Source of the DNA: an uncultured delta proteobacterium
GTDB taxonomy: Bacteria > Desulfobacterota > Binatia > Binatales > Binataceae
Assembly (NCBI GenBank): GCA_963710455.1
Contig: CAVQAG010000013.1
Location: 661,290 to 725,289, forward strand
Length of the DNA: 64,000 bases
Direction of reading: 5' to 3'
In this document: positions 1 to 64,000 of the stretch, piece by piece
Numbering within the stretch: position 1 is the first letter of the stretch
Layout of the letters: every line of letters begins with the position of its first letter
Made by a program: the position numbers and the translations under genes
The notes under the pieces: generated by a model
The model's database searches: none
What the model was told of the DNA's origin: nothing
What the model saw: only the letters and a program-made list of their open reading frames with translations

Positions 1-216
1 CCCGTCACCTACCACGCCGGGCAGGCCTGGTACGAGCTCCCGATGCACACGCATCGCGTCGCCCGCAACGCGAGCAAGACCCGCAAGGCAAAAATTCTTG
101 CAGTGCTTATATCGGCCACGGGACAGGATCTGGTGCTGCCGCCGGGTTAACGCGCGGCTAAAAAGGCGTGTCCGACGGCGTTCGAGTATGACGCCGTTTC
201 GGGCGTCCCGATGCGG

Positions 217-1620
217 TCAGGCGGATAGGCGCGTCGTCCCTGCCGCCGGGTTGTCCTTGCGCCGGTAGCTGCTGTAGGCGGCGCCCGGATGGTCGTCGAC
301 GAGGCGCTGCTGGCCCTTGCCGAAGTAGTGCTCCCGCAGCGTGCTCGCCTCGTATTCCTTGCGGAACAGCCCGCGGCGCTGCAATTCCGGCACTACGAGG
401 TCGACGAAGCTTGCGTAGTCGATAGGCGTGTCGATCGAGAAATAATTGAAGCCGTCGACGCCGCCCTCGACAATCCATCGCTCCAGTTCGTCGGTGATGC
501 GCCGGTAGTTGCCCACCGGCACGGGCATCACGCTGGCGATCGAAACGAACTCGGCGATCTCGCGCATCGTCCACTCGCGCGTCGAGTCGACCGAGGAGAA
601 ATACTGCGCTAGGAACTGCATCCCGTCGGAATTGACATTACCGATCTTGTCGTTGGGGCCGTACTTGGAAAGATCGATCCCGGTCCATCCTCCGAACAGC
701 GCGAACGCGCCCTCGGGACTCGCGTACTGCATCATCTCGTCGTGCTTGCGGTGCGCCTCCGCGTCGGTTGTACCAACCACCGGCGCAATCGCCATCAGAA
801 TTTTCAGATGCCTGGGGTCGCGGCCGCGTTCTGCGGCAAGCTCGCGGATACGATCGCAGTAAGCGCGGCACACGGTGGTGTTGGGAAAAACCACGAACAC
901 CGCCTCGGCGTGAGCCGCCGCGAACTGCATCCCGCGTCCCGAAAGGCCCGCCTGGTAGATCACCGGAGTGCGCTGCAAAGACGGCTCGCATAGATGAGGT
1001 CCGAGCACTTCGAAATATTTTCCCTGATGCCGAATCTCGTGGACCTTGGAAGGGTCGGTGTGAATATCGCGCGGGGTGTCGCGCACGATCGCGTCCTCCT
1101 CCCAGCTCTGCTCCCACAGCTTGTAGACGACTTCCATGTATTCATCCGCGCGGTCGTAACGTTCGTCGTGAGGAAGGACCTTGCCGAGGCCGTTCTTCTC
1201 GGCGTCAGGCAAGTACGAAGTCACGATGTTCCATCCCACGCGCCCCTTGGTCAGATGGTCGAGCGTCGAGAAGAGCTTCGCGGCCTGATAGGGCGGATGG
1301 TAGGTCGTGCTGTAGGTGGTGGCGAAGCCTAGATTGCGCGTCACCATCGAGAGCGCCGGGATGAGTACGGTCGGATCGTTACAGGGGAACTGCACGGCAT
1401 GCTGGACTGCCGCGTCACGAGTGCCACGAAATGCATCGTAGGTCCCATGGATGTCGGCGAAGAAGAGCGCGTCGAAGCGCCCGCGCTCCAGCGTGCGCGC
1501 CATCTCCGCGTAATAGTCCAGGTCGCGGTAGCCGACCGAAGAGCGGTCCAGCGGATGTTTCCACTGGCCCTTGGATTGCGGACAAATCGAGCACTGGGTG
1601 AAGGCGTTGAGATGGATCAA
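217..1620 (-). CDS. LLM-class flavin-dependent monooxygenase (NtaA/SnaA/DszA-like)
   Basis: 467-aa ORF with luciferase-like monooxygenase blocks (ALFFADIHG, GRVGWNIVTSY, HDERYDRADEYMEVVYKLW). Recognised from family knowledge. Confidence 0.8.
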   Translation of the reverse strand: MIHLNAFTQCSICPQSKGQWKHPLDRSSVGYRDLDYYAEMARTLERGRFDALFFADIHGTYDAFRGTRDAAVQHAVQFPCNDPTVLIPALSMVTRNLGFATTYSTTYHPPYQAAKLFSTLDHLTKGRVGWNIVTSYLPDAEKNGLGKVLPHDERYDRADEYMEVVYKLWEQSWEEDAIVRDTPRDIHTDPSKVHEIRHQGKYFEVLGPHLCEPSLQRTPVIYQAGLSGRGMQFAAAHAEAVFVVFPNTTVCRAYCDRIRELAAERGRDPRHLKILMAIAPVVGTTDAEAHRKHDEMMQYASPEGAFALFGGWTGIDLSKYGPNDKIGNVNSDGMQFLAQYFSSVDSTREWTMREIAEFVSIASVMPVPVGNYRRITDELERWIVEGGVDGFNYFSIDTPIDYASFVDLVVPELQRRGLFRKEYEASTLREHYFGKGQQRLVDDHPGAAYSSYRRKDNPAAGTTRLSA

Positions 1621-1767
1621 GGATAATCCTCCTCGACTGTCGCGGCGCGTTGGTCAGTCCGCGCAGCCCGGCCACACTATCGCTGCTGGCTGGATTTAAG
1701 AAGGGAATGCTTCGCGATGCAACTGTCGCGGCTGGATCGCTATCTTCTTGCGCAACCGCGCGGGACG

Positions 1768-2472
1768 TCAGTAGCCAGGATTTTTTCGCGCAAGCCCGCC
1801 GAACAGGTCGAGCATCCGCTCGCGCCAGGCCGCGATCGGATCGTCCGTCTCCAACAGTGCGAAATCGCTTATCGTGCGTGCCCATTGAAAGCCGCCGAAC
1901 ACGATATAGTCGGGATAAAGCGGTGCGCCTCCGCCGAGGAACGCTTGCGACTTGAGCGTCATCCGCAACGGTTCGAGTGTCTGGCGAAAGGCGCCAACGC
2001 GTGCGTCCCGGTTGGCGCACAATTCCTCCAGCGTCATGCCGAAGCGCTTGGCGCGTGATTGGCGGAAGTATTCCTGGTCGCGCGGATCGAGATGGCGCAC
2101 GATGTCGGCCGCGACCAAGGTCGAGATGCCGGCGTTCTGTACCGTGTCGGCCCAGCTATTGATGAAGCGGGCGGCTGCTCTGGCGGCGGCGCCACCGAAA
2201 AGCGAAGGCCGGTCGGGATAGGTGTCTTCGAGGTAATTGGCGATTGCCCAGGAATCAGCGATCACGCGATCGCCGTCCTCGATTACCGGGACCCGGTCCT
2301 GTCCCGAATGTGCGATCGCCGGTTTGTCGCTGTAACGCCAGGGGACTGTCTCGACGCTCAGGTTTTTATGCGCGAGCGCCATCCGGATGCGCCAGCAATA
2401 AGGGCTAAACCTGCGCGCAGGATCGGCGCCCGCCAGATCGTACATCCGGATTGCCGTTGTCGTCGCTGCCAT
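1768..2472 (-). CDS. glutathione S-transferase family protein
   Basis: 234-aa ORF. N-terminal thioredoxin-like GST fold (FSPYCWRIRMAL, VPVIEDGD, ADSWAIANYLE) plus a helical C-terminal half. Confidence 0.75.
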   Translation of the reverse strand: MAATTTAIRMYDLAGADPARRFSPYCWRIRMALAHKNLSVETVPWRYSDKPAIAHSGQDRVPVIEDGDRVIADSWAIANYLEDTYPDRPSLFGGAAARAAARFINSWADTVQNAGISTLVAADIVRHLDPRDQEYFRQSRAKRFGMTLEELCANRDARVGAFRQTLEPLRMTLKSQAFLGGGAPLYPDYIVFGGFQWARTISDFALLETDDPIAAWRERMLDLFGGLARKNPGY

Positions 2473-2520
2473 ATCGGCCTCCGCTCCGTGTATCCGCCGT
2501 TCGCCCGCGTGCCCAAGTCT

Positions 2521-2976
2521 TCAAGGAGTGGGCGTCGCGGCGGGAAATCCCATCTTCTCGGCCGTCTTGGGATAGATCCACAGATTCTGCCCCGCCAGCG
2601 GGCCGTCGAGCACGCGAACCCGGCTCGCGCCCTGCTCGCTCGGACCCGTCTTTCCCACCATCGTACCCGCGGGTACCATCTCCAGTTTGTGATGGTAGAA
2701 AAGCTGGCTCACTTCCATCGTGCCGAACGCGTCGAACGTGCTGAGAGCCGCCGCTCCCACCTTGTAGTCTTCCTGGTTGTCCGCGCCGATCATTTCCTTT
2801 TCGAGGCGCCACTGCTTGCCAGTGATTGGTGGTGCGTTTGCAAGAGGGGCTTTTACCGTCGCTGGATCCGACGGCTTGCACGATATCATTGAGATAGCGA
2901 CGCAGAGGCTGGCCGCGCACACAAGCGCGGCGACACAAGCAGGGAGAAGGGCGCGGGCGGAGGCTACTCTGTTCAC
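2521..2976 (-). CDS. hypothetical lipoprotein
   Basis: 151-aa ORF with a signal peptide and a lipobox-like ISMISC. No recognisable domain. Confidence 0.5.
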   Translation of the reverse strand: MNRVASARALLPACVAALVCAASLCVAISMISCKPSDPATVKAPLANAPPITGKQWRLEKEMIGADNQEDYKVGAAALSTFDAFGTMEVSQLFYHHKLEMVPAGTMVGKTGPSEQGASRVRVLDGPLAGQNLWIYPKTAEKMGFPAATPTP

Positions 2977-2988
2977 TGGACCCTTTCG

Positions 2989-3888
2989 TCAGATGATCTT
3001 GTTGAGTGGGAACTCGATGATCCCGACCGCGCCGGCCTCGAGCAGTTTAGGGAACAGTTCGCGCACGGTATGCTCCGCGATCACAGTTTCGACCGCGACC
3101 CACTCCTTGCCTTTGAGATTGGGCGAGGGGTAAAGCGACGAAACGGTGGGTGCCGTGATCGATGGCAGCAGCGCGATCACTTTTTCCAGGTCCTCTCGGG
3201 CGACGTTCATCTTGATTCCGACCCGATTCTCGGCATCGAGCGCGCCACGCAGAAGCATCCCGATTTGCCGAATCTTGGCTTGCTTCCATTCGACCGCCCA
3301 CGCTCCAGGGTTGGCGACCAGAACCGGCGTCGAGGTCAAAAGCTGCTCGACAATGCGGAGCCCATTGGCGCGGAGCGAGGAGCCGGTCTCGGTGACCTCG
3401 ACCACGGCATCGACCAGGCCTTCAGCGGCCTTGGCCTCAGTCGCGCCCCAGGAAAACTCAACTTCAACTTTAACTTTACGTTGAGCGAAAATCCGCCGAG
3501 TGAAGTCGACCATCTCGGTCGCGACGCGTTTGTCTTCGAGGTCCTCGAGCCGGCGCACCGGCGAGGAGTCCGGCACTGCCAGCACCCATCGCGTCGGCGC
3601 CAGCGAAACCTTGGAGTAGGTGAAGCTTTCGACTTCCATCAGTTCGACGGCATTCTCGACGATCCAGTCGCTGCCGGTGATCCCGGCATCCAGCGAACCG
3701 TCGGCGATATAGCGCGGCATCTCCTGCGGGCGCAACAGGCGGCAGCTTAGCGTCGGGTCGTCGACGCTCGGCATGTAAGAGCGCGCGCCGACCGATACGC
3801 GCCATCCCGACTTGCGCATTAGTTCGATGGTCTGGGCTTCGAGGCTGCCCTTGGGCAATCCGAATTTGAGCACGTTGTCAGCGGACAT
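2989..3888 (-). CDS. hisG: ATP phosphoribosyltransferase, long form
   Basis: In ORF 2989..4080, HisG similarity starts only at the internal Met (MSADNVLKFGLPKGSLE...). That ATG is at 3886-3888. The region upstream of it is Arg/Pro-rich and looks non-coding. Confidence 0.9.
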   Translation of the reverse strand: MSADNVLKFGLPKGSLEAQTIELMRKSGWRVSVGARSYMPSVDDPTLSCRLLRPQEMPRYIADGSLDAGITGSDWIVENAVELMEVESFTYSKVSLAPTRWVLAVPDSSPVRRLEDLEDKRVATEMVDFTRRIFAQRKVKVEVEFSWGATEAKAAEGLVDAVVEVTETGSSLRANGLRIVEQLLTSTPVLVANPGAWAVEWKQAKIRQIGMLLRGALDAENRVGIKMNVAREDLEKVIALLPSITAPTVSSLYPSPNLKGKEWVAVETVIAEHTVRELFPKLLEAGAVGIIEFPLNKII

Positions 3889-3953
3889 AATTGTAAGCTT
3901 GCTTCCGTCTCGTCGAGGGTTATCGAAAACGATGAGATTCGTCGCGGCGCGGT

Positions 3954-4448
3954 TCAATGCGCGGGTTTGACGGGCTTGATCGGTTCGGCGGACCGGGCGG
4001 GCTGAGCTGGCTGAGTCTGATGGCCATAGCCGGGGCCGTACTTGGCCGGGTCGACGCGGCGCGTATCGATCGTCTGCCACGCGCCGTCGCGAAAGATGCG
4101 GAAGAAGCAGGATTCGAAACCCTCGTGGCAGGCGGCGCGGTCGCCGTGCTGCTCGACCGAGAGCAGAATAGTGTCGTTGTCGCAGTCGATACGGATTTCG
4201 TGCACGGTCTGGTAGTTGCCTGACTCTTCACCCTTGCGCCACAGGCGGTTACGCGAGCGCGAAAAGTAGCAGGCGTGGCCTGTTCTGACGGTTTCCTCGA
4301 ACGCCTCCCGGTTCATGTAGGCGACCATCAGGAGCCGTCCGCTCTGATAGTCCTGGGTTACGACCGGGACGACGCCGCCGGCCTTGCCGAAGTCGATTTG
4401 CGACGCGGCCTGCTTCGAGGCCTCCTGTGGTGCTGTCTGAGTATCCAT
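3954..4448 (-). CDS. hisI: phosphoribosyl-AMP cyclohydrolase
   Basis: 164-aa ORF with HisI core (VVPVVTQDYQSGRLLMVAYMNREA..., CDNDTILLSVEQHG.ACH). It carries a Pro/Gln-rich C-terminal tail. Confidence 0.9.
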   Translation of the reverse strand: MDTQTAPQEASKQAASQIDFGKAGGVVPVVTQDYQSGRLLMVAYMNREAFEETVRTGHACYFSRSRNRLWRKGEESGNYQTVHEIRIDCDNDTILLSVEQHGDRAACHEGFESCFFRIFRDGAWQTIDTRRVDPAKYGPGYGHQTQPAQPARSAEPIKPVKPAH

Positions 4449-4667
4449 TGCGCGCGCCGGCCATGGACGCCGGCAAAACTCCTTTGGTGAACACGAAAGT
4501 ATCGATTAAAGTTCGGGCGGTTTCAATGCCGCCTCTCGCGGCGCGGTCGTACTCGCACGGCTGGGTTCCGCAAGCGAAGCCGCGGTTTCATGCCTGGGCG
4601 GTTCCAAAATCGGGCCGGGCATGTATAAAGTCGCCTCGGGGAGACCGATAAATGGGCAATAGTCGAA

Positions 4668-5531
4668 ATGAAGCTGCCCCCGACGTTTAGGGGCCTGCTG
4701 GCGGCGGTGCTGATGCTGTTGGTCGCGGCGACCGGTGCCTGCCGGCATAGCGCTAATACAGAAGTCCGTCCGAAGCCCGCCTTCGCCCCGTTCAATTTTC
4801 AAATCGCAGTTGGCGCCGACCACTACAATATCGAGGGTTTTATCGCTCACTCCGCTGACCCCGGACGCCTGCCCGCGTTGCTCGTACTGACTGCCGGTGA
4901 GGGCAATGCGCGACGCTGTATCGAGCAAAGCACCGGGCTGGTGGCAATGGGCATGCTGGAGGCCTGCATCAGCATCCCGGGCTACGGCAAATCCTCGGGG
5001 CCAAGCCGTTTCGTCGGACCGCAGGCGGTCGAAGCGGCACATCGCGCGGTGGATCTTATGGCGGCACGGCCGGACGTCGATCCGGACCGTATCGCGGTAT
5101 GGGGGTTGTCGGACGGTGCCGTCGCGGCCGGTTTACTGATGGATAGCGACCCACGGCTGCGCGCGGTTATCCTGCAGTCGGGCTTTTACGACACGCTCAA
5201 AATGTGGCCCGAAGCGCCGCTACGCGAGAAGGTCACAATCCTGCGCCAGGTATGGCCGAGCCATCGTGTGCTCGCCGAGCGCAGCGTGATTGCGCATCTG
5301 CCACCCAAGCTCGATTGCAGCGTGCTCATCCTGCACGGGGAACATGACAAGAAGATGCCGGTGCAGCAGGCCAAGCGCCTCGCCGAGGAGTTGCAGACCC
5401 GTGGGGCCAAGGTCGAGACGCGCTTTTTCGACGACGGCCACGACCTCGGCGGCAAGGTCGATGGGCCATTGAAGGAATTCCTGCGCGAGAACCTGATCGC
5501 CGCCGCGCCGCGCACGCATGCGCCATCCTGA
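4668..5531 (+). CDS. alpha/beta hydrolase (dienelactone hydrolase / S9 peptidase-like), probable lipoprotein
   Basis: 287-aa ORF with a signal peptide ending ATGAC, nucleophile elbow VWGLSDGA, and a late HGEHD...H catalytic region. Confidence 0.7.
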   Translation: MKLPPTFRGLLAAVLMLLVAATGACRHSANTEVRPKPAFAPFNFQIAVGADHYNIEGFIAHSADPGRLPALLVLTAGEGNARRCIEQSTGLVAMGMLEACISIPGYGKSSGPSRFVGPQAVEAAHRAVDLMAARPDVDPDRIAVWGLSDGAVAAGLLMDSDPRLRAVILQSGFYDTLKMWPEAPLREKVTILRQVWPSHRVLAERSVIAHLPPKLDCSVLILHGEHDKKMPVQQAKRLAEELQTRGAKVETRFFDDGHDLGGKVDGPLKEFLRENLIAAAPRTHAPS

Positions 5532-5571
5532 TTGTCACTCCTTCTGATTATCGCTGCCAGACGATTGAGCC

Positions 5572-6528
5572 TTAACGCTGATGTCCTGGCCAGGGTGCGC
5601 TGTTCAATGTACTGAAAAATCCCCTCAAATATGAATCGGCTCGGCCGTTGAACCAGCTGCCCGAGAAGTGACTATCGATACATCCATACGCGAGATATTG
5701 AAGATTGCTCCAGCCGGACACCTTTGAAGACCCGTTGGAATTATTTTTCGCATTGGACACGGCGCGCAGATAGTCACTTCCCGATTTCTTGCTTTGTGAG
5801 TTGAAGTACCCATACTGATCGCCATTCACGCAGCCGCGCATCTCAGCATAACGATAATCCAGCGCGAAGGGCGTCGACTCTTCGATCATCGGCCAAGCCG
5901 CCCATTCATAGTAAACTTTAGTCTGGGCGATGCCCCACGAATCGTACTGATTCGTCCCGCTCAGGCCGCCAAATCCCTCCATCTCACAAAACTGCCCGCT
6001 AGCGGTCAGGGTCGGGGTCGTTGGGCCGGTCGTCGTGAACCCCGTTATCGAGCTGGGCGTGCAGCCAGCAGGATTGTTTTCGTCTCCCCCTTCGTTGCAA
6101 CCGGTTCCTCCATGCGCAGCGGCACAATCCTGATGCCAACCGCTCTCAATCCATGACTGGGCCCTGATATAATCCTCGTCGATCCCCCATTTGCAGGCGG
6201 TAATACGCATCAAGTCATCAGTAGTGCCCGAATAGTTGCCATCGACGGCTTGGAAATCCGACTCGGGAAGTTCAGTGCAGCAGGGCGCACTGTTATAAAA
6301 ATATTGTGGGATAGGCTCGGACGGCGGCAAGTTTGAATTCCACTGCGCCGGGCTATTGTCATCTTCGTTCCACGGGGCGTTTTCCTTGGTAATTGGGGAC
6401 GCATTGACTGCCCCGACACAGTTACTCTCGGACATTAATGAAGCATCGGGAGGCAACATGGAGTAATGGGCCGCCGTTGCATTTCGAGGTGCAATTGCCG
6501 ATGAGGCTATCGTTACCAGCAGATACAA
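5572..6528 (-). CDS. secreted Cys-rich protein with lytic transglycosylase (SLT)-like motifs
   Basis: 318-aa ORF (TTG start) lying in visibly lower-GC DNA. Motifs: SWIESGW (E-S motif), WGIAQ (GLMQ-like), and later YLAYG. Many Cys and Asn/Ser-rich stretches. Confidence 0.45.
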   Translation of the reverse strand: MYLLVTIASSAIAPRNATAAHYSMLPPDASLMSESNCVGAVNASPITKENAPWNEDDNSPAQWNSNLPPSEPIPQYFYNSAPCCTELPESDFQAVDGNYSGTTDDLMRITACKWGIDEDYIRAQSWIESGWHQDCAAAHGGTGCNEGGDENNPAGCTPSSITGFTTTGPTTPTLTASGQFCEMEGFGGLSGTNQYDSWGIAQTKVYYEWAAWPMIEESTPFALDYRYAEMRGCVNGDQYGYFNSQSKKSGSDYLRAVSNAKNNSNGSSKVSGWSNLQYLAYGCIDSHFSGSWFNGRADSYLRGFFSTLNSAPWPGHQR

Positions 6529-6846
6529 AGCAGTAGACGAGATTGGACGCGCAAATCATTTCTCATGGTCCCCCCTGATCAAGGCGCAACTCTGCTCGAC
6601 GAGCCGAGCTCGCCGGCGTTCGGAACGATGACTAGCGTTAACGAGTCGCTAGATCGTTTAGAATCGTCTGACTCAGAATTTGTCTTTGCCGCGAGGAGCT
6701 ATTGAGGAATTCGAGGTAGCAGAACGAACGAAGTATAAAGACGAGAACGCTCCCCCTCAATAACGCGGAAGGCTAGAATCCTCACGCATTAAAGTCAAGT
6801 ATTTTACGTTGAGTTAAAAAAAGGCGCCGCGTCCCTGTGTAAAGCT

Positions 6847-7371
6847 CTACCCCAGCGCCTTCAAAGCCGTAAGCACTGCGTCGGCGTGGTCGGCAACCTT
6901 TACCTTGGGAAAGACCTTGCGAATCAGGCCAGCGCGATCGATGACGAAGGTGGTGCGCTCGATTCCCATGAACTCGCGTCCGTAGAGCGACTTCTTTTTG
7001 TAGACACCGTATAGGCGTGTGACGCGATTGTCCGGGTCGCTCAGCAGGGGAAAGTTCAACGCGTGCTTGTCGGTGAACTTACGATGGGAGTCCGCGGAAT
7101 CCACGCTGACGCCGACGACTTGTGCACCCATCGCCTTGAGGCGAGCCGCAGCGTCGCGGAAGTCGCACGCCTCGACCGTGCATCCGGGCGTCATGTCCTT
7201 GGGATAGAAGTAGAGCACGAGATTGCCCCGGCCGAGCAGTTCCCTGAGAGAGACGGTCTTGCCGTGGCCGTCGGAAAGTTCGAAAGGAGGGGCCTTGCGG
7301 CCTTCCATCTCGTGCGCGGTCTTCTTGGCTATTGGCTTGGTGCTGCCGGCGGTGGTGTGCGCTTTGGCCAT
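6847..7371 (-). CDS. bcp: thioredoxin-dependent thiol peroxidase (peroxiredoxin Bcp)
   Basis: 174-aa ORF with the peroxidatic-Cys motif YFYPKDMTPGCTVEAC. Confidence 0.9.
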   Translation of the reverse strand: MAKAHTTAGSTKPIAKKTAHEMEGRKAPPFELSDGHGKTVSLRELLGRGNLVLYFYPKDMTPGCTVEACDFRDAAARLKAMGAQVVGVSVDSADSHRKFTDKHALNFPLLSDPDNRVTRLYGVYKKKSLYGREFMGIERTTFVIDRAGLIRKVFPKVKVADHADAVLTALKALG

Positions 7372-7549
7372 TTTCGATGCTCGACGGCCCTTACGATTCC
7401 ATCATTCGCGCTTCGGGTAAAGTGTGACGAGCCTCGGCGAAGATAAAAAACTGCTGCGGCGCAACGGTTTTACAAAAATCATAGTTGACGGCGTGCCGAT
7501 CAGCCTCTATGCTTGCGGCGGGTCGTCCAATAAAAAACCGTCGTCCTTC

Positions 7550-8584
7550 ATGGCTGCATACACTGAGCTACACAAATCGTTCCTCGAGCAACTCGGAGAC
7601 GACTACAACCTAGGACGCATCCTTGGCGCTGTCGGCGTCCCGCAAGGCTCGGTAAACAGCAACTACCTGATTGAGACCGCCAAGGGACGCTTCCTGCTGC
7701 GTGTTGACGAGGTCAAGACCGAGAGCGAGGTCAAACGCGAGATCGATCTCCTCGCCTTTCTGCGCAAACACTCCTTTCCCTGCCCGCATCCTTTGCAGGA
7801 CCGGACGGGCCGGTACTGGCGCGAGTGCGAGGGCAAGTGCGCCTCGCTCTACCGCTACAACGAAGGGCGGATCGTGGCGCCCGAGCGCCTGCGCCCAAGC
7901 CAACTCGAGACTATCGGCCGCGCGCTTGGTGAACTGCACGTCATCGGGAAGGGCTACAAGAAGGGCATCGACAACCGCTTCAGCTTCGAGCGTATCGCCG
8001 ACTTATACCTGAGCGTGCGCGGCCGGCTGCCCAACTATTTTCGCAAGATCAGCCGCACCCTGGAGGACGAGGTCGACTACCTGACGCGCTATCTGGAGGG
8101 CAAGCTGCCCAAGGGCGTGATCCACGGCGATCTGTTTGCCGACAACGTACTGTTCCGCGGCGAGAAGCTGACCGCGGTGCTGGATTTCGAGGCGGCATGT
8201 CGCGGCAAGTTCATCTTCGACCTGGCGACTGCGGTCAATGCGCTATGCTTTGTCGACAACCAGTACTCGCTCGATCGGTTCCGCTTCCTGATGCATGGAT
8301 ACGAATCGGTGCGCACGCTTTCGCTCGCGGAATGGGACGCTTTTCCCAACGAGCTGCGTTACTCTTCGCTCCGTTTCACCGTCACGCGCTTGCACGACTT
8401 CTTTCTCCATCCGCTCGACAACAACCGCCGGGTCCACAAGGACTTCCGCGAGTTTTTCGACCGCCTGCGCATCCTGCGCCGCGAGCGCGAGGGTGGCATG
8501 GAGGCGCTGTTGATGGCGATGGCGACCGGGTACGATTACCGCAAGTACCAGAAGGTGAAGGCGAACGAGCGGCTGAAGGCCTGA
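7550..8584 (+). CDS. homoserine kinase type II / APH-fold phosphotransferase
   Basis: Similarity begins at the internal ATG at 7550 (MAAYTELHKSF...). Kinase-fold motif IHGDLFADNVLF. The ORF track begins at a GTG at 7424. Confidence 0.7.
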   Translation: MAAYTELHKSFLEQLGDDYNLGRILGAVGVPQGSVNSNYLIETAKGRFLLRVDEVKTESEVKREIDLLAFLRKHSFPCPHPLQDRTGRYWRECEGKCASLYRYNEGRIVAPERLRPSQLETIGRALGELHVIGKGYKKGIDNRFSFERIADLYLSVRGRLPNYFRKISRTLEDEVDYLTRYLEGKLPKGVIHGDLFADNVLFRGEKLTAVLDFEAACRGKFIFDLATAVNALCFVDNQYSLDRFRFLMHGYESVRTLSLAEWDAFPNELRYSSLRFTVTRLHDFFLHPLDNNRRVHKDFREFFDRLRILRREREGGMEALLMAMATGYDYRKYQKVKANERLKA

Positions 8585-8689
8585 CGGCGCGGGCGCCGTC
8601 CGGGTTCTGTCGATGAATTCTTATCCGCTTCGCGCCGCCGCGCCGGCGTTGATCGCCGCCTCCGCAGAACCCCGTCCAGGGAAACATCG

Positions 8690-9592
8690 ATGTCCGCGCT
8701 GCTAGAGCGCCTGGGCGCGCACAAGCCGGCGCTCTGGCTGGAGGTCGCGCCGCCGCGCGGAATCGCGGTCGAGTCGATGCTGACGCGGCTCGAAGCGCTA
8801 CGCGGCCACGTCGACGCAATCAATCTCGCCGACAACGCGTTGGGACGCGTGAAGCTCGCGCCCCTGGTATTCGGTTCGATGATCAAGTCGCGGCTCGGAA
8901 TCCCGGTGGTGATCAATTTTTCCTGCCGCGATCGCAACCGCCACGCGTTGAAAGCTGATCTGCTCGGCGCGGGCGCGCTCGGGATCGAAGGGGTGGTGGC
9001 GTTGGCCGGCGACAAGCTCGCCGACGACCCCGATGGCGTGAAGGCGGTTCGTGACCTCGATCCTTTCAGCCTCCTGCGTACGATGATCGATCTGCGCCGC
9101 GGCGACACTGGCGAAGGACGCCGGCTGCTGAAGACGTTGCCCGAGTTCGCGATCGGCGCGGTCGCCAATCCGAATCGCAAGGACGTCGCGCGCGAATTCG
9201 AATTGCTCGAGCGCAAGGCCGTCGCGGGCGCGGAGTTCGTGATCACGCAGCCGGTTTTCGATCTCGAGCTGGCGCGAAGCTTCCTCGCCCGCGCCCGACG
9301 ACACAAACTCCGGGTCGTGCTCGGCATCCTGCCGGTCAAACGCGAATCGATGGCCAGTTATTTGAAAGACCGCATTCCCGACCTCGCCGGCGCCCATCAA
9401 CATTTCGATCGCTACGCCGGAATGGGAGAAGAGGAGGCGCGGCGGACATCGGTCGAGACCAGCGTCGCGCTGATGCGCGCATTGGCTGACGAGGCCGCAG
9501 GCTTTAACATAATGAGTGGCGGCGGACCATCGCTTGCGATCGAGCTCGCGCTCGAGTTCAGCCGCTCTCTGGAGGACTCTGGTGCGCGATAG
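8690..9592 (+). CDS. metF: methylenetetrahydrofolate reductase family protein
   Basis: 300-aa ORF with the MTHFR barrel pattern ([28 protein letters not shown]). Confidence 0.75.
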
Positions 9593-9596
9593 AAAA

Positions 9597-10229
9597 ATGA
9601 GACTTCGGGCAGCCTCGCGCCCGCCGCGACCGGAAGTTGAGACCGCGCCCGCGGAAGACTCCGCCGGCGCCGCGGTCGAAGACGCGGTGCGATTGATCCT
9701 GCGCCATATCGGCGAGGATTCCGAGCGGGAGGGGCTGAAGCTCACGCCGACCCGGGTGCTGCATGCACTGGATTTTCTGACGCGCGGCTACAAAGAGGAT
9801 CCCAAGGTCGCCATCAACGGCGCGGTTTTCTCGGAGGAGGAGTACCAGGAGATCATCCTGTGCAAGGACCTCGACTTCTACTCCTTGTGCGAGCATCACC
9901 TGTTGCCCTTCTTCGGCAAGGCGCACCTGGCGTACCTGCCCAATCGGCGGATTATCGGGCTCTCCAAGCTCGCCCGGCTGGTCGAGATCTATGCGCGTCG
10001 CCTGCAGGTGCAGGAGCGGCTGACCACCCAGATCGCGCACACCCTGATGGAGGAGATCGAGCCGCTCGGCGTCGCCGTGGTACTCGAGGCCGAGCACCTG
10101 TGCATGCGGATGCGCGGGGTCGAAAAGCAGAACTCCTACGTTACCACCTCGGCGATGCTCGGGGTTTTCCGCACGCACGTGGAAACGCGCCAGGAGTTCA
10201 TGAACCTGTTGCGCAACGGCAAGGATTAG
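9597..10229 (+). CDS. folE: GTP cyclohydrolase I
   Basis: Motif [18 protein letters not shown]...[10 protein letters not shown]. Likely ATG at 9597, just after the metF stop. Confidence 0.9.
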
Positions 10230-10300
10230 GCCGCTCGCGAACGGCATTCGCCTCGCGTGAGTCGCGGATCGCGCCGGCGCACCGTCTAAACAGTGAATCG

Positions 10301-10990
10301 ATGACCGAACCCGTTTCAGCCGAGGTGCTCGACCAGTTGGGTGTATTCGCCCTGCGTTACGTCAAACCCGGCCAGACCGTGGGGCTGGGAACCGGACACG
10401 CGGCCTCGGCCTTCATTCGGGCGCTCGGCCAGCGCGGCATCAAAGTCCGCGGCATTCCGACGTCGGCGGCCAGCGCCGAGCTCGCGCGTTCGTTCGGGAT
10501 CGAGGTGGTGGCGCTCGACGGCAAGGCGCGCCTCGACGTCGATATCGACGGCGCTGACGAGTTCGATCCCCGGCTCAACCTCATCAAGGGCTATGGCGGT
10601 GCGATGGTGCGCGAGAAGATCGTCGCCTGCGCCTCGCGCAAGGTCGTCATCCTGGTCGGCGCGGAAAAGCGCGTGAACCGTCTCGGCGAGCGCCACCGGC
10701 TGCCGGTCGAGGTCGTGCCGTTCGCGGCGCACTACGCGATGCGCCGCATGCGAGAGTTGGGACTTAAGCCGGCGGTCCGAATCGGCGCCGACGGCCGCGA
10801 GTTTCTGAGTGACAACGGCAACCTGGTGATGGACTGCGGGATAGGCAGGATCGAAGCTCCCGCCCGTCTCGAACGCGAGCTGATCGCGATTCCTGGCGTG
10901 GTCGGTACCGGGCTCTTTATCGGTATTGCCAACGTCGTCCTGGTCGCCAACCACGACGGCTCGATCACCAGGCTGGAGCGCCGTCGCTAG
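10301..10990 (+). CDS. rpiA: ribose-5-phosphate isomerase A
   Basis: RpiA blocks GLGTGHAAS, DGADEFD, KGYGGAMVREK. ATG at 10301, inside the longer ORF 9860..10990. Confidence 0.9.
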   Translation: MTEPVSAEVLDQLGVFALRYVKPGQTVGLGTGHAASAFIRALGQRGIKVRGIPTSAASAELARSFGIEVVALDGKARLDVDIDGADEFDPRLNLIKGYGGAMVREKIVACASRKVVILVGAEKRVNRLGERHRLPVEVVPFAAHYAMRRMRELGLKPAVRIGADGREFLSDNGNLVMDCGIGRIEAPARLERELIAIPGVVGTGLFIGIANVVLVANHDGSITRLERRR

Positions 10991-11013
10991 GCGGACCAGG
11001 CGCGGGTGGCTCG

Positions 11014-12399
11014 ATGGATGAAGCTTCGGCAGGTTCGGCCAACTCGCGCGCCCGGCGCGACTTGACGCGCATCTATGCCGCCGCCGTCTCGGCGGTTGCG
11101 CCGGCGCATTTGATCGGACGCGCGCTTGGTGGCGAAATCGAGGGCGCAGAGAAAATTCCCGCGCTGCTTGCAGGCGCGGCGCGGATTTTTCTGCTCGCGG
11201 CCGGCAAGGCGGCGCTCGGGATGGCGACCGAGCTTGCGCCGCGCCTGGGCCCGAAGCTTAACGACGCGCTAGCGATCGTTCCATCGTCGCCATCGATGCC
11301 CGTCGCTGCCGGCGGTGGATCCGGTACGCAGGCCCCGCCGCCTGCCGCGTCGCACGGGCCGATTCGCATAATCGCGGCGGCCCATCCGGTGCCCGGCGCG
11401 TCATCGCAGCGGGTCGCCGAGGCCGCCCTCGAAATGGCCCGGCTCGCGGGCCCCGGCGATCTGCTGGTGTTCGCGCTGAGCGGCGGCGCGTCATCGCTGA
11501 TGGTCGCGCCGGCTGCGCCGGTTACCCTGGCGGACAAGATTGCAATCAACGCGGCGTTGCTTGGATCCGGGGCGTCGATTCGCGAGCTCAATATCGTCCG
11601 TCGCCACCTATCGGCGATAAAGGGCGGCGGACTGTTGCGGGTTTGCGGCGGCGCTCAAGTGCTGAGCCTCATCCTCTCGGACGTGGCCAGCAACGATCTC
11701 GCAACAATCGGTTCGGGACCGACCGCCGCCGATCCGACCACTTTCGCCGAAGCCATCGGCGTGCTCAAACGCCGTGCCCTGTGGGGCCGCGCGCCAGAAG
11801 CGATCCGCGATCGGCTCGAGCGCGGTGCGGCGGCCGAGATAGCGGAGACGGTCAAGCCCGGCGACCCGCTGCTCGCGCGCGCCGACAATTTCGTAATCGG
11901 CGACAACCGTATCGCACTTGACGCTGCTGCCGTCACCGCCGCCGCGGCCGGCTACACGGTCGACCGATGGCGCGATCTGTATGGCGAGGCCGACGACGTG
12001 GGCCGCGCGCTGAGTGCCCATCTGGCGGCGATTGGCGGCGAGCGGGTGTGCGTGCTCGCTGGCGGTGAGCCCGTGGTCACGCTACGTGGGCAGGGGCGGG
12101 GAGGACGTGCGCAGCAGGCGGCGCTGGCGATGGCGCTCGAGCTGGAACGCCTCGGGCGCGAGCGGCGCATCCTGGCGCTCTTCGCAGGCACCGACGGGAT
12201 CGACGGCCCGACCGACGCGGCAGGGGCGTTCGTCTCGCCGCGCATGGTGGAGCGCGCGCGCGAGGCGGGACTCGATCCCGGCGCGGCACTGGCGCGCAAC
12301 GACGCCTACCCGATTTTTGCCGCGCTCGGCGATCTTCTGCTGACGGGGCCGACGGGGACCAACGTCTCGGATATATTCATAGGATTGGTCAACTACTGA
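11014..12399 (+). CDS. glycerate 2-kinase / hydroxypyruvate reductase-type (DUF4147 + MOFRL)
   Basis: 461-aa ORF with characteristic LSGGASSL, SDVASNDLATIGSGPT and a C-terminal GPTGTNVSD. Confidence 0.8.
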   Translation: MDEASAGSANSRARRDLTRIYAAAVSAVAPAHLIGRALGGEIEGAEKIPALLAGAARIFLLAAGKAALGMATELAPRLGPKLNDALAIVPSSPSMPVAAGGGSGTQAPPPAASHGPIRIIAAAHPVPGASSQRVAEAALEMARLAGPGDLLVFALSGGASSLMVAPAAPVTLADKIAINAALLGSGASIRELNIVRRHLSAIKGGGLLRVCGGAQVLSLILSDVASNDLATIGSGPTAADPTTFAEAIGVLKRRALWGRAPEAIRDRLERGAAAEIAETVKPGDPLLARADNFVIGDNRIALDAAAVTAAAAGYTVDRWRDLYGEADDVGRALSAHLAAIGGERVCVLAGGEPVVTLRGQGRGGRAQQAALAMALELERLGRERRILALFAGTDGIDGPTDAAGAFVSPRMVERAREAGLDPGAALARNDAYPIFAALGDLLLTGPTGTNVSDIFIGLVNY

Positions 12400-12465
12400 T
12401 CGCGGGCCCTGCCGGCTCGCGATCGCGCTCATTTCGAGATTCAACCGGAGAGAAGTAGAGGCGGA

Positions 12466-13587
12466 ATGGCGAGGACGGCAGCAAAGTCGGGTGGCAGCGG
12501 TGTGCATCACGGCAAGGTGGGCCACGGCAGAGCAAACAGCAAAGTAAACAATGACGGGCGGCGCGGCCCGCGCGGCAAAGGCGAGGGGACGCCGCACGTG
12601 ACGCTCATTCCGGGCGATGGGGTGGGGCCAGAAGTTATCGGAGCGGCCGTCCAGGTGATCGAGGCGGTCGGGGTTAAAATCGACTGGGATCGGCAGCTGG
12701 CCGGTGCGATCGCGCTTCGGCGATTCGGCTCGCCTGTGCCCGACCAGCTTATCGATTCCCTCAAATCGACCAAGGTCGCGCTGAAGGGGCCGCTCGAGAC
12801 GCGGGTGGGCGAGGGCTATCGCTCGATCAACGTATACCTGCGCAAACTTTTCGAGCTTTACGCCAACGTCCGCCCGGTGCGCACGCAGGCCGGAGTGCAC
12901 ACGCCTTTTAAGGGCGTCGACATTATCGTGATCCGCGAGAACACCGAAGATCTCTACGCCGGCATCGAGCATCAGGTGGCACCGGGCGTGGTCGAGAGTG
13001 TGAAGATTATAACTGCGCGGGCCTCGAGCCGGATCGCGCGCTTCGCCTTCGAATACGCGCGCGCGAACCATCGCCACCAGGTAACCGTGATTCACAAGGC
13101 CAACATCATGAAGCTGTCCGACGGGCTTTTTCTGAAATGCGCGCAACGCGTGGCCCGCGACTATCGCGATATCGAGTACAAGGAACAGATCGTGGACGCC
13201 GCCTGCATGCGGCTGGTGACCAATCCGCATGCATTCGACGTGTTGCTGCTGGAAAACCTCTACGGCGACATCGTGTCCGACCTCTGCGCGGGACTCGTCG
13301 GCGGACTGGGCTTTGTGCCAGGCGCGAATTATGGACAGCATGGCGCGATTTTCGAGACCGTCCACGGCACCGCGCCCGATATCGCGGGCAAAGGTATTGC
13401 CAATCCGGTCGCGGCGATAAAGACCGGCGCGTTGCTGCTCGATTATCTAGGGTACGGCAGCGCTAGCGACCGGATCCGCGCGGCGGTAAACGCGGTGCTG
13501 CGCGCGGGACGGGTGGTGACGCCGGATATCGGCGGTAAGGCGACCACCGCGGACATGACGGTGGCGATCACCCGCGCGCTCAAATAA
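12466..13587 (+). CDS. NAD-type isocitrate / homoisocitrate dehydrogenase family
   Basis: Motifs LIPGDGVGPEV, IRENTEDLY, NLYGDIVSDL, HGTAPDIAGK. Start is uncertain: ATG at 12466 has a GAGG site, and an alternative GTG at 12598 would remove a basic 44-aa leader. Confidence 0.85.
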   Translation: MARTAAKSGGSGVHHGKVGHGRANSKVNNDGRRGPRGKGEGTPHVTLIPGDGVGPEVIGAAVQVIEAVGVKIDWDRQLAGAIALRRFGSPVPDQLIDSLKSTKVALKGPLETRVGEGYRSINVYLRKLFELYANVRPVRTQAGVHTPFKGVDIIVIRENTEDLYAGIEHQVAPGVVESVKIITARASSRIARFAFEYARANHRHQVTVIHKANIMKLSDGLFLKCAQRVARDYRDIEYKEQIVDAACMRLVTNPHAFDVLLLENLYGDIVSDLCAGLVGGLGFVPGANYGQHGAIFETVHGTAPDIAGKGIANPVAAIKTGALLLDYLGYGSASDRIRAAVNAVLRAGRVVTPDIGGKATTADMTVAITRALK

Positions 13588-13661
13588 CGAATTATCGTTT
13601 GGCACTCCGGCGCTCGTGGCGCCCTTTTCCGCATGATCGCGCTTAGCTATGTATTTTCATC

Positions 13662-14267
13662 ATGAGCAAGCCGCCGGTATCTGACGAACTCGCCCAACGT
13701 GTTCCCCCCGGCCAGCACCTGGTCGAAAAGCTTCCTGTCCTGAGCTACGGGCAGACGCCGCGCTTCAATCCCAAGAAGTGGGACTTCCGAATCTTCGGCA
13801 TGGTCGAGGACGAGTTGCGCCTTTCGTACGAGGAATTCCGCGCGTTGCCGCTTAGCCGTCAGCGCGCCGACTTTCACTGCGTTACCACCTGGTCGAGGCT
13901 GGACAATGTCTGGGAGGGCTTAAGGACGGTCGACCTGATGGCGCGCGTGCGGCTTAAACCCGAGGCGCGTCATGTCGTCGTGTACTGCGACGGCGGCTAC
14001 ACAACCAATTTGCCGCTGGAGGAGTTTGTCGGCGAAGACGTGATGCTGGCCTGGCGGCACGACGGGCGCGATCTCGAGCCCGACCACGGCTGGCCGCTCA
14101 GGCTGGTGGTGCCGAAGCTCTATGGATGGAAGAGCGCGAAGTGGGTGCGCGCGATCGAATTCATCTCCGAGGATCGGCGCGGCTTCTGGGAACTGCGCGG
14201 CTACCATAACCATGCCGATCCATGGACCGAGGAACGGTACTCGTTCCAGGAAGATTCCGAAGATTGA
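13662..14267 (+). CDS. sulfite oxidase-like molybdopterin oxidoreductase (YedY/MsrP-like catalytic domain)
   Basis: 201-aa ORF with FHCVTTWS and GWPLRLVVPKLYGWKSAKWV blocks. Confidence 0.8.
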   Translation: MSKPPVSDELAQRVPPGQHLVEKLPVLSYGQTPRFNPKKWDFRIFGMVEDELRLSYEEFRALPLSRQRADFHCVTTWSRLDNVWEGLRTVDLMARVRLKPEARHVVVYCDGGYTTNLPLEEFVGEDVMLAWRHDGRDLEPDHGWPLRLVVPKLYGWKSAKWVRAIEFISEDRRGFWELRGYHNHADPWTEERYSFQEDSED

Positions 14268-14614
14268 GTATCTTCTCTACATCAACTGTCGCAGGGACCA
14301 GAATCACCCTGCCGTCGGGTTCCACGAGAAATTCCAGCCGATCGCCCGCCTTGAGCGCTCCAAGCATCCTGATGCTCCTCGATCTGCACGGTAACCTTCG
14401 ACCGCGGGGCCGCGCGCGTAGTAGCGGCTTCTCACTTCTTTAGCCAGCAGCACGCCTTTAGTCCGAGACGCGTGCGGGGCGCAGGCTGCCGGTCGAACCA
14501 TTGAATTAGCTGAACGGTAGCATCTGGGCTAAGTTCAGGCTCGTATCGCGCGATGGTCTTTGAGGCCAGGGCGCGATAGAAGACAAGTCAATCATTTTCC
14601 TCCAGCGAACGCCG

Positions 14615-15272
14615 ATGTGGTGCTCCAGCTGCGACTTCGACAATGCTCCCGGCAAGAAGTTCTGTATTCGATGCGGCGCTGAACTGAGCTTACGTTGCGC
14701 GAAGTGCGGCTCCGGTAATCCGCCAGGTGCGAGCTTCTGTGGCGATTGCGGCGCTACGCTATTCCAGCCAACGGCCGCTCCGCCCTCATCGCCGCCCCTG
14801 GGTGTTGAACGCGTCGAATCACGCAAAGTGCCGGAGGGCGAGCATCGCCAGCTGACGGTAATGTTCTGCGATGTGGTCGGCTCGACTCCGCTCTCGGAGC
14901 AGCTGGACCCCGAGGAGTTACGCGAGCTGATGCGCGCGTACCAGGAGATCTGCGTTCCAGCGATCAGCTCCTTCGATGGCTACGTTGCCCAATATCTCGG
15001 GGATGGATTGCTGGCGTACCTCGGCTATCCGACCGCGCACGAAGATGATGCCGCCCGCGCGGCGCGAGCCGGCTTGGCCATCGTCGAGAAAGTGCAGGGC
15101 GCCCAATTGCTCCATCCGATCCACAATAAGCCTCGCTCGGTTGCTCGCACAGCAGGGCCGCAAGGACGAAGGGCGCGCGATGCTGGCCAAAATTTACGGC
15201 TGGTTCAGCGAAGGCTTCGACACGCGCGACCTGAAGGACGCTAAGGCGCTGCTCGAGGAGTTGAGCGGCTAG
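14615..15272 (+). pseudogene. remnant of a zinc-ribbon / class III adenylate cyclase / STAND-TPR protein with an internal deletion
   Basis: Frame 1 gives a double zinc ribbon (CSSCDF..CIRCG, CAKCG..CGDCG) and the first half of a cyclase domain (LTVMFCDVVGST). From about 15100-15140 a different frame encodes the typical extreme C-terminus LARLLAQQGRKDEGRAMLAKIYGWFSEGFDTRDLKDAKALLEELSG. Confidence 0.6.
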
Positions 15273-15303
15273 GCGCGCTGTGAGATGCTCGCAGGCCGTT
15301 CTC

Positions 15304-15978
15304 TTATTGATTCTTGGATGGTGTTGAACCGTCACTGAAGCGGAACGGGCGGGCGCGGCCGGCGCGCAACTCGCCGCACAGCCCCTCGACGTCGCTGACT
15401 GGCCGCTCGAGCTCGGTCGCACAGGTCAAAAACCATTTCGGCGTCACGAAGTGCGCGTCGCTGCCGCCGACCCCAACCAGCCCAAGTTTCTCCATCGCAA
15501 CCGACGCCGCGTCATTCTCGCGCGGCGAGTTTTGCCCGTTGAGCGCTTCGATCACGCCGAGCGCAGCGCCGTGGCGCGCGAGCAGATCGTCAAGCTGCGG
15601 ACCAAAGCCCGAGTCGCGAAACGGATGCGCCGGAATCGCGATTCCGCCCTCGCCATGGATGACTTCGATCAGCGTCTCGCTCTTGAGCATCCGCGAACTC
15701 AAATCGAAGCGGCGCAGCACTTCGCGCGTCACCCCGAACAGCAACAGGTGGCCGAGATTGGTGTCGGCCTCGATACCCTTGAACACCATCACGCCAAACT
15801 GCTCCGTCAGCTCGGCGTAGCGCCTGTCGAGATCAGGATCGGCGGGGAACAGGCGATGCTCGGTGAAACAGATAGCGTCCAGGCGGCGCGGACCGCGCGC
15901 CGCGGCTTCGACGTACAGCTCAGGCGCGACGTTGGAATCCGAAGAGAGCAGAGTGTGGACGTGCAGGTCGATGAGCAT
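15304..15978 (-). CDS. PHP-domain metal-dependent phosphoesterase
   Basis: Begins MLIDLHVHT (ATG at 15976-15978) and later has GGSDAH. Confidence 0.8.
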   Translation of the reverse strand: MLIDLHVHTLLSSDSNVAPELYVEAAARGPRRLDAICFTEHRLFPADPDLDRRYAELTEQFGVMVFKGIEADTNLGHLLLFGVTREVLRRFDLSSRMLKSETLIEVIHGEGGIAIPAHPFRDSGFGPQLDDLLARHGAALGVIEALNGQNSPRENDAASVAMEKLGLVGVGGSDAHFVTPKWFLTCATELERPVSDVEGLCGELRAGRARPFRFSDGSTPSKNQ

Positions 15979-16064
15979 GACGCGAAGATCCTCACATTTG
16001 CCGGTGCGGCCTGGAAAGACAGGCCCCTGCGCGCGACGTTTTGCGACGCCGTCGCGTACGTTTC

Positions 16065-17747
16065 TTATGGAGAGCCGCTGTTCTGTATTTTGATGTGATC
16101 GTTGAGCGAAGCGACGCCCGCGACATTCAACGCCAGCATCTGCACCATCGCCCTGTCGGTAGGGTCCGGCACAGTCCCCCACAATTCCATCGTGCCGCCG
16201 ACCATTTTGAAGTGCACGCCGGTCAGTCCGCCCGCGTCGAGTGCGGCGCGAAAAGCCTCCAGCCGGGCGGTAAGAAACTCCGGCGTCGAGGGCGGCGAGT
16301 CAAGGGAAGGCGCGCCGGGCTCGGCGTCGGGCGCCGGCGCGTCGGGTGCGGGTGCCGCGGGCACGGGAGCGTCGGCGCGCGTCGCGTCGGGCGGTCTGCC
16401 ATCCGAATCGTTGACGTTGAGGCACGAGATCACTCGCACCGCCGCGAAAGCGCTCGCAAAGATCAAGATTAGGATCAAGATGGGACGGCGCGCGCCGTGC
16501 CGGCGATTGTAAAGCGGCGTGCGGCGCACCGGCACCCGCGCGGGGTCATCTATCGAAGATGGCGTCGACGATGGGCCCGAGGGCGGCACCGAGAGTAGCA
16601 CCGTCGCCGCTTCGTGATCGCCCGCGACGCCGTCCTTATCGGGCGCGTAGGCAGGCGCATAACTGACCTCCGCACCGCAAAAGGAACAGAAGTGCGAGTC
16701 GGAGGGAATTGCACGCCGGCACTTCGGACAATCGATTTCCGATTCCGTACGAAGCACCGTGGGCGCCGAAGGCGACACGGGCCGCGGCGCGCCGCCGCTT
16801 CCCAGCGGCAGCCGAAGCTGCGACCGGGCGGCTTTCGAAGCCGCGTGCGAGGGCGCCGCTGATGGTGCTTCTCCCGGAGCAGGCCGACCAGCTTCGGTGT
16901 TAACGTCACCGCCCGCTGACGACGTTGCGGCGTTTGTCGGCGCGACGCCGTCGCGTAAGTCCTGTAAACGCCGCCTGAACTCATCCGCGCTTGGCACCCG
17001 ATGCTCGACGTCGTAGGCGAGCGCCTCGTCGACCAGCGTCGCGAGCGTCGGCTTGATGCCGGGGCATAGCGTGGCAAGCGGCGGAAAGCTGAAGGGTGCT
17101 TCGGTAGCTGGGTCGCGGCCGCTTAGCGCATGATGCATCGTTGCGCCGAGAGCATAGAGGTCCGAGCGTAGCTCGACCTTGCCGCGATATTGCTCGGGCG
17201 GCGCGTAGCCTTGGGTGCCGATCATGGTGGCATTCTGCTGCGGCTGAAAATGGCGCGCGATCCCGAAGTCGATTAGCTTCGCCTGCCCGTTGGCCATCAT
17301 CATCACGTTGGACGGCTTGAGATCGCGGTAAATCACCGGCGGCTCGAGTCCGTGCAGGTAGGCGAGGGTATCGAGGATTTGCAGCGCGATGTCGATGACG
17401 CGCGGCTCGCTCAGCCGGCCGCCCGTACGCTTCATCTCCTCCTCGAGCGTCGAGCCGTCGACATATTCCATCACCAGGTAGTGATGGTTCTGTTCGCTGA
17501 AGCGGTCGAAGACGCGCGGGATATGCTCGTTGTTGAGCCGCGCCAGCATGTCGGCCTCGCGCTGGAAAGCCTCAACCGCCTGGCGCTGCGCGTCGGGATT
17601 GGTGAAATTGTCGACCACCTCGGCCAGCGCGCAACGGCGCGCGGCGAGGCGCAAATCCTCGGCCAGATATACCAGCTTCATCCCGCCGCCACCGAGCGGC
17701 TTCACGACCCTGTAGCGGCCGCCGATTATGGTGTTGGGTGCAATCAT
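16065..17747 (-). CDS. Ser/Thr protein kinase with zinc ribbon, TM segment and C-terminal BON-like domain
   Basis: 560-aa ORF. Kinase motifs YRDLKPSN, DFG, GYAPPE. Then CPKCRR...CSFCG, a hydrophobic segment ILILILIFASAFAAV, a Pro/Ala-rich linker and a BON-like end. Confidence 0.9.
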   Translation of the reverse strand: MIAPNTIIGGRYRVVKPLGGGGMKLVYLAEDLRLAARRCALAEVVDNFTNPDAQRQAVEAFQREADMLARLNNEHIPRVFDRFSEQNHHYLVMEYVDGSTLEEEMKRTGGRLSEPRVIDIALQILDTLAYLHGLEPPVIYRDLKPSNVMMMANGQAKLIDFGIARHFQPQQNATMIGTQGYAPPEQYRGKVELRSDLYALGATMHHALSGRDPATEAPFSFPPLATLCPGIKPTLATLVDEALAYDVEHRVPSADEFRRRLQDLRDGVAPTNAATSSAGGDVNTEAGRPAPGEAPSAAPSHAASKAARSQLRLPLGSGGAPRPVSPSAPTVLRTESEIDCPKCRRAIPSDSHFCSFCGAEVSYAPAYAPDKDGVAGDHEAATVLLSVPPSGPSSTPSSIDDPARVPVRRTPLYNRRHGARRPILILILIFASAFAAVRVISCLNVNDSDGRPPDATRADAPVPAAPAPDAPAPDAEPGAPSLDSPPSTPEFLTARLEAFRAALDAGGLTGVHFKMVGGTMELWGTVPDPTDRAMVQMLALNVAGVASLNDHIKIQNSGSP

Positions 17748-17763
17748 CGCGCAGGCGCGGTAA

Positions 17764-18141
17764 TTATTGCGGGCGCTGCCCCGCCGTCAACGCTCCGGAT
17801 GCGCGAGTCCCGCGCCGCTCGGCATCGAGCGCGGCGGCGCGCGCCGCCGACACCGCGCATACCAGGTGAATCAGCACTCCCAGCGAGGGCGAGATGTTGT
17901 AGGCCCAGAGCGTTCCGAAAAACCATCCAATCGCTCGTCCGGTGCGCCCGGCGTAAAAATGACCGAGCCCCGGTACCACGCTTAGCACGACGGCGACTAT
18001 CGCGGGCGAAGCCATGTCGTCGAGCCATCGCTGAGTGCCCAACTTCGCGCCGCATCGCTTGCAGAAGACGGCTTGGGCGACGGTCACCGGCTGTCCGCAT
18101 TGCGAGCAGAAGCGCGCCCGCGTGGTTGCCGTATCAGCCAT
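17764..18141 (-). CDS. zinc-ribbon membrane protein
   Basis: Only the last 125 aa of ORF 17764..18516 look coding: MADTATTRARFCSQCG...CKRCG followed by two hydrophobic helices. ATG at 18139-18141. Confidence 0.55.
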   Translation of the reverse strand: MADTATTRARFCSQCGQPVTVAQAVFCKRCGAKLGTQRWLDDMASPAIVAVVLSVVPGLGHFYAGRTGRAIGWFFGTLWAYNISPSLGVLIHLVCAVSAARAAALDAERRGTRASGALTAGQRPQ

Positions 18142-18178
18142 GTCCGGTTCAGCCGTGCCCGAGTAGGAAATCCCGCTA

Positions 18179-19504
18179 TCAGCCATGGAACACGAACGGC
18201 GCGTCGCCCAGCCGCACGTCGTCGCCGTTAACGAGTTGGCGCGCATCGTCGATCCGCTGGCCGCGGACGAAGGTGCCGTTCTGGCTCGACAGATCGCGCA
18301 GCGCGAAACCGCCATTGTGGGGTACGATAGTCGCGTGGCGGCGCGACACCGAGGCGTCGGCGACCACGATATCATTGTCGACCGCCCGGCCGAGCGTGGT
18401 CGGCGCCTGCGAACGCAGCTCATAGCGGCGTCCGCTGGCGTCGACCAGGCACGGCGTCGCTGTCCGGCCAGCCTGCGGCGGAATCGCGGCCTGCGCGGGA
18501 TAGGCTGCCGCGCCATCTCGTCCCGGTGGACCGTTTTGACGCAACCCGCCGCCCCGCGGCCCGGCGCTCGCGCGTTTCAGATGGAAGCTCAATTCGTAGT
18601 CGGAAATTTTGATCCGGTCGCCCTCGTTCAGAGTGACCGTTTCGATCCGATTGCCGTTCACAACCACACCCTGCTGCACTGCCAGATTTTTCAGCACGTA
18701 GTTGTTGCCCTGGCGCTCGATCACTGCATGGCGCGGCTGCACGCCGGAATCGCCGAAGAGCCCGACCAGGTTTTCTTCCGCGCGCCCGACCGTCGCCAAC
18801 CCGCGATCGATATTGAAGCTCCGGCCGCGCAGGCGGCCGGCCTCGACGTTAAGCCACGCACTCTTGGTCAGCTCTTGCACGAGCCCGATCAGCAACCCGA
18901 CCGCCAATCCGAGCGCGCAGAGGCCGAAGAGCCGCGCGTAGAGCCCGCTCGCGTTGGCCCCAATGATGTCGAAGGCCACACCGCCGACAAAGCCGCCGAC
19001 CCATCCGCCGACCGCACCCTTTACGATATTGCGCAGCGAGCCTCCGAGATCTTTGATCGAACCACTCGCCAGGCCCACGCCGGCGCCGCAGATGAAGCCC
19101 ATCAGGACCCATCCGATCACGCGCGCGATACGCAAGTAGATCTCCGAACCGGCCTGATTGGCACCCCATCCGCCGGCCGAAAGGATCATCGTGAAGACGA
19201 CGTTGGAGTAGTAAACCGCCGGCAACCCGATAAGGAAGCAGACCACAAGTCCGACCAGGAAGCGCCGCGTCACTGCCGGTGTGAATTGCAGGGTTTTGCC
19301 CTGCGCCGCGACGATCAAACCGCCAACCAGCCCCCAGAACAGCGCCATCGAGACCACGCCCTCGATTTGCGTCCACGCGTTCTCGACCTGCGTGATGGTA
19401 TGTCCGTGACTGACCGCTTCGACCGGAATCCAGCCAAGCGCGCCGCCGATAAGTCCAGCCAGCGCCATGAAGGTAAGCTCGCGCCGGTCAATCGCGTCGT
19501 TCAT
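18179..19504 (-). CDS. polytopic membrane protein with two C-terminal FHA domains
   Basis: 441-aa ORF with about six Gly-rich TM helices. Two FHA cores follow (TVGRAEEN...HAVIER..NGN and TLGRAVDNDIVV..VSRRHA...SQNGTFV). Confidence 0.85.
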   Translation of the reverse strand: MNDAIDRRELTFMALAGLIGGALGWIPVEAVSHGHTITQVENAWTQIEGVVSMALFWGLVGGLIVAAQGKTLQFTPAVTRRFLVGLVVCFLIGLPAVYYSNVVFTMILSAGGWGANQAGSEIYLRIARVIGWVLMGFICGAGVGLASGSIKDLGGSLRNIVKGAVGGWVGGFVGGVAFDIIGANASGLYARLFGLCALGLAVGLLIGLVQELTKSAWLNVEAGRLRGRSFNIDRGLATVGRAEENLVGLFGDSGVQPRHAVIERQGNNYVLKNLAVQQGVVVNGNRIETVTLNEGDRIKISDYELSFHLKRASAGPRGGGLRQNGPPGRDGAAAYPAQAAIPPQAGRTATPCLVDASGRRYELRSQAPTTLGRAVDNDIVVADASVSRRHATIVPHNGGFALRDLSSQNGTFVRGQRIDDARQLVNGDDVRLGDAPFVFHG

Positions 19505-19752
19505 CGCGGCGAACCCTTTTCAGGCCCTGGTATCTCGGGAATTGCAGTCTCGAGGATTGGCGCAAGCTCTGATGCGGAGTCTGGCAAAGCATTTATCTCG
19601 GATTTCGGCGCTCCTCAATATAATAACTCGGCTCGCGGACGCGGCAAACGTCTGGCGAAGTCCGACCCTATCATACACGGGCGGGTTGCCCCCTTCGCTG
19701 CAAACGGTGCATGATTCCGACTTCACGGACGTGCCATTCGCAGGAGGTTACG

Positions 19753-20991
19753 ATGGCGGAGAAGACCCTTGTACCCGAGGCATTTGGACCGCTCCAGGGG
19801 GTCAAAATAGTCTCGAGCGGCACCTTGATTGCGCAGCCCTTTGGCGCCGCGCTCGCCGCCGACATGGGCGCCGAGGTCATCCAGGTCGAACGCCCCGGCG
19901 TGGGCGACATGGGATGGCGCACCGTTGGCATCCGGCTCAAGACGCGCGACGGCAAGGGCGAGACCGCGACTAACTGGGTGCAGGAGCGACGCAATGTCTT
20001 TTGTGTCTCGCTCGACCTCACGCGGCCGCGCGGCCGCGACCTGTTCGTGCGCTTGCTAGAGCGCGCCGACATCTGGATGGAAAGTTCCAAAGCCGGGACT
20101 TATCCGAAATGGGGTCTCGACGACGCCGCGGTATGGAAGGTCAATCCGAAGCTGGTGATTACGCACGTCAGCTCCTACGGCCAGTACGGCCATCCTGACT
20201 ACGTCGGACGCACCTCGTACGACATCGTGGGCCAGGCCTTCGGCGGTATCATGTACCAGACCGGCTTTCCCGAAACACCGCCCTCGCGCGCTGCACCATG
20301 GACGGGAGATTACCTAACCGCGTTGTTCACATTGTGGTCGTCGCTCGCCGGACTGACCTACGCACGTAGCTTCGGCAAGGGGCAGGCGATCGACATCGCG
20401 CAGTACGAAGCGATTCATCGCACGCTCGGCGGCACGATGGTCGAATACTTCCAGCAGGGCCTGGTGCGCGAGCGCTCGGGCAACAAGGCGCAGGGGTTCC
20501 AGCCGCTCGACAGTTTCGAGGCGAGCGACGGATGGGTGGTGCTGGGCGCGATCGGCGAGGTTTACGATCGCGTGGTGCGCGCCATCGGCCTCGACCCGGC
20601 CGATCCGAAATGGCAAAAGGCGCGTCTCGACGTCGAATCGATGGAAGGGATCGAGTTCGATGCGCTGCTGCGCGGATGGATCAACGAACGAACCGCCTTG
20701 GAAGTCGTGCGGCACATGAATGAGCACAACGTCGCCTGCAATCGGATCATGTCGAGCAAGGACATGGCGGAGAACGAACAGTACAAGGCGCGCGACATGC
20801 ACGTCGAATGGACCGACGAGCAGGCGGGCAAGGTCAAGGGGGTCGGGATCGTGCCGAAGTTCTCCGCCACGCCGGGCAAGATTTTTCGCGGCGCGGTGGG
20901 CGTCGGCCACGACAACGATCGGGTGTACGGCGAGCTTTTGGGGCTGAAGCCGGCGGAGATCGAGGAGTTGAGGCGCGACAAACTAATCTAG
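19753..20991 (+). CDS. CaiB/BaiF family (class III) CoA-transferase
   Basis: Starts MAEKTLVPEAFGPLQGVKIV after CAGGAGG. Contains the family N-terminal Rossmann block. Confidence 0.85.
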   Translation: MAEKTLVPEAFGPLQGVKIVSSGTLIAQPFGAALAADMGAEVIQVERPGVGDMGWRTVGIRLKTRDGKGETATNWVQERRNVFCVSLDLTRPRGRDLFVRLLERADIWMESSKAGTYPKWGLDDAAVWKVNPKLVITHVSSYGQYGHPDYVGRTSYDIVGQAFGGIMYQTGFPETPPSRAAPWTGDYLTALFTLWSSLAGLTYARSFGKGQAIDIAQYEAIHRTLGGTMVEYFQQGLVRERSGNKAQGFQPLDSFEASDGWVVLGAIGEVYDRVVRAIGLDPADPKWQKARLDVESMEGIEFDALLRGWINERTALEVVRHMNEHNVACNRIMSSKDMAENEQYKARDMHVEWTDEQAGKVKGVGIVPKFSATPGKIFRGAVGVGHDNDRVYGELLGLKPAEIEELRRDKLI

Positions 20992-21030
20992 CCGGGCGCC
21001 GCTGGACCCGACCCGCGCGCCTGCGGCTCC

Positions 21031-21855
21031 TTAGCGCGCGACGCGGGTCATGAACGCCTCGGCGCCACGGACGAACTCGCGTTCGTCAGCATAGCGCCCA
21101 AGGTCCAGGATGAAGTACGTCGCACCGGCCGCGCGCTCGACTTCCATCCGGGCGCGCGCCGCGGCGACACCGTCGAGTTTGAGTCCGCGGCGCACCACGA
21201 TTTCCGGCTCGGCACGGCCCCGTGCGCGAGCTTGCTCGCGGAGCGACGCTACGGCCGGACCGAGCTTGTCCGCCGGTAGCATCGGATGCCATCCGTCGCC
21301 GAACTCCAGCACCCGCGCGATCGCGCTCTCGCCGTTACCGCCGATCCAGATTGGCGGCAATGGTGGACGCGGCGCAAACACGATCTGTGGGAAACGCACG
21401 AGCGCGCCGTCATACGAAGCGACGTCGTTTGCGAACAGTTGATGCAACACGCGAAGGGTCTCCGTGGTCAGCGCGCCGCGCTGGCTCGGGTCGACACCCA
21501 GCGCCTCGAACTCACGCCGCATCCAACCGACGCCTGTGGCGAGAATCATCCGGTTGCCCGACAATTCCTGGATCGTCGCGACCTGCTTGGCGGTCAGGAC
21601 CGCCGGACGATACGGCAGCACGAGCACGGAGACGCCCAGGCGGATTCGCTCGGTCGCGCCAGCGAGAAATGCTAGCGTCGCCAGCACGTCGAGATAGCGC
21701 CCGCCCGAACCTTCGACGTCATCGGGCGGTAAGGCCAGGTGATCGGAGACGAAGAGCGCGTCGAAGCCGAGTTGCTCGGCGTCGCGGGCGCACGCTACGA
21801 GAGTTTCGCGCGTCGATTGCGGCCCCATGTTGCGGATCGCGATTCCATACTTCAT
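21031..21855 (-). CDS. LLM-class (F420/flavin-dependent) oxidoreductase
   Basis: 274-aa luciferase-like barrel (GFDALFVSDHL, RLGVSVLVLPYR). Confidence 0.8.
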   Translation of the reverse strand: MKYGIAIRNMGPQSTRETLVACARDAEQLGFDALFVSDHLALPPDDVEGSGGRYLDVLATLAFLAGATERIRLGVSVLVLPYRPAVLTAKQVATIQELSGNRMILATGVGWMRREFEALGVDPSQRGALTTETLRVLHQLFANDVASYDGALVRFPQIVFAPRPPLPPIWIGGNGESAIARVLEFGDGWHPMLPADKLGPAVASLREQARARGRAEPEIVVRRGLKLDGVAAARARMEVERAAGATYFILDLGRYADEREFVRGAEAFMTRVAR

Positions 21856-21871
21856 CGCGGGATTCTCCGTC

Positions 21872-23545
21872 TCATTTCACAGCCTTGAGCTTGCGCCGGC
21901 CGGGGCGTCCGGAGACCAGGCGGCGCGCAGCCGCGCCGAGCGTGCCCGCGCGATGCCATCGGCCGTACTGCTCCAGCGTCAGTCCGCGTGCCGCTTCCAG
22001 CGCGACCGACAGCGCGGCGAGCACGCAGACCTCGGCGAGCACGCTTATTCGCGGCGCGAGGCCGAGCACGCCGCCTTCCTGTTCGACCGGAGCATTAATC
22101 ACGAGGTCGGCGAGATGCGAAAGCTCGGAGGCAGGATTGCCGGTGACCGCGATTAGCTGCGCGCCGTGCTCCTTGATCGCCACCGTGGCTTCGCACAACT
22201 CACGCGTATTGCCGCTGTTGGAAATCGCGATCACGACGTCCCTGGGATCGACCTGGCCGAGGCTGCCGTGGAGCGTTTCGGTCGCGTGCAGAAAGGTTGC
22301 TTGCGTCCCCACCGAACACAGCAGGCTCGCCGCGTAGCGTGCGACGTGCTCGGGCTTGCCGACACCGGTCAGATGGACACGGCCGCCACGCGCCTCGGCA
22401 GTACGGATCATGTCGACCGCTGCGCGAATCTGGTTGAGGTCGATCTCGCGCCGCAGTGTTCCAAGTTCGCCCAGGCACAATTCCAAAAAACGGCTGACTT
22501 CGACCGATGGGTCGAGCGGTCCGATGGCCTGCGCGGGCGTTTCGATCTCCGGCAGCGGTTGATCGGGCATCACGTCGCGAAACAGCGCGAGAACTTCGTC
22601 GCGCACCTCGAAGCCGGCCGGAAATGCGCCCAACCGTCCCACGCATACCGCGCCCGCCGCGTTGGCGAGCGTGCCGATCGCGCGCCACGGCAGACCCCAT
22701 CGAAGCCCCGCGAGCATCGCGCCCATGAACGCATCGCCGGCCCCGGTCGTGTCGACTACCTTGACCGAAAACGCCGGGAGGCGAAGCGCGCTCTCCGCCG
22801 CGGCGATCGCGCATCCGCGCTCGCCGTCGGTCACTACCACCGCTTCGCTCTGATAGCGCGCGCGCATCGCCTGCGCGAGTTTCAACGTGTCGCCACGCCC
22901 ATTGCCCATTAGGGCACGCGCCGAGCGGCGAGTCGGTTTCAGAATTGTGGCCAAGCGAAGCGCGCGCTCCAGTTCGGCGCGAGTGCCGAGGACGGGACAG
23001 GCGTCGGCGGGCGGCAGATCGACGTCGAGCACGGTCGGGATCGAATTGGCACGCGCGAACAGAAGCAGCGCGATCACCGTGCGCAGTGGGAGTTGAGATA
23101 TTTCAGTCGAGACCATCCGGGCGTGCCGGATGAAGCCGGCGTGACGGCGGCGAATCTCATCGGGGGCAAATTCGGCAGTGGCGCCGCGCGCCATGTAGAT
23201 TGCGCGTCCGCCGCGCGCATCGACGAAAATTTTTGCGAACGAGCTGGCCGAACCGTCGGTGGTCAGATGATGCCGGATTCCCAGCTGGCCCATCCCGCGG
23301 AGGAGGAGTTCGCCATTACGATCGGCTCCGATTTTACCGAACACGCCGACGTCGAGTCCCAGCACGCGCGCCCATCCGAGATGATTGAGCACCAACCCCC
23401 CGACTGCCGCGCGCTCAATCCGGCCGTCGTCATGATGGGCGTCGAGCGCGATTTTCTCTTCGGCGCGGACGAACCTCGGCGTGCGGTAGAACAAGTCCAC
23501 CACCATGCTGCCGCAGCCGGCGACGTCGAGTTTTGCCTCAGCCAT
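21872..23545 (-). CDS. fusion protein: PfkB-family sugar kinase + SIS (KpsF/GutQ-type) sugar-phosphate isomerase domain
   Basis: The N-terminal half has the PfkB signature DTTGAGDAFMGAMLAGL. The C-terminal half has the SIS block HLTGVGKPEHVA...VVIAISNSGNTREL. Confidence 0.8.
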   Translation of the reverse strand: MAEAKLDVAGCGSMVVDLFYRTPRFVRAEEKIALDAHHDDGRIERAAVGGLVLNHLGWARVLGLDVGVFGKIGADRNGELLLRGMGQLGIRHHLTTDGSASSFAKIFVDARGGRAIYMARGATAEFAPDEIRRRHAGFIRHARMVSTEISQLPLRTVIALLLFARANSIPTVLDVDLPPADACPVLGTRAELERALRLATILKPTRRSARALMGNGRGDTLKLAQAMRARYQSEAVVVTDGERGCAIAAAESALRLPAFSVKVVDTTGAGDAFMGAMLAGLRWGLPWRAIGTLANAAGAVCVGRLGAFPAGFEVRDEVLALFRDVMPDQPLPEIETPAQAIGPLDPSVEVSRFLELCLGELGTLRREIDLNQIRAAVDMIRTAEARGGRVHLTGVGKPEHVARYAASLLCSVGTQATFLHATETLHGSLGQVDPRDVVIAISNSGNTRELCEATVAIKEHGAQLIAVTGNPASELSHLADLVINAPVEQEGGVLGLAPRISVLAEVCVLAALSVALEAARGLTLEQYGRWHRAGTLGAAARRLVSGRPGRRKLKAVK

Positions 23546-24710
23546 CCTTCAGTGCGCGCCTCGCCTGCGGACGCTCCGCATCGGCCTCGCTGAGCCATCC
23601 GGGCTCCAGCTGAGCGGCCGCGCGCCGGCGCAGGTCCCTGAATCGGCGCGCGAATTCGCGCCGCTCGCCGTCGTTGAACGCGGGCGTCCCCGGCGCGAGC
23701 GCTTCGCTGCGGCATACGCCCATCTCGGCCAGCGCCGCTTTGAGGCAGGCGAGGGTGGGGCGGAAACTGCGGCCCCCGCGGTTGAACTCGCACGCGGCGC
23801 GGAAGTCCTCCAGCACCTGGGCGTAGCGATGCATCAGGGCGGTGTCGCCGTTGCGGCACACCCGGAGCGCGCGCTGCCACTCGCGCGGCATCGCGTTGCT
23901 GGGCCCAGCGACGATTCCATAGGGCAGCGAATCGCGCGTCCAGTAGCGGTTCCAGTAGTGCCGGGTCCATCCGCCAGCGCCTTTGGGCGGCGCGAACAGA
24001 TCGAAGATCAGATAGGGGTCGCCGGCGTAAATGGCAAAATCGCCGCCGCGATTGAAGTGCGACGCCGCACGCGTGTAATTGCCGAGCACGGCCTTGCCCG
24101 CGGTCACCTTGACCCCGCGTACATATTCCATTCGGCTCATCTGCTTGACGTCGCGCGTATGCATGTGGGGCGCGTGGCCAGGCGCGGAAATCTCGGCATT
24201 GTCGTAGAGGAAGACCGGGACGCTCTGCTTGTTTCGCTCGAACAGCGCGTTGATCTCGCGGTTGACGAAGCCGACCGGGTCATTCGAATCGCTAATCGAA
24301 AGCGGTGCCACTACCACCGCCTCCGCGTTGAGGTCCAGGGCATACTCGAGGTTCTCCAGCGTCTCGGCGCGCGTATGCCCGGTAATCCCGACCCAGGCCT
24401 CGACCGCGACGCCCCCGGCGTTGATCCGGCGGCATTCGTCGACCACCACGCGAGCGATTTGCTGGCGGCGCCGGTTATCGAGTTTGTCCCACTCGCCGGT
24501 AGTGCCGGCGGCGAAGATGATGTTGGCGCCGTGGCCATCCTGCACCGCCCAGCGCACGACCGCGCGCTGCTCGTCTTCGAGGACTTCCCCCGAACGGTCG
24601 AGGATGGTGACGACCGGCACCGAGAGACCCGCATTGGGTACGTAACGACGCACTTCGCGTTCCACCGCGCGCCGCCGTCCGACCAGTCTCAGTTGTCTCT
24701 TTGCTGTCAT
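23538..24710 (-). CDS. DHDPS/NAL-family class I aldolase-like protein with a C-terminal extension
   Basis: AGTTGEW, Y..DNAE and VRGVKVT (candidate Schiff-base Lys). ATG at 24708-24710. Its 3' end overlaps the downstream gene's start by 8 nt. Confidence 0.7.
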   Translation of the reverse strand: MTAKRQLRLVGRRRAVEREVRRYVPNAGLSVPVVTILDRSGEVLEDEQRAVVRWAVQDGHGANIIFAAGTTGEWDKLDNRRRQQIARVVVDECRRINAGGVAVEAWVGITGHTRAETLENLEYALDLNAEAVVVAPLSISDSNDPVGFVNREINALFERNKQSVPVFLYDNAEISAPGHAPHMHTRDVKQMSRMEYVRGVKVTAGKAVLGNYTRAASHFNRGGDFAIYAGDPYLIFDLFAPPKGAGGWTRHYWNRYWTRDSLPYGIVAGPSNAMPREWQRALRVCRNGDTALMHRYAQVLEDFRAACEFNRGGRSFRPTLACLKAALAEMGVCRSEALAPGTPAFNDGERREFARRFRDLRRRAAAQLEPGWLSEADAERPQARRALKDG

Positions 24711-24789
24711 CGCACCTCGTCGTCCAAAGAAGGTTTTGGCAAACGGATCGGGCGAAATCCGTGGGGAAAAAATCCGCGCCGGCCCGGAA

Positions 24790-25602
24790 TCACATGATTC
24801 CCAGACCCACTCGGGTAACAAATGTGTGGTTCCCCTCCCGGTCAACACTATACTTGCTAACCTGGGCCTCGATACGCAAACGGTACTTGCCGTCCTCGGA
24901 CCCGGCGCCCTTGGGCATATTGTTGGCCCAGAGCGATTCCTTGCACGCGGCGATCACGAAGTTGTCGATTGCGGCGAGCCCGGAATGCTGAACGTAGATA
25001 AGCTCCTTTAGCTGGCCCTTGTTGTCGAGGATCGCGGTCACGATCACTGGACTGATCTCTTCAGCTAACTCCAGCGTCACCATCGGCTCCAGCTTCTCTT
25101 CCTTGACCATTTCACTCAGAAGCTGCGTGATCATCATGTTCGAAAACCCCGGATATTCGGCCGCCTTGGCATTGAGCAACCGGACCTGCGTATGCGGAAT
25201 CAGGGTCTCGGCATAACGCGGGGAATCGGGATCCTCCAGAAACAGCCGGCGCAGCGTCGAGGGCGTGTCCTGGCCCATGCCACGCGCGACCGCCGCGCCC
25301 TCGTCTCGCGCCGGGTTCGATTTCAGCACCTTCGCGGCGTTATTTAGCGAGGCGGTGTCGGCGTTGTCCCCCGAGAGCTGCGAGAGATTCGTGATGACCT
25401 GCGGCGAGCCTGGAGCCGCCGGCGGCGGGGGCGGCGCTAATGAGCGAGCGGGGGCGGCCGGAGCCTGCGAGGAGCACCCGACCGCGATCACGGTCGCAAG
25501 AATCGCGATCCACGGCCCAGCCGCAGCGCCAAGTTTCGATCTCAGTGCCCAAAGGGCGGCATGCACACGGGCGCGCGTCGGCGACTTCGAACAGTATCGC
25601 AT
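24790..25602 (-). CDS. hypothetical lipoprotein
   Basis: Signal peptide ending IAVGCSS, Pro/Ala linker, no recognisable domain. Start is uncertain (ATG at 25602, GTG at 25566, ORF maximum 25653). Confidence 0.5.
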   Translation of the reverse strand: MRYCSKSPTRARVHAALWALRSKLGAAAGPWIAILATVIAVGCSSQAPAAPARSLAPPPPPAAPGSPQVITNLSQLSGDNADTASLNNAAKVLKSNPARDEGAAVARGMGQDTPSTLRRLFLEDPDSPRYAETLIPHTQVRLLNAKAAEYPGFSNMMITQLLSEMVKEEKLEPMVTLELAEEISPVIVTAILDNKGQLKELIYVQHSGLAAIDNFVIAACKESLWANNMPKGAGSEDGKYRLRIEAQVSKYSVDREGNHTFVTRVGLGIM

Positions 25603-25772
25603 TACCGTACTGACAGAGAAAAAAATAAAAAATCCTCGATTCCTGTTAAGCACTTACACGCCGGGAGCGGACGATCTTAATACCGAGGGGCCGGGCTAAC
25701 AATGACAAAGCGCCGATTCGTGATTACCTTGGAGCAAGGTCAAACCGGCGGCAGCGGGTTTTTAAGGTCGAA

Positions 25773-25801
25773 TTGAGTAGCTTGCCGCCTGGTGATAGAA
25801 T
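25773..25801 (+). promoter_or_regulatory. candidate sigma-70 promoter of rpmE
   Basis: TTGAGT-N17-TAGAAT with a TG one base upstream of the -10. Lies 23 nt before the rpmE ATG. Confidence 0.4.
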
Positions 25802-25823
25802 GCGCTGAGCAAAGGGAAGATAA

Positions 25824-26030
25824 ATGAAACCCGGAATCCATCCCGAATATCATCGCTGCGTAGTCACCTGCGCCTGCGGTAACACGTTCGAGACGCGCTC
25901 GACCGTGAACGAGCTGCACGTCGAGGTCTGCTCGAATTGCCATCCCTTCTACACCGGCACTCAGCGGCTGGTCGACACGGCCGGCCAGATCGAGCGGTTC
26001 AATCGCAAGTACGGTCGCAAAGTAGCATAG
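25824..26030 (+). CDS. rpmE: 50S ribosomal protein L31
   Basis: MKPGIHPEY...[10 protein letters not shown], 68 aa. Confidence 0.95.
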
Positions 26031-26178
26031 CAACCTCCGCTGCCCGCGGCGCACAAAGATGCGTCCGGGTGGGCGGGGGATTGGTCCTTGATGGCGCGGC
26101 TGGCCCACACTCGGTAGCCGCGCTAAATTTTTGTTCCGTGCGGCGTTGAACTTACGCTCCGTCGCGAATTAGGTGCCG

Positions 26179-27240
26179 ATGCTCGACAAGCTCAAGGGGA
26201 TCGAAGAACGCTTCGCCGAACTGGAGCGGCGCATCAGCGATCCGGCGGTAATCGGCAACAACCGCGAATATGCGCAACTCGCCCGCGAGCGCTCCTCGCT
26301 GATGGAGGTGATAGGCGCGATCCGCGAGTATCGTCACACGCTGGGCGAGATCGCTGACCATCGCGCGCTGCTCGAGGGCGACGACGAGGACTTGCGCGAG
26401 CTCGCCAAGGGCGAGTTGCCGGCGCTGCAAAAGCGCCAGGGCGAACTCGAAGATCGAATCAAGACTCTGATCACGCCGCGCGATCCCAATGACGACCGCA
26501 ACGTGCTGCTCGAAATCCGCGCCGGCACCGGCGGCGAAGAGGCCTCGCTCTTCGCCAACGAACTGTTTCGGATGTACACCCGCTACGCCGAGCGCCATCG
26601 ATGGAAGGTCGAGTCGCTGAGTCTCAGCACCACGGGTCTCGGCGGAATCAAGGAAGTGATCGCCCTCATTGCGGGCCGCGGCGCCTATAGCCGGCTCAAG
26701 TTCGAGGGCGGAGTGCATCGCGTACAACGCGTGCCAGCCACCGAAGCGTCCGGACGCGTCCATACCTCGGCGGTGACCGTGGCAGTGATGCCGGAGGCCG
26801 ACGACGTCGAGGTCAATATCAACGAGGAAAAGGATCTTCGTATAGACGTTATGCGCGCGTCCGGGCCGGGCGGCCAAAGCGTCAACACCACGGATTCGGC
26901 GGTGCGTATCACGCATATCCCGACCCGGATGGTAATCGTCTGCCGCGACGAAAAATCGCAACACAAGAACAAGGCGCGGGCGCTCAAAATCCTGCGCTCA
27001 CGCCTACTCGAAGCGGCGCAGGCCGAGCAGGACGCCAAGATGGCCGCGACGCGCAAATCGATGGTCGGAACGGGCGACCGCTCAGAGCGCATCCGCACCT
27101 ACAATTTTCCGCAGTCCCGCGTCACCGACCATCGCGTCAACCTGACCCTCCATCAACTCGACCAGGTGCTCGACGGCGCGATCGATCCGCTGATCGACGC
27201 GCTCGCCACGCGCGAGCAGGCCGAAGCATTGAGCACTTGA
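26179..27240 (+). CDS. prfA: peptide chain release factor 1
   Basis: GGQ motif (SGPGGQSVNTT), RF1-type. ATG at 26179 is preferred over GTG at 26173. Confidence 0.95.
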   Translation: MLDKLKGIEERFAELERRISDPAVIGNNREYAQLARERSSLMEVIGAIREYRHTLGEIADHRALLEGDDEDLRELAKGELPALQKRQGELEDRIKTLITPRDPNDDRNVLLEIRAGTGGEEASLFANELFRMYTRYAERHRWKVESLSLSTTGLGGIKEVIALIAGRGAYSRLKFEGGVHRVQRVPATEASGRVHTSAVTVAVMPEADDVEVNINEEKDLRIDVMRASGPGGQSVNTTDSAVRITHIPTRMVIVCRDEKSQHKNKARALKILRSRLLEAAQAEQDAKMAATRKSMVGTGDRSERIRTYNFPQSRVTDHRVNLTLHQLDQVLDGAIDPLIDALATREQAEALST

Positions 27241-27273
27241 CGTTTCCACGGATCCCCAAGATCGAACCTGGCG

Positions 27274-28173
27274 ATGAGTTCCGAAGCAACGGTTGAGCGG
27301 CGTGGTCATGGGCGCGACACCGCGGCGGCGATCGCGGACGCGAGCGAGCGATTGGCACGTGCAGGCGTCGAGAGCGCTCGGTTGGACGCGGAGTTACTGA
27401 TGGCAGCAGCGGCGGGTGTCTCTCGAGCGACGCTCATTGCCGCAGGCGGAGAAATCGATGCGGTTTCTCTGGAGCGCTTCGAGCCGATGGTCGCGCGGCG
27501 CGCGGCTCGCGAGCCGCTTGCCTATATCGTCGGCTATCGCGAGTTCTTTTCGCTGGAGTTCGCAGTGCGGCCGGGCGTGCTTATCCCGCGTCCCGAGACG
27601 GAGACCGTGGTCGAAGCTGCGCTGGATTTTCTGCGCGGTCGCAGGGCCGCGACGGTTCTCGATATCGGTACCGGCTCCGGCGCGATCGCAATCGCGCTCG
27701 CCGCGAACGCACCGGCAGCGCAAATCGTCGCGCTGGATTTATTTAAAGTGTCAGTTGAAATTGCGGAAGAGAACGCGCGGCGCCATCGATGCGCCGATCG
27801 GATCGCTTTCGTCCGCGGCGATTGCTTCGCTGCGCTGGAGGATGGCGTCCCGCCATTCGCTCCGTTCGATCTGATCGTATCTAACCCGCCTTACATCGCC
27901 GAAACGGAGTTCTCCGCACTGGCGCCCGAAGTGCGCGACTTCGAACCGAGAATTGCGCTGGAGGGTGGTCGAGACGGGATGGACTTCTATCGCAAGATCG
28001 CGGCTGGACTTCCACGATGGCTCGCTCCGGCTGGTGAAGTAATACTTGAAGTAGGCGCGGGGCAGGCGGAAGCGGTCGAAGCGATTATGTGCGCGGCGGG
28101 ATGCGTCGTTAGCTCGCGGAGGCGCGACCTCGCCGGGATCGATCGCGTGGTGCGCGCGCGCCGCACTCGCTAG
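27274..28173 (+). CDS. prmC: release factor glutamine N5-methyltransferase
   Basis: SAM fold DIGTGSGAIA plus NPPY motif, directly downstream of prfA. Confidence 0.9.
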   Translation: MSSEATVERRGHGRDTAAAIADASERLARAGVESARLDAELLMAAAAGVSRATLIAAGGEIDAVSLERFEPMVARRAAREPLAYIVGYREFFSLEFAVRPGVLIPRPETETVVEAALDFLRGRRAATVLDIGTGSGAIAIALAANAPAAQIVALDLFKVSVEIAEENARRHRCADRIAFVRGDCFAALEDGVPPFAPFDLIVSNPPYIAETEFSALAPEVRDFEPRIALEGGRDGMDFYRKIAAGLPRWLAPAGEVILEVGAGQAEAVEAIMCAAGCVVSSRRRDLAGIDRVVRARRTR

Positions 28174-28511
28174 GTAGTTTGCGCGTCCGAAGCGGACGCT
28201 CATAGCGGGACGCTTACCCTCGTCCTCTCTGAGAAGAAAAAGATCCGTCGCTTCGTGGAGAGCCTTCGCCGGCGCTCAGGATGACGCAAGGGACTTTTTT
28301 GTTGCCATTGCCCTTTTCCGCCCTTCTCGCACCCCTCTAATGAAGAAAGAGGCTGATCTGCGCAGCGCATCGGCTGCGTGGAAGGATATGCGCGCGCGCT
28401 TCTGATCGCGCACTACACACTTTATACTGGCGCCTCAAGTAAATGGCGTTAAAGGGCAGGCCGCACACGAGGTTACGCTCGGCGGTCTGAGGGGGAAATC
28501 CATATCTTCAG

Positions 28512-29780
28512 ATGGACAAGATGATCATCCGGGGCGGCGCGCCGCTTCGCGGCACGGTGGAACTTTCCGGCAGCAAGAACGCCGCTCTGCCGTGCCTGAT
28601 GGCGTCGCTGCTTACCGATCAGCCGGTGGCGCTTCACAACGTCCCGCGCCTGCGCGACGTGCGGACTTCAATCGACTTGCTTGGCCGCCTTGGTGTGGAG
28701 ACACGCTGGACCGGCGAGCATGACGTCGAACTACATGCGCGCACGATCACCTCGCACGAGGCGCCCTACGATCTGGTCAAAACGATGCGCGCGTCATTCC
28801 TGGTGCTGGGACCGCTGCTCGCTCGCACCGCGCGCGCGCGGGTCTCCACGCCCGGCGGATGCGCGATCGGCGCGCGTCCGGTCAACTTGCATATAGCGGC
28901 AATTAGGATGTTAGGCGCGCGTATCCAGATGCGTCACGGGTACGTCGAAGCCCATAGCGCGAATCTCCGCGGCGCGCGGGTATGGCTCGATTCGCCGTCG
29001 GTCGGCGCCACCGAGAATATCCTGATGGCGGCGGTGCGCGCGCGCGGCCGCACCACGATCGAAAACGCGGCACGCGAGCCTGAAGTGCAGGACCTCGCTC
29101 GGATGCTCTCCGCGATGGGCGCGCGTATCTCCGGCGCCGGCAGCCACGTGATCGAAATCGAAGGTGTCGAGCGTCTCGGCGCCGTCGAGCATACCGTGAT
29201 TTCCGACCGTATCGAGGCCGGATCGCTGATGATCGCGGCGGCGGTCACCGGAGGCGACGTAACGGTGCGTGGCGCTCCGGTGGAGCATCTGGAGGCTGTG
29301 ATCGCCAAGCTCAAGGAGACCGGCGCCGTGGTCGAGCCGGTCGCGGATGGATTGCGGGTCGCGCGCGGCGCGGCGCTTCGCCCGGTCGAGTTGCGCACGC
29401 TCCCGTACCCCGGCTTTCCCACCGACTTGCAGGCACAGATGATGGCGCTGCTGACCCAGGCCGCTGGAACCTCGGTCATCACCGAGACCATTTTCGAGAA
29501 CCGCTTCATGCATGCGCTCGAGTTGATGCGGATGGGTGCCGATATCGTGATGAAGGGGCCGACCGCCGTGGTGCGCGGCGCGACCGCGCTCTGCGGCGCG
29601 CCGGTGATGGCGACCGACCTCCGCGCCAGCATGGGACTAATCCTTGCGGGCCTCGCCGCCGAGAACAGCACCGAGTTGAGCCGCGTCTATCATCTCGACC
29701 GGGGCTACGAGGCGCTCGACGCGAAGCTGCGCGCGCTGGGAGCGTCGGTCGAGCGGATGCCCGACGAGCAGGCCGCATGA
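28512..29780 (+). CDS. murA: UDP-N-acetylglucosamine 1-carboxyvinyltransferase
   Basis: 422-aa ORF with typical MurA blocks (SGSKNAALP, PGGCAIGARPV, YPGFPTDLQAQ). Confidence 0.95.
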   Translation: MDKMIIRGGAPLRGTVELSGSKNAALPCLMASLLTDQPVALHNVPRLRDVRTSIDLLGRLGVETRWTGEHDVELHARTITSHEAPYDLVKTMRASFLVLGPLLARTARARVSTPGGCAIGARPVNLHIAAIRMLGARIQMRHGYVEAHSANLRGARVWLDSPSVGATENILMAAVRARGRTTIENAAREPEVQDLARMLSAMGARISGAGSHVIEIEGVERLGAVEHTVISDRIEAGSLMIAAAVTGGDVTVRGAPVEHLEAVIAKLKETGAVVEPVADGLRVARGAALRPVELRTLPYPGFPTDLQAQMMALLTQAAGTSVITETIFENRFMHALELMRMGADIVMKGPTAVVRGATALCGAPVMATDLRASMGLILAGLAAENSTELSRVYHLDRGYEALDAKLRALGASVERMPDEQAA

Positions 29781-29792
29781 CGTGAGCGTGCG

Positions 29793-31118
29793 ATGAAACT
29801 CGCAATCCTCGACTCGCATAGCGCCGCGTTTCGCCGGTTTCTCGACGCGATGCTCAAGCGGCGCGGCGGCGACGGCGCCGGAATCGACCCCGCGGTGGCG
29901 AAGATAATCGCTGCGGTACGCAGGCGCGGCGATCGCGCGTTGATCGAATTCGGCGCGCGTTTCGATCGCGTGAAGCTCACATCGGCACGCCTGCGTGTGC
30001 GGCCGGCCGAGATGGAAGCGGCGCGCCGCGCGCTTCCGTCTGGCGAGCGCCGCGCACTCGAGCTTGCGGCCCGGCGTATCCGCGAGTTCCACCGCCGCAC
30101 GCTTAGCCGCTCGTTCGCTTATCGCGATGCCTCCGGGATGCGCCTGGGCCAGACGGTGCGAGCGCTTGCGCGGGTTGGCATTTACGTCCCGGGAGGGCAG
30201 GGCGCTTATCCCTCGACCGTGCTGATGAATGCGATTCCGGCGCGCGTCGCGGGCGTGGGCGAAATCGTGATGGTCTCGCCGCCGTCGCCACAGGGCGACT
30301 CGACCGCGGTGCTGGCGGCCGCCGCAATCGCCCGGGTCGATGAGTTCTACCGGGTGGGCGGCGCGCAGGCGGTGGCCGCGCTCGCTTACGGCACGCGAAC
30401 GATCGCTGCGGTCGACAAAATAGTCGGCCCTGGCAACGCCTGGGTGCAGACGGCCAAGCGGATGGTCTACGGCGCGGTCGATATCGATAAAATGGCCGGG
30501 CCGAGCGAGGTACTGGTGATTGCCGACGGCGGCGCGCGCGCCGAGTGGGTCGCGGCCGACCTTATCGCACAGGCCGAACATGGCTCGGGCGACGAAGCCG
30601 CGGTACTGCTGACGTCTTCGCGCGCCGTCGCCGAACGGGTCGCTGCCGCGATCGAGGATGCGCTCGCCAATCTCCCGCGCGCGGCGGCGGTCAGGCGGGT
30701 GTTCGCGCGCCGTGGCGCGCTGGTCGTCGTGGATAACCTCGAGGAGGCCTTCGCGCTCGCCAACCGTATCGCGCCCGAGCATCTCGAACTCGACTTGAGG
30801 GACGCGCCGCGATGGCTTGGGCGGGTGCGCGCGGCGGGCGCGGTGTTCGTGGGCGAGCTCAGCCCTGCGCCGCTCGGCGATTACCTCGCTGGACCCAATC
30901 ACGTGTTGCCCACCGGCGGCGCGGCGCGTTTCGCCTCGCCGCTCGGCGCGTATGACTTTGTCGCGCGCACCAGTATCATCGAGGCCTCGGCTCGGACGAT
31001 CGAAAAGCTCGGTCCCGCGGTGGCGCAGCTTGCGAGGATGGAAGGCTTTGAGGGCCATGCGCGCGCGGTCGAGCTGCGGTTGGGTGGCGATCATAAGCGC
31101 ACTGCGCGGCGGAAGTGA
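29793..31118 (+). CDS. hisD: histidinol dehydrogenase
   Basis: 441-aa ORF ([20 protein letters not shown]). Confidence 0.95.
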
Positions 31119-31227
31119 AACATCCACTGGAAAAACGCGGCCGGGCGGCAGTTACGCGAAAGCGGTCGGAAAGATAAGATGAAATGGGAACGTGGCAGGC
31201 CCGTCCGGGCATAGACGCAAATTAAAG

Positions 31228-31917
31228 ATGGCGAACAAGTCTCATTTGAAAGCGGCCGGTAGCAGCAGCGGCAAAACCCCGCGCCTGAAGATTGCGGCCA
31301 AGGACAACGGCGAAACGACAGTCGCCCGCTCGGCCGCGGTCGAGCGCAAGACGCGCGAGACCGAGGTCAAGGTGTCGCTCAATCTCGACGGCGGCGGGCG
31401 GGGCACGGTTGCGACCGGGGTTCCGTTTCTCGACCACATGCTCGAAAGTTTCTCGCGGCACGGGTTCTTCGACCTGGTGATCCAGGCGAGCGGCGATCTC
31501 CATATCGACGAGCATCACACGGTCGAGGATGTCGGAATTGTGCTGGGACGCGCGTTTCGACAGGCGCTCGGCGATCGTACGGGAATCAGGCGCTTCGGCG
31601 AGGCGATGGTTCCGCTGGACGAAGCGCTCTGCTCGGCGGTGGTTGACATCAGCGGCAGGAGCTACCTCGCCTACAACGTGCCGATCGCGCAGGAGCGAGT
31701 CGGAACCTTCCAGACCGAACTGGTGCACGACTTCATGAAGGCGTTCAGCGATGAAGTCGGGATGAACCTGCATCTGAATATGGTCGGCGGCCGCAATCCC
31801 CATCATGTGATCGAGGCTGCCTTCAAAGCGCTCGCGCGCGCGATGGATCAGGCGACCGCGCGAGAGCCGCGCGCGGGCGGCGGCGCGCTCTCGACCAAAG
31901 GCACGCTTTCGTCGTAG
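31228..31917 (+). CDS. hisB: imidazoleglycerol-phosphate dehydratase
   Basis: RKTRETEV, DEHHTVEDVG, NPHHVIEA. About a 35-aa basic N-terminal leader. ATG at 31228 (ORF track GTG at 31192). Confidence 0.9.
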   Translation: MANKSHLKAAGSSSGKTPRLKIAAKDNGETTVARSAAVERKTRETEVKVSLNLDGGGRGTVATGVPFLDHMLESFSRHGFFDLVIQASGDLHIDEHHTVEDVGIVLGRAFRQALGDRTGIRRFGEAMVPLDEALCSAVVDISGRSYLAYNVPIAQERVGTFQTELVHDFMKAFSDEVGMNLHLNMVGGRNPHHVIEAAFKALARAMDQATAREPRAGGGALSTKGTLSS

Positions 31918-31950
31918 CAAGACAGTAATCCAGGCTTCAGTAATCTAGGC

Positions 31951-32685
31951 TTGTTCGACAAATTCACCGTCATTCCATCGATCGACCTCAAGGGCGGCGA
32001 AGTCGTGCGCCTGTGGCGCGGCGAGATGGACCGCGCGACCGTGTACGGCCAGAACGCCGCGGCGACAGCGCGCGCCTTCGAGAGCGAGGGGGCGCGGATA
32101 ATCCATGTGGTGGACCTCGACGGAGCGATCGCCGGGGCGCCGCAGAACCTGGAATCGATCCGCGCGATCCGCGCCGCAGTCGCCTGCCTGCTGGATGTGA
32201 GCGGAGGGCTCCGAACGGTCGAGTCGGTGCGTGCGGCGATCTCGGCGGGTGCCGACTACGTGTCTATAGGATCTGCTGCGATGCTCGACCCCTCAATGCT
32301 GGTCAATGTCTGCCGAGAGCATCCAGGACGCGTCTTTGGCTCGCTTGATGTGCGTGATGGTCGTTTGGCCATCAAAGGCTGGGGCGAAACGAGTCAGCTA
32401 GTGGTCGCTGACGCTCTAGAGCGCTTCCAGCGGGCCGGTGTAGCAGCAGTGATATTGACTGACATTTCTCGCGATGGTACCGAGATTGGTGTTGATATAG
32501 AGATGTATGAGCGGCTCGCGCGATCCTCGGAGACGCCGGTAATTGCATCCGGCGGGGTTGCGCGAATCGAAGATCTGGTCGCGTTAAGTCGGCTGTTCCA
32601 GCACGGATTGGCAGGCGCGGTTACGGGACGCGCTCTTTACGAAGGACGTTTCACACTCTCACAGGCCATTGGCGCTATTGTCTAG
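31951..32685 (+). CDS. hisA: ProFAR isomerase
   Basis: VIPSIDLKGGEVVRL, DLDGA, SGGV... TTG start at 31951. Confidence 0.9.
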   Translation: MFDKFTVIPSIDLKGGEVVRLWRGEMDRATVYGQNAAATARAFESEGARIIHVVDLDGAIAGAPQNLESIRAIRAAVACLLDVSGGLRTVESVRAAISAGADYVSIGSAAMLDPSMLVNVCREHPGRVFGSLDVRDGRLAIKGWGETSQLVVADALERFQRAGVAAVILTDISRDGTEIGVDIEMYERLARSSETPVIASGGVARIEDLVALSRLFQHGLAGAVTGRALYEGRFTLSQAIGAIV

Positions 32686-32705
32686 CGCACCGATGCGCGT
32701 TTTTT
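32685..32705 (+). terminator. rho-independent terminator after hisA
   Basis: GCGCA-CCGA-TGCGC hairpin followed by G + T6. Confidence 0.5.
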
Positions 32706-32951
32706 GTTGCTGGCGGCCTGACTACGTTGGCCAAGCAAGATAATTTTCACCGAGAAAAGTGCCAGATATGAAGGCGTTAGCGGCTCCTTGAAGCAAAAGC
32801 TCTAGCCACCAGCAAAATGGCTCTTGTTTCTTGTCATTAAATCGTACAGGATACTTAAGCATAACATAGGTCAGTTGGAGCAAGCCGGCGGAGCGTTTGG
32901 ATCAGAGTTTCGGGGTTTAACGTCTTTCGCGACTAGATTCGGGGGTCTTCG

Positions 32952-34052
32952 ATGAGCACACGTTCTCGGTTCTCTAAAGGCCAGATGCTGGCTCTGTTCA
33001 CGATTATCTTGCCCGTGTTGCTGGGCGTGATGGCCTTGGGCGCGGATTTCGCGATCATCTATCTGAATTGGTCGATGGTCCAGAAGGCCGCTGATGCCGC
33101 GGCGCTGGCGGGAGCCTCGCAGCTCACCGCTGTGCCTGGCTCGGCCCCAAGTGTTACGCCCGCTGCCACAAACTACGCGTACGGTTATGCGTGCCTAAAC
33201 GGCATCAGCGATCCTAGTAATACCTATGCCACGATCTGCCCAACTGAGGCGTCCCATCCCGGAGGATTCGTGGACCAAATCCAGTTTACCAATGTCACTG
33301 ACACCACCGTTTCCGTGGGCATCAAGCGTTCGGTTCCATACTTCTTCGGCAAGATGATCGGCCTGAATACGGCAGCGGTGGCCGCGAAGGCGACTGCGGC
33401 GATCGAAGCCACGGGATCTGTTCCCAGCGGAATGTTTCCGGTCGGACTCCAATGCACTCCCACAGGCAACCCCGCCGCTTGCGATGTATCCAGCTTATTT
33501 AATGCTCAAGCCATCGTCACATTCGGGGCGAAATTCGTCCTCACCAGCGCCAACAGCAATGAGCAGTCGTCCGGTGGCGCGCCCGGCAATTGGGATTGGG
33601 TGGATGTTGGCCAGGGAAACGGCGCGAGCCAGCTAGGCCAAGTATTGCAGAACGGGGCTTCGGAGAGCTTCAGCTTAGGTCAGACAATCAGTAGCGTCCC
33701 AGGCAACAAGGCCAATTCAGGGCCCGCTAAAAATGGCCTTGCTGCGCGACTGGCGGCATGCGGCACGAGCGCAACCGCGCGCCCCAATGGCGACCCATGT
33801 TCGAATGGAGGCAACACCACAGGGCTCAGCTGCGATGACCCTTGTCTGATCACCGTGCCCGCGGTCAACTTTACAGGATGCAATGGCAGTTGCAGCTTGA
33901 CGATAGAAGGCTTTGCGCAGATGTACCTCGAGCAAACCAGTACTACCTCGGCAATCCAGGCATGCTACATCTCGAAAAACACCTGCACGACCCAGGGCAG
34001 CGCCAGCGCACCGAATCTCGGCTCGCTAGCGCCACCGGTTTTGATCAACTAG
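32952..34052 (+). CDS. TadG-like Flp-pilus assembly protein (PF13400-type N-terminus)
   Basis: N-terminus KGQMLALFTIILPVLLGVMALGADFAIIY...QKAADAAALAGA. C-terminal part has GNWDWVDVG, a Cys-rich stretch, and ends GSASAPNLGSLAPPVLIN. Confidence 0.75.
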   Translation: MSTRSRFSKGQMLALFTIILPVLLGVMALGADFAIIYLNWSMVQKAADAAALAGASQLTAVPGSAPSVTPAATNYAYGYACLNGISDPSNTYATICPTEASHPGGFVDQIQFTNVTDTTVSVGIKRSVPYFFGKMIGLNTAAVAAKATAAIEATGSVPSGMFPVGLQCTPTGNPAACDVSSLFNAQAIVTFGAKFVLTSANSNEQSSGGAPGNWDWVDVGQGNGASQLGQVLQNGASESFSLGQTISSVPGNKANSGPAKNGLAARLAACGTSATARPNGDPCSNGGNTTGLSCDDPCLITVPAVNFTGCNGSCSLTIEGFAQMYLEQTSTTSAIQACYISKNTCTTQGSASAPNLGSLAPPVLIN

Positions 34053-34088
34053 CGCGCCCTTGCGATATCTTCCTGCGGAGACCATGAG

Positions 34089-34648
34089 ATGAAAACAGAG
34101 ACCATTAATCGCGCATCCAAAGGGCAGGCGATGACCGAATTTGTGTTCATGGCTTTCGTTGCCTTCATCATATTGTTCGTCGCGATCCAGATGGCCGCCC
34201 TTGGACGCGAGTACATGGCGCTCGGCCAGTTGAACTACCAAGTCACCCGCTGGGCCACCAATCCGGGAAACAACAGCATCGCGGGCTCGAACAGTCCGCA
34301 ATGCGCGGACGTGGCGAACCTCATTAGCGGCGCGGGCGTATCGCCTTATTCGAACGTCACCACCGTGGCCTCCGGGTATATGGGAAAGATCGGGTACGGG
34401 TCTGGTAATACAGTGTGTGGCAACCCGCCGGCTGGAGGAATCGGTGTCGCGATGACTTGCACCGTTGCCGGAGGCACGGGCACAACATCTTGTGCCGCGC
34501 AAAGGCCGCCGGCACGGGAGTGCAGATTGTGCTGACCATGGACACTCGTAAAGCGATATTTTTGAGCACTTCGACAACCAATCCTAATTTCTTGGGAATT
34601 CCGTTCCCCAAGACACTCTCCAGTACCCAGATGATGGTCACCCAATAG
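34089..34648 (+). pseudogene. TadE-like pseudopilin, apparently frameshifted near 34495-34510
   Basis: N-terminus KGQAMTEFVFMAFVAFIILFVAIQMAA (TadE motif). The first frame stops at 34535. A second frame continues AAGTGVQIVLTMDTRKAIFLS...TLSSTQMMVTQ, which is the usual TadE C-terminus, and ends at 34648 just before a terminator. Confidence 0.55.
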
Positions 34649-34679
34649 GACGCTACCGATAAGAGGCAGTCCAAGGCGG

Positions 34680-34710
34680 CGCCGGACCGAATGGTCGGGC
34701 GTCGTTTTTT
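34680..34710 (+). terminator. rho-independent terminator
   Basis: CGCCGGACC-GAAT-GGTCGGGCG hairpin (one mismatch) followed by TCG + T6. Confidence 0.5.
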
Positions 34711-34812
34711 CGTCTTTTCGGATCGTTGCGATTATGCAACCTGGTGGTGGCGTTAACTCTTTTTGTCAATTCAGCGTCTACGTATCAATATTGATTTTAT
34801 TGAACATTTTCA

Positions 34813-34828
34813 TGGCATGCATGATGCT
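34813..34828 (+). promoter_or_regulatory. candidate sigma-54 (-24/-12) promoter
   Basis: TGGCATG-catg-ATGCT compared with consensus TGGCACG-N4-TTGCW. GG and GC have correct spacing. Lies about 50 nt upstream of the TTG start at 34879. Confidence 0.3.
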
Positions 34829-34878
34829 TTCTCGTGGAGGAGCCTTGTCCGAGGGTCGCGTCTACGGGGGAAAAGAAC

Positions 34879-35898
34879 TTGAAGATAAAGCGCGTCGGAG
34901 GCAGGGGGCAGATCTCTGTAGCCCTGATTATCGTGATGACGGTTATTCTGGGCGCCATAGGCTTGGGCGCCGATGCGGCGGTGCTGTATTTGAACTGGGT
35001 TATCCTGCAGAAGGGGGTCGATGCCGCCGCGCTTGCCGGGGCTGGCTATTTGGAGGGCAACTCGCAGGCCGCATCCAACGCCGTTAGCGTCGCCGTGACC
35101 TACGCGCAGAATAACGGCATCAAGAATAGCGAACTTACGGCCGACGGGGGTGGCAACAAGGCATACGTACCAGGTCCCAACTACACGACCATTACGGTCA
35201 CCGCCAAACGCACCGTGCCCTACGCGTTTTTCAAATTGATCGGCCTCTCAAATGGCACGGTAGCAGCCAGCGCGACCGCCCAGATGCCACAGGCGGCAGG
35301 CTGCGTGAACTGCACCAGCGCGGTAGCTACGCCTGGCAGTCAGCCGACCGTCATCCCTGGGAGCATCTGTAGCGCGGTAGGCCAATGCGACGTGCTTCCA
35401 ATTGGCCTCGATGCCACCACGCCTTATCAGTTCGATCAGGCTGTCACATTCAACCAGGGACAGGTCGGCCCCGGTAACTGGGGTTCGCTGGCGTTGGGCG
35501 GCACGGGCGGCTCCAACGAACGCACCAACATCGCGGACGGCTACCAAGGACCGCTTGCGATCAACCAATGGGTCGACACCGAGCCCGGATTCAAGAAGGG
35601 CCCAGTCGGCCAGGGCTTCTCCGATCGCCTCGCGCAGGCTCAGAGCGAATTTCCAAGCGGAACCTTCGACAATCATAGCCCCAACGATCCGCGCGCCGTC
35701 ATCCTGCCGATGGTTGTCTGGAACAGCCCCAACGGCAGAAGCCAGGTCGAGATTGTGGCCTTTGCCGCCGTATGGATCGATTCGGAGAGTGGCGGAACGA
35801 TTCAGGCCCATTTCATCCAGCAGGAGGCCTTCGACAGCACTGGCTCTGCGAGCGCTCCAAACGATGGCGCCATGGGCAGACCGATCCTGATCAAGTAG
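34879..35898 (+). CDS. TadG-like Flp-pilus assembly protein
   Basis: RGQISVALIIVMTVILGAIGLGADAAVLY...QKGVDAAALAGA, then GNWGSLALGG, and ends GSASAPNDGAMGRPILIK. Paralog of 32952..34052. TTG at 34879 after GGGGGA; ORF maximum starts at 34834. Confidence 0.75.
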   Translation: MKIKRVGGRGQISVALIIVMTVILGAIGLGADAAVLYLNWVILQKGVDAAALAGAGYLEGNSQAASNAVSVAVTYAQNNGIKNSELTADGGGNKAYVPGPNYTTITVTAKRTVPYAFFKLIGLSNGTVAASATAQMPQAAGCVNCTSAVATPGSQPTVIPGSICSAVGQCDVLPIGLDATTPYQFDQAVTFNQGQVGPGNWGSLALGGTGGSNERTNIADGYQGPLAINQWVDTEPGFKKGPVGQGFSDRLAQAQSEFPSGTFDNHSPNDPRAVILPMVVWNSPNGRSQVEIVAFAAVWIDSESGGTIQAHFIQQEAFDSTGSASAPNDGAMGRPILIK

Positions 35899-35947
35899 CG
35901 CTCTCGAATATCGTCAGCCCGGCGGAGCGTCAATGCATCCGGCGGGC

Positions 35948-36056
35948 ACATCGAGTCCGGCTCAGGCGACACGTCCCGCTCGTAGCACGCCGGCGAGTGC
36001 CTGCGGATCGACGATCGCGCCCCACGCGGTTGCATATAGCTTCGTCCCGCTTTTCA
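35948..36056 (-). pseudogene. relic fragment of a D-2-hydroxyacid dehydrogenase gene
   Basis: The minus strand reads [36 protein letters not shown]. The intact gene reads [37 protein letters not shown] at 44240-44349. By hand count, about 54/60 nt are identical in the core, including a 23-nt perfect run. Confidence 0.65.
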
Positions 36057-36083
36057 ATCTGCTAAAACAACGATCGTCCGAGG

Positions 36084-36542
36084 CTAGCCCGGCTCGGTTG
36101 CGCTGCCGGACATCGCGGATCTTTGTGCTGCTCGATGTCCGCCGCGCCGCGATGCCGACGCGGTTACGGTGATACTACGTGCAGGAAATCCCCCCAATGC
36201 TAACACCGCCGCATATTGCGGAATCTTTCGGTCAAGCCTGATCGTGAGAACGTTGTTATCCGAGGATAGTTCAGTGAAGACGATCTCGGCGGAGGCGATT
36301 CCTTGACTCTGCGCGTATGCATCAGCCACGCGTACCGCTGCACGCGGATCCTCCGGCAAATACTGGGCACCTCTGTTTACCGCCATAAGCGCCATCAGCT
36401 GAAGATTCTTGACGTCGAGCTCATAGTACTCCCTCGCAAAGGTGCGGTGCACCATCAGTTCAGCCGAGAGAGCGACTCCGGCAAAAACGATGAGCATGAC
36501 TCGGCAGCGAAGTGACAATAAGCCGAACCGTCGACTTGCCAT
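36084..36542 (-). CDS. small TadE/G-like membrane protein
   Basis: MASRRFGLLSLRCRVMLIVFAGVALSA, then a pattern like a TadG N-domain (...AVRVADAYAQSQGI...VLTIRLDRKIPQYAAVLALGG...ITVTASA). Its ATG overlaps the upstream stop (TAATG). Confidence 0.45.
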   Translation of the reverse strand: MASRRFGLLSLRCRVMLIVFAGVALSAELMVHRTFAREYYELDVKNLQLMALMAVNRGAQYLPEDPRAAVRVADAYAQSQGIASAEIVFTELSSDNNVLTIRLDRKIPQYAAVLALGGFPARSITVTASASRRGGHRAAQRSAMSGSATEPG

Positions 36543-36727
36543 TAACACTGCTCGATGATCCTCCTCTGATCGCGCACCCATTCTTTAATCGCTTCGAGAC
36601 TGAACCGCCAATCGGTGCCGATGCGGAAGCCAGGGAGCTTTCTCTGCTTGAGCATGCGATAGATCGTAGTCTTATGAACCTGTAGATATTCCGACAATTC
36701 GTCGACGGTCAAATATTTGCGTTGCAT
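36542..36727 (-). CDS. excisionase-family (HTH_17 / MerR-like) DNA-binding protein
   Basis: MQRKYLTVDELSEYLQVHKTTIYRMLKQRKLPGFRIGTDWRFSLEAI. RBS GGTGAGAGG. Confidence 0.75.
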   Translation of the reverse strand: MQRKYLTVDELSEYLQVHKTTIYRMLKQRKLPGFRIGTDWRFSLEAIKEWVRDQRRIIEQC

Positions 36728-36761
36728 CGTGCCTCTCACCTTCACGTTTACGGCTTAGATT

Positions 36762-37178
36762 CTAACCAGCGAATGAATAGGATCGGGGGCCACACTTGCC
36801 CAGGTACGTACGCAAGGATTCCAGCCCAGAATCCCGCACGGCAATTTTCCAGCCTTCGGGCGACGCCTGCTGCACGTGCCAATGCCCTTCCGCAAGCCGA
36901 ATAATGATAAGCCTATCGTTACCGAGCGAGGCGCTGGCGCGCCCTCCGAAGCGATCCAACGCGAGGCCAAACTCGGCCAGCAACTCTTCCCAGTAGACCC
37001 AAGTCATTCGGCTAGGCGGAGTCGCGAGAGGTCTAATATCTTCTTTCTCAATGGAGTATCGCTCCATCAGAGCTTGAGCCAGGCGAGTCGCGGTTTCAGC
37101 CTCGAACTTGGAGGCCCCTCTTTCCGGATCAATTCGCATCAGCAGTCGTATTTTTCTGAGTGCGTCTTCGGCTCTCAT
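36762..37178 (-). CDS. DUF2786-like protein
   Basis: N-terminus ALRKIRLLMRIDPERGASKFEAETATRLAQALMERYSI resembles the DUF2786 helical hairpin. The C-terminal 90 aa are unknown. Confidence 0.55.
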   Translation of the reverse strand: MRAEDALRKIRLLMRIDPERGASKFEAETATRLAQALMERYSIEKEDIRPLATPPSRMTWVYWEELLAEFGLALDRFGGRASASLGNDRLIIIRLAEGHWHVQQASPEGWKIAVRDSGLESLRTYLGKCGPRSYSFAG

Positions 37179-37289
37179 GCTCTGTTGTTTCTTCCGAGCA
37201 GCTACTTGCCTTCGAATTTCTTGCTTTGGGAGATGGCCGTCGCTTTTATACGAATATTTGAGGATCTCAGACGTCCGGGAAGCTTCGCT

Positions 37290-38498
37290 TTAGCGCGAAA
37301 GACGTAGAAGGATCTCCGAAGCGATGGTCTGAAAGACGCCCTGCAGGTCAGCCGCGGTAGGCGCAAATACCGCCTGGCCTACGGGTTGGTTGGGATCGAA
37401 GGTTGAACTCGCCGGATCGTTGGCAATCTGCTGGAGAAACGCTTCGCTGATCTTGTCGCCCAGGCCGATCGAGTAAATCACAATATTCTGAGTGCGCATG
37501 TTGTTGGCCACCTGTACCGCGCGATACATGGCCTCGTTGGCGATATTCTGCTGGGTCAGCGCCAGAGTTCCACCGGCCATCTGTGAAGGAAAACTCGTCG
37601 CACCGCAGCTGACCCCATTGCCCGTGATCGGGTTCAAGAAAGAGATACCACTGCACCAACCTACGGCCGCCTCCGGTGGAGCGCACCCGCCGAAATTCAG
37701 CAAGGTGGACGGAGGACAATTCAGAGTGTCCTCGACTGTGTTGGCCCATCCGTCAGTAAAGAAGACCGCCACTTCGATCACATTTTGACCCGGCACCACC
37801 GTCACAGTGTTTATCTGGGCCTGTCCATCAAGTAGTCCGCCCTGCGAATAGGTTGCGCCCGCGAAAGCCATGCGGTTGACCGCGTTGGTTATGGGATTGA
37901 GGAAATTTGTGCGCATCGAAACATCGACGCTCGGGACCGACGAGAAACTGACGTCCGCGACCTGGTCCGTCGCATTGTCAAAGTAAGTCAGGAAATTACT
38001 AACCGCTGGCGGAAGCGCTTGCTGTCCGCCGTTTCTGGTCATCGAGCCCGATCTGTCCAGCACCAGCGACATGATCAGCTTGGGGCGGGTCGTCTGAGCA
38101 TTGGAACTGACCTGCAGAGTATTAAGCCCCGGCAGCACGCGGAGAAAGAAAGTGTTGAGCGCGACCGTGGCGCTGACGTTTATCACCGCATTGTTGTTGG
38201 CGTCGGCAGTAATGCCGACTGTGAGCACCGGCGGGCTGATGTCGCGCCCATTGCCCGATCCAAAGTTGGTATTGAACGCGCTTTGCGCGATCGCGGTAGC
38301 CTGGGCCTGCCCCTGGTTTAGGTTGCGCATGGCCGCGAGCGCAGCGGCATCGACCGCCTTGGAGAGGTTGGCTCGCGTGATGAAGGCGAAGCCAAGGTCA
38401 ACTCCCAGGCCCACGAACAGGATGAGAATGGGCAGGCTAAGTGCAAACAGCATAAAGATTTGCGCTCGCGCGCGTCGGGGATTATTGGTTGGTTGCAA
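37290..38498 (-). CDS. TadG-like protein with vWA domain
   Basis: RARAQIFMLFALSLPILILFVGLGVDLG...KAVDAAALAA. MIDAS-like LVLDRSGSM and downstream FFTDG. Probable TTG start at 38498 after AAGGA; ORF maximum is 38948. Confidence 0.8.
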   Translation of the reverse strand: MQPTNNPRRARAQIFMLFALSLPILILFVGLGVDLGFAFITRANLSKAVDAAALAAMRNLNQGQAQATAIAQSAFNTNFGSGNGRDISPPVLTVGITADANNNAVINVSATVALNTFFLRVLPGLNTLQVSSNAQTTRPKLIMSLVLDRSGSMTRNGGQQALPPAVSNFLTYFDNATDQVADVSFSSVPSVDVSMRTNFLNPITNAVNRMAFAGATYSQGGLLDGQAQINTVTVVPGQNVIEVAVFFTDGWANTVEDTLNCPPSTLLNFGGCAPPEAAVGWCSGISFLNPITGNGVSCGATSFPSQMAGGTLALTQQNIANEAMYRAVQVANNMRTQNIVIYSIGLGDKISEAFLQQIANDPASSTFDPNQPVGQAVFAPTAADLQGVFQTIASEILLRLSR

Positions 38499-38521
38499 GT
38501 GAGTAATCCTTTTGCCGGAGT

Positions 38522-39058
38522 TTAGAAATATGCCGACTGATACAAATCCGACGGCATAACCAGCTTCAGCAGATTTTGAATCGGAGTTATCGGCTTGTAT
38601 GAGTAGAAAATTTCCGTGACGTAGATTGTCTGACCGGGCTGCAGCATGGCGGTGGCCGACGGTGGCACTTTCGCCATGTTGCCCACTCCCTTTCCGACCT
38701 TGCTCGTTTGCGATATCCCCCCTTGCGACACCTGGTCGGTGATCGTAAGGACGCGGTTGATGTTGGTGACCGAAGTGATGATCACTTCTCCATTGCGATT
38801 CAGATCCAATTGAGCCTCTCCGGCAATCACGGCCGCGGCGGAGTCCGACAACGTGGTCCCGCGTGACGCCAGGTTGGAACCTTGCCTGGATAGGCTCGCC
38901 ATAACCTGGACGTCGTGGATAGCGCGGCTGAAATCGATCAACATGCACAGCAGGACCAGCATCAGAGCCGCGATGAGCGCGAACTCCGTAGCCGCCTGAC
39001 CCGACCGGGCCGCGGTAATCTTTCTGCCCGCTGAACCGCGATGGTTTGGACGTTCCAT
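38522..39058 (-). CDS. TadE/TadF-like pseudopilin
   Basis: SGQAATEFALIAALMLVLLCMLIDFSR. ATG at 39056-39058. Confidence 0.75.
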   Translation of the reverse strand: MERPNHRGSAGRKITAARSGQAATEFALIAALMLVLLCMLIDFSRAIHDVQVMASLSRQGSNLASRGTTLSDSAAAVIAGEAQLDLNRNGEVIITSVTNINRVLTITDQVSQGGISQTSKVGKGVGNMAKVPPSATAMLQPGQTIYVTEIFYSYKPITPIQNLLKLVMPSDLYQSAYF

Positions 39059-39071
39059 GACACTACCGCCG

Positions 39072-39584
39072 CTACTTGGTGTTGCCGGGAGGAAAAGGCT
39101 CATTTTTGAAACTGCAACTCGAGTTGAAGGTGTAAGTGCCATTCGGAAAGCCACGAGAAACCATCGGTGTCATCAGCTGCAGGTTGGAGGTAACCGAGAT
39201 CGTTACCGTGTCCCCGGGACCGCCGGCGCTGCCGTTGCCGCCCCGCAGGCTCGAAATCTGAATGTTCGATACCTGCGTACCAAACGCCGCTTGTTGCAGC
39301 GTCGCGATTATCGAATTCACGCGTGACAGGGACTGACCCGGGTTTTTGGGGTCCGGAAGGTGGTTACCAGTGGACGCGAACCGGCCCGCCTCCTGCACCG
39401 CATTTTCAACCTCCATTTCCACAAGGAACAGGCGTCCGAAGTCGAACACGGCGAAGATCAGAAAGAAGAACAGAGGCGCGACCAGGAGAAATTCGACCAT
39501 CGCTTGGCCGGCCCTCGCACGGTTCTCAGGCAGCTTGAATGTCGAGGTGAGGGTATGAGGACGGAAGCTGCTGAGTTTGTTCAT
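39072..39584 (-). CDS. TadE-like pseudopilin
   Basis: AGQAMVEFLLVAPLFFFLIFAVFDFGR. Confidence 0.75.
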   Translation of the reverse strand: MNKLSSFRPHTLTSTFKLPENRARAGQAMVEFLLVAPLFFFLIFAVFDFGRLFLVEMEVENAVQEAGRFASTGNHLPDPKNPGQSLSRVNSIIATLQQAAFGTQVSNIQISSLRGGNGSAGGPGDTVTISVTSNLQLMTPMVSRGFPNGTYTFNSSCSFKNEPFPPGNTK

Positions 39585-39602
39585 GACTATCAGAATTATC
39601 GC

Positions 39603-39664
39603 CTTTTGCGCTGTATTGTAAGTTTTAATTATCTAATAGATGATTTCTTTTGCGCTGAGTTGTA
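39603..39664. repeat. two 18-bp direct repeats upstream of the TadE operon
   Basis: CTTTTGCGCTGTATTGTA (39603-39620) and CTTTTGCGCTGAGTTGTA (39647-39664), 16/18 identical, 44 bp apart. Confidence 0.6.
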
Positions 39665-40454
39665 TCAAACTGCTACACTAGCTTTAGTCAAGAATTGACA
39701 TCCTAAAGGTCATGTGAATTTATTACGACTTCCAAATCCAGGCAGATCCCGCTTTGCCGGAGCTTCGCGATACGTCGAGACGCACCTCGCACAGGCCGGC
39801 TCACCATCGCTAATTCGATCGTGATCGACAGGATTCAACGGACGCCGATCGCCTAGTTCGTACCGCTATTCGGATTGCTAGGAGCCGCGCTCCGCTAGCT
39901 CAACTCGATTGACCAGACCGCGTTGCCCTTACGCCTGGCCAGCGAAATTGTGGTCGGCGCCGTCGCGACCAAGGACAAGCTCCCTAAGTTTGAATCCTTT
40001 GACGCAGCTGCCTTAGCCTTGGCTTCCTCAGCGTGAGAGCGCGGCATGAGGCAATTCGGGCGTTTCGTAGAGGATAGCCAGACGGCAAACTTGAGATTCC
40101 CCCAGTCACACTTGCGATGATTCCGGGTGCAGGGTGTCGCTACATAGGTACAGTCAACTCTCTGTTCCCGGGCGAGCACATCGCTGTGCCCACGCCCGAG
40201 TCGATAGTCCTGGGAGCAATCGGCCGCGCTGTCCGATCAAACTCTGGATCATATCGGCGCGGAGGACACAGAGGCTGTCCTGAACTAGCGGACATCTGAT
40301 TTGTATAAGCGGACAGAGCTCGACGTCCCGCGATTTTCGACCGGGATAACATCGTCATCCTCTTACTTATGCGCTCAGTGGAGTGAACCCCTAAAACTGG
40401 ACAGAAAAGCAGGGACGAATTGGACCGGGCGGTGGGCTTATCGGAGGATAGGCC

Positions 40455-40811
40455 ATGTCTCGGCATCGGAGTTTCAGTTCGGAGTTCAAGCGCCAGATCG
40501 CCAAAGAGTTTCTTGACGGACGTGCAGGGCTGCATGAGCTCGCGCGCCGGCATAGTCTCTCGCGCAATCTGATTCGGCTTTGGATTAGCAAGTACGAGGC
40601 GGGCGAGTTCACCGACGAGCTGGCCGAGGCGGTGCACATCGCCCAGTACGAGCGAAAAATAGCTGAGCTCGAACGCAAGGTCGGCCAGCTCACGATGGAA
40701 GTCGATCTGCTCAAAAAAGGGGCGCAGTTGGGGCGCCAGCCCAACGAAGGGAGCTACTCCATCGTGAGCGGCCCGAAGCCGTCTCCGTCGCGCGAGGATG
40801 CCGAATCATGA
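40455..40811 (+). CDS. IS3-family transposase OrfA (HTH + leucine zipper)
   Basis: [20 protein letters not shown]...[18 protein letters not shown]. Confidence 0.9.
40713..40719 (+). other. A6G run, candidate -1 frameshift site for an OrfAB fusion
   Basis: AAAAAAG near the end of orfA. The orfB frame is open from here to 40808. Phasing is AAA-AAA-G rather than the canonical A-AAA-AAG. Confidence 0.45.
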
Positions 40812-41608
40812 GGCTGGCGCGTTCGACTTACTACTACCGCGGCCGCCGCCAGGCGGCGGAGAAAAAGGTTCTGTGCGACCGCATTGAGGCGCTGTGTGCC
40901 GAGTTCCCACGCGACGGCTACCGCCGCATAACCCACCAGCTCCGTGCCGAGGGAATGGTGGTCAATCACAAGGCAGTAGCGCGGCTGATGCGGCAGAACG
41001 GCCTCCAGGTGCGGCCCCTGCGTAAGTTCGTGCGCACCACGGACAGCGACCACGACGGCCCGATCTTTCCCAACCTTGCCCGTGGCTTCCGCCCAACCGG
41101 CCCCAATCAGCTCTGGGTCGGCGATATCACGTACATCCGTATCGTGTCCGGCTTCGTCTACCTGGCAGTGATTCTGGACGCCTGGTCGCGCCGGGTGATT
41201 GGCTATGCGCTTGGTCGGCAGATCGATACACGACTCGCCTTGGCAGCTTTGCGGGCGGCAATCGAGACGCGACGACCACCGCCCGGCTGTATCCATCATT
41301 CCGATCGCGGTGCGCAGTACGCGGCCGAGCCCTATCGCCGGATACTTGCCGAACGCGGATTGGTCGGTTCGATGAGTCGGCGCGGCAATCCATACGACAA
41401 CGGGAAAGCCGAGAGTTTCATGAAGACGATCAAATGCGAAGAGGTCTACCTCAGTGACTATCGGACTCACGCGGACGTGATCGCGAGGCTTCCACGCTTC
41501 ATCGACGAGGTATACAACATTCGCAGACTGCACTCGGCGCTCGGTTATCTTTCGCCCGTGCGGTTCGAGGAACTACACGCCCGCACCCTGGTCCAATCTC
41601 CCGCCTGA
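40808..41608 (+). CDS. IS3-family transposase OrfB (DDE integrase core)
   Basis: [28 protein letters not shown]. It lies in the -1 frame relative to OrfA, with an ATGA overlap. Confidence 0.9.
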
Positions 41609-42042
41609 CAACTGTCCAACCGATGGGGTTCACTCCACAGGTTTCCTTACTTCAGCAGCTAGGGGCAAATCGAAGATCTCCTATGACGCTGCCTAACCCG
41701 AAGTTAGTGCAGCTCCACTTCCAGTCAAATATAGGTAAATGAAAGCGTATCAGATTCGAGTCGGCAGCCATTAGCCCTGAACCGGTATTTTTAGGCCGTA
41801 AGAGAGCGCCCTAGACAAGATTGGTCGTCCTTAGCTAGGATGCGCGCATAGACGAAGCTTCGGCATAAAAAAAACGTCTGATTCGAACGTGACAAAATCT
41901 GCGGCCGAAAGGCCGTTTGCGGGACTGTGACAGGCCGTCTCCGGCTAGGTGATGTTCTTCGGATCTTTGGCTCCCGGCTAGGGTCATTAAGCGTCGCAGT
42001 CTCGCTGGATATCGGCTGCTTGGGCCGTGTGGAAGTTGTGGG

Positions 42043-43428
42043 ATGGCACAGACAGGGGACGCATCAAACGTTGCAAAAGCCGAACAAGCGACAGTCCTGA
42101 TCGTCGAGAACGACGAGGAGGAGGCGCGTTTTCTTGCCAAGGCGCTCGAGCAAAAGGGCTACGACATCGAGATTTGTTCGAGCAACGACGCTGACCTTAC
42201 CAGCGCCGAGCGGGGCTCTGAAGTCATCGTAGCAGCCGTGCAAAGTCCCGGGATGGACGGGCTTGAAATGCTGCGCCGGGTGCGGGCGAGGCGGCCTGGC
42301 GTGGCGATGATCCTGCTCGCGGGAGGAAGCAGCGTTATCTCGGCGGCCGCCGCGATACGTGAGGGCGCCTTCGACTACGTGACCAAGCCATTCAGTGTCG
42401 AGGCGTTGGTCAAGACCGTCGAGCGAGCAATCGAGATGGGCTCGCTGCAGCGCGAGAACCGCCGCCTGCGCCAGCAGCTCGACGTCGCCGGTACGGCCGC
42501 CGGCTTTATCGCCGAAAGCCTGCAGAGCAAGCAGCTGGTCGCGATGATCCGTCGCGTCGCTCCGTCGTGCTCGGCCGCTCTGATCGAAGGTGAAAGTGGC
42601 ACCGGCAAGGAGCTTATCGCTCGCATGCTCCACTTTTGGAGCGCACGCGCGGACGGCGTCTTCGTTGCGATCAACTGCAAAGCTTTCGCGGAGGGCGCGG
42701 TCGAGAGCGAATTGTTCGGGCACGAGAAAGGCTCCTTCACGGGTGCAATCGCGGCGCATGCCGGATGTTTCGAGCGTGCTTCGGGCGGCACTTTGTTCCT
42801 CGACGAGATCGCCGAGGCGGGAACGGATTTCCAGGCCAAGCTTCTGCGCGTGCTCGAGGACGGCGAGCGCGTCGGCGCCTCGAAATTGCGCAAGGTCGAC
42901 GTGCGAATCGTCGCCGCCACCAACCGTATGCTCCGCAATGAAGTCGCCGCCGGCCGTTTCCGCGCTGACCTCTACTTTCGCCTGAACGTCATCCCGGTCA
43001 AGATCGCGCCACTGCGCGAGCGCCGCGAGGATATCCTGCCGCTGGCGCGTCATTTCCTCGCTTATTACACGGCATTGGCCGGGCGCCCGATCACGCTCTC
43101 GCCCGAGGCCGAACGCTCGCTCGTCAATTACCAGTGGCCCGGCAACGTACGCGAACTGGAAAATGTGATCGAGCGCTCCGTGGTCATGAGCGGAGCGGAA
43201 GTTCTCACCCCTGAGGCCTTTGCATTGGAGGGCAATATCGAGCCCACGCCTGAGGGCGAGGAACCGGCTGAGCCCAACGAGACTCTGCAAGCTTATCTCG
43301 ATCGCGCCGCGGTCTCGCGAATCCGTGCGGCGCTCGATGCCGCCAAGGGCAACCGCGCGATCGCCGCGACCACGCTCGGTGTGGACCGCACCACCCTGTA
43401 CCGGTTGATGAAGCGTTTGGGACTGTGA
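42043..43428 (+). CDS. sigma-54-dependent Fis-family transcriptional activator (NtrC-like) with atypical receiver
   Basis: REC-like N-terminus, AAA+ domain (GESGTGKE, ESELFGHEKGSFTGA), and C-terminal Fis HTH (TLGVDRTTLYRLMKRLGL). Confidence 0.9.
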   Translation: MAQTGDASNVAKAEQATVLIVENDEEEARFLAKALEQKGYDIEICSSNDADLTSAERGSEVIVAAVQSPGMDGLEMLRRVRARRPGVAMILLAGGSSVISAAAAIREGAFDYVTKPFSVEALVKTVERAIEMGSLQRENRRLRQQLDVAGTAAGFIAESLQSKQLVAMIRRVAPSCSAALIEGESGTGKELIARMLHFWSARADGVFVAINCKAFAEGAVESELFGHEKGSFTGAIAAHAGCFERASGGTLFLDEIAEAGTDFQAKLLRVLEDGERVGASKLRKVDVRIVAATNRMLRNEVAAGRFRADLYFRLNVIPVKIAPLRERREDILPLARHFLAYYTALAGRPITLSPEAERSLVNYQWPGNVRELENVIERSVVMSGAEVLTPEAFALEGNIEPTPEGEEPAEPNETLQAYLDRAAVSRIRAALDAAKGNRAIAATTLGVDRTTLYRLMKRLGL

Positions 43429-43460
43429 GACGCGAGGTCTCCAGAGAAGAAGTTGCGACG

Positions 43461-43637
43461 TCAACCGGCGGCTGCAGGTCCCGATTGCTCCGCTACCTCT
43501 CCGCTATCGATGCATCGCCAGTAGGGGTCCTCGAAGGTCCACCGACGCCGAATTTCGTCCAGCCCCGAGCCTGGAGTGTCCAAAAAGATGCGTACCCTGC
43601 AACCGTCCCCAGTCTTCAATGTGAGAACTTCCTTCAT
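43461..43637 (-). CDS. possible small protein (58 aa), unknown function
   Basis: MKEVLTLKTGDGCRVRIFLDTPGSGLDEIRRRWTFEDPYWRCIDSGEVAEQSGPAAAG. Below the ORF-track size cut-off. Preceded by TTGCCT-N18-TAGAAT on the minus strand (43667-43696). Confidence 0.3.
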   Translation of the reverse strand: MKEVLTLKTGDGCRVRIFLDTPGSGLDEIRRRWTFEDPYWRCIDSGEVAEQSGPAAAG

Positions 43638-43998
43638 CTCTCGCCAAAATCATCAGATTAGTCTTGATTCTAGTCTATTTAACTTTATTTAGGCAAATGC
43701 TGTTTCTATTGACTTGGCGCACGACGAGCCACTGCACATTGCGCACCTCGCGCGCGGGGCGCACTTGGAAGGATCGCGAGTTATCGTTTGGTAAGGTCCG
43801 TAGCCAAAGGGGAGAGTAATTAATCCCAGGATGCGGCGAATTGCCGGTGCGGCTGCGTCCACATATAAACATGCCACGCAGCGGACCCAGCGGCTAAATT
43901 TCATCCGATGCTACGATCGTCGCCTCCACTTAGGCCAAAATCGCTTTACCTTGCTTAAATCGTCAGATCGGCGGGTGCATACCGTCAAAAAGCCCTTT

Positions 43999-44053
43999 GT
44001 CAACCGTCGCTCAAGTGTCAACCGGTTGACGAGGCTACGCCAGGCCGTCAACG
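43999..44053. repeat. cluster of GTCAAC half-sites including a 14-bp perfect palindrome
   Basis: GTCAACC (43999-44005), GTCAACCGGTTGAC (44017-44030), GTCAACG (44047-44053, overlapping the dehydrogenase stop codon). Confidence 0.6.
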
Positions 44054-45106
44054 CATTCGTACTGCCGGGTTGGCGCAATGCCGCGGCTGCCGTCCCTCAA
44101 ATATGTCGATCAAATTATCCACCGCGAGCTCGGCCATCTTAAGCCGGGTCGCGTGACTCGCGCTGCCGATGTGCGGCGTGATTACGACGTTGGGCAACTC
44201 GAGCAGCGGATCGTTCGCGAGGATAGGCTCAGGGTCGGTCACGTCGAGGGAGGCCCCGGCGATACGTCCCGCTCGCAGAGCGCCGGCGAGCGCCTGCGGA
44301 TCGACGATCGCGCCTCGCGCGGTGTTGATCAAAATGGCTGTTCGTTTCATCGTCGCGATTTCCGATTCGCCGATCATGTGGCGAGTCGCGGCCATCAGCG
44401 GCACATGTATCGAGACGAAGTCCGATTGAGCAAGTAGTCGCTTGAGGCTCATTGGCTCCGCCGGCGAAGCATTGGCGCCGGCGGAAGCCCGAGAAAGCCG
44501 GCCTCGCGCCAGGCGCGACGCGCGGGGGCCCGGCAAATATACAACGCGCATCTGGAAACCCGCGGCGCGCCGCGCCATCGCCTGCCCGATCGCGCCCCAT
44601 CCGATTATCCCCAGCGTGGCTCCGTGAATGTCCCGCCCCAACAGCACCTTCGGTCCCCACGTTCGCCATCGACCATTGCGCACGTAACGATCGCCCTCGG
44701 CGATTCGCCGCGCAGCCGCCATCATCAGCCCAAAGGCTAGGTCGGCGGTAGTTTCGGTCAGGATGCCAGGCGTGTGGCCCACCGCTATACCGGCGCGAGT
44801 CGCGGCGCCGAGGTCGATATTGTCGACGCCCACGGCCAGGTTGCTGATCGCGCAGAGCCGCGGCAGTGCGCGGATAGTCGCGGCATCGAACCGATCGGTG
44901 ACCATGCTGAGCACGCCGTCGGCCTGCCGCGCACGCGCACGCAACTCGGCCGCCGGCGGCGGCATTTCGTCGTCCCACAGATCCACCCGCGCCATCGATG
45001 CCAGCCGTCGGATAGCGGGTTCCGCGATCGGGCGGGTGACGAACACACGCCGTTCGCCTGGCCCGGCACCGCGGGCTTTTACCTGCTTGCCACGAGGATC
45101 CTTCAT
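44048..45106 (-). CDS. D-isomer-specific 2-hydroxyacid dehydrogenase (glyoxylate/hydroxypyruvate reductase-like)
   Basis: NAD-binding GIIGWGAIGQAMARR plus catalytic-region motifs INTARG and TPHIGSAS. Confidence 0.85.
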   Translation of the reverse strand: MKDPRGKQVKARGAGPGERRVFVTRPIAEPAIRRLASMARVDLWDDEMPPPAAELRARARQADGVLSMVTDRFDAATIRALPRLCAISNLAVGVDNIDLGAATRAGIAVGHTPGILTETTADLAFGLMMAAARRIAEGDRYVRNGRWRTWGPKVLLGRDIHGATLGIIGWGAIGQAMARRAAGFQMRVVYLPGPRASRLARGRLSRASAGANASPAEPMSLKRLLAQSDFVSIHVPLMAATRHMIGESEIATMKRTAILINTARGAIVDPQALAGALRAGRIAGASLDVTDPEPILANDPLLELPNVVITPHIGSASHATRLKMAELAVDNLIDIFEGRQPRHCANPAVRMR

Positions 45107-45185
45107 CCGGTCGCCGTATTAATCGCATCAGGGCCGTCGCGCAAGTGCGTTTCAAATCGTTGGGCGCGTTTGCTATACGCCTCGT

Positions 45186-47375
45186 GTGGACGCATCGACA
45201 TCAAATGGCGATCGCTTACTCGCAGAGGCAATCGGCGCCGGCCGCAGCGAACTCTCGGAAATCGAATCCAAGCAAATCCTCGAAGCGATCGGAATCCCGG
45301 TTGCGACCGCCTGTCTCGCGCGAAGCGCCGAAGAGGCGGCGGAACTCGCCGCTCGCCTCGGTTTTCCTGCTGCTCTCAAGGTGGTCTCGCCACAAGCCAC
45401 GCACAAAAGCGAGGTCGGCGGCGTCGAGCTTGGGCTGGGTTCGCCCGCCGAAGTCAGGGCCGCGTTCGAACGCATCAGGCAGAGCCTTGCCGCCAAACGT
45501 CCCGGCGCGCGCTTCGACGGTGTCGCGGTGCAGGCAATGGCGATGCCGGGGATCGAGCTGATTGTCGGGATGACGCGCGACGACCGCTTCGGCGCGCTGG
45601 TTGTGGTAGGGCTGGGCGGGACACTGGTCGAGATTCTCAAGGACACGGTGCTTAGAATCGCGCCGATTACCGCCGCCGGCGCGCGCGCTATGCTCAGCGA
45701 GTTGCGCGGCGTCGCGATGCTTAAAGGGGCGCGCGGAAGCGCCCCCGCCGATCTCGATGCGATCGCCGAACTGATCGCGAAGCTTTCCGAGTTCGCCGCC
45801 GTCCACGCCGAACTGCGCGAGATTGATCTCAATCCGGTGGCCGCGTACTCAAACGGATTGCGCGTGCTCGATGCGCGCATGCTGCTCGATCTAACTGGCG
45901 GGCCGGCTCGCGCGCAGTCCGCGGCGGTTTCGGATTCACGGCACGCGCAACGAATCGAGAATCTGCGCCGGGGCTTCGAGGCGCGCACGGTCGCAGTCGT
46001 CGGTGACAAACGGATGGGCGGTTACCTGTGGTTGCGGGCGATGTCCCGCTTCGCGGGCAAACTATACTCGGTGCAAGTCGATCCCGGCGAAATTTCAGGG
46101 ATCGAGGCGATGGGCATTACCAATTTCAAAAGTCTGGCCGACGTGCCCGAGCCGATCGATTACGCTATCAGCGCCGTGCCGCGCCAGATCGCGCCGCGGA
46201 TCCTGAAGGATTGCGTCGCAGCCGGCGTCAAAGGCATCGGGTTTTTTACTTCGGGCTTTTCCGAAACCGGTGAAGAGTTGGGCGTGAAGCTCGAGCGCGA
46301 ACTACGGGCGGCCGCTGCCGAATCCGATATCGCGCTGGTCGGGCCCAACTGCATGGGCCTGTACAACCCGTCGATCGGGTTATGCAATTTTCCCGATCTG
46401 GCGGCGGGGAGCGTTGGCGGCGACGTCTGTTTCATCTCGCAAAGCGGAACTCACAGCATCAATTTCTGCCTGCAGGCGCCGATTCGCGGCATCCGTATCA
46501 ACAAGGCCGCGTCGATTGGCAACGTACTGATGATCGAGGCGGCAGACTATCTCGACGTGATGGCGGACGATCCAGCGACCCGCGCTATTGGGATGTACAT
46601 CGAGGGCGTGCGCGACGGGCGGCGGTTTTTTGCGAGCCTGAAACACGCCGCCGCGCGTCATCCGGTGGTGGTATGGAAGGGCGGGATGACCGACGCTGGG
46701 GCGCGCGCAACATTTTCGCATACGGGATCGCTCGCGACCTCGGCCGCGGTGTGGCGCGCGCTGATGGCGCAGAGCGGGGCGGTTTCGGTCGCGAGCCTGG
46801 ACGCGATGCTCGACGCGATGGAATTGCTGGCGCGCGGGCGCCGCGTCGGCGGACGCGGAGTGGGGTTGGTCGCGATGACCGGTGGACAATCGGTGGTAAT
46901 AACCGACACCTTCGCCGCCGCAGGGCTCGAAGTGCCGAGGCTATCTGAGGAGTCATACGCGGAACTGAAAGGCTTCTTCAACATCATCGGTGGCAGTTAT
47001 CGCAATCCGCTCGACGCCGGTGGAACGATCGGAATGGGGCACGACCAGGGCAACCTCGATCGGATTCTCGACATTCTCGAGCGCGACGCTGCGATCGACG
47101 CGATCGTCCTGGAGATCGGTACCGGACTACGCGCCGCGCGCTGGCCTGCCCACGAGGACGAACTGACCGGCCTGCTCGACAAGCTCGCCGAGTTCAACCT
47201 GCGCTCGCGCAAGCCCTTTGCCGCGATCCTGCATCCCGCCCACGTCGAGGTGATCGTCACCCGCGCCAAAGAGCTCGCGCGCAGCCGCGGCCTGGTGGTG
47301 TTCGACAGTTTCGAGCGCGCGGCCGCTGCGTTCGCCGTCGCCGCCGAGTACTGGCAGGGCAGAGCCAATTCCTGA
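45186..47375 (+). CDS. ADP-forming acetyl/acyl-CoA synthetase family protein (ATP-grasp + CoA-binding + CoA-ligase domains)
   Basis: 729 aa. The N-terminal ATP-grasp_5-like part comes first, then CoA-binding (VAVVGDK...), then a ligase part with FSHTGSLA. Confidence 0.8.
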   Translation: MDASTSNGDRLLAEAIGAGRSELSEIESKQILEAIGIPVATACLARSAEEAAELAARLGFPAALKVVSPQATHKSEVGGVELGLGSPAEVRAAFERIRQSLAAKRPGARFDGVAVQAMAMPGIELIVGMTRDDRFGALVVVGLGGTLVEILKDTVLRIAPITAAGARAMLSELRGVAMLKGARGSAPADLDAIAELIAKLSEFAAVHAELREIDLNPVAAYSNGLRVLDARMLLDLTGGPARAQSAAVSDSRHAQRIENLRRGFEARTVAVVGDKRMGGYLWLRAMSRFAGKLYSVQVDPGEISGIEAMGITNFKSLADVPEPIDYAISAVPRQIAPRILKDCVAAGVKGIGFFTSGFSETGEELGVKLERELRAAAAESDIALVGPNCMGLYNPSIGLCNFPDLAAGSVGGDVCFISQSGTHSINFCLQAPIRGIRINKAASIGNVLMIEAADYLDVMADDPATRAIGMYIEGVRDGRRFFASLKHAAARHPVVVWKGGMTDAGARATFSHTGSLATSAAVWRALMAQSGAVSVASLDAMLDAMELLARGRRVGGRGVGLVAMTGGQSVVITDTFAAAGLEVPRLSEESYAELKGFFNIIGGSYRNPLDAGGTIGMGHDQGNLDRILDILERDAAIDAIVLEIGTGLRAARWPAHEDELTGLLDKLAEFNLRSRKPFAAILHPAHVEVIVTRAKELARSRGLVVFDSFERAAAAFAVAAEYWQGRANS

Positions 47376-47410
47376 CGTACGATTCAAGGTGGTTCGTTAT
47401 TTGGCAGGAC

Positions 47411-47680
47411 TCAAGCGCTGAATCTCTCGGCAGCGCGAGCTTTTGCCTTTGCGGCTTCCTGTTCCCGATTTTTTGGCGGTGCATTCGTTTCGAGCGCGCG
47501 GAGCAGATTGGCCGCGATATCGGCTATTTCATCGACTGCCGCGAGGAAGCTGCTCTCGTTTGCCCTAGACGGTCGATTAAAACCGGTGATTTTTCTCACG
47601 AATTGAAGCGAAGCAGCACGGATCTCTTCGGCGCTGACAGGCGGATCGAAATTGAACAAGGTTTTGATATTCCTGCACAT
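47411..47680 (-). CDS. DUF2277-like protein
   Basis: MCRNIKTLFNFDPPVSAEEIRAASLQFVRKITGF. ATG at 47678-47680. Confidence 0.65.
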   Translation of the reverse strand: MCRNIKTLFNFDPPVSAEEIRAASLQFVRKITGFNRPSRANESSFLAAVDEIADIAANLLRALETNAPPKNREQEAAKAKARAAERFSA

Positions 47681-47827
47681 TAGTACGACCTCATTTCGAG
47701 CGCGGCGGCGTTTTTGCCCGCGCCACCGACTAAGGGGGTTGTCGATAAACAAAACAATCGCTGCGCGTTGATCCTTCACTTCGGCAACTTTCGTTCGGGA
47801 GGACAACAAAAACCCCCCGCTGTCATC

Positions 47828-49303
47828 CTGAGAGTTTGTGAATATTTGGATTTTTGCGATGGCATCGGCGCGTTGCGAGCGACAGTCACTGATTGGACGA
47901 GGTCAGGTTGTTTAGGCAAAGAGCGCCTGAGGAAGCTGGCGATAGTGGAAGCCTCACAACCAGCCCATTTTGATCGAGCGCATCAGGTTGTAAACCAGCG
48001 CCGACCAGGTCGCGACGATCAGCACCTTGCTGATGCCGCGGACCAGCAAGCGGTCGAGGCCGCGCCAGGTTTTGAGATCGGCGTTGACGGTTTCGGCGGT
48101 GGCGGCCCGCTCCAGGTAGATGCGCTGGCCCTGCGGCGAGCCCATGCGTTTTCGATACTCGGCGATCGCCGCACTGTCGCGGGGCTGCGGGGTGAGCGGA
48201 TCGATGTGATAGGTGCGGTTCTCGCGCGGCGGCACGAACACCTCCACCCCGCGTGCCGCGGCGCGCTCGACCGCGGCAAAGTTCATATAGCCGCCGTCGG
48301 CGAGATGCTGCCTGGGGAGCGCGCCGGTCCGCCGCTCGATCTCATCGAGCATCGGCGCCAACTGCTGGCTGTCGGTCCCAGAGTTGCTCGCCTCGACGCC
48401 CACGATGATCCGGCTTTCGGTGTCAGTAGCGAACTGCAGATTGTAAGCGGGACGGAATCCGCCATCGGCCATCTTCATCACCCGCGCCTCGGGATCAGTG
48501 GTCGAGATGCGGGTTTCAGTTTTGCGCTGCGGATGGTTTTTGGCCTCGGCCTTGTGCGCGCCGAGTTCGCCCAGCCGCGCCACCGCCCGCTGGCAACGCT
48601 CCTCATACTCGCGCGCGGCGCGCAGTTCGGCCGCGCGCTGGCGCGCGCTGCCCTGGGTCGGATCCTGCGCGGCCTCCGCGTCGAGCCGCTCCAGATGCGC
48701 GCGCGCCGCACGCACGCAGGCCTTGAGCCGGGCCTTGCGCCGAAACGACGCCGCCCCCGCGCTCGCCCGCACCCGGGTCCCATCCTGCGCCACCCGGTAA
48801 AGCGTGATCAGATGCTGGTCCAGCAGCAGGCCCAGCACCTGGCTGAACAACTCGTCCAGCGCTGCGCCATGTCGGCTGCGAAAGTCGCTCAGCGTATGAT
48901 AGTTGATGCTCACCCCGGCGCAGATCCAGCGATAGGCCGCGTGCTCGGCGCTGAGCCGCGCGATCTCGCGCGCACTGTTCACGCCTTCGCTCAACCCATA
49001 CAGCCACAGCGCCAGCAGCATCCGCGGGTCAGTCGCATCGCGTCCCGGGCCGTTCTCGCGCGCCTTGATCGGCGCACAGAACCGGCTCAGGTCGAGCCCT
49101 TCCAGTACCCGCCAAATCGCGCGCACCGGATGCTCGGCACCGGCCAGCTTCTCGTAATCCACGGTTTGCAATATCAACTGCTTACGATCGGGTTCCCGCA
49201 GCCGCACCTCTTCGCCCATCACCTCACCTCCGCCTCTCCACCATCATCCACTTCCCATCCCTCAAAGCGATCCCTGTCCGCAAATAAATTCACAAACTCT
49301 GAG
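47828..49303 (-). mobile_element. IS1182-family (IS5-like) insertion sequence
   Basis: Terminal inverted repeats around AGAGTTTGTGAAT (47831-47843 and the reverse complement of 49288-49300), extendable to 16 bp with one mismatch. Single transposase gene. Exact ends and target duplication not resolved. Confidence 0.7.
47954..49222 (-). CDS. IS1182-family DDE transposase
   Basis: 422 aa. N-terminal DUF772-like part (HPVRAIWRVLEGLDLS...DPRMLLALWLYG) and DDE part (TTDPEARVMK, ADGGY). Confidence 0.85.
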   Translation of the reverse strand: MMGEEVRLREPDRKQLILQTVDYEKLAGAEHPVRAIWRVLEGLDLSRFCAPIKARENGPGRDATDPRMLLALWLYGLSEGVNSAREIARLSAEHAAYRWICAGVSINYHTLSDFRSRHGAALDELFSQVLGLLLDQHLITLYRVAQDGTRVRASAGAASFRRKARLKACVRAARAHLERLDAEAAQDPTQGSARQRAAELRAAREYEERCQRAVARLGELGAHKAEAKNHPQRKTETRISTTDPEARVMKMADGGFRPAYNLQFATDTESRIIVGVEASNSGTDSQQLAPMLDEIERRTGALPRQHLADGGYMNFAAVERAAARGVEVFVPPRENRTYHIDPLTPQPRDSAAIAEYRKRMGSPQGQRIYLERAATAETVNADLKTWRGLDRLLVRGISKVLIVATWSALVYNLMRSIKMGWL

Positions 49304-49347
49304 CGTTAGCGAAAGATCTGCGCGAAGCGATGGATCTTTTCTCCCAT

Positions 49348-50859
49348 TTATCGGCGCGGCGTTTCGTGACGCGAGCCCCGTTGGCTGCGCACGCGTGCGA
49401 CCGCCGCATGCCATCCGTTGATTAGCTGCTCGCGTTCGCCCGGACGCATCGACGGGCGAAACAGCCGTCCCTTCCCACCGAGCGCCCGCAGCTCCGTCGG
49501 TGAATGCCAGAGACCGCACGCGAGCCCGGCCAGCATTGCTGCGCCCAGCACCGTCGTCTCGACCATCTTCGGCCGCCGCACCGGGCGCCCCAGCACGTCG
49601 GCCTGAAACTGTACCAGGTAGTTGTTCGCGGTGGCGCCGCCGTCGACCCTTAGCTCGTTGATGCGGCGCCCGCTGTCTTTCTCCATCGCGGCCAACGCGT
49701 CGCGCACCTGGTAGGCGATCGAGTCGAGCGCTGCGCGCACCACGTCGGCGCGATTGGTGCCGCGAGTGATACCGACGATCGCGCCGCGAGCGCTAGCGTC
49801 CCAGTACGGAGCGCCGAGGCCGACGAAGGCCGGCACCAGGTAGGGCTGCGAGCGATCGCGGCTTGAGCGCGCCAGCTTTTCGCTCTCGGCCGCAGTCGCG
49901 ACTATGCCCATCTCATCGCGGAGCCACTGGACCGCGGCGCCCGCGATAAACACGGAGCCCTCCAGCGCGTAGGCGGGTTCACCGGCCGGCCCAAGCGCGG
50001 TGGTGGTCAACAGCCGATTGTGTGAGGTGACGGCGCGCTCCCCCGTATGCATCAGCAGGAATGCGCCGGTGCCGTACGTTGCCTTGGCCGCGCCGGGACT
50101 GACTGCGCATTGGCCGTAGAGCGCGGATTGCTGGTCGCCGATGACCGCGCCTATCTGGATTGCGCGCGGCCCAAACATCCCGGCGGCGGCCTCGGCCAGC
50201 GGACCGCGCGAGGAAACCGGCTGAGGCAGCATCGCGGCAGGCACTCCGAGCATCCGCAGCATCGCGGCGTCCCACTGGCGCTCCTTCAAATTGAGCATCA
50301 TCGTACGCGACGCGTTGGTGAAGTCGGTCACGAACGTGGCACCCCGCGAGAGCCGGAAGATCAGCCACGAATCGATTGTGCCAAAGCAGAGTTCGCCGCG
50401 AGCGGCGCGCCGCCGCAGTGCGCGGTCGCTATCGAGCAGCCACTTGAGCTTGGTGCCGGAGAAGTAGGGATCGATCAGCAGTCCCGTACGGCGGCGAACC
50501 TCGGCCTCGCGCCGCATCAGCGCGGCGCAAATCGCGGCACTCCGCCGGCATTGCCATACGATGGCGCGATGCACCGGGCGGCCGCTTCGCCGCTCCCACA
50601 CCACGAACGTCTCACGCTGGTTGGTGATTCCGACCGCGCCGATACCGCCAGGCCGGACCCCCGAGGCCGCTATCGCCTGCCGGCCCAGGCGCACCACCGA
50701 GCGGAAAAGCTGCTCCGGGTCATGCTCGACCCATCCGGGACGCGGATAGAACTGGCGGACTTCACCGTAGGCGCGTCCGAGGATGCGGCCGCGCCCGTCG
50801 AGCACCATCGCCGTGGTCCCGGTCGTTCCCTGGTCGATTGCGAGCACCGCCTGAGCCAT
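49348..50859 (-). CDS. glpK: glycerol kinase
   Basis: MAQAVLAIDQGTTGTT, GITNQRET, YGTGAF. ATG at 50857-50859. Confidence 0.95.
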   Translation of the reverse strand: MAQAVLAIDQGTTGTTAMVLDGRGRILGRAYGEVRQFYPRPGWVEHDPEQLFRSVVRLGRQAIAASGVRPGGIGAVGITNQRETFVVWERRSGRPVHRAIVWQCRRSAAICAALMRREAEVRRRTGLLIDPYFSGTKLKWLLDSDRALRRRAARGELCFGTIDSWLIFRLSRGATFVTDFTNASRTMMLNLKERQWDAAMLRMLGVPAAMLPQPVSSRGPLAEAAAGMFGPRAIQIGAVIGDQQSALYGQCAVSPGAAKATYGTGAFLLMHTGERAVTSHNRLLTTTALGPAGEPAYALEGSVFIAGAAVQWLRDEMGIVATAAESEKLARSSRDRSQPYLVPAFVGLGAPYWDASARGAIVGITRGTNRADVVRAALDSIAYQVRDALAAMEKDSGRRINELRVDGGATANNYLVQFQADVLGRPVRRPKMVETTVLGAAMLAGLACGLWHSPTELRALGGKGRLFRPSMRPGEREQLINGWHAAVARVRSQRGSRHETPRR

Positions 50860-51045
50860 GTGACGCCGGTCCCTGCCTCGCTCTGAGCGCTGGCCTCCAC
50901 CTCTGCCTGGCTGAGTGGAATCGCGCCTTAAGTTAGGCGAGGGCTGCGCCCCCCGACAAGGGGCGCCGTCCGGCTTGCGTCCTAATTTCGTCGAAGCCAT
51001 GATATGCTCGCGGTTGAAGCGCCCCTTTTACGGAGCCATCTGCGT

Positions 51046-52420
51046 ATGTCGACGAGCGCTGATTTGATCGAAACCAGCGAACAGTTGATCCGCTACTTCG
51101 AGAGCGGAGCCAAACCGCGCGAGCAATGGCGCGTTGGGACCGAATACGAAAAGGTGACGGTCTCGGCGCAGGACGGCCGCGCGCTACCTTACTCGGGATC
51201 GCGCGGGGTCGAGCAGATTCTACGCCGCCTGGCCGAGCGCTACGGCTACGAGCCGGACGAAGAGCAGGGGCGTGTGATCGGGCTTAAGGGCGAGCGCGCC
51301 GCGATTACGATCGAGCCGGGCAGCCAGATCGAGCTTTCGGGCGAGCAGTGCGAGACGATTCACTGCGCGCATGCCGAGTTCAGCCGCCACATCGAGCAAC
51401 TGATCGAGGTCGGCCACGAGTTCGGCGCGGCTCGTGCTGGGACTGGGAATGCAGCCCATCAGCACTATCGACGAGATCGAATTGATACCGAAAAAGCGCT
51501 ACCGGATCATGTATCCGTACATGGCGCGCAAGGGGAGGCTGGGCCAGCGGATGATGAAGCAGACCGCCGGAGTCCAGGCCAACCTCGATTACGGCGACGA
51601 GGCCGATGCCATGCGCAAGTTCCGGCTCAGCATGGGGCTGGTGCCGCTGGTGTACGCGATGTTCGCCAATTCGCCGCTATGTGACGGCCGTCTCAACGGC
51701 TACCAGAGCTATCGCGGACATATCTGGACCGACACCGACCCTGACCGCTGCGGCACGCTCGAGTTTGCCTTTCGTGACGACGCCGGCTTCGAGGACTACG
51801 TCGAGTATGCGCTCGATGTGCCGATGTATTTCATTTATCGCAATCACGAGCCGCAGGACCTGACCAAGCCGCCGGGCCTGACCTTTCGCCAGTTCATGGA
51901 GCGGGGATGGCGCGGGGAGCGCGCGACCATTGACGACTGGGCGGCCCATCTCACCACGATTTTCACCGAGGTGCGGCTCAAAAAGTACGTCGAAGTGCGC
52001 ACCGCTGACAGTCAGCCGCCGGCGCTGATGCTCGCGCTGCCCGCGCTGTTCAAAGGCCTGCTCTACGATTCCGATTGCATGGCCGGGGCCTGGGACCTGG
52101 TCAAGCGTTGGAGTTTCGAGGAGCGCCTGGAATTGACCGACGCCGCACACAAACTCGGCCTTCAGGCGCGCGCCGGCCGCGTCAGTATCCGCGAACTCTC
52201 GCTCGAGGCGCTGATGATCGCGACCGTCGGGCTGGAGCGCCAGCGCGGGCTGAATCAGTACGGCGACAACGAGAGCATCTACCTGCTGCGCCTGCTCGAC
52301 CAGGTGCGCAACGGATGGACTCAGGCGAGTCTCACGATCGACCGCTGGAAGGGGCGGTGGAACTACGATGTGCAGCGGCTGGTTGAAGGCACCGCGTACG
52401 AGGCTGAGGGGCTGGTCTGA
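51046..52420 (+). pseudogene. gshA: plant-type glutamate-cysteine ligase, split by a +1 frame change near 51425-51433
   Basis: The N-terminal part (RVGTEYEK, ITIEPGSQIELSG) is in the frame of 51046. The remainder (LGLGMQPISTIDE..., YRGHIWTDTDPDRCG, VEVRTADS) is in the frame of ORF 51434..52420. Confidence 0.65.
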
Positions 52421-52438
52421 GGCTGAGGAGCTGATCTG

Positions 52439-53332
52439 ATGACGCTGCGTCTTTCGGAGCGCTACGTGATGGCGCTCAACCTGTCGCTGATCGCGATCCT
52501 CGCCTATTTCCTCGCGCTCGCCGTCAACGACATCATTCTCGGCCGGGTGGCCAGCGCGTCGGCGCATCTGCCGTCGCTGGTGGGTGCCGCACCGTCCGCT
52601 CCGGTGGTCCGCCCACGCGCTTTTTACAACGCGATTTCTCAGCGCGACATTTTCAACCTGGTGCCGGTGACCGAAGCACCCGCGGAGGTTGCAACCAACC
52701 TGCACATCCATTTACTCGGCACCTCGACGCTTACTCTTTCGCAACCGTTCATCATCGTGGAGGATGACAACAACCACGAGCAATCTCTCTATCGGATGGG
52801 GGACGATATTCCGGACGCGGGCAAGCTGGTCGGTGTATATAAAGATCACGCGATCGTTCTGCACGAGGGGCGCCGTATAAAGATCGAAATGCCGACCACA
52901 AGCGATGGCGCGCCAGGCGAACTGCCACGTCCGTTCGGATTGCCCAGCGCGCCGTTTCGCCGCTTCATGCGCGGGCGCCCTTTCCAGAGCGGAGTGCGCG
53001 AGGTCGATCCCAACCGCTACGTGCTCGATCGTTCTACCGTCAACAACAACCTGAACAACCTGGCCGCGCTGTTCACCCAGGTTCGCGCCATTCCCAACCT
53101 CGGCCCTGACGGCCAATCCCACGGCTTCAAGCTTTCTGAAATTCAGCCCGACTCGATCTTTCAGCAGATCGGATTGCGCGACGGCGACGTGCTGACGGGC
53201 GTTGGCGGGCAAAGCGTGGGCGATCCCGCCCAGGCGATGCAGTTGTTGGCCAGCCTGCGCAACCAGAACTCAATCAGCCTGACCGTGATGCGTGGCGGTC
53301 AGCCCGTCCAGCTCCAGTACAACATCCGCTGA
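52439..53332 (+). CDS. GspC-like protein (TM anchor + PDZ domain)
   Basis: N-terminal TM helix LNLSLIAILAYFLALAV. C-terminal PDZ-like IGLRDGDVLTGVGGQSV...ISLTVMRGGQ. Confidence 0.5.
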   Translation: MTLRLSERYVMALNLSLIAILAYFLALAVNDIILGRVASASAHLPSLVGAAPSAPVVRPRAFYNAISQRDIFNLVPVTEAPAEVATNLHIHLLGTSTLTLSQPFIIVEDDNNHEQSLYRMGDDIPDAGKLVGVYKDHAIVLHEGRRIKIEMPTTSDGAPGELPRPFGLPSAPFRRFMRGRPFQSGVREVDPNRYVLDRSTVNNNLNNLAALFTQVRAIPNLGPDGQSHGFKLSEIQPDSIFQQIGLRDGDVLTGVGGQSVGDPAQAMQLLASLRNQNSISLTVMRGGQPVQLQYNIR

Positions 53333-53334
53333 CC

Positions 53335-54380
53335 ATGGAACTGCGGCCGGCGCGCGGCAGCGAACGAGACCAGGTACTGGACCTCCTCGCGCTGTGGTAC
53401 GGCGACCGCAATTTTTTCGCTCGCTATAACCGCCATGACCCGGGCTTCCGCGACGAACTATGCCTGGTCGCATGCGAGAGCGGACGTATCGTCGCGACCG
53501 CGCAAATATTCGCGCGCGTCGTGAACCTGCGCGGCGCAGGCGTTCCGGTCGGCGGCGTCGGCTCGGTCTATACGATGGAAGGCCATCGCAGCCGCGGCTT
53601 CGGCTCGGCGCTGATGAGACTGGCGGTTACCACGATGGAGCGGGTGGAGTTCGAGGTCTCGCTGCTGTTTGCCGAACGGCTGGACTTCTATGCACGTTTC
53701 GGCTGGCGTCCGGTGACGCGCCAGTTTAGCGCGCTCGCGGACACTGCGACGATGCGCATGGCCGCCGGGTTTCGGCTCGCACGAATGGAGGAGGCACGTG
53801 AACTGTGGGAGGTCGCGGCGCTCCATCGCGACTACAGCGGCCGTTTCGATGGCACCGCGCTGCGCGACGCGGATGCGTGGCGTGGCAATCTTCGCTATGC
53901 GGGGAATCCCGGCGAATACTTCGTCGTCTGCCGCCGCGACACCTCGGAAGAGATCGTGGCCTACGCGCGCGCGATTTTATTCATGGCTTCCCGATGGTGA
54001 TGGAGTACGGTTACGCGCCAGAGGCTGCAGACGCGATGCTCGCGCTGGTGCGGCATCTTGGCGAGGTCGCCTCTGGCGCGCCTCCGTCAATTCCGCTGGA
54101 GCGCGGCGATAGCGATACGGCGGCGCTGCGCAATCCAGCGGATCCGCCCGGTCCGGCACTGCTGGTGACGCACACTGCGCAGGACCCGGCGTTGGAAGAG
54201 AATCTGCGCGAGGCTGGCGTCTTCGTGATGCACCATCCCGATAACTTCTACATGTGGCGCGTGATCGCGCCGCGGAAACTCGCGCGAAGCCTCGGCGTCG
54301 CGGCTGAACAGGCCGAGGCGGCGCTGTTTACAATTCTGCAGGCGCCAAAGGCACTCTATTGGACGGCGGATCGCTTTTAG
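53335..54380 (+). pseudogene. Eis-like GNAT acetyltransferase, frame change at a (CG)5 tract
   Basis: The GNAT core (GVGSVYTMEGHRSRGFGSALM) is in one frame and stops at 54000. The C-terminal domain continues in another frame (HGFPMVMEYGYAPEAADAMLALV... to 54380). (CG)5 lies at 53964-53973. Confidence 0.55.
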
Positions 54381-54464
54381 CGGATCGTTTTAGTCGACAC
54401 AGTGTGCCGCGATTAACGCGGCTGGGCGGCCTGCTTCGGTCGGACCAGGGGGAGGTTGGAGGTT

Positions 54465-55718
54465 ATGCGCTCGTCGCTCGCTTCAGCGGCCATTTCGATT
54501 GGCGCCACAAAAATCCGCGGCACCGCGTTCACGCTGGTTGCGCTCGCCGTCATCACCACGACTATGACGATGCTTGCGATGCTGGCGCCAGCGACCGCGT
54601 TCCCTTACCAGCGGCGGTCCCATACCGCCGCGGTATCCAAATCGGCGGAGACGGATAAGCTCACTGCGCCTTACGCTGCTGCGCTCCTGATGGAACCCGA
54701 GACCGGGACCGTGATGTTCGAGAACAATGAGCACAAGCCGTGGCCCACCGCGTCGCTGGCCAAGATGATGATCGCGATGATCGTGGCGGAGAAACTCGAC
54801 GACGGCAGTCTCAAGCTGAGCGATCGGATCACCACCTCGCGCAACGCGGCCGCGATGGGTGGCTCGCAAGTCTATCTCCGGGAAGGGGAGACATTTTCGC
54901 TCGACGAGATGATGAAAGCGATCATGGTGCACTCGGCCAACGACGCTTCGGTCGCGGTCGCCGAATATATCGGCGGGTCAACCGAAGCTTTCGTGCTTAT
55001 GATGAATCGCGAGGCCGCCCGTCTCAGAATGAAGGATACGCATTACTATTCCGTGGCTGGTTTGCCGCCAGCGCCCGGGCAGCAGGCGGACATGTCGAGC
55101 GCGTGGGACGAGGCGTTGCTGGCGCGCGCGATGATTCAATATCCGCAAATCATGCGCTGGGCGTCGATCGATATCGAGCCGTTTCGCGGCGGCGCCTTCG
55201 AATTGCGCAATACCAATCACCTCATTCGTACGTTCCCCGGATGCGACGGACTCAAGACCGGCTTTTACTACCAGGCCGGTTTCAACGTGGTGGCGACTGC
55301 CCGGCGGAGCGGGATGCGCCTGATTGCCGTGGTTCTCGGCTCGCCCAACAAATTAAAGAATTTCAACTCGGCTTCGGAGCTGATGGCCCAGGGCTTCGCG
55401 ACCTACCAGATGCGAATCGTCGGCAAGCAGGGTGCTCCGATCGAACAGGCGCTGGCGGTCAGCGGCGGATCGCTCGCGAGTTTCAAGCCGGTGTGGGGCC
55501 GAAATCTCAGCGTCATGCAAAAACATGGCGATGAGCCGGGGCTCAAGGTCGAGTTTCAGCTTCCGGCCTCGCTGGCCGCGCCGATTCGCGCCGGACAACA
55601 GGTCGGCCTAGGACAGGCGATGTCTGGTGGCAGAGTGCTGGCGAGCGCTCCCCTCGTTGCACCCGCGGCGATCGGCTCGCGGCTGTCGCTGATGGAGCGT
55701 TTGCGCGGCGCACTCTAG
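54465..55718 (+). CDS. serine-type D-Ala-D-Ala carboxypeptidase (PBP5/6 family, S11)
   Basis: SLAK (SxxK), SAND (SxN), KTG motifs. Signal/TM N-terminus. Confidence 0.85.
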   Translation: MRSSLASAAISIGATKIRGTAFTLVALAVITTTMTMLAMLAPATAFPYQRRSHTAAVSKSAETDKLTAPYAAALLMEPETGTVMFENNEHKPWPTASLAKMMIAMIVAEKLDDGSLKLSDRITTSRNAAAMGGSQVYLREGETFSLDEMMKAIMVHSANDASVAVAEYIGGSTEAFVLMMNREAARLRMKDTHYYSVAGLPPAPGQQADMSSAWDEALLARAMIQYPQIMRWASIDIEPFRGGAFELRNTNHLIRTFPGCDGLKTGFYYQAGFNVVATARRSGMRLIAVVLGSPNKLKNFNSASELMAQGFATYQMRIVGKQGAPIEQALAVSGGSLASFKPVWGRNLSVMQKHGDEPGLKVEFQLPASLAAPIRAGQQVGLGQAMSGGRVLASAPLVAPAAIGSRLSLMERLRGAL

Positions 55719-55755
55719 GCTTGGTTCGAGGAGCGCCGCAGCGGACAATCAATCG

Positions 55756-56670
55756 ATGTCGCTCAGGAAGCTGGTACTCGGCGGTCTGATTGTTCTAACC
55801 GTCTTCGTCCTGATAAACCTCGGCCTACACGTCGGCCAGATACGTCACGATCGGCTGGACTACTCAGTCAGCCAGACCTTTCCGCCCGATAAGCCATTCG
55901 TGCCGGGCGAGATTTACGCGACCACTCTCGCGGCGGTCATGGAAAACGAGCTCAACGGCTTCTTCGGCTGGCGTCCCAACGATTTCCCGCTGTGGGGCAT
56001 GCGTGTGATGGCCGACAATAACGCGAATCGCCAGCTCGGCATCATCATGGCGGTGCGCGAGACCACGCGCGTATTCAAGGACCATCTGACCAAGGTGTCG
56101 TCGAACGAATATGATCCGAACCTGGTGATCGCGGATACCGACTTCCGCAACGACGCACAGAAGTGGATACTGCCGTCGGCGGAGTCCAAGTATCGCGACG
56201 GGGTGCGCCACCTGCATCTCTACGTCGCCGGCCTGCACGCCAATCCCGAGACCTCGCGCGAACTCAACCAGCGCAACGTCGAACTGGTCCGCCTCATCCA
56301 GGCGTGGGGCGATATGCTGGGCGACGCGCACGCCAATCTCTATCGCACGCGCAAGGACGACGGCAGCGCGGTCCACGCCTGGGACGTCGACGATTACTTT
56401 TATCACGCGCAGGGTTACGCGGCCGTGATGTTCTATATGATGCAGGCGGTAAAGCGTGAGTATCACCAGGCGCTGACCACCAAGCCGGTGCTCGCGCAAT
56501 TGTTCGACGAAGCGATCGATCCGCTGGGCAAGGCGGCGATGATGAAGCCGCTTATCGTGCTTGACGGTTCACCCGACGGAATCTTCGCCAACCATCGCCG
56601 CAACCTCGACGCTTACATTTCCGAGGCGCGGCAGAAGATGTACTCGATACGCGAGGAACTGGAGCGCTAA
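55756..56670 (+). CDS. DUF2333-like membrane-anchored protein
   Basis: N-terminal TM helix. GWRPNDF and RQLGII blocks recalled from DUF2333. Confidence 0.6.
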   Translation: MSLRKLVLGGLIVLTVFVLINLGLHVGQIRHDRLDYSVSQTFPPDKPFVPGEIYATTLAAVMENELNGFFGWRPNDFPLWGMRVMADNNANRQLGIIMAVRETTRVFKDHLTKVSSNEYDPNLVIADTDFRNDAQKWILPSAESKYRDGVRHLHLYVAGLHANPETSRELNQRNVELVRLIQAWGDMLGDAHANLYRTRKDDGSAVHAWDVDDYFYHAQGYAAVMFYMMQAVKREYHQALTTKPVLAQLFDEAIDPLGKAAMMKPLIVLDGSPDGIFANHRRNLDAYISEARQKMYSIREELER

Positions 56671-56701
56671 GCCGTTCGCCGGGCGGCCTTCTTTGTTGCA
56701 G

Positions 56702-57772
56702 CTAGTCGCGTGCGATGATCTTCTCGCCGAACTCGCGCGCAAAGCTATCGACGCTGCCGGGCGTCGGGATGAAAGCGACCTGGCGTACGCCTTCGGCCTC
56801 CAGAGCGCGCAGGCGCAAGGTCAGGTCTTCGGGCGTAGCGGTCATGGTGGCGTGGCGGATTAGCTCCGGAGTCACGAAACGCTCCTCCTCCGGTTGCATA
56901 TACATCCCATGGCCATCGTGTAGCTGCATGTAATACGCCGGATTGTCGGCAAAGCGGCGATCCGCGTATTCCTTGTAGGCCGCAAACGTTGCGCGAATCG
57001 GCGCCGGCGCGTTTTCTGCACTTTCGATGCTCTCATAGAGGGCGTGCAGCGCAACCATTGCCCACGGTCCCGCTTCCGCCCGCACGCGCGGCGAGTCGTA
57101 GTTCTCACCAGGCGCCAGCAGGCATGCCGCCGTGAGCAGCATCGTGTAAAGTTCCTCCGGATTGCGGCCCGCCCGCTCTGCGCTCGCTTGCGCCCGCGCC
57201 CAGGTCTCGCGCCATCCTTCGAGCGTGTTGGTCCGCGAGGTGATGAACCCGTCGCCGAGCTCACCGGCAAGCTCGATCGCCTTGGGTGCGTTGCCTGCGA
57301 CGTAGATCGGAATCCGGTCGCGCGTGTTGACCAGCTGGAGTTGCTGGTGGAAAAGACGAATCGGGCGATTCAACCCTCCTTCGCGATAAGCCACCTCGCC
57401 GCCGCCTAGCAGGCCGCGCACCACGCGCACGTGCTCGCGCAACTGGCTTACGCGGTAGGGCGGCATCCCCATCGCGCGCCGCGCGCTGTTACCGGTGCCG
57501 AGTCCAAGCACCACGCGGCCGGGGGCGAGCGCGCCGACTGAGGCGATCGCACACGCGGTTACCGGCGCGATTCGCGTCCCGGCGATCGCGACCCCGGCGC
57601 CTAGCACGATATGCTCGGTCGCCAGCGCCGCCGCCGCCAGCGCCACGTATGGGTCGGCCGCCATCAGCTCCGAATCAGCGACCCAGAAGTGAGTGAAGCC
57701 GTGGCTCTCGGCGAGGCGCGCTTGCGGCGCCGCGGCAGCCGCGTCGGGCATCATCAGGAGGCCAAAATCCAT
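56702..57772 (-). CDS. LLM-class flavin/F420-dependent oxidoreductase
   Basis: MDFGLLMMPD...HFWVADSE...LGLGTGN. ATG at 57770-57772. Confidence 0.8.
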   Translation of the reverse strand: MDFGLLMMPDAAAAAPQARLAESHGFTHFWVADSELMAADPYVALAAAALATEHIVLGAGVAIAGTRIAPVTACAIASVGALAPGRVVLGLGTGNSARRAMGMPPYRVSQLREHVRVVRGLLGGGEVAYREGGLNRPIRLFHQQLQLVNTRDRIPIYVAGNAPKAIELAGELGDGFITSRTNTLEGWRETWARAQASAERAGRNPEELYTMLLTAACLLAPGENYDSPRVRAEAGPWAMVALHALYESIESAENAPAPIRATFAAYKEYADRRFADNPAYYMQLHDGHGMYMQPEEERFVTPELIRHATMTATPEDLTLRLRALEAEGVRQVAFIPTPGSVDSFAREFGEKIIARD

Positions 57773-57789
57773 CCCGCACCTCCTGCGTT

Positions 57790-59268
57790 TCAACCACGCT
57801 TTGCACTCGCGCCGGAAGCCTGACCCGCGCGTGCGATGAACTCCCATACACGTTGCTTGAGCGAATCCTTGAGCTGATAGCCCTGGTAGCGGGCGATGCC
57901 AAGCCGCCAGGGGTCTCCCGAGAAGAAACGCTCGTAGAGCGTTTGGCGGCCCGCGAACGAGGAGCAAGAGACGTCCCACGCGAGACGAAAGAGCCGCACC
58001 CGCTGCTCAGCCGGGACTCCGACGCCCTGGCAATAGAGCGCGACGTCGTCGGCCCGCTCGCCCGCGAACTCCGCCAGAGAGGGCATCATTACCAGGTTGC
58101 TCGAGCCGAGTATCTGCAGAATCTCAACCAGCCGAGGGTAGAGCTGCGGGAAAAGCAAGCGCACGGTCCACAGCGGCTCGGCGTTGGGCAGCACAGTGCC
58201 GGCCGGCCCGCGAACGTGATCGGCTTCGGCGGCGCGGATCGCTGCACGCAGCAGCTCGACGGTGTTGATCATTTCCGCCAGCAGGTTCTGCACGTTCTCG
58301 GCGCGCGAGTTCACGGCGTCACATATGTTAAGAGCCACACCGAGCATAAACTCGGCCTTGGCCAGGTTTTTGATCGCGAACTGATGCATGATCTGGTTGA
58401 TACATCCGGTCTCGACGAACAGCCCATTCACCAGCGCTACGTCGCGCGCGGTGAACACCCGCTCCCACGGCACCAGCACCTGATCGAAGATCGCCACGCA
58501 ATCCATCTCGTCCATCCGCGAGGAGAACGGATGGTCGCCCGGAGGGCCGGCGGTCTCGGTCAGCGAGGGCCTGCAGATGAAGCGCAGGCCGGGCGTGGAC
58601 ATCGGAACGCAGAATGCGAACGCGTAAGGCCGCGCCTCTTCCGAGTTCTGCAGATAGGTCGACGGAAAGACTGCGATCTCGTTGGCGAACGGCGCCAGCG
58701 TCGCGACCGAGCGCGCACCGTTGACCACAATTCCCGCGTCAGTTTCTTTGACGATCGCGGCTGCGACGCCCGGCGGCTGGTTTTGTACCGGTTTCGACTT
58801 GTCCACGGTGGGGCTAAGCAGCGTATGCGTCAAGCACAGGTCGCGCTCGCGCAGGAATTCGTAGTAGGCGCGTATATTGCGACCATACTGTTTGCCGCCG
58901 CGCGCGAAATATTCGTGCGCCGAAGCGAAGCCGGTGATATGGATGTTCATGAAGTCTGGCGTGCGGCCCATCATCCCGCCGCACCAGTCCATCCAGGTCT
59001 TGACCGTCGCGCGGCGGCGTACCAAATCGCTCTCGGAGGCGGGCTCGATGAAGGTCAGACCGATGCGATCACCCGTGCCTGGGGAGGGGTAGGTCAATCG
59101 CTCGCTCAGGTCGGCGCGGTGCTGCAAGTCATACAGCTCTGCCAGGGTGCGCGCCGCCGGACCAAGGCGCGGGTGCGACACGACATCGCTCACTCTCTCG
59201 CCGGCGAGCCAGATCTGCCGATCGTCGCGCAACGAGTCGAGAAACTGCCGCCCAGTCCTGATTCCCAT
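57790..59268 (-). CDS. 4-hydroxyphenylacetate 3-monooxygenase oxygenase-component family (HpaB-like)
   Basis: MGIRTGRQFLDSLRDDRQIWL... after AAGGAGAG. About 492 aa. Confidence 0.8.
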   Translation of the reverse strand: MGIRTGRQFLDSLRDDRQIWLAGERVSDVVSHPRLGPAARTLAELYDLQHRADLSERLTYPSPGTGDRIGLTFIEPASESDLVRRRATVKTWMDWCGGMMGRTPDFMNIHITGFASAHEYFARGGKQYGRNIRAYYEFLRERDLCLTHTLLSPTVDKSKPVQNQPPGVAAAIVKETDAGIVVNGARSVATLAPFANEIAVFPSTYLQNSEEARPYAFAFCVPMSTPGLRFICRPSLTETAGPPGDHPFSSRMDEMDCVAIFDQVLVPWERVFTARDVALVNGLFVETGCINQIMHQFAIKNLAKAEFMLGVALNICDAVNSRAENVQNLLAEMINTVELLRAAIRAAEADHVRGPAGTVLPNAEPLWTVRLLFPQLYPRLVEILQILGSSNLVMMPSLAEFAGERADDVALYCQGVGVPAEQRVRLFRLAWDVSCSSFAGRQTLYERFFSGDPWRLGIARYQGYQLKDSLKQRVWEFIARAGQASGASAKRG

Positions 59269-59337
59269 CGCGCTCTCCTTTATTCGACGCTGTCGCGCTA
59301 GAGCCGTCGGCACCGCGCGCCGCCTCTGCTCGTCCGC

Positions 59338-60165
59338 TTACGCAGGACGAAAGGCGGCGATCGCGTAACCCATGAGGCCGAATGGATAGTAGTAGTTGAA
59401 TTCCATCCGGCTTGGCTCGGGCACCGCCGCGCGCATCGCCAGCCACTGGACGACCTCGATCGAATGCTCGCCTCCCAGGTGCGCGAAATCAGCCATCGAG
59501 TAGCGGGCGAGACTCGATGGCGAGTGCTCGAGAAGCACAAGAAACTCGCGATCCCATTCGGCGAACACCTTGCCGAAGTCAGGGCCGGTCAATTGATGGG
59601 ACAGACCACCGGTGCCGATGACTGCGACGCGCAGGTCCTCGGGATAGGAATTGATCGCTGCGCGCACGGCTTTACCCAGTGCCCAGCAGCGCGCGGGTGT
59701 CGGGAGCGGATCGAGCACCACGTTGATCGTCATCGGCACTACCGGCACGCGCCAGCCTTCATTGATCATCGGCATCGGCGAGAGAAACCCGTGATCGAGT
59801 TCAATCCGATGCGAGGTCATCAGGTCAAAACCGCGGTCAAGCAATTGCGCAGCCAAGTGGCGTCCAAGCGCGCGATGACCCGGCACCGGCGCAAAGCGCC
59901 GTGGCCCCCATCCTTCGTCGGCGATCTGGTATTCGTCAGCCACGCCGATAGAGAATGCCGGCCACGCGTCGAAAAAATAGTTGTCGACGTGATCGTTGTA
60001 AATCACCACCAGTGCGTCGGGGCGTCGCTCTGCGAGCCAGCGTGCGGCATGCGCGAAAGCGTCGAACAGCGGCTTCATTCCCTGGTCTTGCGACACCCCG
60101 CTGTCGTAGGCATGCGCGATCGAAGGTGCGTGCGAACATCCGAGTCCCGCAACGACCGTCGCCAT
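59338..60165 (-). CDS. class III extradiol ring-cleavage dioxygenase, LigB-like subunit
   Basis: GCSHAP, YNDH, GTGGLSH blocks. Confidence 0.8.
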   Translation of the reverse strand: MATVVAGLGCSHAPSIAHAYDSGVSQDQGMKPLFDAFAHAARWLAERRPDALVVIYNDHVDNYFFDAWPAFSIGVADEYQIADEGWGPRRFAPVPGHRALGRHLAAQLLDRGFDLMTSHRIELDHGFLSPMPMINEGWRVPVVPMTINVVLDPLPTPARCWALGKAVRAAINSYPEDLRVAVIGTGGLSHQLTGPDFGKVFAEWDREFLVLLEHSPSSLARYSMADFAHLGGEHSIEVVQWLAMRAAVPEPSRMEFNYYYPFGLMGYAIAAFRPA

Positions 60166-60175
60166 CGCGCCGCTC

Positions 60176-60538
60176 CTACGACGACGGCTTCGCCGGCTCT
60201 GTTTGGTCCGGCAACAGGGCGAGTGGACGATTGCGTTTGTTCTGCTCCTCGATGAAACGCCGAAACTCCTCGTTGCTCATCCCGCGCATCGCGGCGCCCA
60301 TCTCTAGCAGGCTTACGCCGAACGCGGCCCCAAGCTTCGTAAGCAGGTAGACGCTGACGCCGGCATCGACCAACCCCTGCCAGTCGCGGTTCATCAAAAG
60401 ACCCAGCTCATGCTCACCGATTGCATAGCGCCGATAATACGCATGGGGATTGGTGCGAACGGCTTCGCGATTGGCCGGGTTACGCAAGTCGTAGAGCAAG
60501 CGGCTGATTTCGTAAACGTTCGTGTGGTGCGTCTTCAT
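60176..60538 (-). CDS. LigA-like small subunit of aromatic ring-opening dioxygenase
   Basis: 120 aa, RLLYDLRNPANREAV...GVSVYLLTKL, directly upstream of the LigB-like gene. Confidence 0.7.
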   Translation of the reverse strand: MKTHHTNVYEISRLLYDLRNPANREAVRTNPHAYYRRYAIGEHELGLLMNRDWQGLVDAGVSVYLLTKLGAAFGVSLLEMGAAMRGMSNEEFRRFIEEQNKRNRPLALLPDQTEPAKPSS

Positions 60539-60711
60539 TGCGGGCGGTCGCTGCCATCGCCATTTATGCCAGCCGGTTAATCGCTGTCAATGACCTTCAA
60601 CCTGCTACGCCGTCTCTAAAACCGATTCGTTGCGCTTTGACAGCCGCCGGGCGCGCGGCGCATCGTTTGTGCGACGCTGCCTGCGATTCGACGTGCGGGA
60701 ACGAGGGTGCC

Positions 60712-61767
60712 ATGACCGACCTAATAAGCGCCGACCTCGGCCGTATCCGCCTCAAAAACCCGATCGTCTGTGCGTCCTCGGAATTCACGATGACGCTCGC
60801 GGGAATCCGTGCCGCGCTGGATGCCGGCGCGGGAGCCGTGATCGCGAAATCGGTCAACGAAGCGCCCGGCGCAGCCCGCCAACTCGATATCGCAGAATAC
60901 GTGATGCTCGATTCGGGAGGGGCGATTGTGCCGTGGGAGCGTGCGGAGCTCGACGCTTCGTTGTTCTGCCGCTCAGGCCTCGCGCAAACGCCGCTCGACC
61001 AGTGGCTTGAGATGCTGGCGCGCGCGGACGCTGAAGCGCGCACGCACGACGCTTACGTGGCGGGTAGCATCACGGTCGCCGCCGCCGCGCCGGCGGCGCG
61101 CATCGCGGCAGCGATGGAAGCCGCGGGGCTCCGATGGATCGAGCTGAATTTGAGCGCGCCGCATGGCCGCGAGGCCGTCGATGGCGCAGTGCGCCAGGTC
61201 AGCGACGCCGAGGCGGTGCACGAGTACGTTCGTCAGGTGCGCGCTGCGACCACGGTCCCGCTTACCGTAAAGCTAACCGCGCAGACCGGCGATCCGCTCG
61301 CGCTGGCTGAGCGTGCGATCGCGGCCGGCGCCGACATGCTGGTCCTGATGGGGCGTTTGCAGGGCTTCATGCCGGATATCGAGACGATGCAGCCGATTCT
61401 CGGGTCGGCCGGCGCAATTGGAGGGAGATGGTCGTTGCCCTTGACGCTCTACTGGATCAGCAGATGCTTCAAGGCGCTCCCGCAGGAAATTCCCTTGCTC
61501 GCCACAAACGGCGTGCGTACTGGCGACGATATCGTCCGGGCGATTTTGAGCGGGGCGCGCGGCGTGGAAATCGCGAGCGTCATGCTGGCCCGCGGTGCTG
61601 GAGTGATCGGCGAGATGCTCGCGGGGCTCGGAGCGTATTGCGCGCGCAAGGGGATCGCGCGGCTGGATGAAATCGTAGGGCGTGCATCCGACGCAGCGCT
61701 CGGCTACGGCGCGCTGCCACCAACAAAGCGCACCAGCTATCCGTGGGACCGCTTTATAAAGCCTTGA
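60712..61767 (+). CDS. dihydroorotate / dihydropyrimidine dehydrogenase-like FMN oxidoreductase
   Basis: LKNPIVCASSEF, IELNLSAPHG, late GVRTGDD. ATG at 60712, inside ORF 60538..61767. Confidence 0.7.
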   Translation: MTDLISADLGRIRLKNPIVCASSEFTMTLAGIRAALDAGAGAVIAKSVNEAPGAARQLDIAEYVMLDSGGAIVPWERAELDASLFCRSGLAQTPLDQWLEMLARADAEARTHDAYVAGSITVAAAAPAARIAAAMEAAGLRWIELNLSAPHGREAVDGAVRQVSDAEAVHEYVRQVRAATTVPLTVKLTAQTGDPLALAERAIAAGADMLVLMGRLQGFMPDIETMQPILGSAGAIGGRWSLPLTLYWISRCFKALPQEIPLLATNGVRTGDDIVRAILSGARGVEIASVMLARGAGVIGEMLAGLGAYCARKGIARLDEIVGRASDAALGYGALPPTKRTSYPWDRFIKP

Positions 61768-61801
61768 GACTGCCCGACGACCACCCGGAGCATCAGAAGA
61801 G

Positions 61802-61816
61802 GCCCGTCCCACGGGC
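61802..61816 (+). terminator. weak terminator-like hairpin
   Basis: GCCCGT-CCC-ACGGGC followed by ATTCTTTGT. Confidence 0.3.
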
Positions 61817-62161
61817 ATTCTTTGTCTGCGCGGTCCCTACCCGACGACTACCCGAGCAACGCTCGCGAGGTCGCTGTGGTATCAGGCTGGTATCAGACAC
61901 AGCGAGGCCGGACCGGCCATTGCACCGGCGCAGCTCGCGCCGGACCAAGCCATGCCGCGACAGCCGCCCGCCGCGATGTGCGGGCCGCAGGATGTCGGTC
62001 GGAGCCATCTTCTGTTGATTCTTGGTGCGGCGTAAAATGCATCTAAATTGGGATAGGGGGCAAGCGCGACGAAGCTACCAACAGGCCAAGCCCTGAAGAA
62101 AGCACTCGCTGATCGCGGCATCTCCACTGCGGGATTACAAATCTCGGCAGCCGGAACTCCG

Positions 62162-63019
62162 ATGGAAGCAGCGATGCAAGGGCGGTTGTTGGAGGTACTA
62201 CGTCTTGAGCGTGAGGAAGAAATGGCAAAGGCTACAACAAAAGCAGCAACTCCGCCGTCACTCCAACCAGCGCAGGCAATAGATGTACTGCGAAAGCTCC
62301 ACGAGAGAGGCACCGCTCTGCTTTCGAAACGCCCTGTGGGAGAGAATGCGGCGGAAGCGTGGGCGACAACCGGCCGCGAAATGTTGATTAAGGCCTTCGG
62401 ATCAAATTCTGATAACGTACGCGATTTTTCTGAGCCAGCGATGTACCGATCCCCGCACGTGGATTCTCCTGCCGGATGGGAAGAAGTCCGCGCTGAAAAC
62501 CTCGAAGGGCAGTTGTCCATCCTTGGAAGTTGTATCGAGCAGTTGGAACTTATAACCGTCGAGCCCAGCAACGCTCTCCCGGCATCAGCAGCACCAGGTG
62601 GGGATCGGGTGTTCATAGGTCATGGTGGCGATCCTGCGTGGCGAGAACTGAAGGATTTTCTGGTAGACCGCCTAAAGCTAAAACATGAGGAGTTCAATCG
62701 AGAACCGGTGGCTGGAATTTCGACGGCGGAACGGCTTCAGAAAATGCTCGACGCGAGTGCATTCGCATTCATCGTGATGACGGGCGAAGACGAACACCGG
62801 GATGGTAAACAGCATGCAAGGGAAAGCGTCATTCACGAGATAGGCCTATTCCAAGGTCATCTTGGTTTTCGTCGCGCGATCATTCTTCTAGAGGAGGGGT
62901 GTGAAGAATTTGGGAATATTGAAGGTCTTACGCAGATTCGATTCAAGAAAGGGCAGATATCAGCAAAGTTCGAGGAGATCCGAAGGACGTTGGAACGCGA
63001 GGGTCTGCTGCCGAAATGA
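62162..63019 (+). CDS. TIR-like domain protein (PF10137 / Cap12-PycTIR-type) with an unknown N-terminal helical domain
   Basis: The C-terminal approx. 130 aa read VFIGHGGD...FAFIVMTGEDE...ARESVIHEIGLFQGHLGFRRAIILLEEG...NIEGL..IRF. Alternative start ATG at 62222 after GAGGAAG. Confidence 0.65.
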   Translation: MEAAMQGRLLEVLRLEREEEMAKATTKAATPPSLQPAQAIDVLRKLHERGTALLSKRPVGENAAEAWATTGREMLIKAFGSNSDNVRDFSEPAMYRSPHVDSPAGWEEVRAENLEGQLSILGSCIEQLELITVEPSNALPASAAPGGDRVFIGHGGDPAWRELKDFLVDRLKLKHEEFNREPVAGISTAERLQKMLDASAFAFIVMTGEDEHRDGKQHARESVIHEIGLFQGHLGFRRAIILLEEGCEEFGNIEGLTQIRFKKGQISAKFEEIRRTLEREGLLPK

Positions 63020-63056
63020 AGCTCAAATTGTCAAGTCGGGGCTCGGCTCGAATATA

Positions 63057-63239
63057 TTAGTGGGTCGTCTTTGACCCGCGCTTGTACTTAAACTGGTTGC
63101 CCTCCTCCGAAGTTGGCGGAATCCTCTCGCCCCGCTCAATCACCGTGCGACGACCGCCTTCTACTTTCCCTCCACGCGGCCCAATTTCGACCAGTTCACC
63201 AGAATCCGGCGCTTTCTCGCCTGGCTTGTAAGTCTCCAC
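63057..63239 (-). CDS. YjzC-like small protein
   Basis: KPGEKAPDSGELVEIGPRGG...ERGERIPPTSEEGNQFKY resembles YjzC-family proteins from memory. GTG start 1 nt after the upstream stop. Confidence 0.5.
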   Translation of the reverse strand: METYKPGEKAPDSGELVEIGPRGGKVEGGRRTVIERGERIPPTSEEGNQFKYKRGSKTTH

Positions 63240-63240
63240 C

Positions 63241-63552
63241 TTAAACCCCTCCTTTCGTGATTGTGACGCCGAGTTGTTGGAGCGCTCGCCCCACCTCGGA
63301 CGGATCGTTAAGCGAGTAATAGCGCCTGCTGCCGCCGCGCGTGAGTTCGGCCTTGGTGAGTATCCCGCGCGTGACCAGCGGCTTCAGGTTGGGCAACCAG
63401 CCTGTCTTCTGGATGATCCACGAACCCGCAAAGTGATTCCCGTACGCTTGGGCGAATTCATAGCCCGCTGCCACCGCTGGAATCCACACCGGATCTTCTG
63501 CAGCCAACTTTATTACCTGCTCGAATACAGTCGCCACTGAATCTCCCCCCAT
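63241..63552 (-). CDS. hypothetical protein, possible winged-helix C-terminus
   Basis: 103-aa ORF. No family recognised. Confidence 0.45.
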   Translation of the reverse strand: MGGDSVATVFEQVIKLAAEDPVWIPAVAAGYEFAQAYGNHFAGSWIIQKTGWLPNLKPLVTRGILTKAELTRGGSRRYYSLNDPSEVGRALQQLGVTITKGGV

Positions 63553-63701
63553 TATTTGCGGCGTGAACCGCGCTTCGTGCGCCGTCTGGTTTCGGCGAGA
63601 GCCGCTCCTGCAACGGACCGCACCCGGCGGGAACGAGAGTCTCGCAGCAGCTCACCCGCCTCGCTTGCCACTCTTTTGCTCGTACCTTTTCGCTTCTTCA
63701 C
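63552..63701 (-). CDS. possible 49-aa highly basic protein
   Basis: VKKRKGTSKRVASEAGELLRDSRSRRVRSVAGAALAETRRRTKRGSRRK. GTG after GAGGAGAGG. Its TAA overlaps the next ATG (TAATG). Below the ORF-track cut-off. Confidence 0.3.
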   Translation of the reverse strand: MKKRKGTSKRVASEAGELLRDSRSRRVRSVAGAALAETRRRTKRGSRRK

Positions 63702-63716
63702 CGACCTCTCCTCGTC

Positions 63717-63768
63717 CTACATGTTGTGGATTGTGAGCCTCTCTTCGCCAATTGACCACAATATGTAG
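63717..63768. promoter_or_regulatory. 13-bp inverted repeat upstream of the minus-strand cassette
   Basis: CTACATGTTGTGG (63717-63729) and CCACAATATGTAG (63756-63768) are reverse complements with one mismatch, 26-nt spacer. Confidence 0.35.
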
Positions 63769-64000
63769 TATCAAAAACCTTAAAGGCGGTCAACGTTCGA
63801 CATCTCTGTTTTTCAAGGTTACGCCTTCTCGTTTGCTTTGCTATTTGGAACGGACTACTTTTTTGCGGAGCTCTTACGCGTCTTCGCACTGCAGAAAACG
63901 GGTAAATGAGCAGAACCTTCAGTTTTCTGGACAACAAACCGATGCGGAGCAGGAGCCTCCGGACATCACCACCTGAGAGCAGGCGTTTTAACACACCAAC

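Follow-up and report, generated by a model that had tools for sequence, protein, structure and literature searches.

The 64-kb stretch of DNA analysed here (the window) carries seven ORFs that include orphan Tad pseudopilin and TadG-vWA genes and that are termed A to D and G to I in the following (Table 1). All ORFs listed in the initial annotation were found where it had placed them, and its recognition of TadE/TadG-like N-termini in these seven is backed by Pfam or profile matches in six cases and weakly for the seventh, D. HMM searches bore out the assignment by Pfam for A, G, H and I, while C stayed slightly under the cut-offs for Tad and Tad_C, and neither B nor D matched anything in Pfam or NCBIfam. 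Gene starts needed revision: G does not begin at 38948 but at TTG 38498, as backed by homologs of 402 aa, and the starts of H and D were reset to ATG 39058 and ATG 36542, respectively, the resulting 178 aa for H agreeing with the ortholog in L010 (L numbers designate related loci).

Table 1. Features of the pilin-gene region and its surroundings; positions refer to the window.
Feature	Position	Strand	Evidence and remarks
hisA intrinsic terminator	32685..32707	+	Terminator scan: GCGCACCGATGCGC then T-run; left edge of pilin-gene slot
A, TadG-related, no vWA domain, 366 aa	32952..34052	+	Pfam Tad PF13400
B, TadE-like pseudopilin, site G/QAMTEF	34089..34648	+	hhalign to TadE profile
Sigma-54-type -24/-12 element TGGCATGCATGATGCT	34813..34828	+	GG-N10-GC scan; upstream of C
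C, TadG-related paralog of A	34834..35898	+	Full-length match to A
2-Hydroxyacid dehydrogenase 3' relic	35943..36030	-	Left copy of 88-nt direct repeat; 84% identical to 44236-44323
D, short membrane protein, 152 aa	36084..36542	-	ATG 36542; start overlaps E stop by 1 nt
E, excisionase-family HTH protein, 67 aa	36542..36745	-	Pfam HTH_17 1.8e-17; TIGR01764 'excise' 4.5e-17
F, DUF2786 protein, 138 aa	36762..37178	-	Pfam DUF2786 8.8e-6, 26 bits, cut-off 23.9
G, TadG-vWA, 402 aa, TTG start	37290..38498	-	Pfam VWA 4.5e-11, Tad 5.7e-8
H, second TadE/TadF-type pseudopilin, 178 aa, site G/QAATEF	38522..39058	-	Pfam TadE 1.6e-10
I, TadE pseudopilin, 170 aa, site G/QAMVEF	39072..39584	-	Pfam TadE 6e-14
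IS3-family insertion sequence	40379..41637	+	orfA 40455-40811, orfB 40808-41608; Pfam HTH_Tnp_1 + rve
NtrC-type sigma-54 response regulator	42043..43428	+	REC, AAA+, Fis HTH; Pfam Sigma54_activat 1.9e-59
Intact 2-hydroxyacid dehydrogenase gene	44048-45106		Pfam 2-Hacid_dh
Right copy of 88-nt direct repeat	44236..44323	-	Inside intact 2-hydroxyacid dehydrogenase gene
Orphan GspC-like protein	52427-53332		

As initially described, the pilin genes begin right after the hisA terminator. The first of them, A (Pfam Tad at 25.8 bits vs. a cut-off of 22.3), opens with a Tad helix, followed by a pilin domain resembling Tad_C and a C-terminal domain rich in Cys, and its extreme C-terminal tail is conserved. 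It has 229 homologs, the named ones being Binataceae MAG proteins, some of them labelled 'TadG-related'. An AF2 model of A, of moderate confidence (pLDDT 70.6), consists of a long N-terminal helix followed by a beta-sheet, with the terminal strand predicted at low confidence, and gave no match in a PDB fold search. C is 31% identical to A over the full length (E 8e-33) and 82% identical to its ortholog in L007; its true start is likely TTG 34879, which follows a GGGGGA ribosome-binding site. The sigma-54 element upstream of C is kept at the same position in L007 (TGGCACATAAGATGCT), and similar elements are found upstream of many TadE-TadE-TadG-vWA triads in relatives; the same scan found no good element upstream of I in the window. 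The C-terminal tag noted initially is present in A and C, but it is not confined to these two proteins and is common to the whole A/C family. The TadE-like status of B rests on a profile-profile match to TadE (hhalign, 94.8%, E 5e-8) and on its G/QAMTEF site. As read, B ends at 34535 after 148 aa, while its orthologs comprise 189-205 aa and run on in another frame to 34648; tblastn with the orthologs from L005, L006 and L007 changes frame near 34502-34510.

On the opposite strand, I, H and G form a TadE-TadE-TadG-vWA triad, followed by F, E and D. The initial recognition of a vWA MIDAS motif in G is corroborated by its VWA and Tad matches, which make it a TadG-vWA protein, and the motif is intact: D148-x-S150-x-S152, T248 and D348, plus four Cys, are invariant in 11 homologs. 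More than 1100 homologs of G exist, and the family shares a conserved C-terminus, ...ILLRLS(R/Q). D is weakly TadG-like (hhalign vs. the A family, 51% probability, E 1.6e-4), the similarity lying in the part of the A family made of N-terminal helix and Tad_C, and it does not match the G family. F is kept after G in L001, L002, L007, L008 and L009, and D after the HTH gene in L001, L007, L008 and L009; to our knowledge, no role in Tad pili has been described for D, E or F. The G/xxxxE prepilin-peptidase site is kept in all three TadE-like proteins, B, H and I, while the TadG-like proteins are devoid of the Glu+5 processing signature.

In related loci, synteny after hisA covers A-B in L006 and extends to A-B-C in L007, and other Binatia have pilin genes in the same slot. 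The order hisA, triad, dehydrogenase, ACS is found in L037, L049, L063 and L084, hisA and ACS flank the triad in L026, L040 and L083, the triad comes after hisA in L064, and in L026 and L049 flp genes are located between hisA and the triad. Across the class Binatia, the slot generally holds flp plus the TadE-TadE-TadG-vWA triad; in relatives, the interval from hisA to the 2-hydroxyacid dehydrogenase/ACS genes is a conserved home of Tad pilin genes. The triad itself is a fixed cassette that almost all of 86 related loci contain, with two or more copies in several genomes. A full cpaB-C-E-F-tadB-C operon stands beside it, at less than 10 kb, in 11 of 80 related loci (L010, L029, L033, L046, L047, L052, L054, L055, L075, L085 and L086), and in the rest the triad stands alone. 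A sigma-54 activator related to that of the window also occurs beside the triad and a full tad operon in relatives; L033 features the order TadE-TadE-TadG-vWA, sigma-54 activator and then, on the opposite strand, tadC-tadB-cpaF-cpaE-cpaC-cpaB.

The gene relic that had been noticed between the two operons proved to be an 88-nt piece of a 2-hydroxyacid dehydrogenase gene, the translation of which contains an in-frame stop; in L006 and L007, too, the dehydrogenase genes match it. Relic and intact gene form a direct repeat (D1) with a spacing of 8293 nt, the two copies of which bracket an 8.3-kb segment (36031-44235) containing the TadE-TadE-TadG-vWA cassette, the DUF2786 and excisionase-like HTH genes, the short TadG-like gene, an IS3 element and a sigma-54 activator. 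The latter two had been recorded initially and are real, IS3 being delimited by terminal inverted repeats of 27 nt and flanked by a CAG target-site duplication. The activator is more than incidental cargo; a relative in L010 with 83% identity (tblastn; 60-61% for L031, L033 and L054) adjoins tadC-tadB-cpaF. The region is indeed lower in G+C than its flanks (about 0.58 vs. about 0.635), but low G+C is seen in 63 of 68 loci of this gene family and is therefore no sign of transfer. Of the proposed acquired low-G+C island, only the 8.3-kb segment seems inserted, while A-B(-C) are syntenic after hisA.

The segment raises the question whether the I-H-G-F-E-D block is a self-contained, mobile tip cassette, moved or copied from one pilin locus to another as cargo of an acquired element, with transfer occurring via recombination at the conserved helix-coding 5' end, aided by the excisionase-like HTH protein and the DUF2786 protein. 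One metagenome-assembled genome has this block of 3,638 bp twice (L007 and L008), in contexts that are unrelated; the two copies are 99.7% identical, and their left edge coincides exactly with the start of the mature protein encoded by the first TadE gene, although L007 and L008 could also be two strains binned together. In the window, the block lies between the 88-nt direct repeats and E belongs to an excisionase family; furthermore, regions upstream of I differ among relatives, and in L003 and L011 the triad directly adjoins genes for VirB8/9/10, a relaxase and a coupling protein. On the other hand, the segment has no integrase or recombinase besides IS3, which has an intact target duplication and therefore simply inserted, no tRNA gene is located nearby, and the low G+C, being family-wide, gives no hint of transfer. 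Both the movement of the block and the proposed recombination route are unlikely in our estimate, and they concern the arrival of the genes and are compatible with the function considered below.

In agreement with the initial annotation, no gene for Flp, TadV, CpaF, TadB/C or CpaB/C/E was found in the 64 kb. Pfam searches of about 50 window ORFs gave no Tad machinery, tblastn of the window with Binataceae CpaB/C/E/F and TadB/C gave no matches, and the T2SSE Walker A motif is absent from all six frames. A motif scan detected Flp in 15 related loci but none in the window, tblastn with the Flp sequences of four relatives likewise found none there, and among the matches listed no Binataceae TadB, TadC or CpaF relative lies on the window's contig. 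Such a picture might be expected if the lineage had lost its Tad machine and the pseudopilin genes were leftovers turning into pseudogenes. L007, which is the window's closest relative among the collected genomes, keeps flp in this region and the window does not, B is frameshifted, and the dehydrogenase relic and IS3 are present. However, A, C, G, H and I have dN/dS values of 0.07-0.19 (C, 0.12; G, 0.07-0.13; I, 0.09-0.11), which indicates purifying selection on par with hisA (0.13) and the dehydrogenase (0.12). MIDAS motif, Cys residues, processing sites and sigma-54 activator are all intact, and the frameshift in B may be an assembly error, since it is situated in a GC-rich run of what is apparently a long-read metagenome assembly and the related assembly L006 has many split genes. 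We therefore regard decay as quite unlikely.

Probably, the window encodes minor-pilin/tip-complex proteins of Tad (type IVc) pili in two sets that are paralogous to each other and serve a Tad machine that we infer to be encoded elsewhere in the genome. According to the best reading, Set 1 (A-B-C) is resident in the hisA slot, while Set 2 (I-H-G plus F, E and D) resides on the 8.3-kb inserted segment together with IS3 and the sigma-54 activator. This is one of two possibilities raised initially, and the triad's position beside a full core in 11 of 80 loci, its multiple copies, purifying selection and an experimental precedent in Myxococcus argue for it. The other, in which the pseudopilins and their TadG-like partners would need no Tad motor and serve, e.g., as membrane-anchored vWA adhesins or in another secretion system, appears extremely improbable. 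It could draw on the lack of machinery in the window, on TadG-like proteins that could remain membrane-anchored without a Glu+5 signature and on the orphan GspC-like protein, but the TadE-like proteins keep their prepilin-peptidase site, the same triad is found inside canonical tad loci of 11 relatives, and there is no sign of a substitute motor, no alternative ATPase or platform gene being linked to the triad in any of the 86 loci.

The layout of orphan tip modules is already known from Myxococcus xanthus, where one Kil Tad machine receives alternative tips from four kilLMN (TadE/F/G-like) clusters, of which three are orphan (PMC12075869), and the window is a further example. Both systems have several paralogous TadE/TadF/TadG-like clusters, mostly located apart from the core genes, and a large TadG-like member with a variable, disulfide-rich C-terminal domain without PDB match; one orphan Kil cluster carries flp, as do relatives of the window. 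In contrast to KilLMN, one large subunit of the window has a vWA/MIDAS domain, Set 1 consists of two large subunits and one small, and the triad travels with a DUF2786 protein, an excisionase-like HTH protein and a short TadG-like gene. In addition, the host, a soil bacterium of the Binataceae, is uncultured and not known to be predatory, and no core machine genes occur in the window.

In the mechanism that we propose for the two sets, a TadV/CpaA-type prepilin peptidase would cleave B, H and I, the TadE-like proteins, behind the Gly in G/QAxxEF, and their N-terminal helices would bundle with the TadG-like helix in the inner membrane. This complex would prime Flp polymerisation and end at the pilus tip, where exposed domains, vWA MIDAS in G or Cys-rich in A and C, would set what the pilus binds; the sigma-54 activator would switch on at least C. 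In the TadG-like proteins, the strand at the extreme C-terminus, which is conserved, would complete a pilin-like beta-sheet, as has been shown for CpaL. Conservation of the extreme C-termini in both the A/C and the G family fits the C-terminal beta-strand that CpaL/TadG requires for Tad pilus assembly (PMC13533445). Caulobacter CpaJ/CpaK/CpaL likewise feature a large TadG/CpaL-like protein with an adhesin-type middle domain and a conserved extreme C-terminal strand that works with two small minor pilins (PMC13533445, PMC12607857); the likeness is one of layout, the role of the strand in the window's proteins being read solely from conservation and a low-confidence model. With the canonical tadE-tadF-tadG tail of Aggregatibacter, Pseudomonas and Bradyrhizobium, the window shares two G/xxxxE pseudopilins followed by a TadG with N-terminal Tad helix in the identical gene order E-F-G, while its genes differ in being unattached to rcpCAB-tadZABCD, in forming two sets and in their linkage to a sigma-54 activator.

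All open reading frames described in the initial annotation were recovered where it had placed them. The pilin-like genes downstream of hisA fall into a plus-strand set (A, B and C) and a minus-strand set transcribed in the order I-H-G-F-E-D, the first three genes of which (TadE-TadE-TadG-vWA) are referred to as the triad. Assignment of these genes to the TadE/TadG families was confirmed by HMM searches for I, H, G and A, all scoring above the Pfam cut-offs, and also stood for B, which gave no direct HMM match and is linked to TadE by profile-profile comparison, and for C, which is related to A over its full length (31% identity, E 8e-33). D yielded no HMM match, and its connection to the A family is a weak profile match (hhalign, E 1.6e-4) covering the N-terminal half of that family; comparison of D with the G family ruled it out as a relative of the latter. 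NCBIfam did not help in naming A-D or F-I. The start codons of G, H and D were revised on the basis of homolog alignments and the DNA sequence.

Genes and sequence elements in the window. Pfam cut-offs are 22.9 bits for TadE (PF07811) and 22.3 bits for Tad (PF13400).
Feature	Position	Strand	Description
Kinase and FHA genes	16065-19519	-	Ser/Thr protein kinase gene adjoining gene for two-FHA-domain (YscD-like) protein
A	32952-34052	+	366 aa; Tad 25.8 bits, above cut-off
B	34089-34535 as read	+	G/QAMTEF; family profile versus TadE profile, hhalign 94.8%, E 5e-8
Sigma-54-type element	34813		TGGCATGCATGATGCT, upstream of C
C	34834-35898	+	Tad 21.3 bits, just under cut-off
Left repeat copy	35943-36030		88-nt direct repeat; dehydrogenase fragment with stop codon (pseudogene fragment)
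Segment between repeats	36031-44235		D-E-F-G-H-I, IS3, sigma-54 activator
D	start ATG 36542	-	Last gene of set; start overlaps E stop by one base; weak profile match only
E		-	After F; HTH_17 1.8e-17; excisionase family by TIGR01764
F		-	After G; DUF2786 8.8e-6
G	start TTG 38498	-	After H; 402 aa; Tad 5.7e-8 (33.4 bits) and VWA 4.5e-11
H	start ATG 39058	-	After I; 178 aa; TadE 1.6e-10, 41.4 bits
I		-	First transcribed; TadE 6e-14, 52.3 bits
IS3-family element	40379-41637		Complete; 27-nt inverted repeats, CAG target-site duplication intact
Small ORF	43461-43637	-	58 aa; between sigma-54 activator and dehydrogenase
Right repeat copy	44236-44323		Inside intact 2-hydroxyacid dehydrogenase gene
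IS5-like transposase	47954-49243	-	Second transposase (DDE_Tnp_1 / DUF772); just past ACS gene
GspC-like protein	52427-53332	+	T2SSC and PDZ domains; no other type II secretion genes close by

A predicted prepilin-peptidase site of the form G/xxxxE(F/Y), followed by a hydrophobic helix, is present in I (G/QAMVEF) and H (G/QAATEF) as well as in B. The vWA MIDAS motif claimed for one of the proteins was verified for G by the VWA match and by the invariant DxSxS, T and D residues: D148, S150, S152, T248 and D348, together with four cysteines, are invariant among homologs of 64-87% identity. G is the only protein carrying a vWA domain with complete MIDAS, such a domain being absent from A and C. 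Values of dN/dS for A, C, G, H and I, calculated against the related loci L007, L010 and L006, range from 0.07 to 0.19 and are rough estimates, with dS near saturation in some pairs; the neighboring genes hisA and dehydrogenase gave 0.13 and 0.12, respectively. The five pilin-like genes do not look like decaying pseudogenes. The reading frame of B is disrupted by a frameshift near 34502-34510, within a GGCCGCCGGC run; the orthologs of B, 189-205 aa in length, carry on in another frame up to 34648. The frameshift may be an assembly error or may mark a true pseudogene; many split genes occur in the related assembly L006.

The absence of pilus machinery, noted earlier on the basis of the sequence, held throughout the 64-kb window. 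Pfam analysis of about 50 ORFs spanning the 64 kb revealed no Tad machinery, the genes found having housekeeping or metabolic functions, apart from two transposases and the lone GspC-like protein. A tblastn search of the window with CpaB, CpaC, CpaE, CpaF, TadB and TadC from a Binataceae relative gave no match, and a Walker A box of secretion ATPases was not found in any frame. Neither a pattern that detects flp in 15 related loci nor tblastn with the Flp sequences of four relatives revealed a Flp prepilin in the window, and a gene for a prepilin peptidase (TadV/CpaA) was not found there either. No remnants of tadC or of any other core gene were found in the gaps at 39585-40460, 41600-42050 and 43429-44050, in which the only match was the small ORF resembling ORFs in L016 and L071; these two counterparts are each located several hundred bases upstream of flp. 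Among the listed relatives of TadB from L010 and of Binataceae CpaF, TadB, TadC and CpaE, none is encoded on a contig of 856,968 bp, the length of the contig carrying the window; the core could be located on another contig. We infer that the source genome encodes the tad core, flp and a prepilin peptidase elsewhere.

More than 1100 homologs of G were found, the closest ones stemming from MAGs labelled Candidatus Binataceae, and all of the 229 homologs of A that have a source name come from Binataceae MAGs. A scan of species-representative genomes, a set that does not include the window's genome (best match 82%), returned 80 loci falling into three groups: Acidobacteriota/Terriglobia, Verrucomicrobiia and Binataceae/Binatia, many members of the last being deposited merely as uncultured delta- or proteobacteria. 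Two or more loci are present in several genomes, and the order TadE-TadE-TadG-vWA is preserved in nearly all loci. In at least 11 of the 80 loci a cpaB-cpaC-cpaE-cpaF-tadB-tadC operon, either complete or cut at the end of the locus, is present at a distance of no more than 10 kb, a count that is a lower bound because many loci stop early at contig ends. In L033, a Binataceae locus, the triad is followed by a sigma-54 response regulator and then, on the opposite strand, by tadC-tadB-cpaF-cpaE-cpaC-cpaB, and in L010, the G protein of which is 77% identical to that of the window, an activator with 83% identity to the window's activator is encoded just upstream of tadC-tadB-cpaF. The window's sigma-54 activator is therefore a member of a Tad-linked family. 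At another locus (L003, 11757-19133, identical with L011) genes for VirB8, a VirB9-like protein (CagX), a VirB10-like protein (TrbI), an S26 peptidase, TraD, a relaxase and a coupling protein come directly after the triad; a conjugative element abuts or carries this triad.

Two proposals had been put forward for the orphan pilin-like genes: a swappable tip module for a machine encoded elsewhere and a pseudopilin-based system independent of the canonical machinery. The linkage of the triad to canonical tad operons supports the former; the latter found no support. In Myxococcus xanthus a single Tad machine is served by four kilLMN (TadE/F/G-like) clusters, which form alternative tips, each a heterotrimer; three of the clusters are situated away from the kil core genes, and TadEFG tips have been predicted in many bacteria (PMC12075869). 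With its two paralogous sets and 64 kb devoid of core genes, the window resembles this arrangement, and by analogy its genes fit the Kil-type kind of putative alternative tips, which is already known from Myxococcus. Compared with the kilLMN clusters, the window is particular in its vWA-bearing putative tip subunit, in a second set that encodes two large subunits, in F, E and D as companion genes and in the link to sigma-54. The concept of one machine with several interchangeable tips, known from Myxococcus, would thereby reach uncultured soil lineages that are widespread (Binatia, Acidobacteriota and Verrucomicrobiia), bringing forward possible sigma-54 control of tip genes and a conserved chromosomal pilin slot beside hisA as candidate features.

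With respect to regulation, the sigma-54-type element preceding C is conserved in L007, the closest representative, as TGGCACATAAGATGCT. Many triads in other Binatia are preceded by TGGCAC-N5-ATGCG; a recurrent sigma-54-type element, TGGCAC-N5-(A/T)TGC(G/T), was seen upstream of the first TadE gene in L023, L037, L054, L059, L063, L066, L083 and L084, and several acidobacterial triads have TGGAACTCAACCTGCT upstream. A sigma-54 promoter element was not found upstream of I or A in the window.

In eight other Binatia loci hisA is followed by the triad, which in L037, L049, L063 and L084 has hisA on one side and the 2-hydroxyacid dehydrogenase/ACS pair on the other and in L026, L040 and L083 is directly followed by ACS, the contig of L064 stopping just past it. 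L049 features two tandem triads, and flp genes are present between hisA and the triad in L026 (about 7600-8100) and L049 (about 7600). The same slot is occupied by A-B in L006 and by A-B-C in L007, where dehydrogenase, flp (13020-13225) and the D-to-I cassette follow, the flp gene adjoining the cassette and having no counterpart in the window. Given this shared gene content, the slot has long been a home for pilin genes in Binatia and is not a recent landing pad. The kinase and FHA genes at 16065-19519 appear unrelated to the pilin genes.

These observations bear on the initial reading of the region as an acquired island of lower G+C. The lower G+C was reproduced (about 0.58 versus 0.635); acquisition as a single island was not upheld, A-B(-C) being syntenic in L006 and L007. 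Moreover, the triad has a lower G+C content than the flanking DNA in 63 of 68 loci (by 4.2 points on average), including loci in the conserved slot and loci beside a core operon, and composition is therefore not evidence of transfer. The position of the D-to-I cassette varies: it is found beyond the dehydrogenase in L007 and elsewhere in L001, L009 and L010, and it is absent from L006. In the window, the gene relic reported between the convergent operons proved to be a dehydrogenase fragment forming the left copy of a direct repeat, the two copies of which are 84% identical and 8,293 nt apart. The segment between the copies looks like an insertion, and it contains both the IS3 element and the sigma-54 activator that had been placed in the island. 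No integrase was found within this segment and no tRNA gene near it. IS3 as the cause of the rearrangement was ruled out by its intact CAG target duplication, and because of the latter the element represents a simple later insertion. For annotation, low G+C and absent machinery around TadE/F/G genes do not equate to a foreign island or a new type of system.

In one MAG, L007 (8979-12616) and L008 (2021-5658) share a 3,638-bp block with 99.7% identity in unrelated contexts. The block comprises the genes TadE-TadE-TadG-vWA-DUF2786-HTH-D; it starts at the first TadE's mature N-terminus and stops 312 bp beyond D. Such near-identical tip cassettes in different contexts suggest that tip sets were recently duplicated or underwent gene conversion with one another, beginning in the conserved helix-coding sequence; alternatively, the two contigs could originate from two strains binned together. 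The 3.6-kb block might even be a dedicated exchangeable tip cassette that is copied between pilin loci by recombination starting in the helix-coding sequence, with tip switching that is programmed or frequent and comparable to pilin cassette variation, and with participation of the HTH and DUF2786 proteins, a scenario that we consider improbable.

Finally, a C-terminal tag had been described for the two large paralogs A and C. Its conservation was substantiated, G357, P362 and L364 being invariant in 37 sequences; its restriction to two paralogs was not, as the tail is common to the whole A/C family. In an AF2 model of A (pLDDT 70.6), which found no match in the PDB better than E 0.39, residues 362-363 form a short strand and the preceding residues 355-361 have pLDDT values below 50. 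A 2026 study established that Tad pilus assembly depends on the extreme C-terminal beta-strand of the TadG-type protein CpaL, since this strand completes the pilin-like sheet of CpaL itself (PMC13533445). Judging from conservation and the low-confidence model, the tag of A and C would most likely be a C-terminal strand completing a pilin-like sheet in the manner of CpaL. Homologs of G end in a conserved ...ILLRLS(Q/R).
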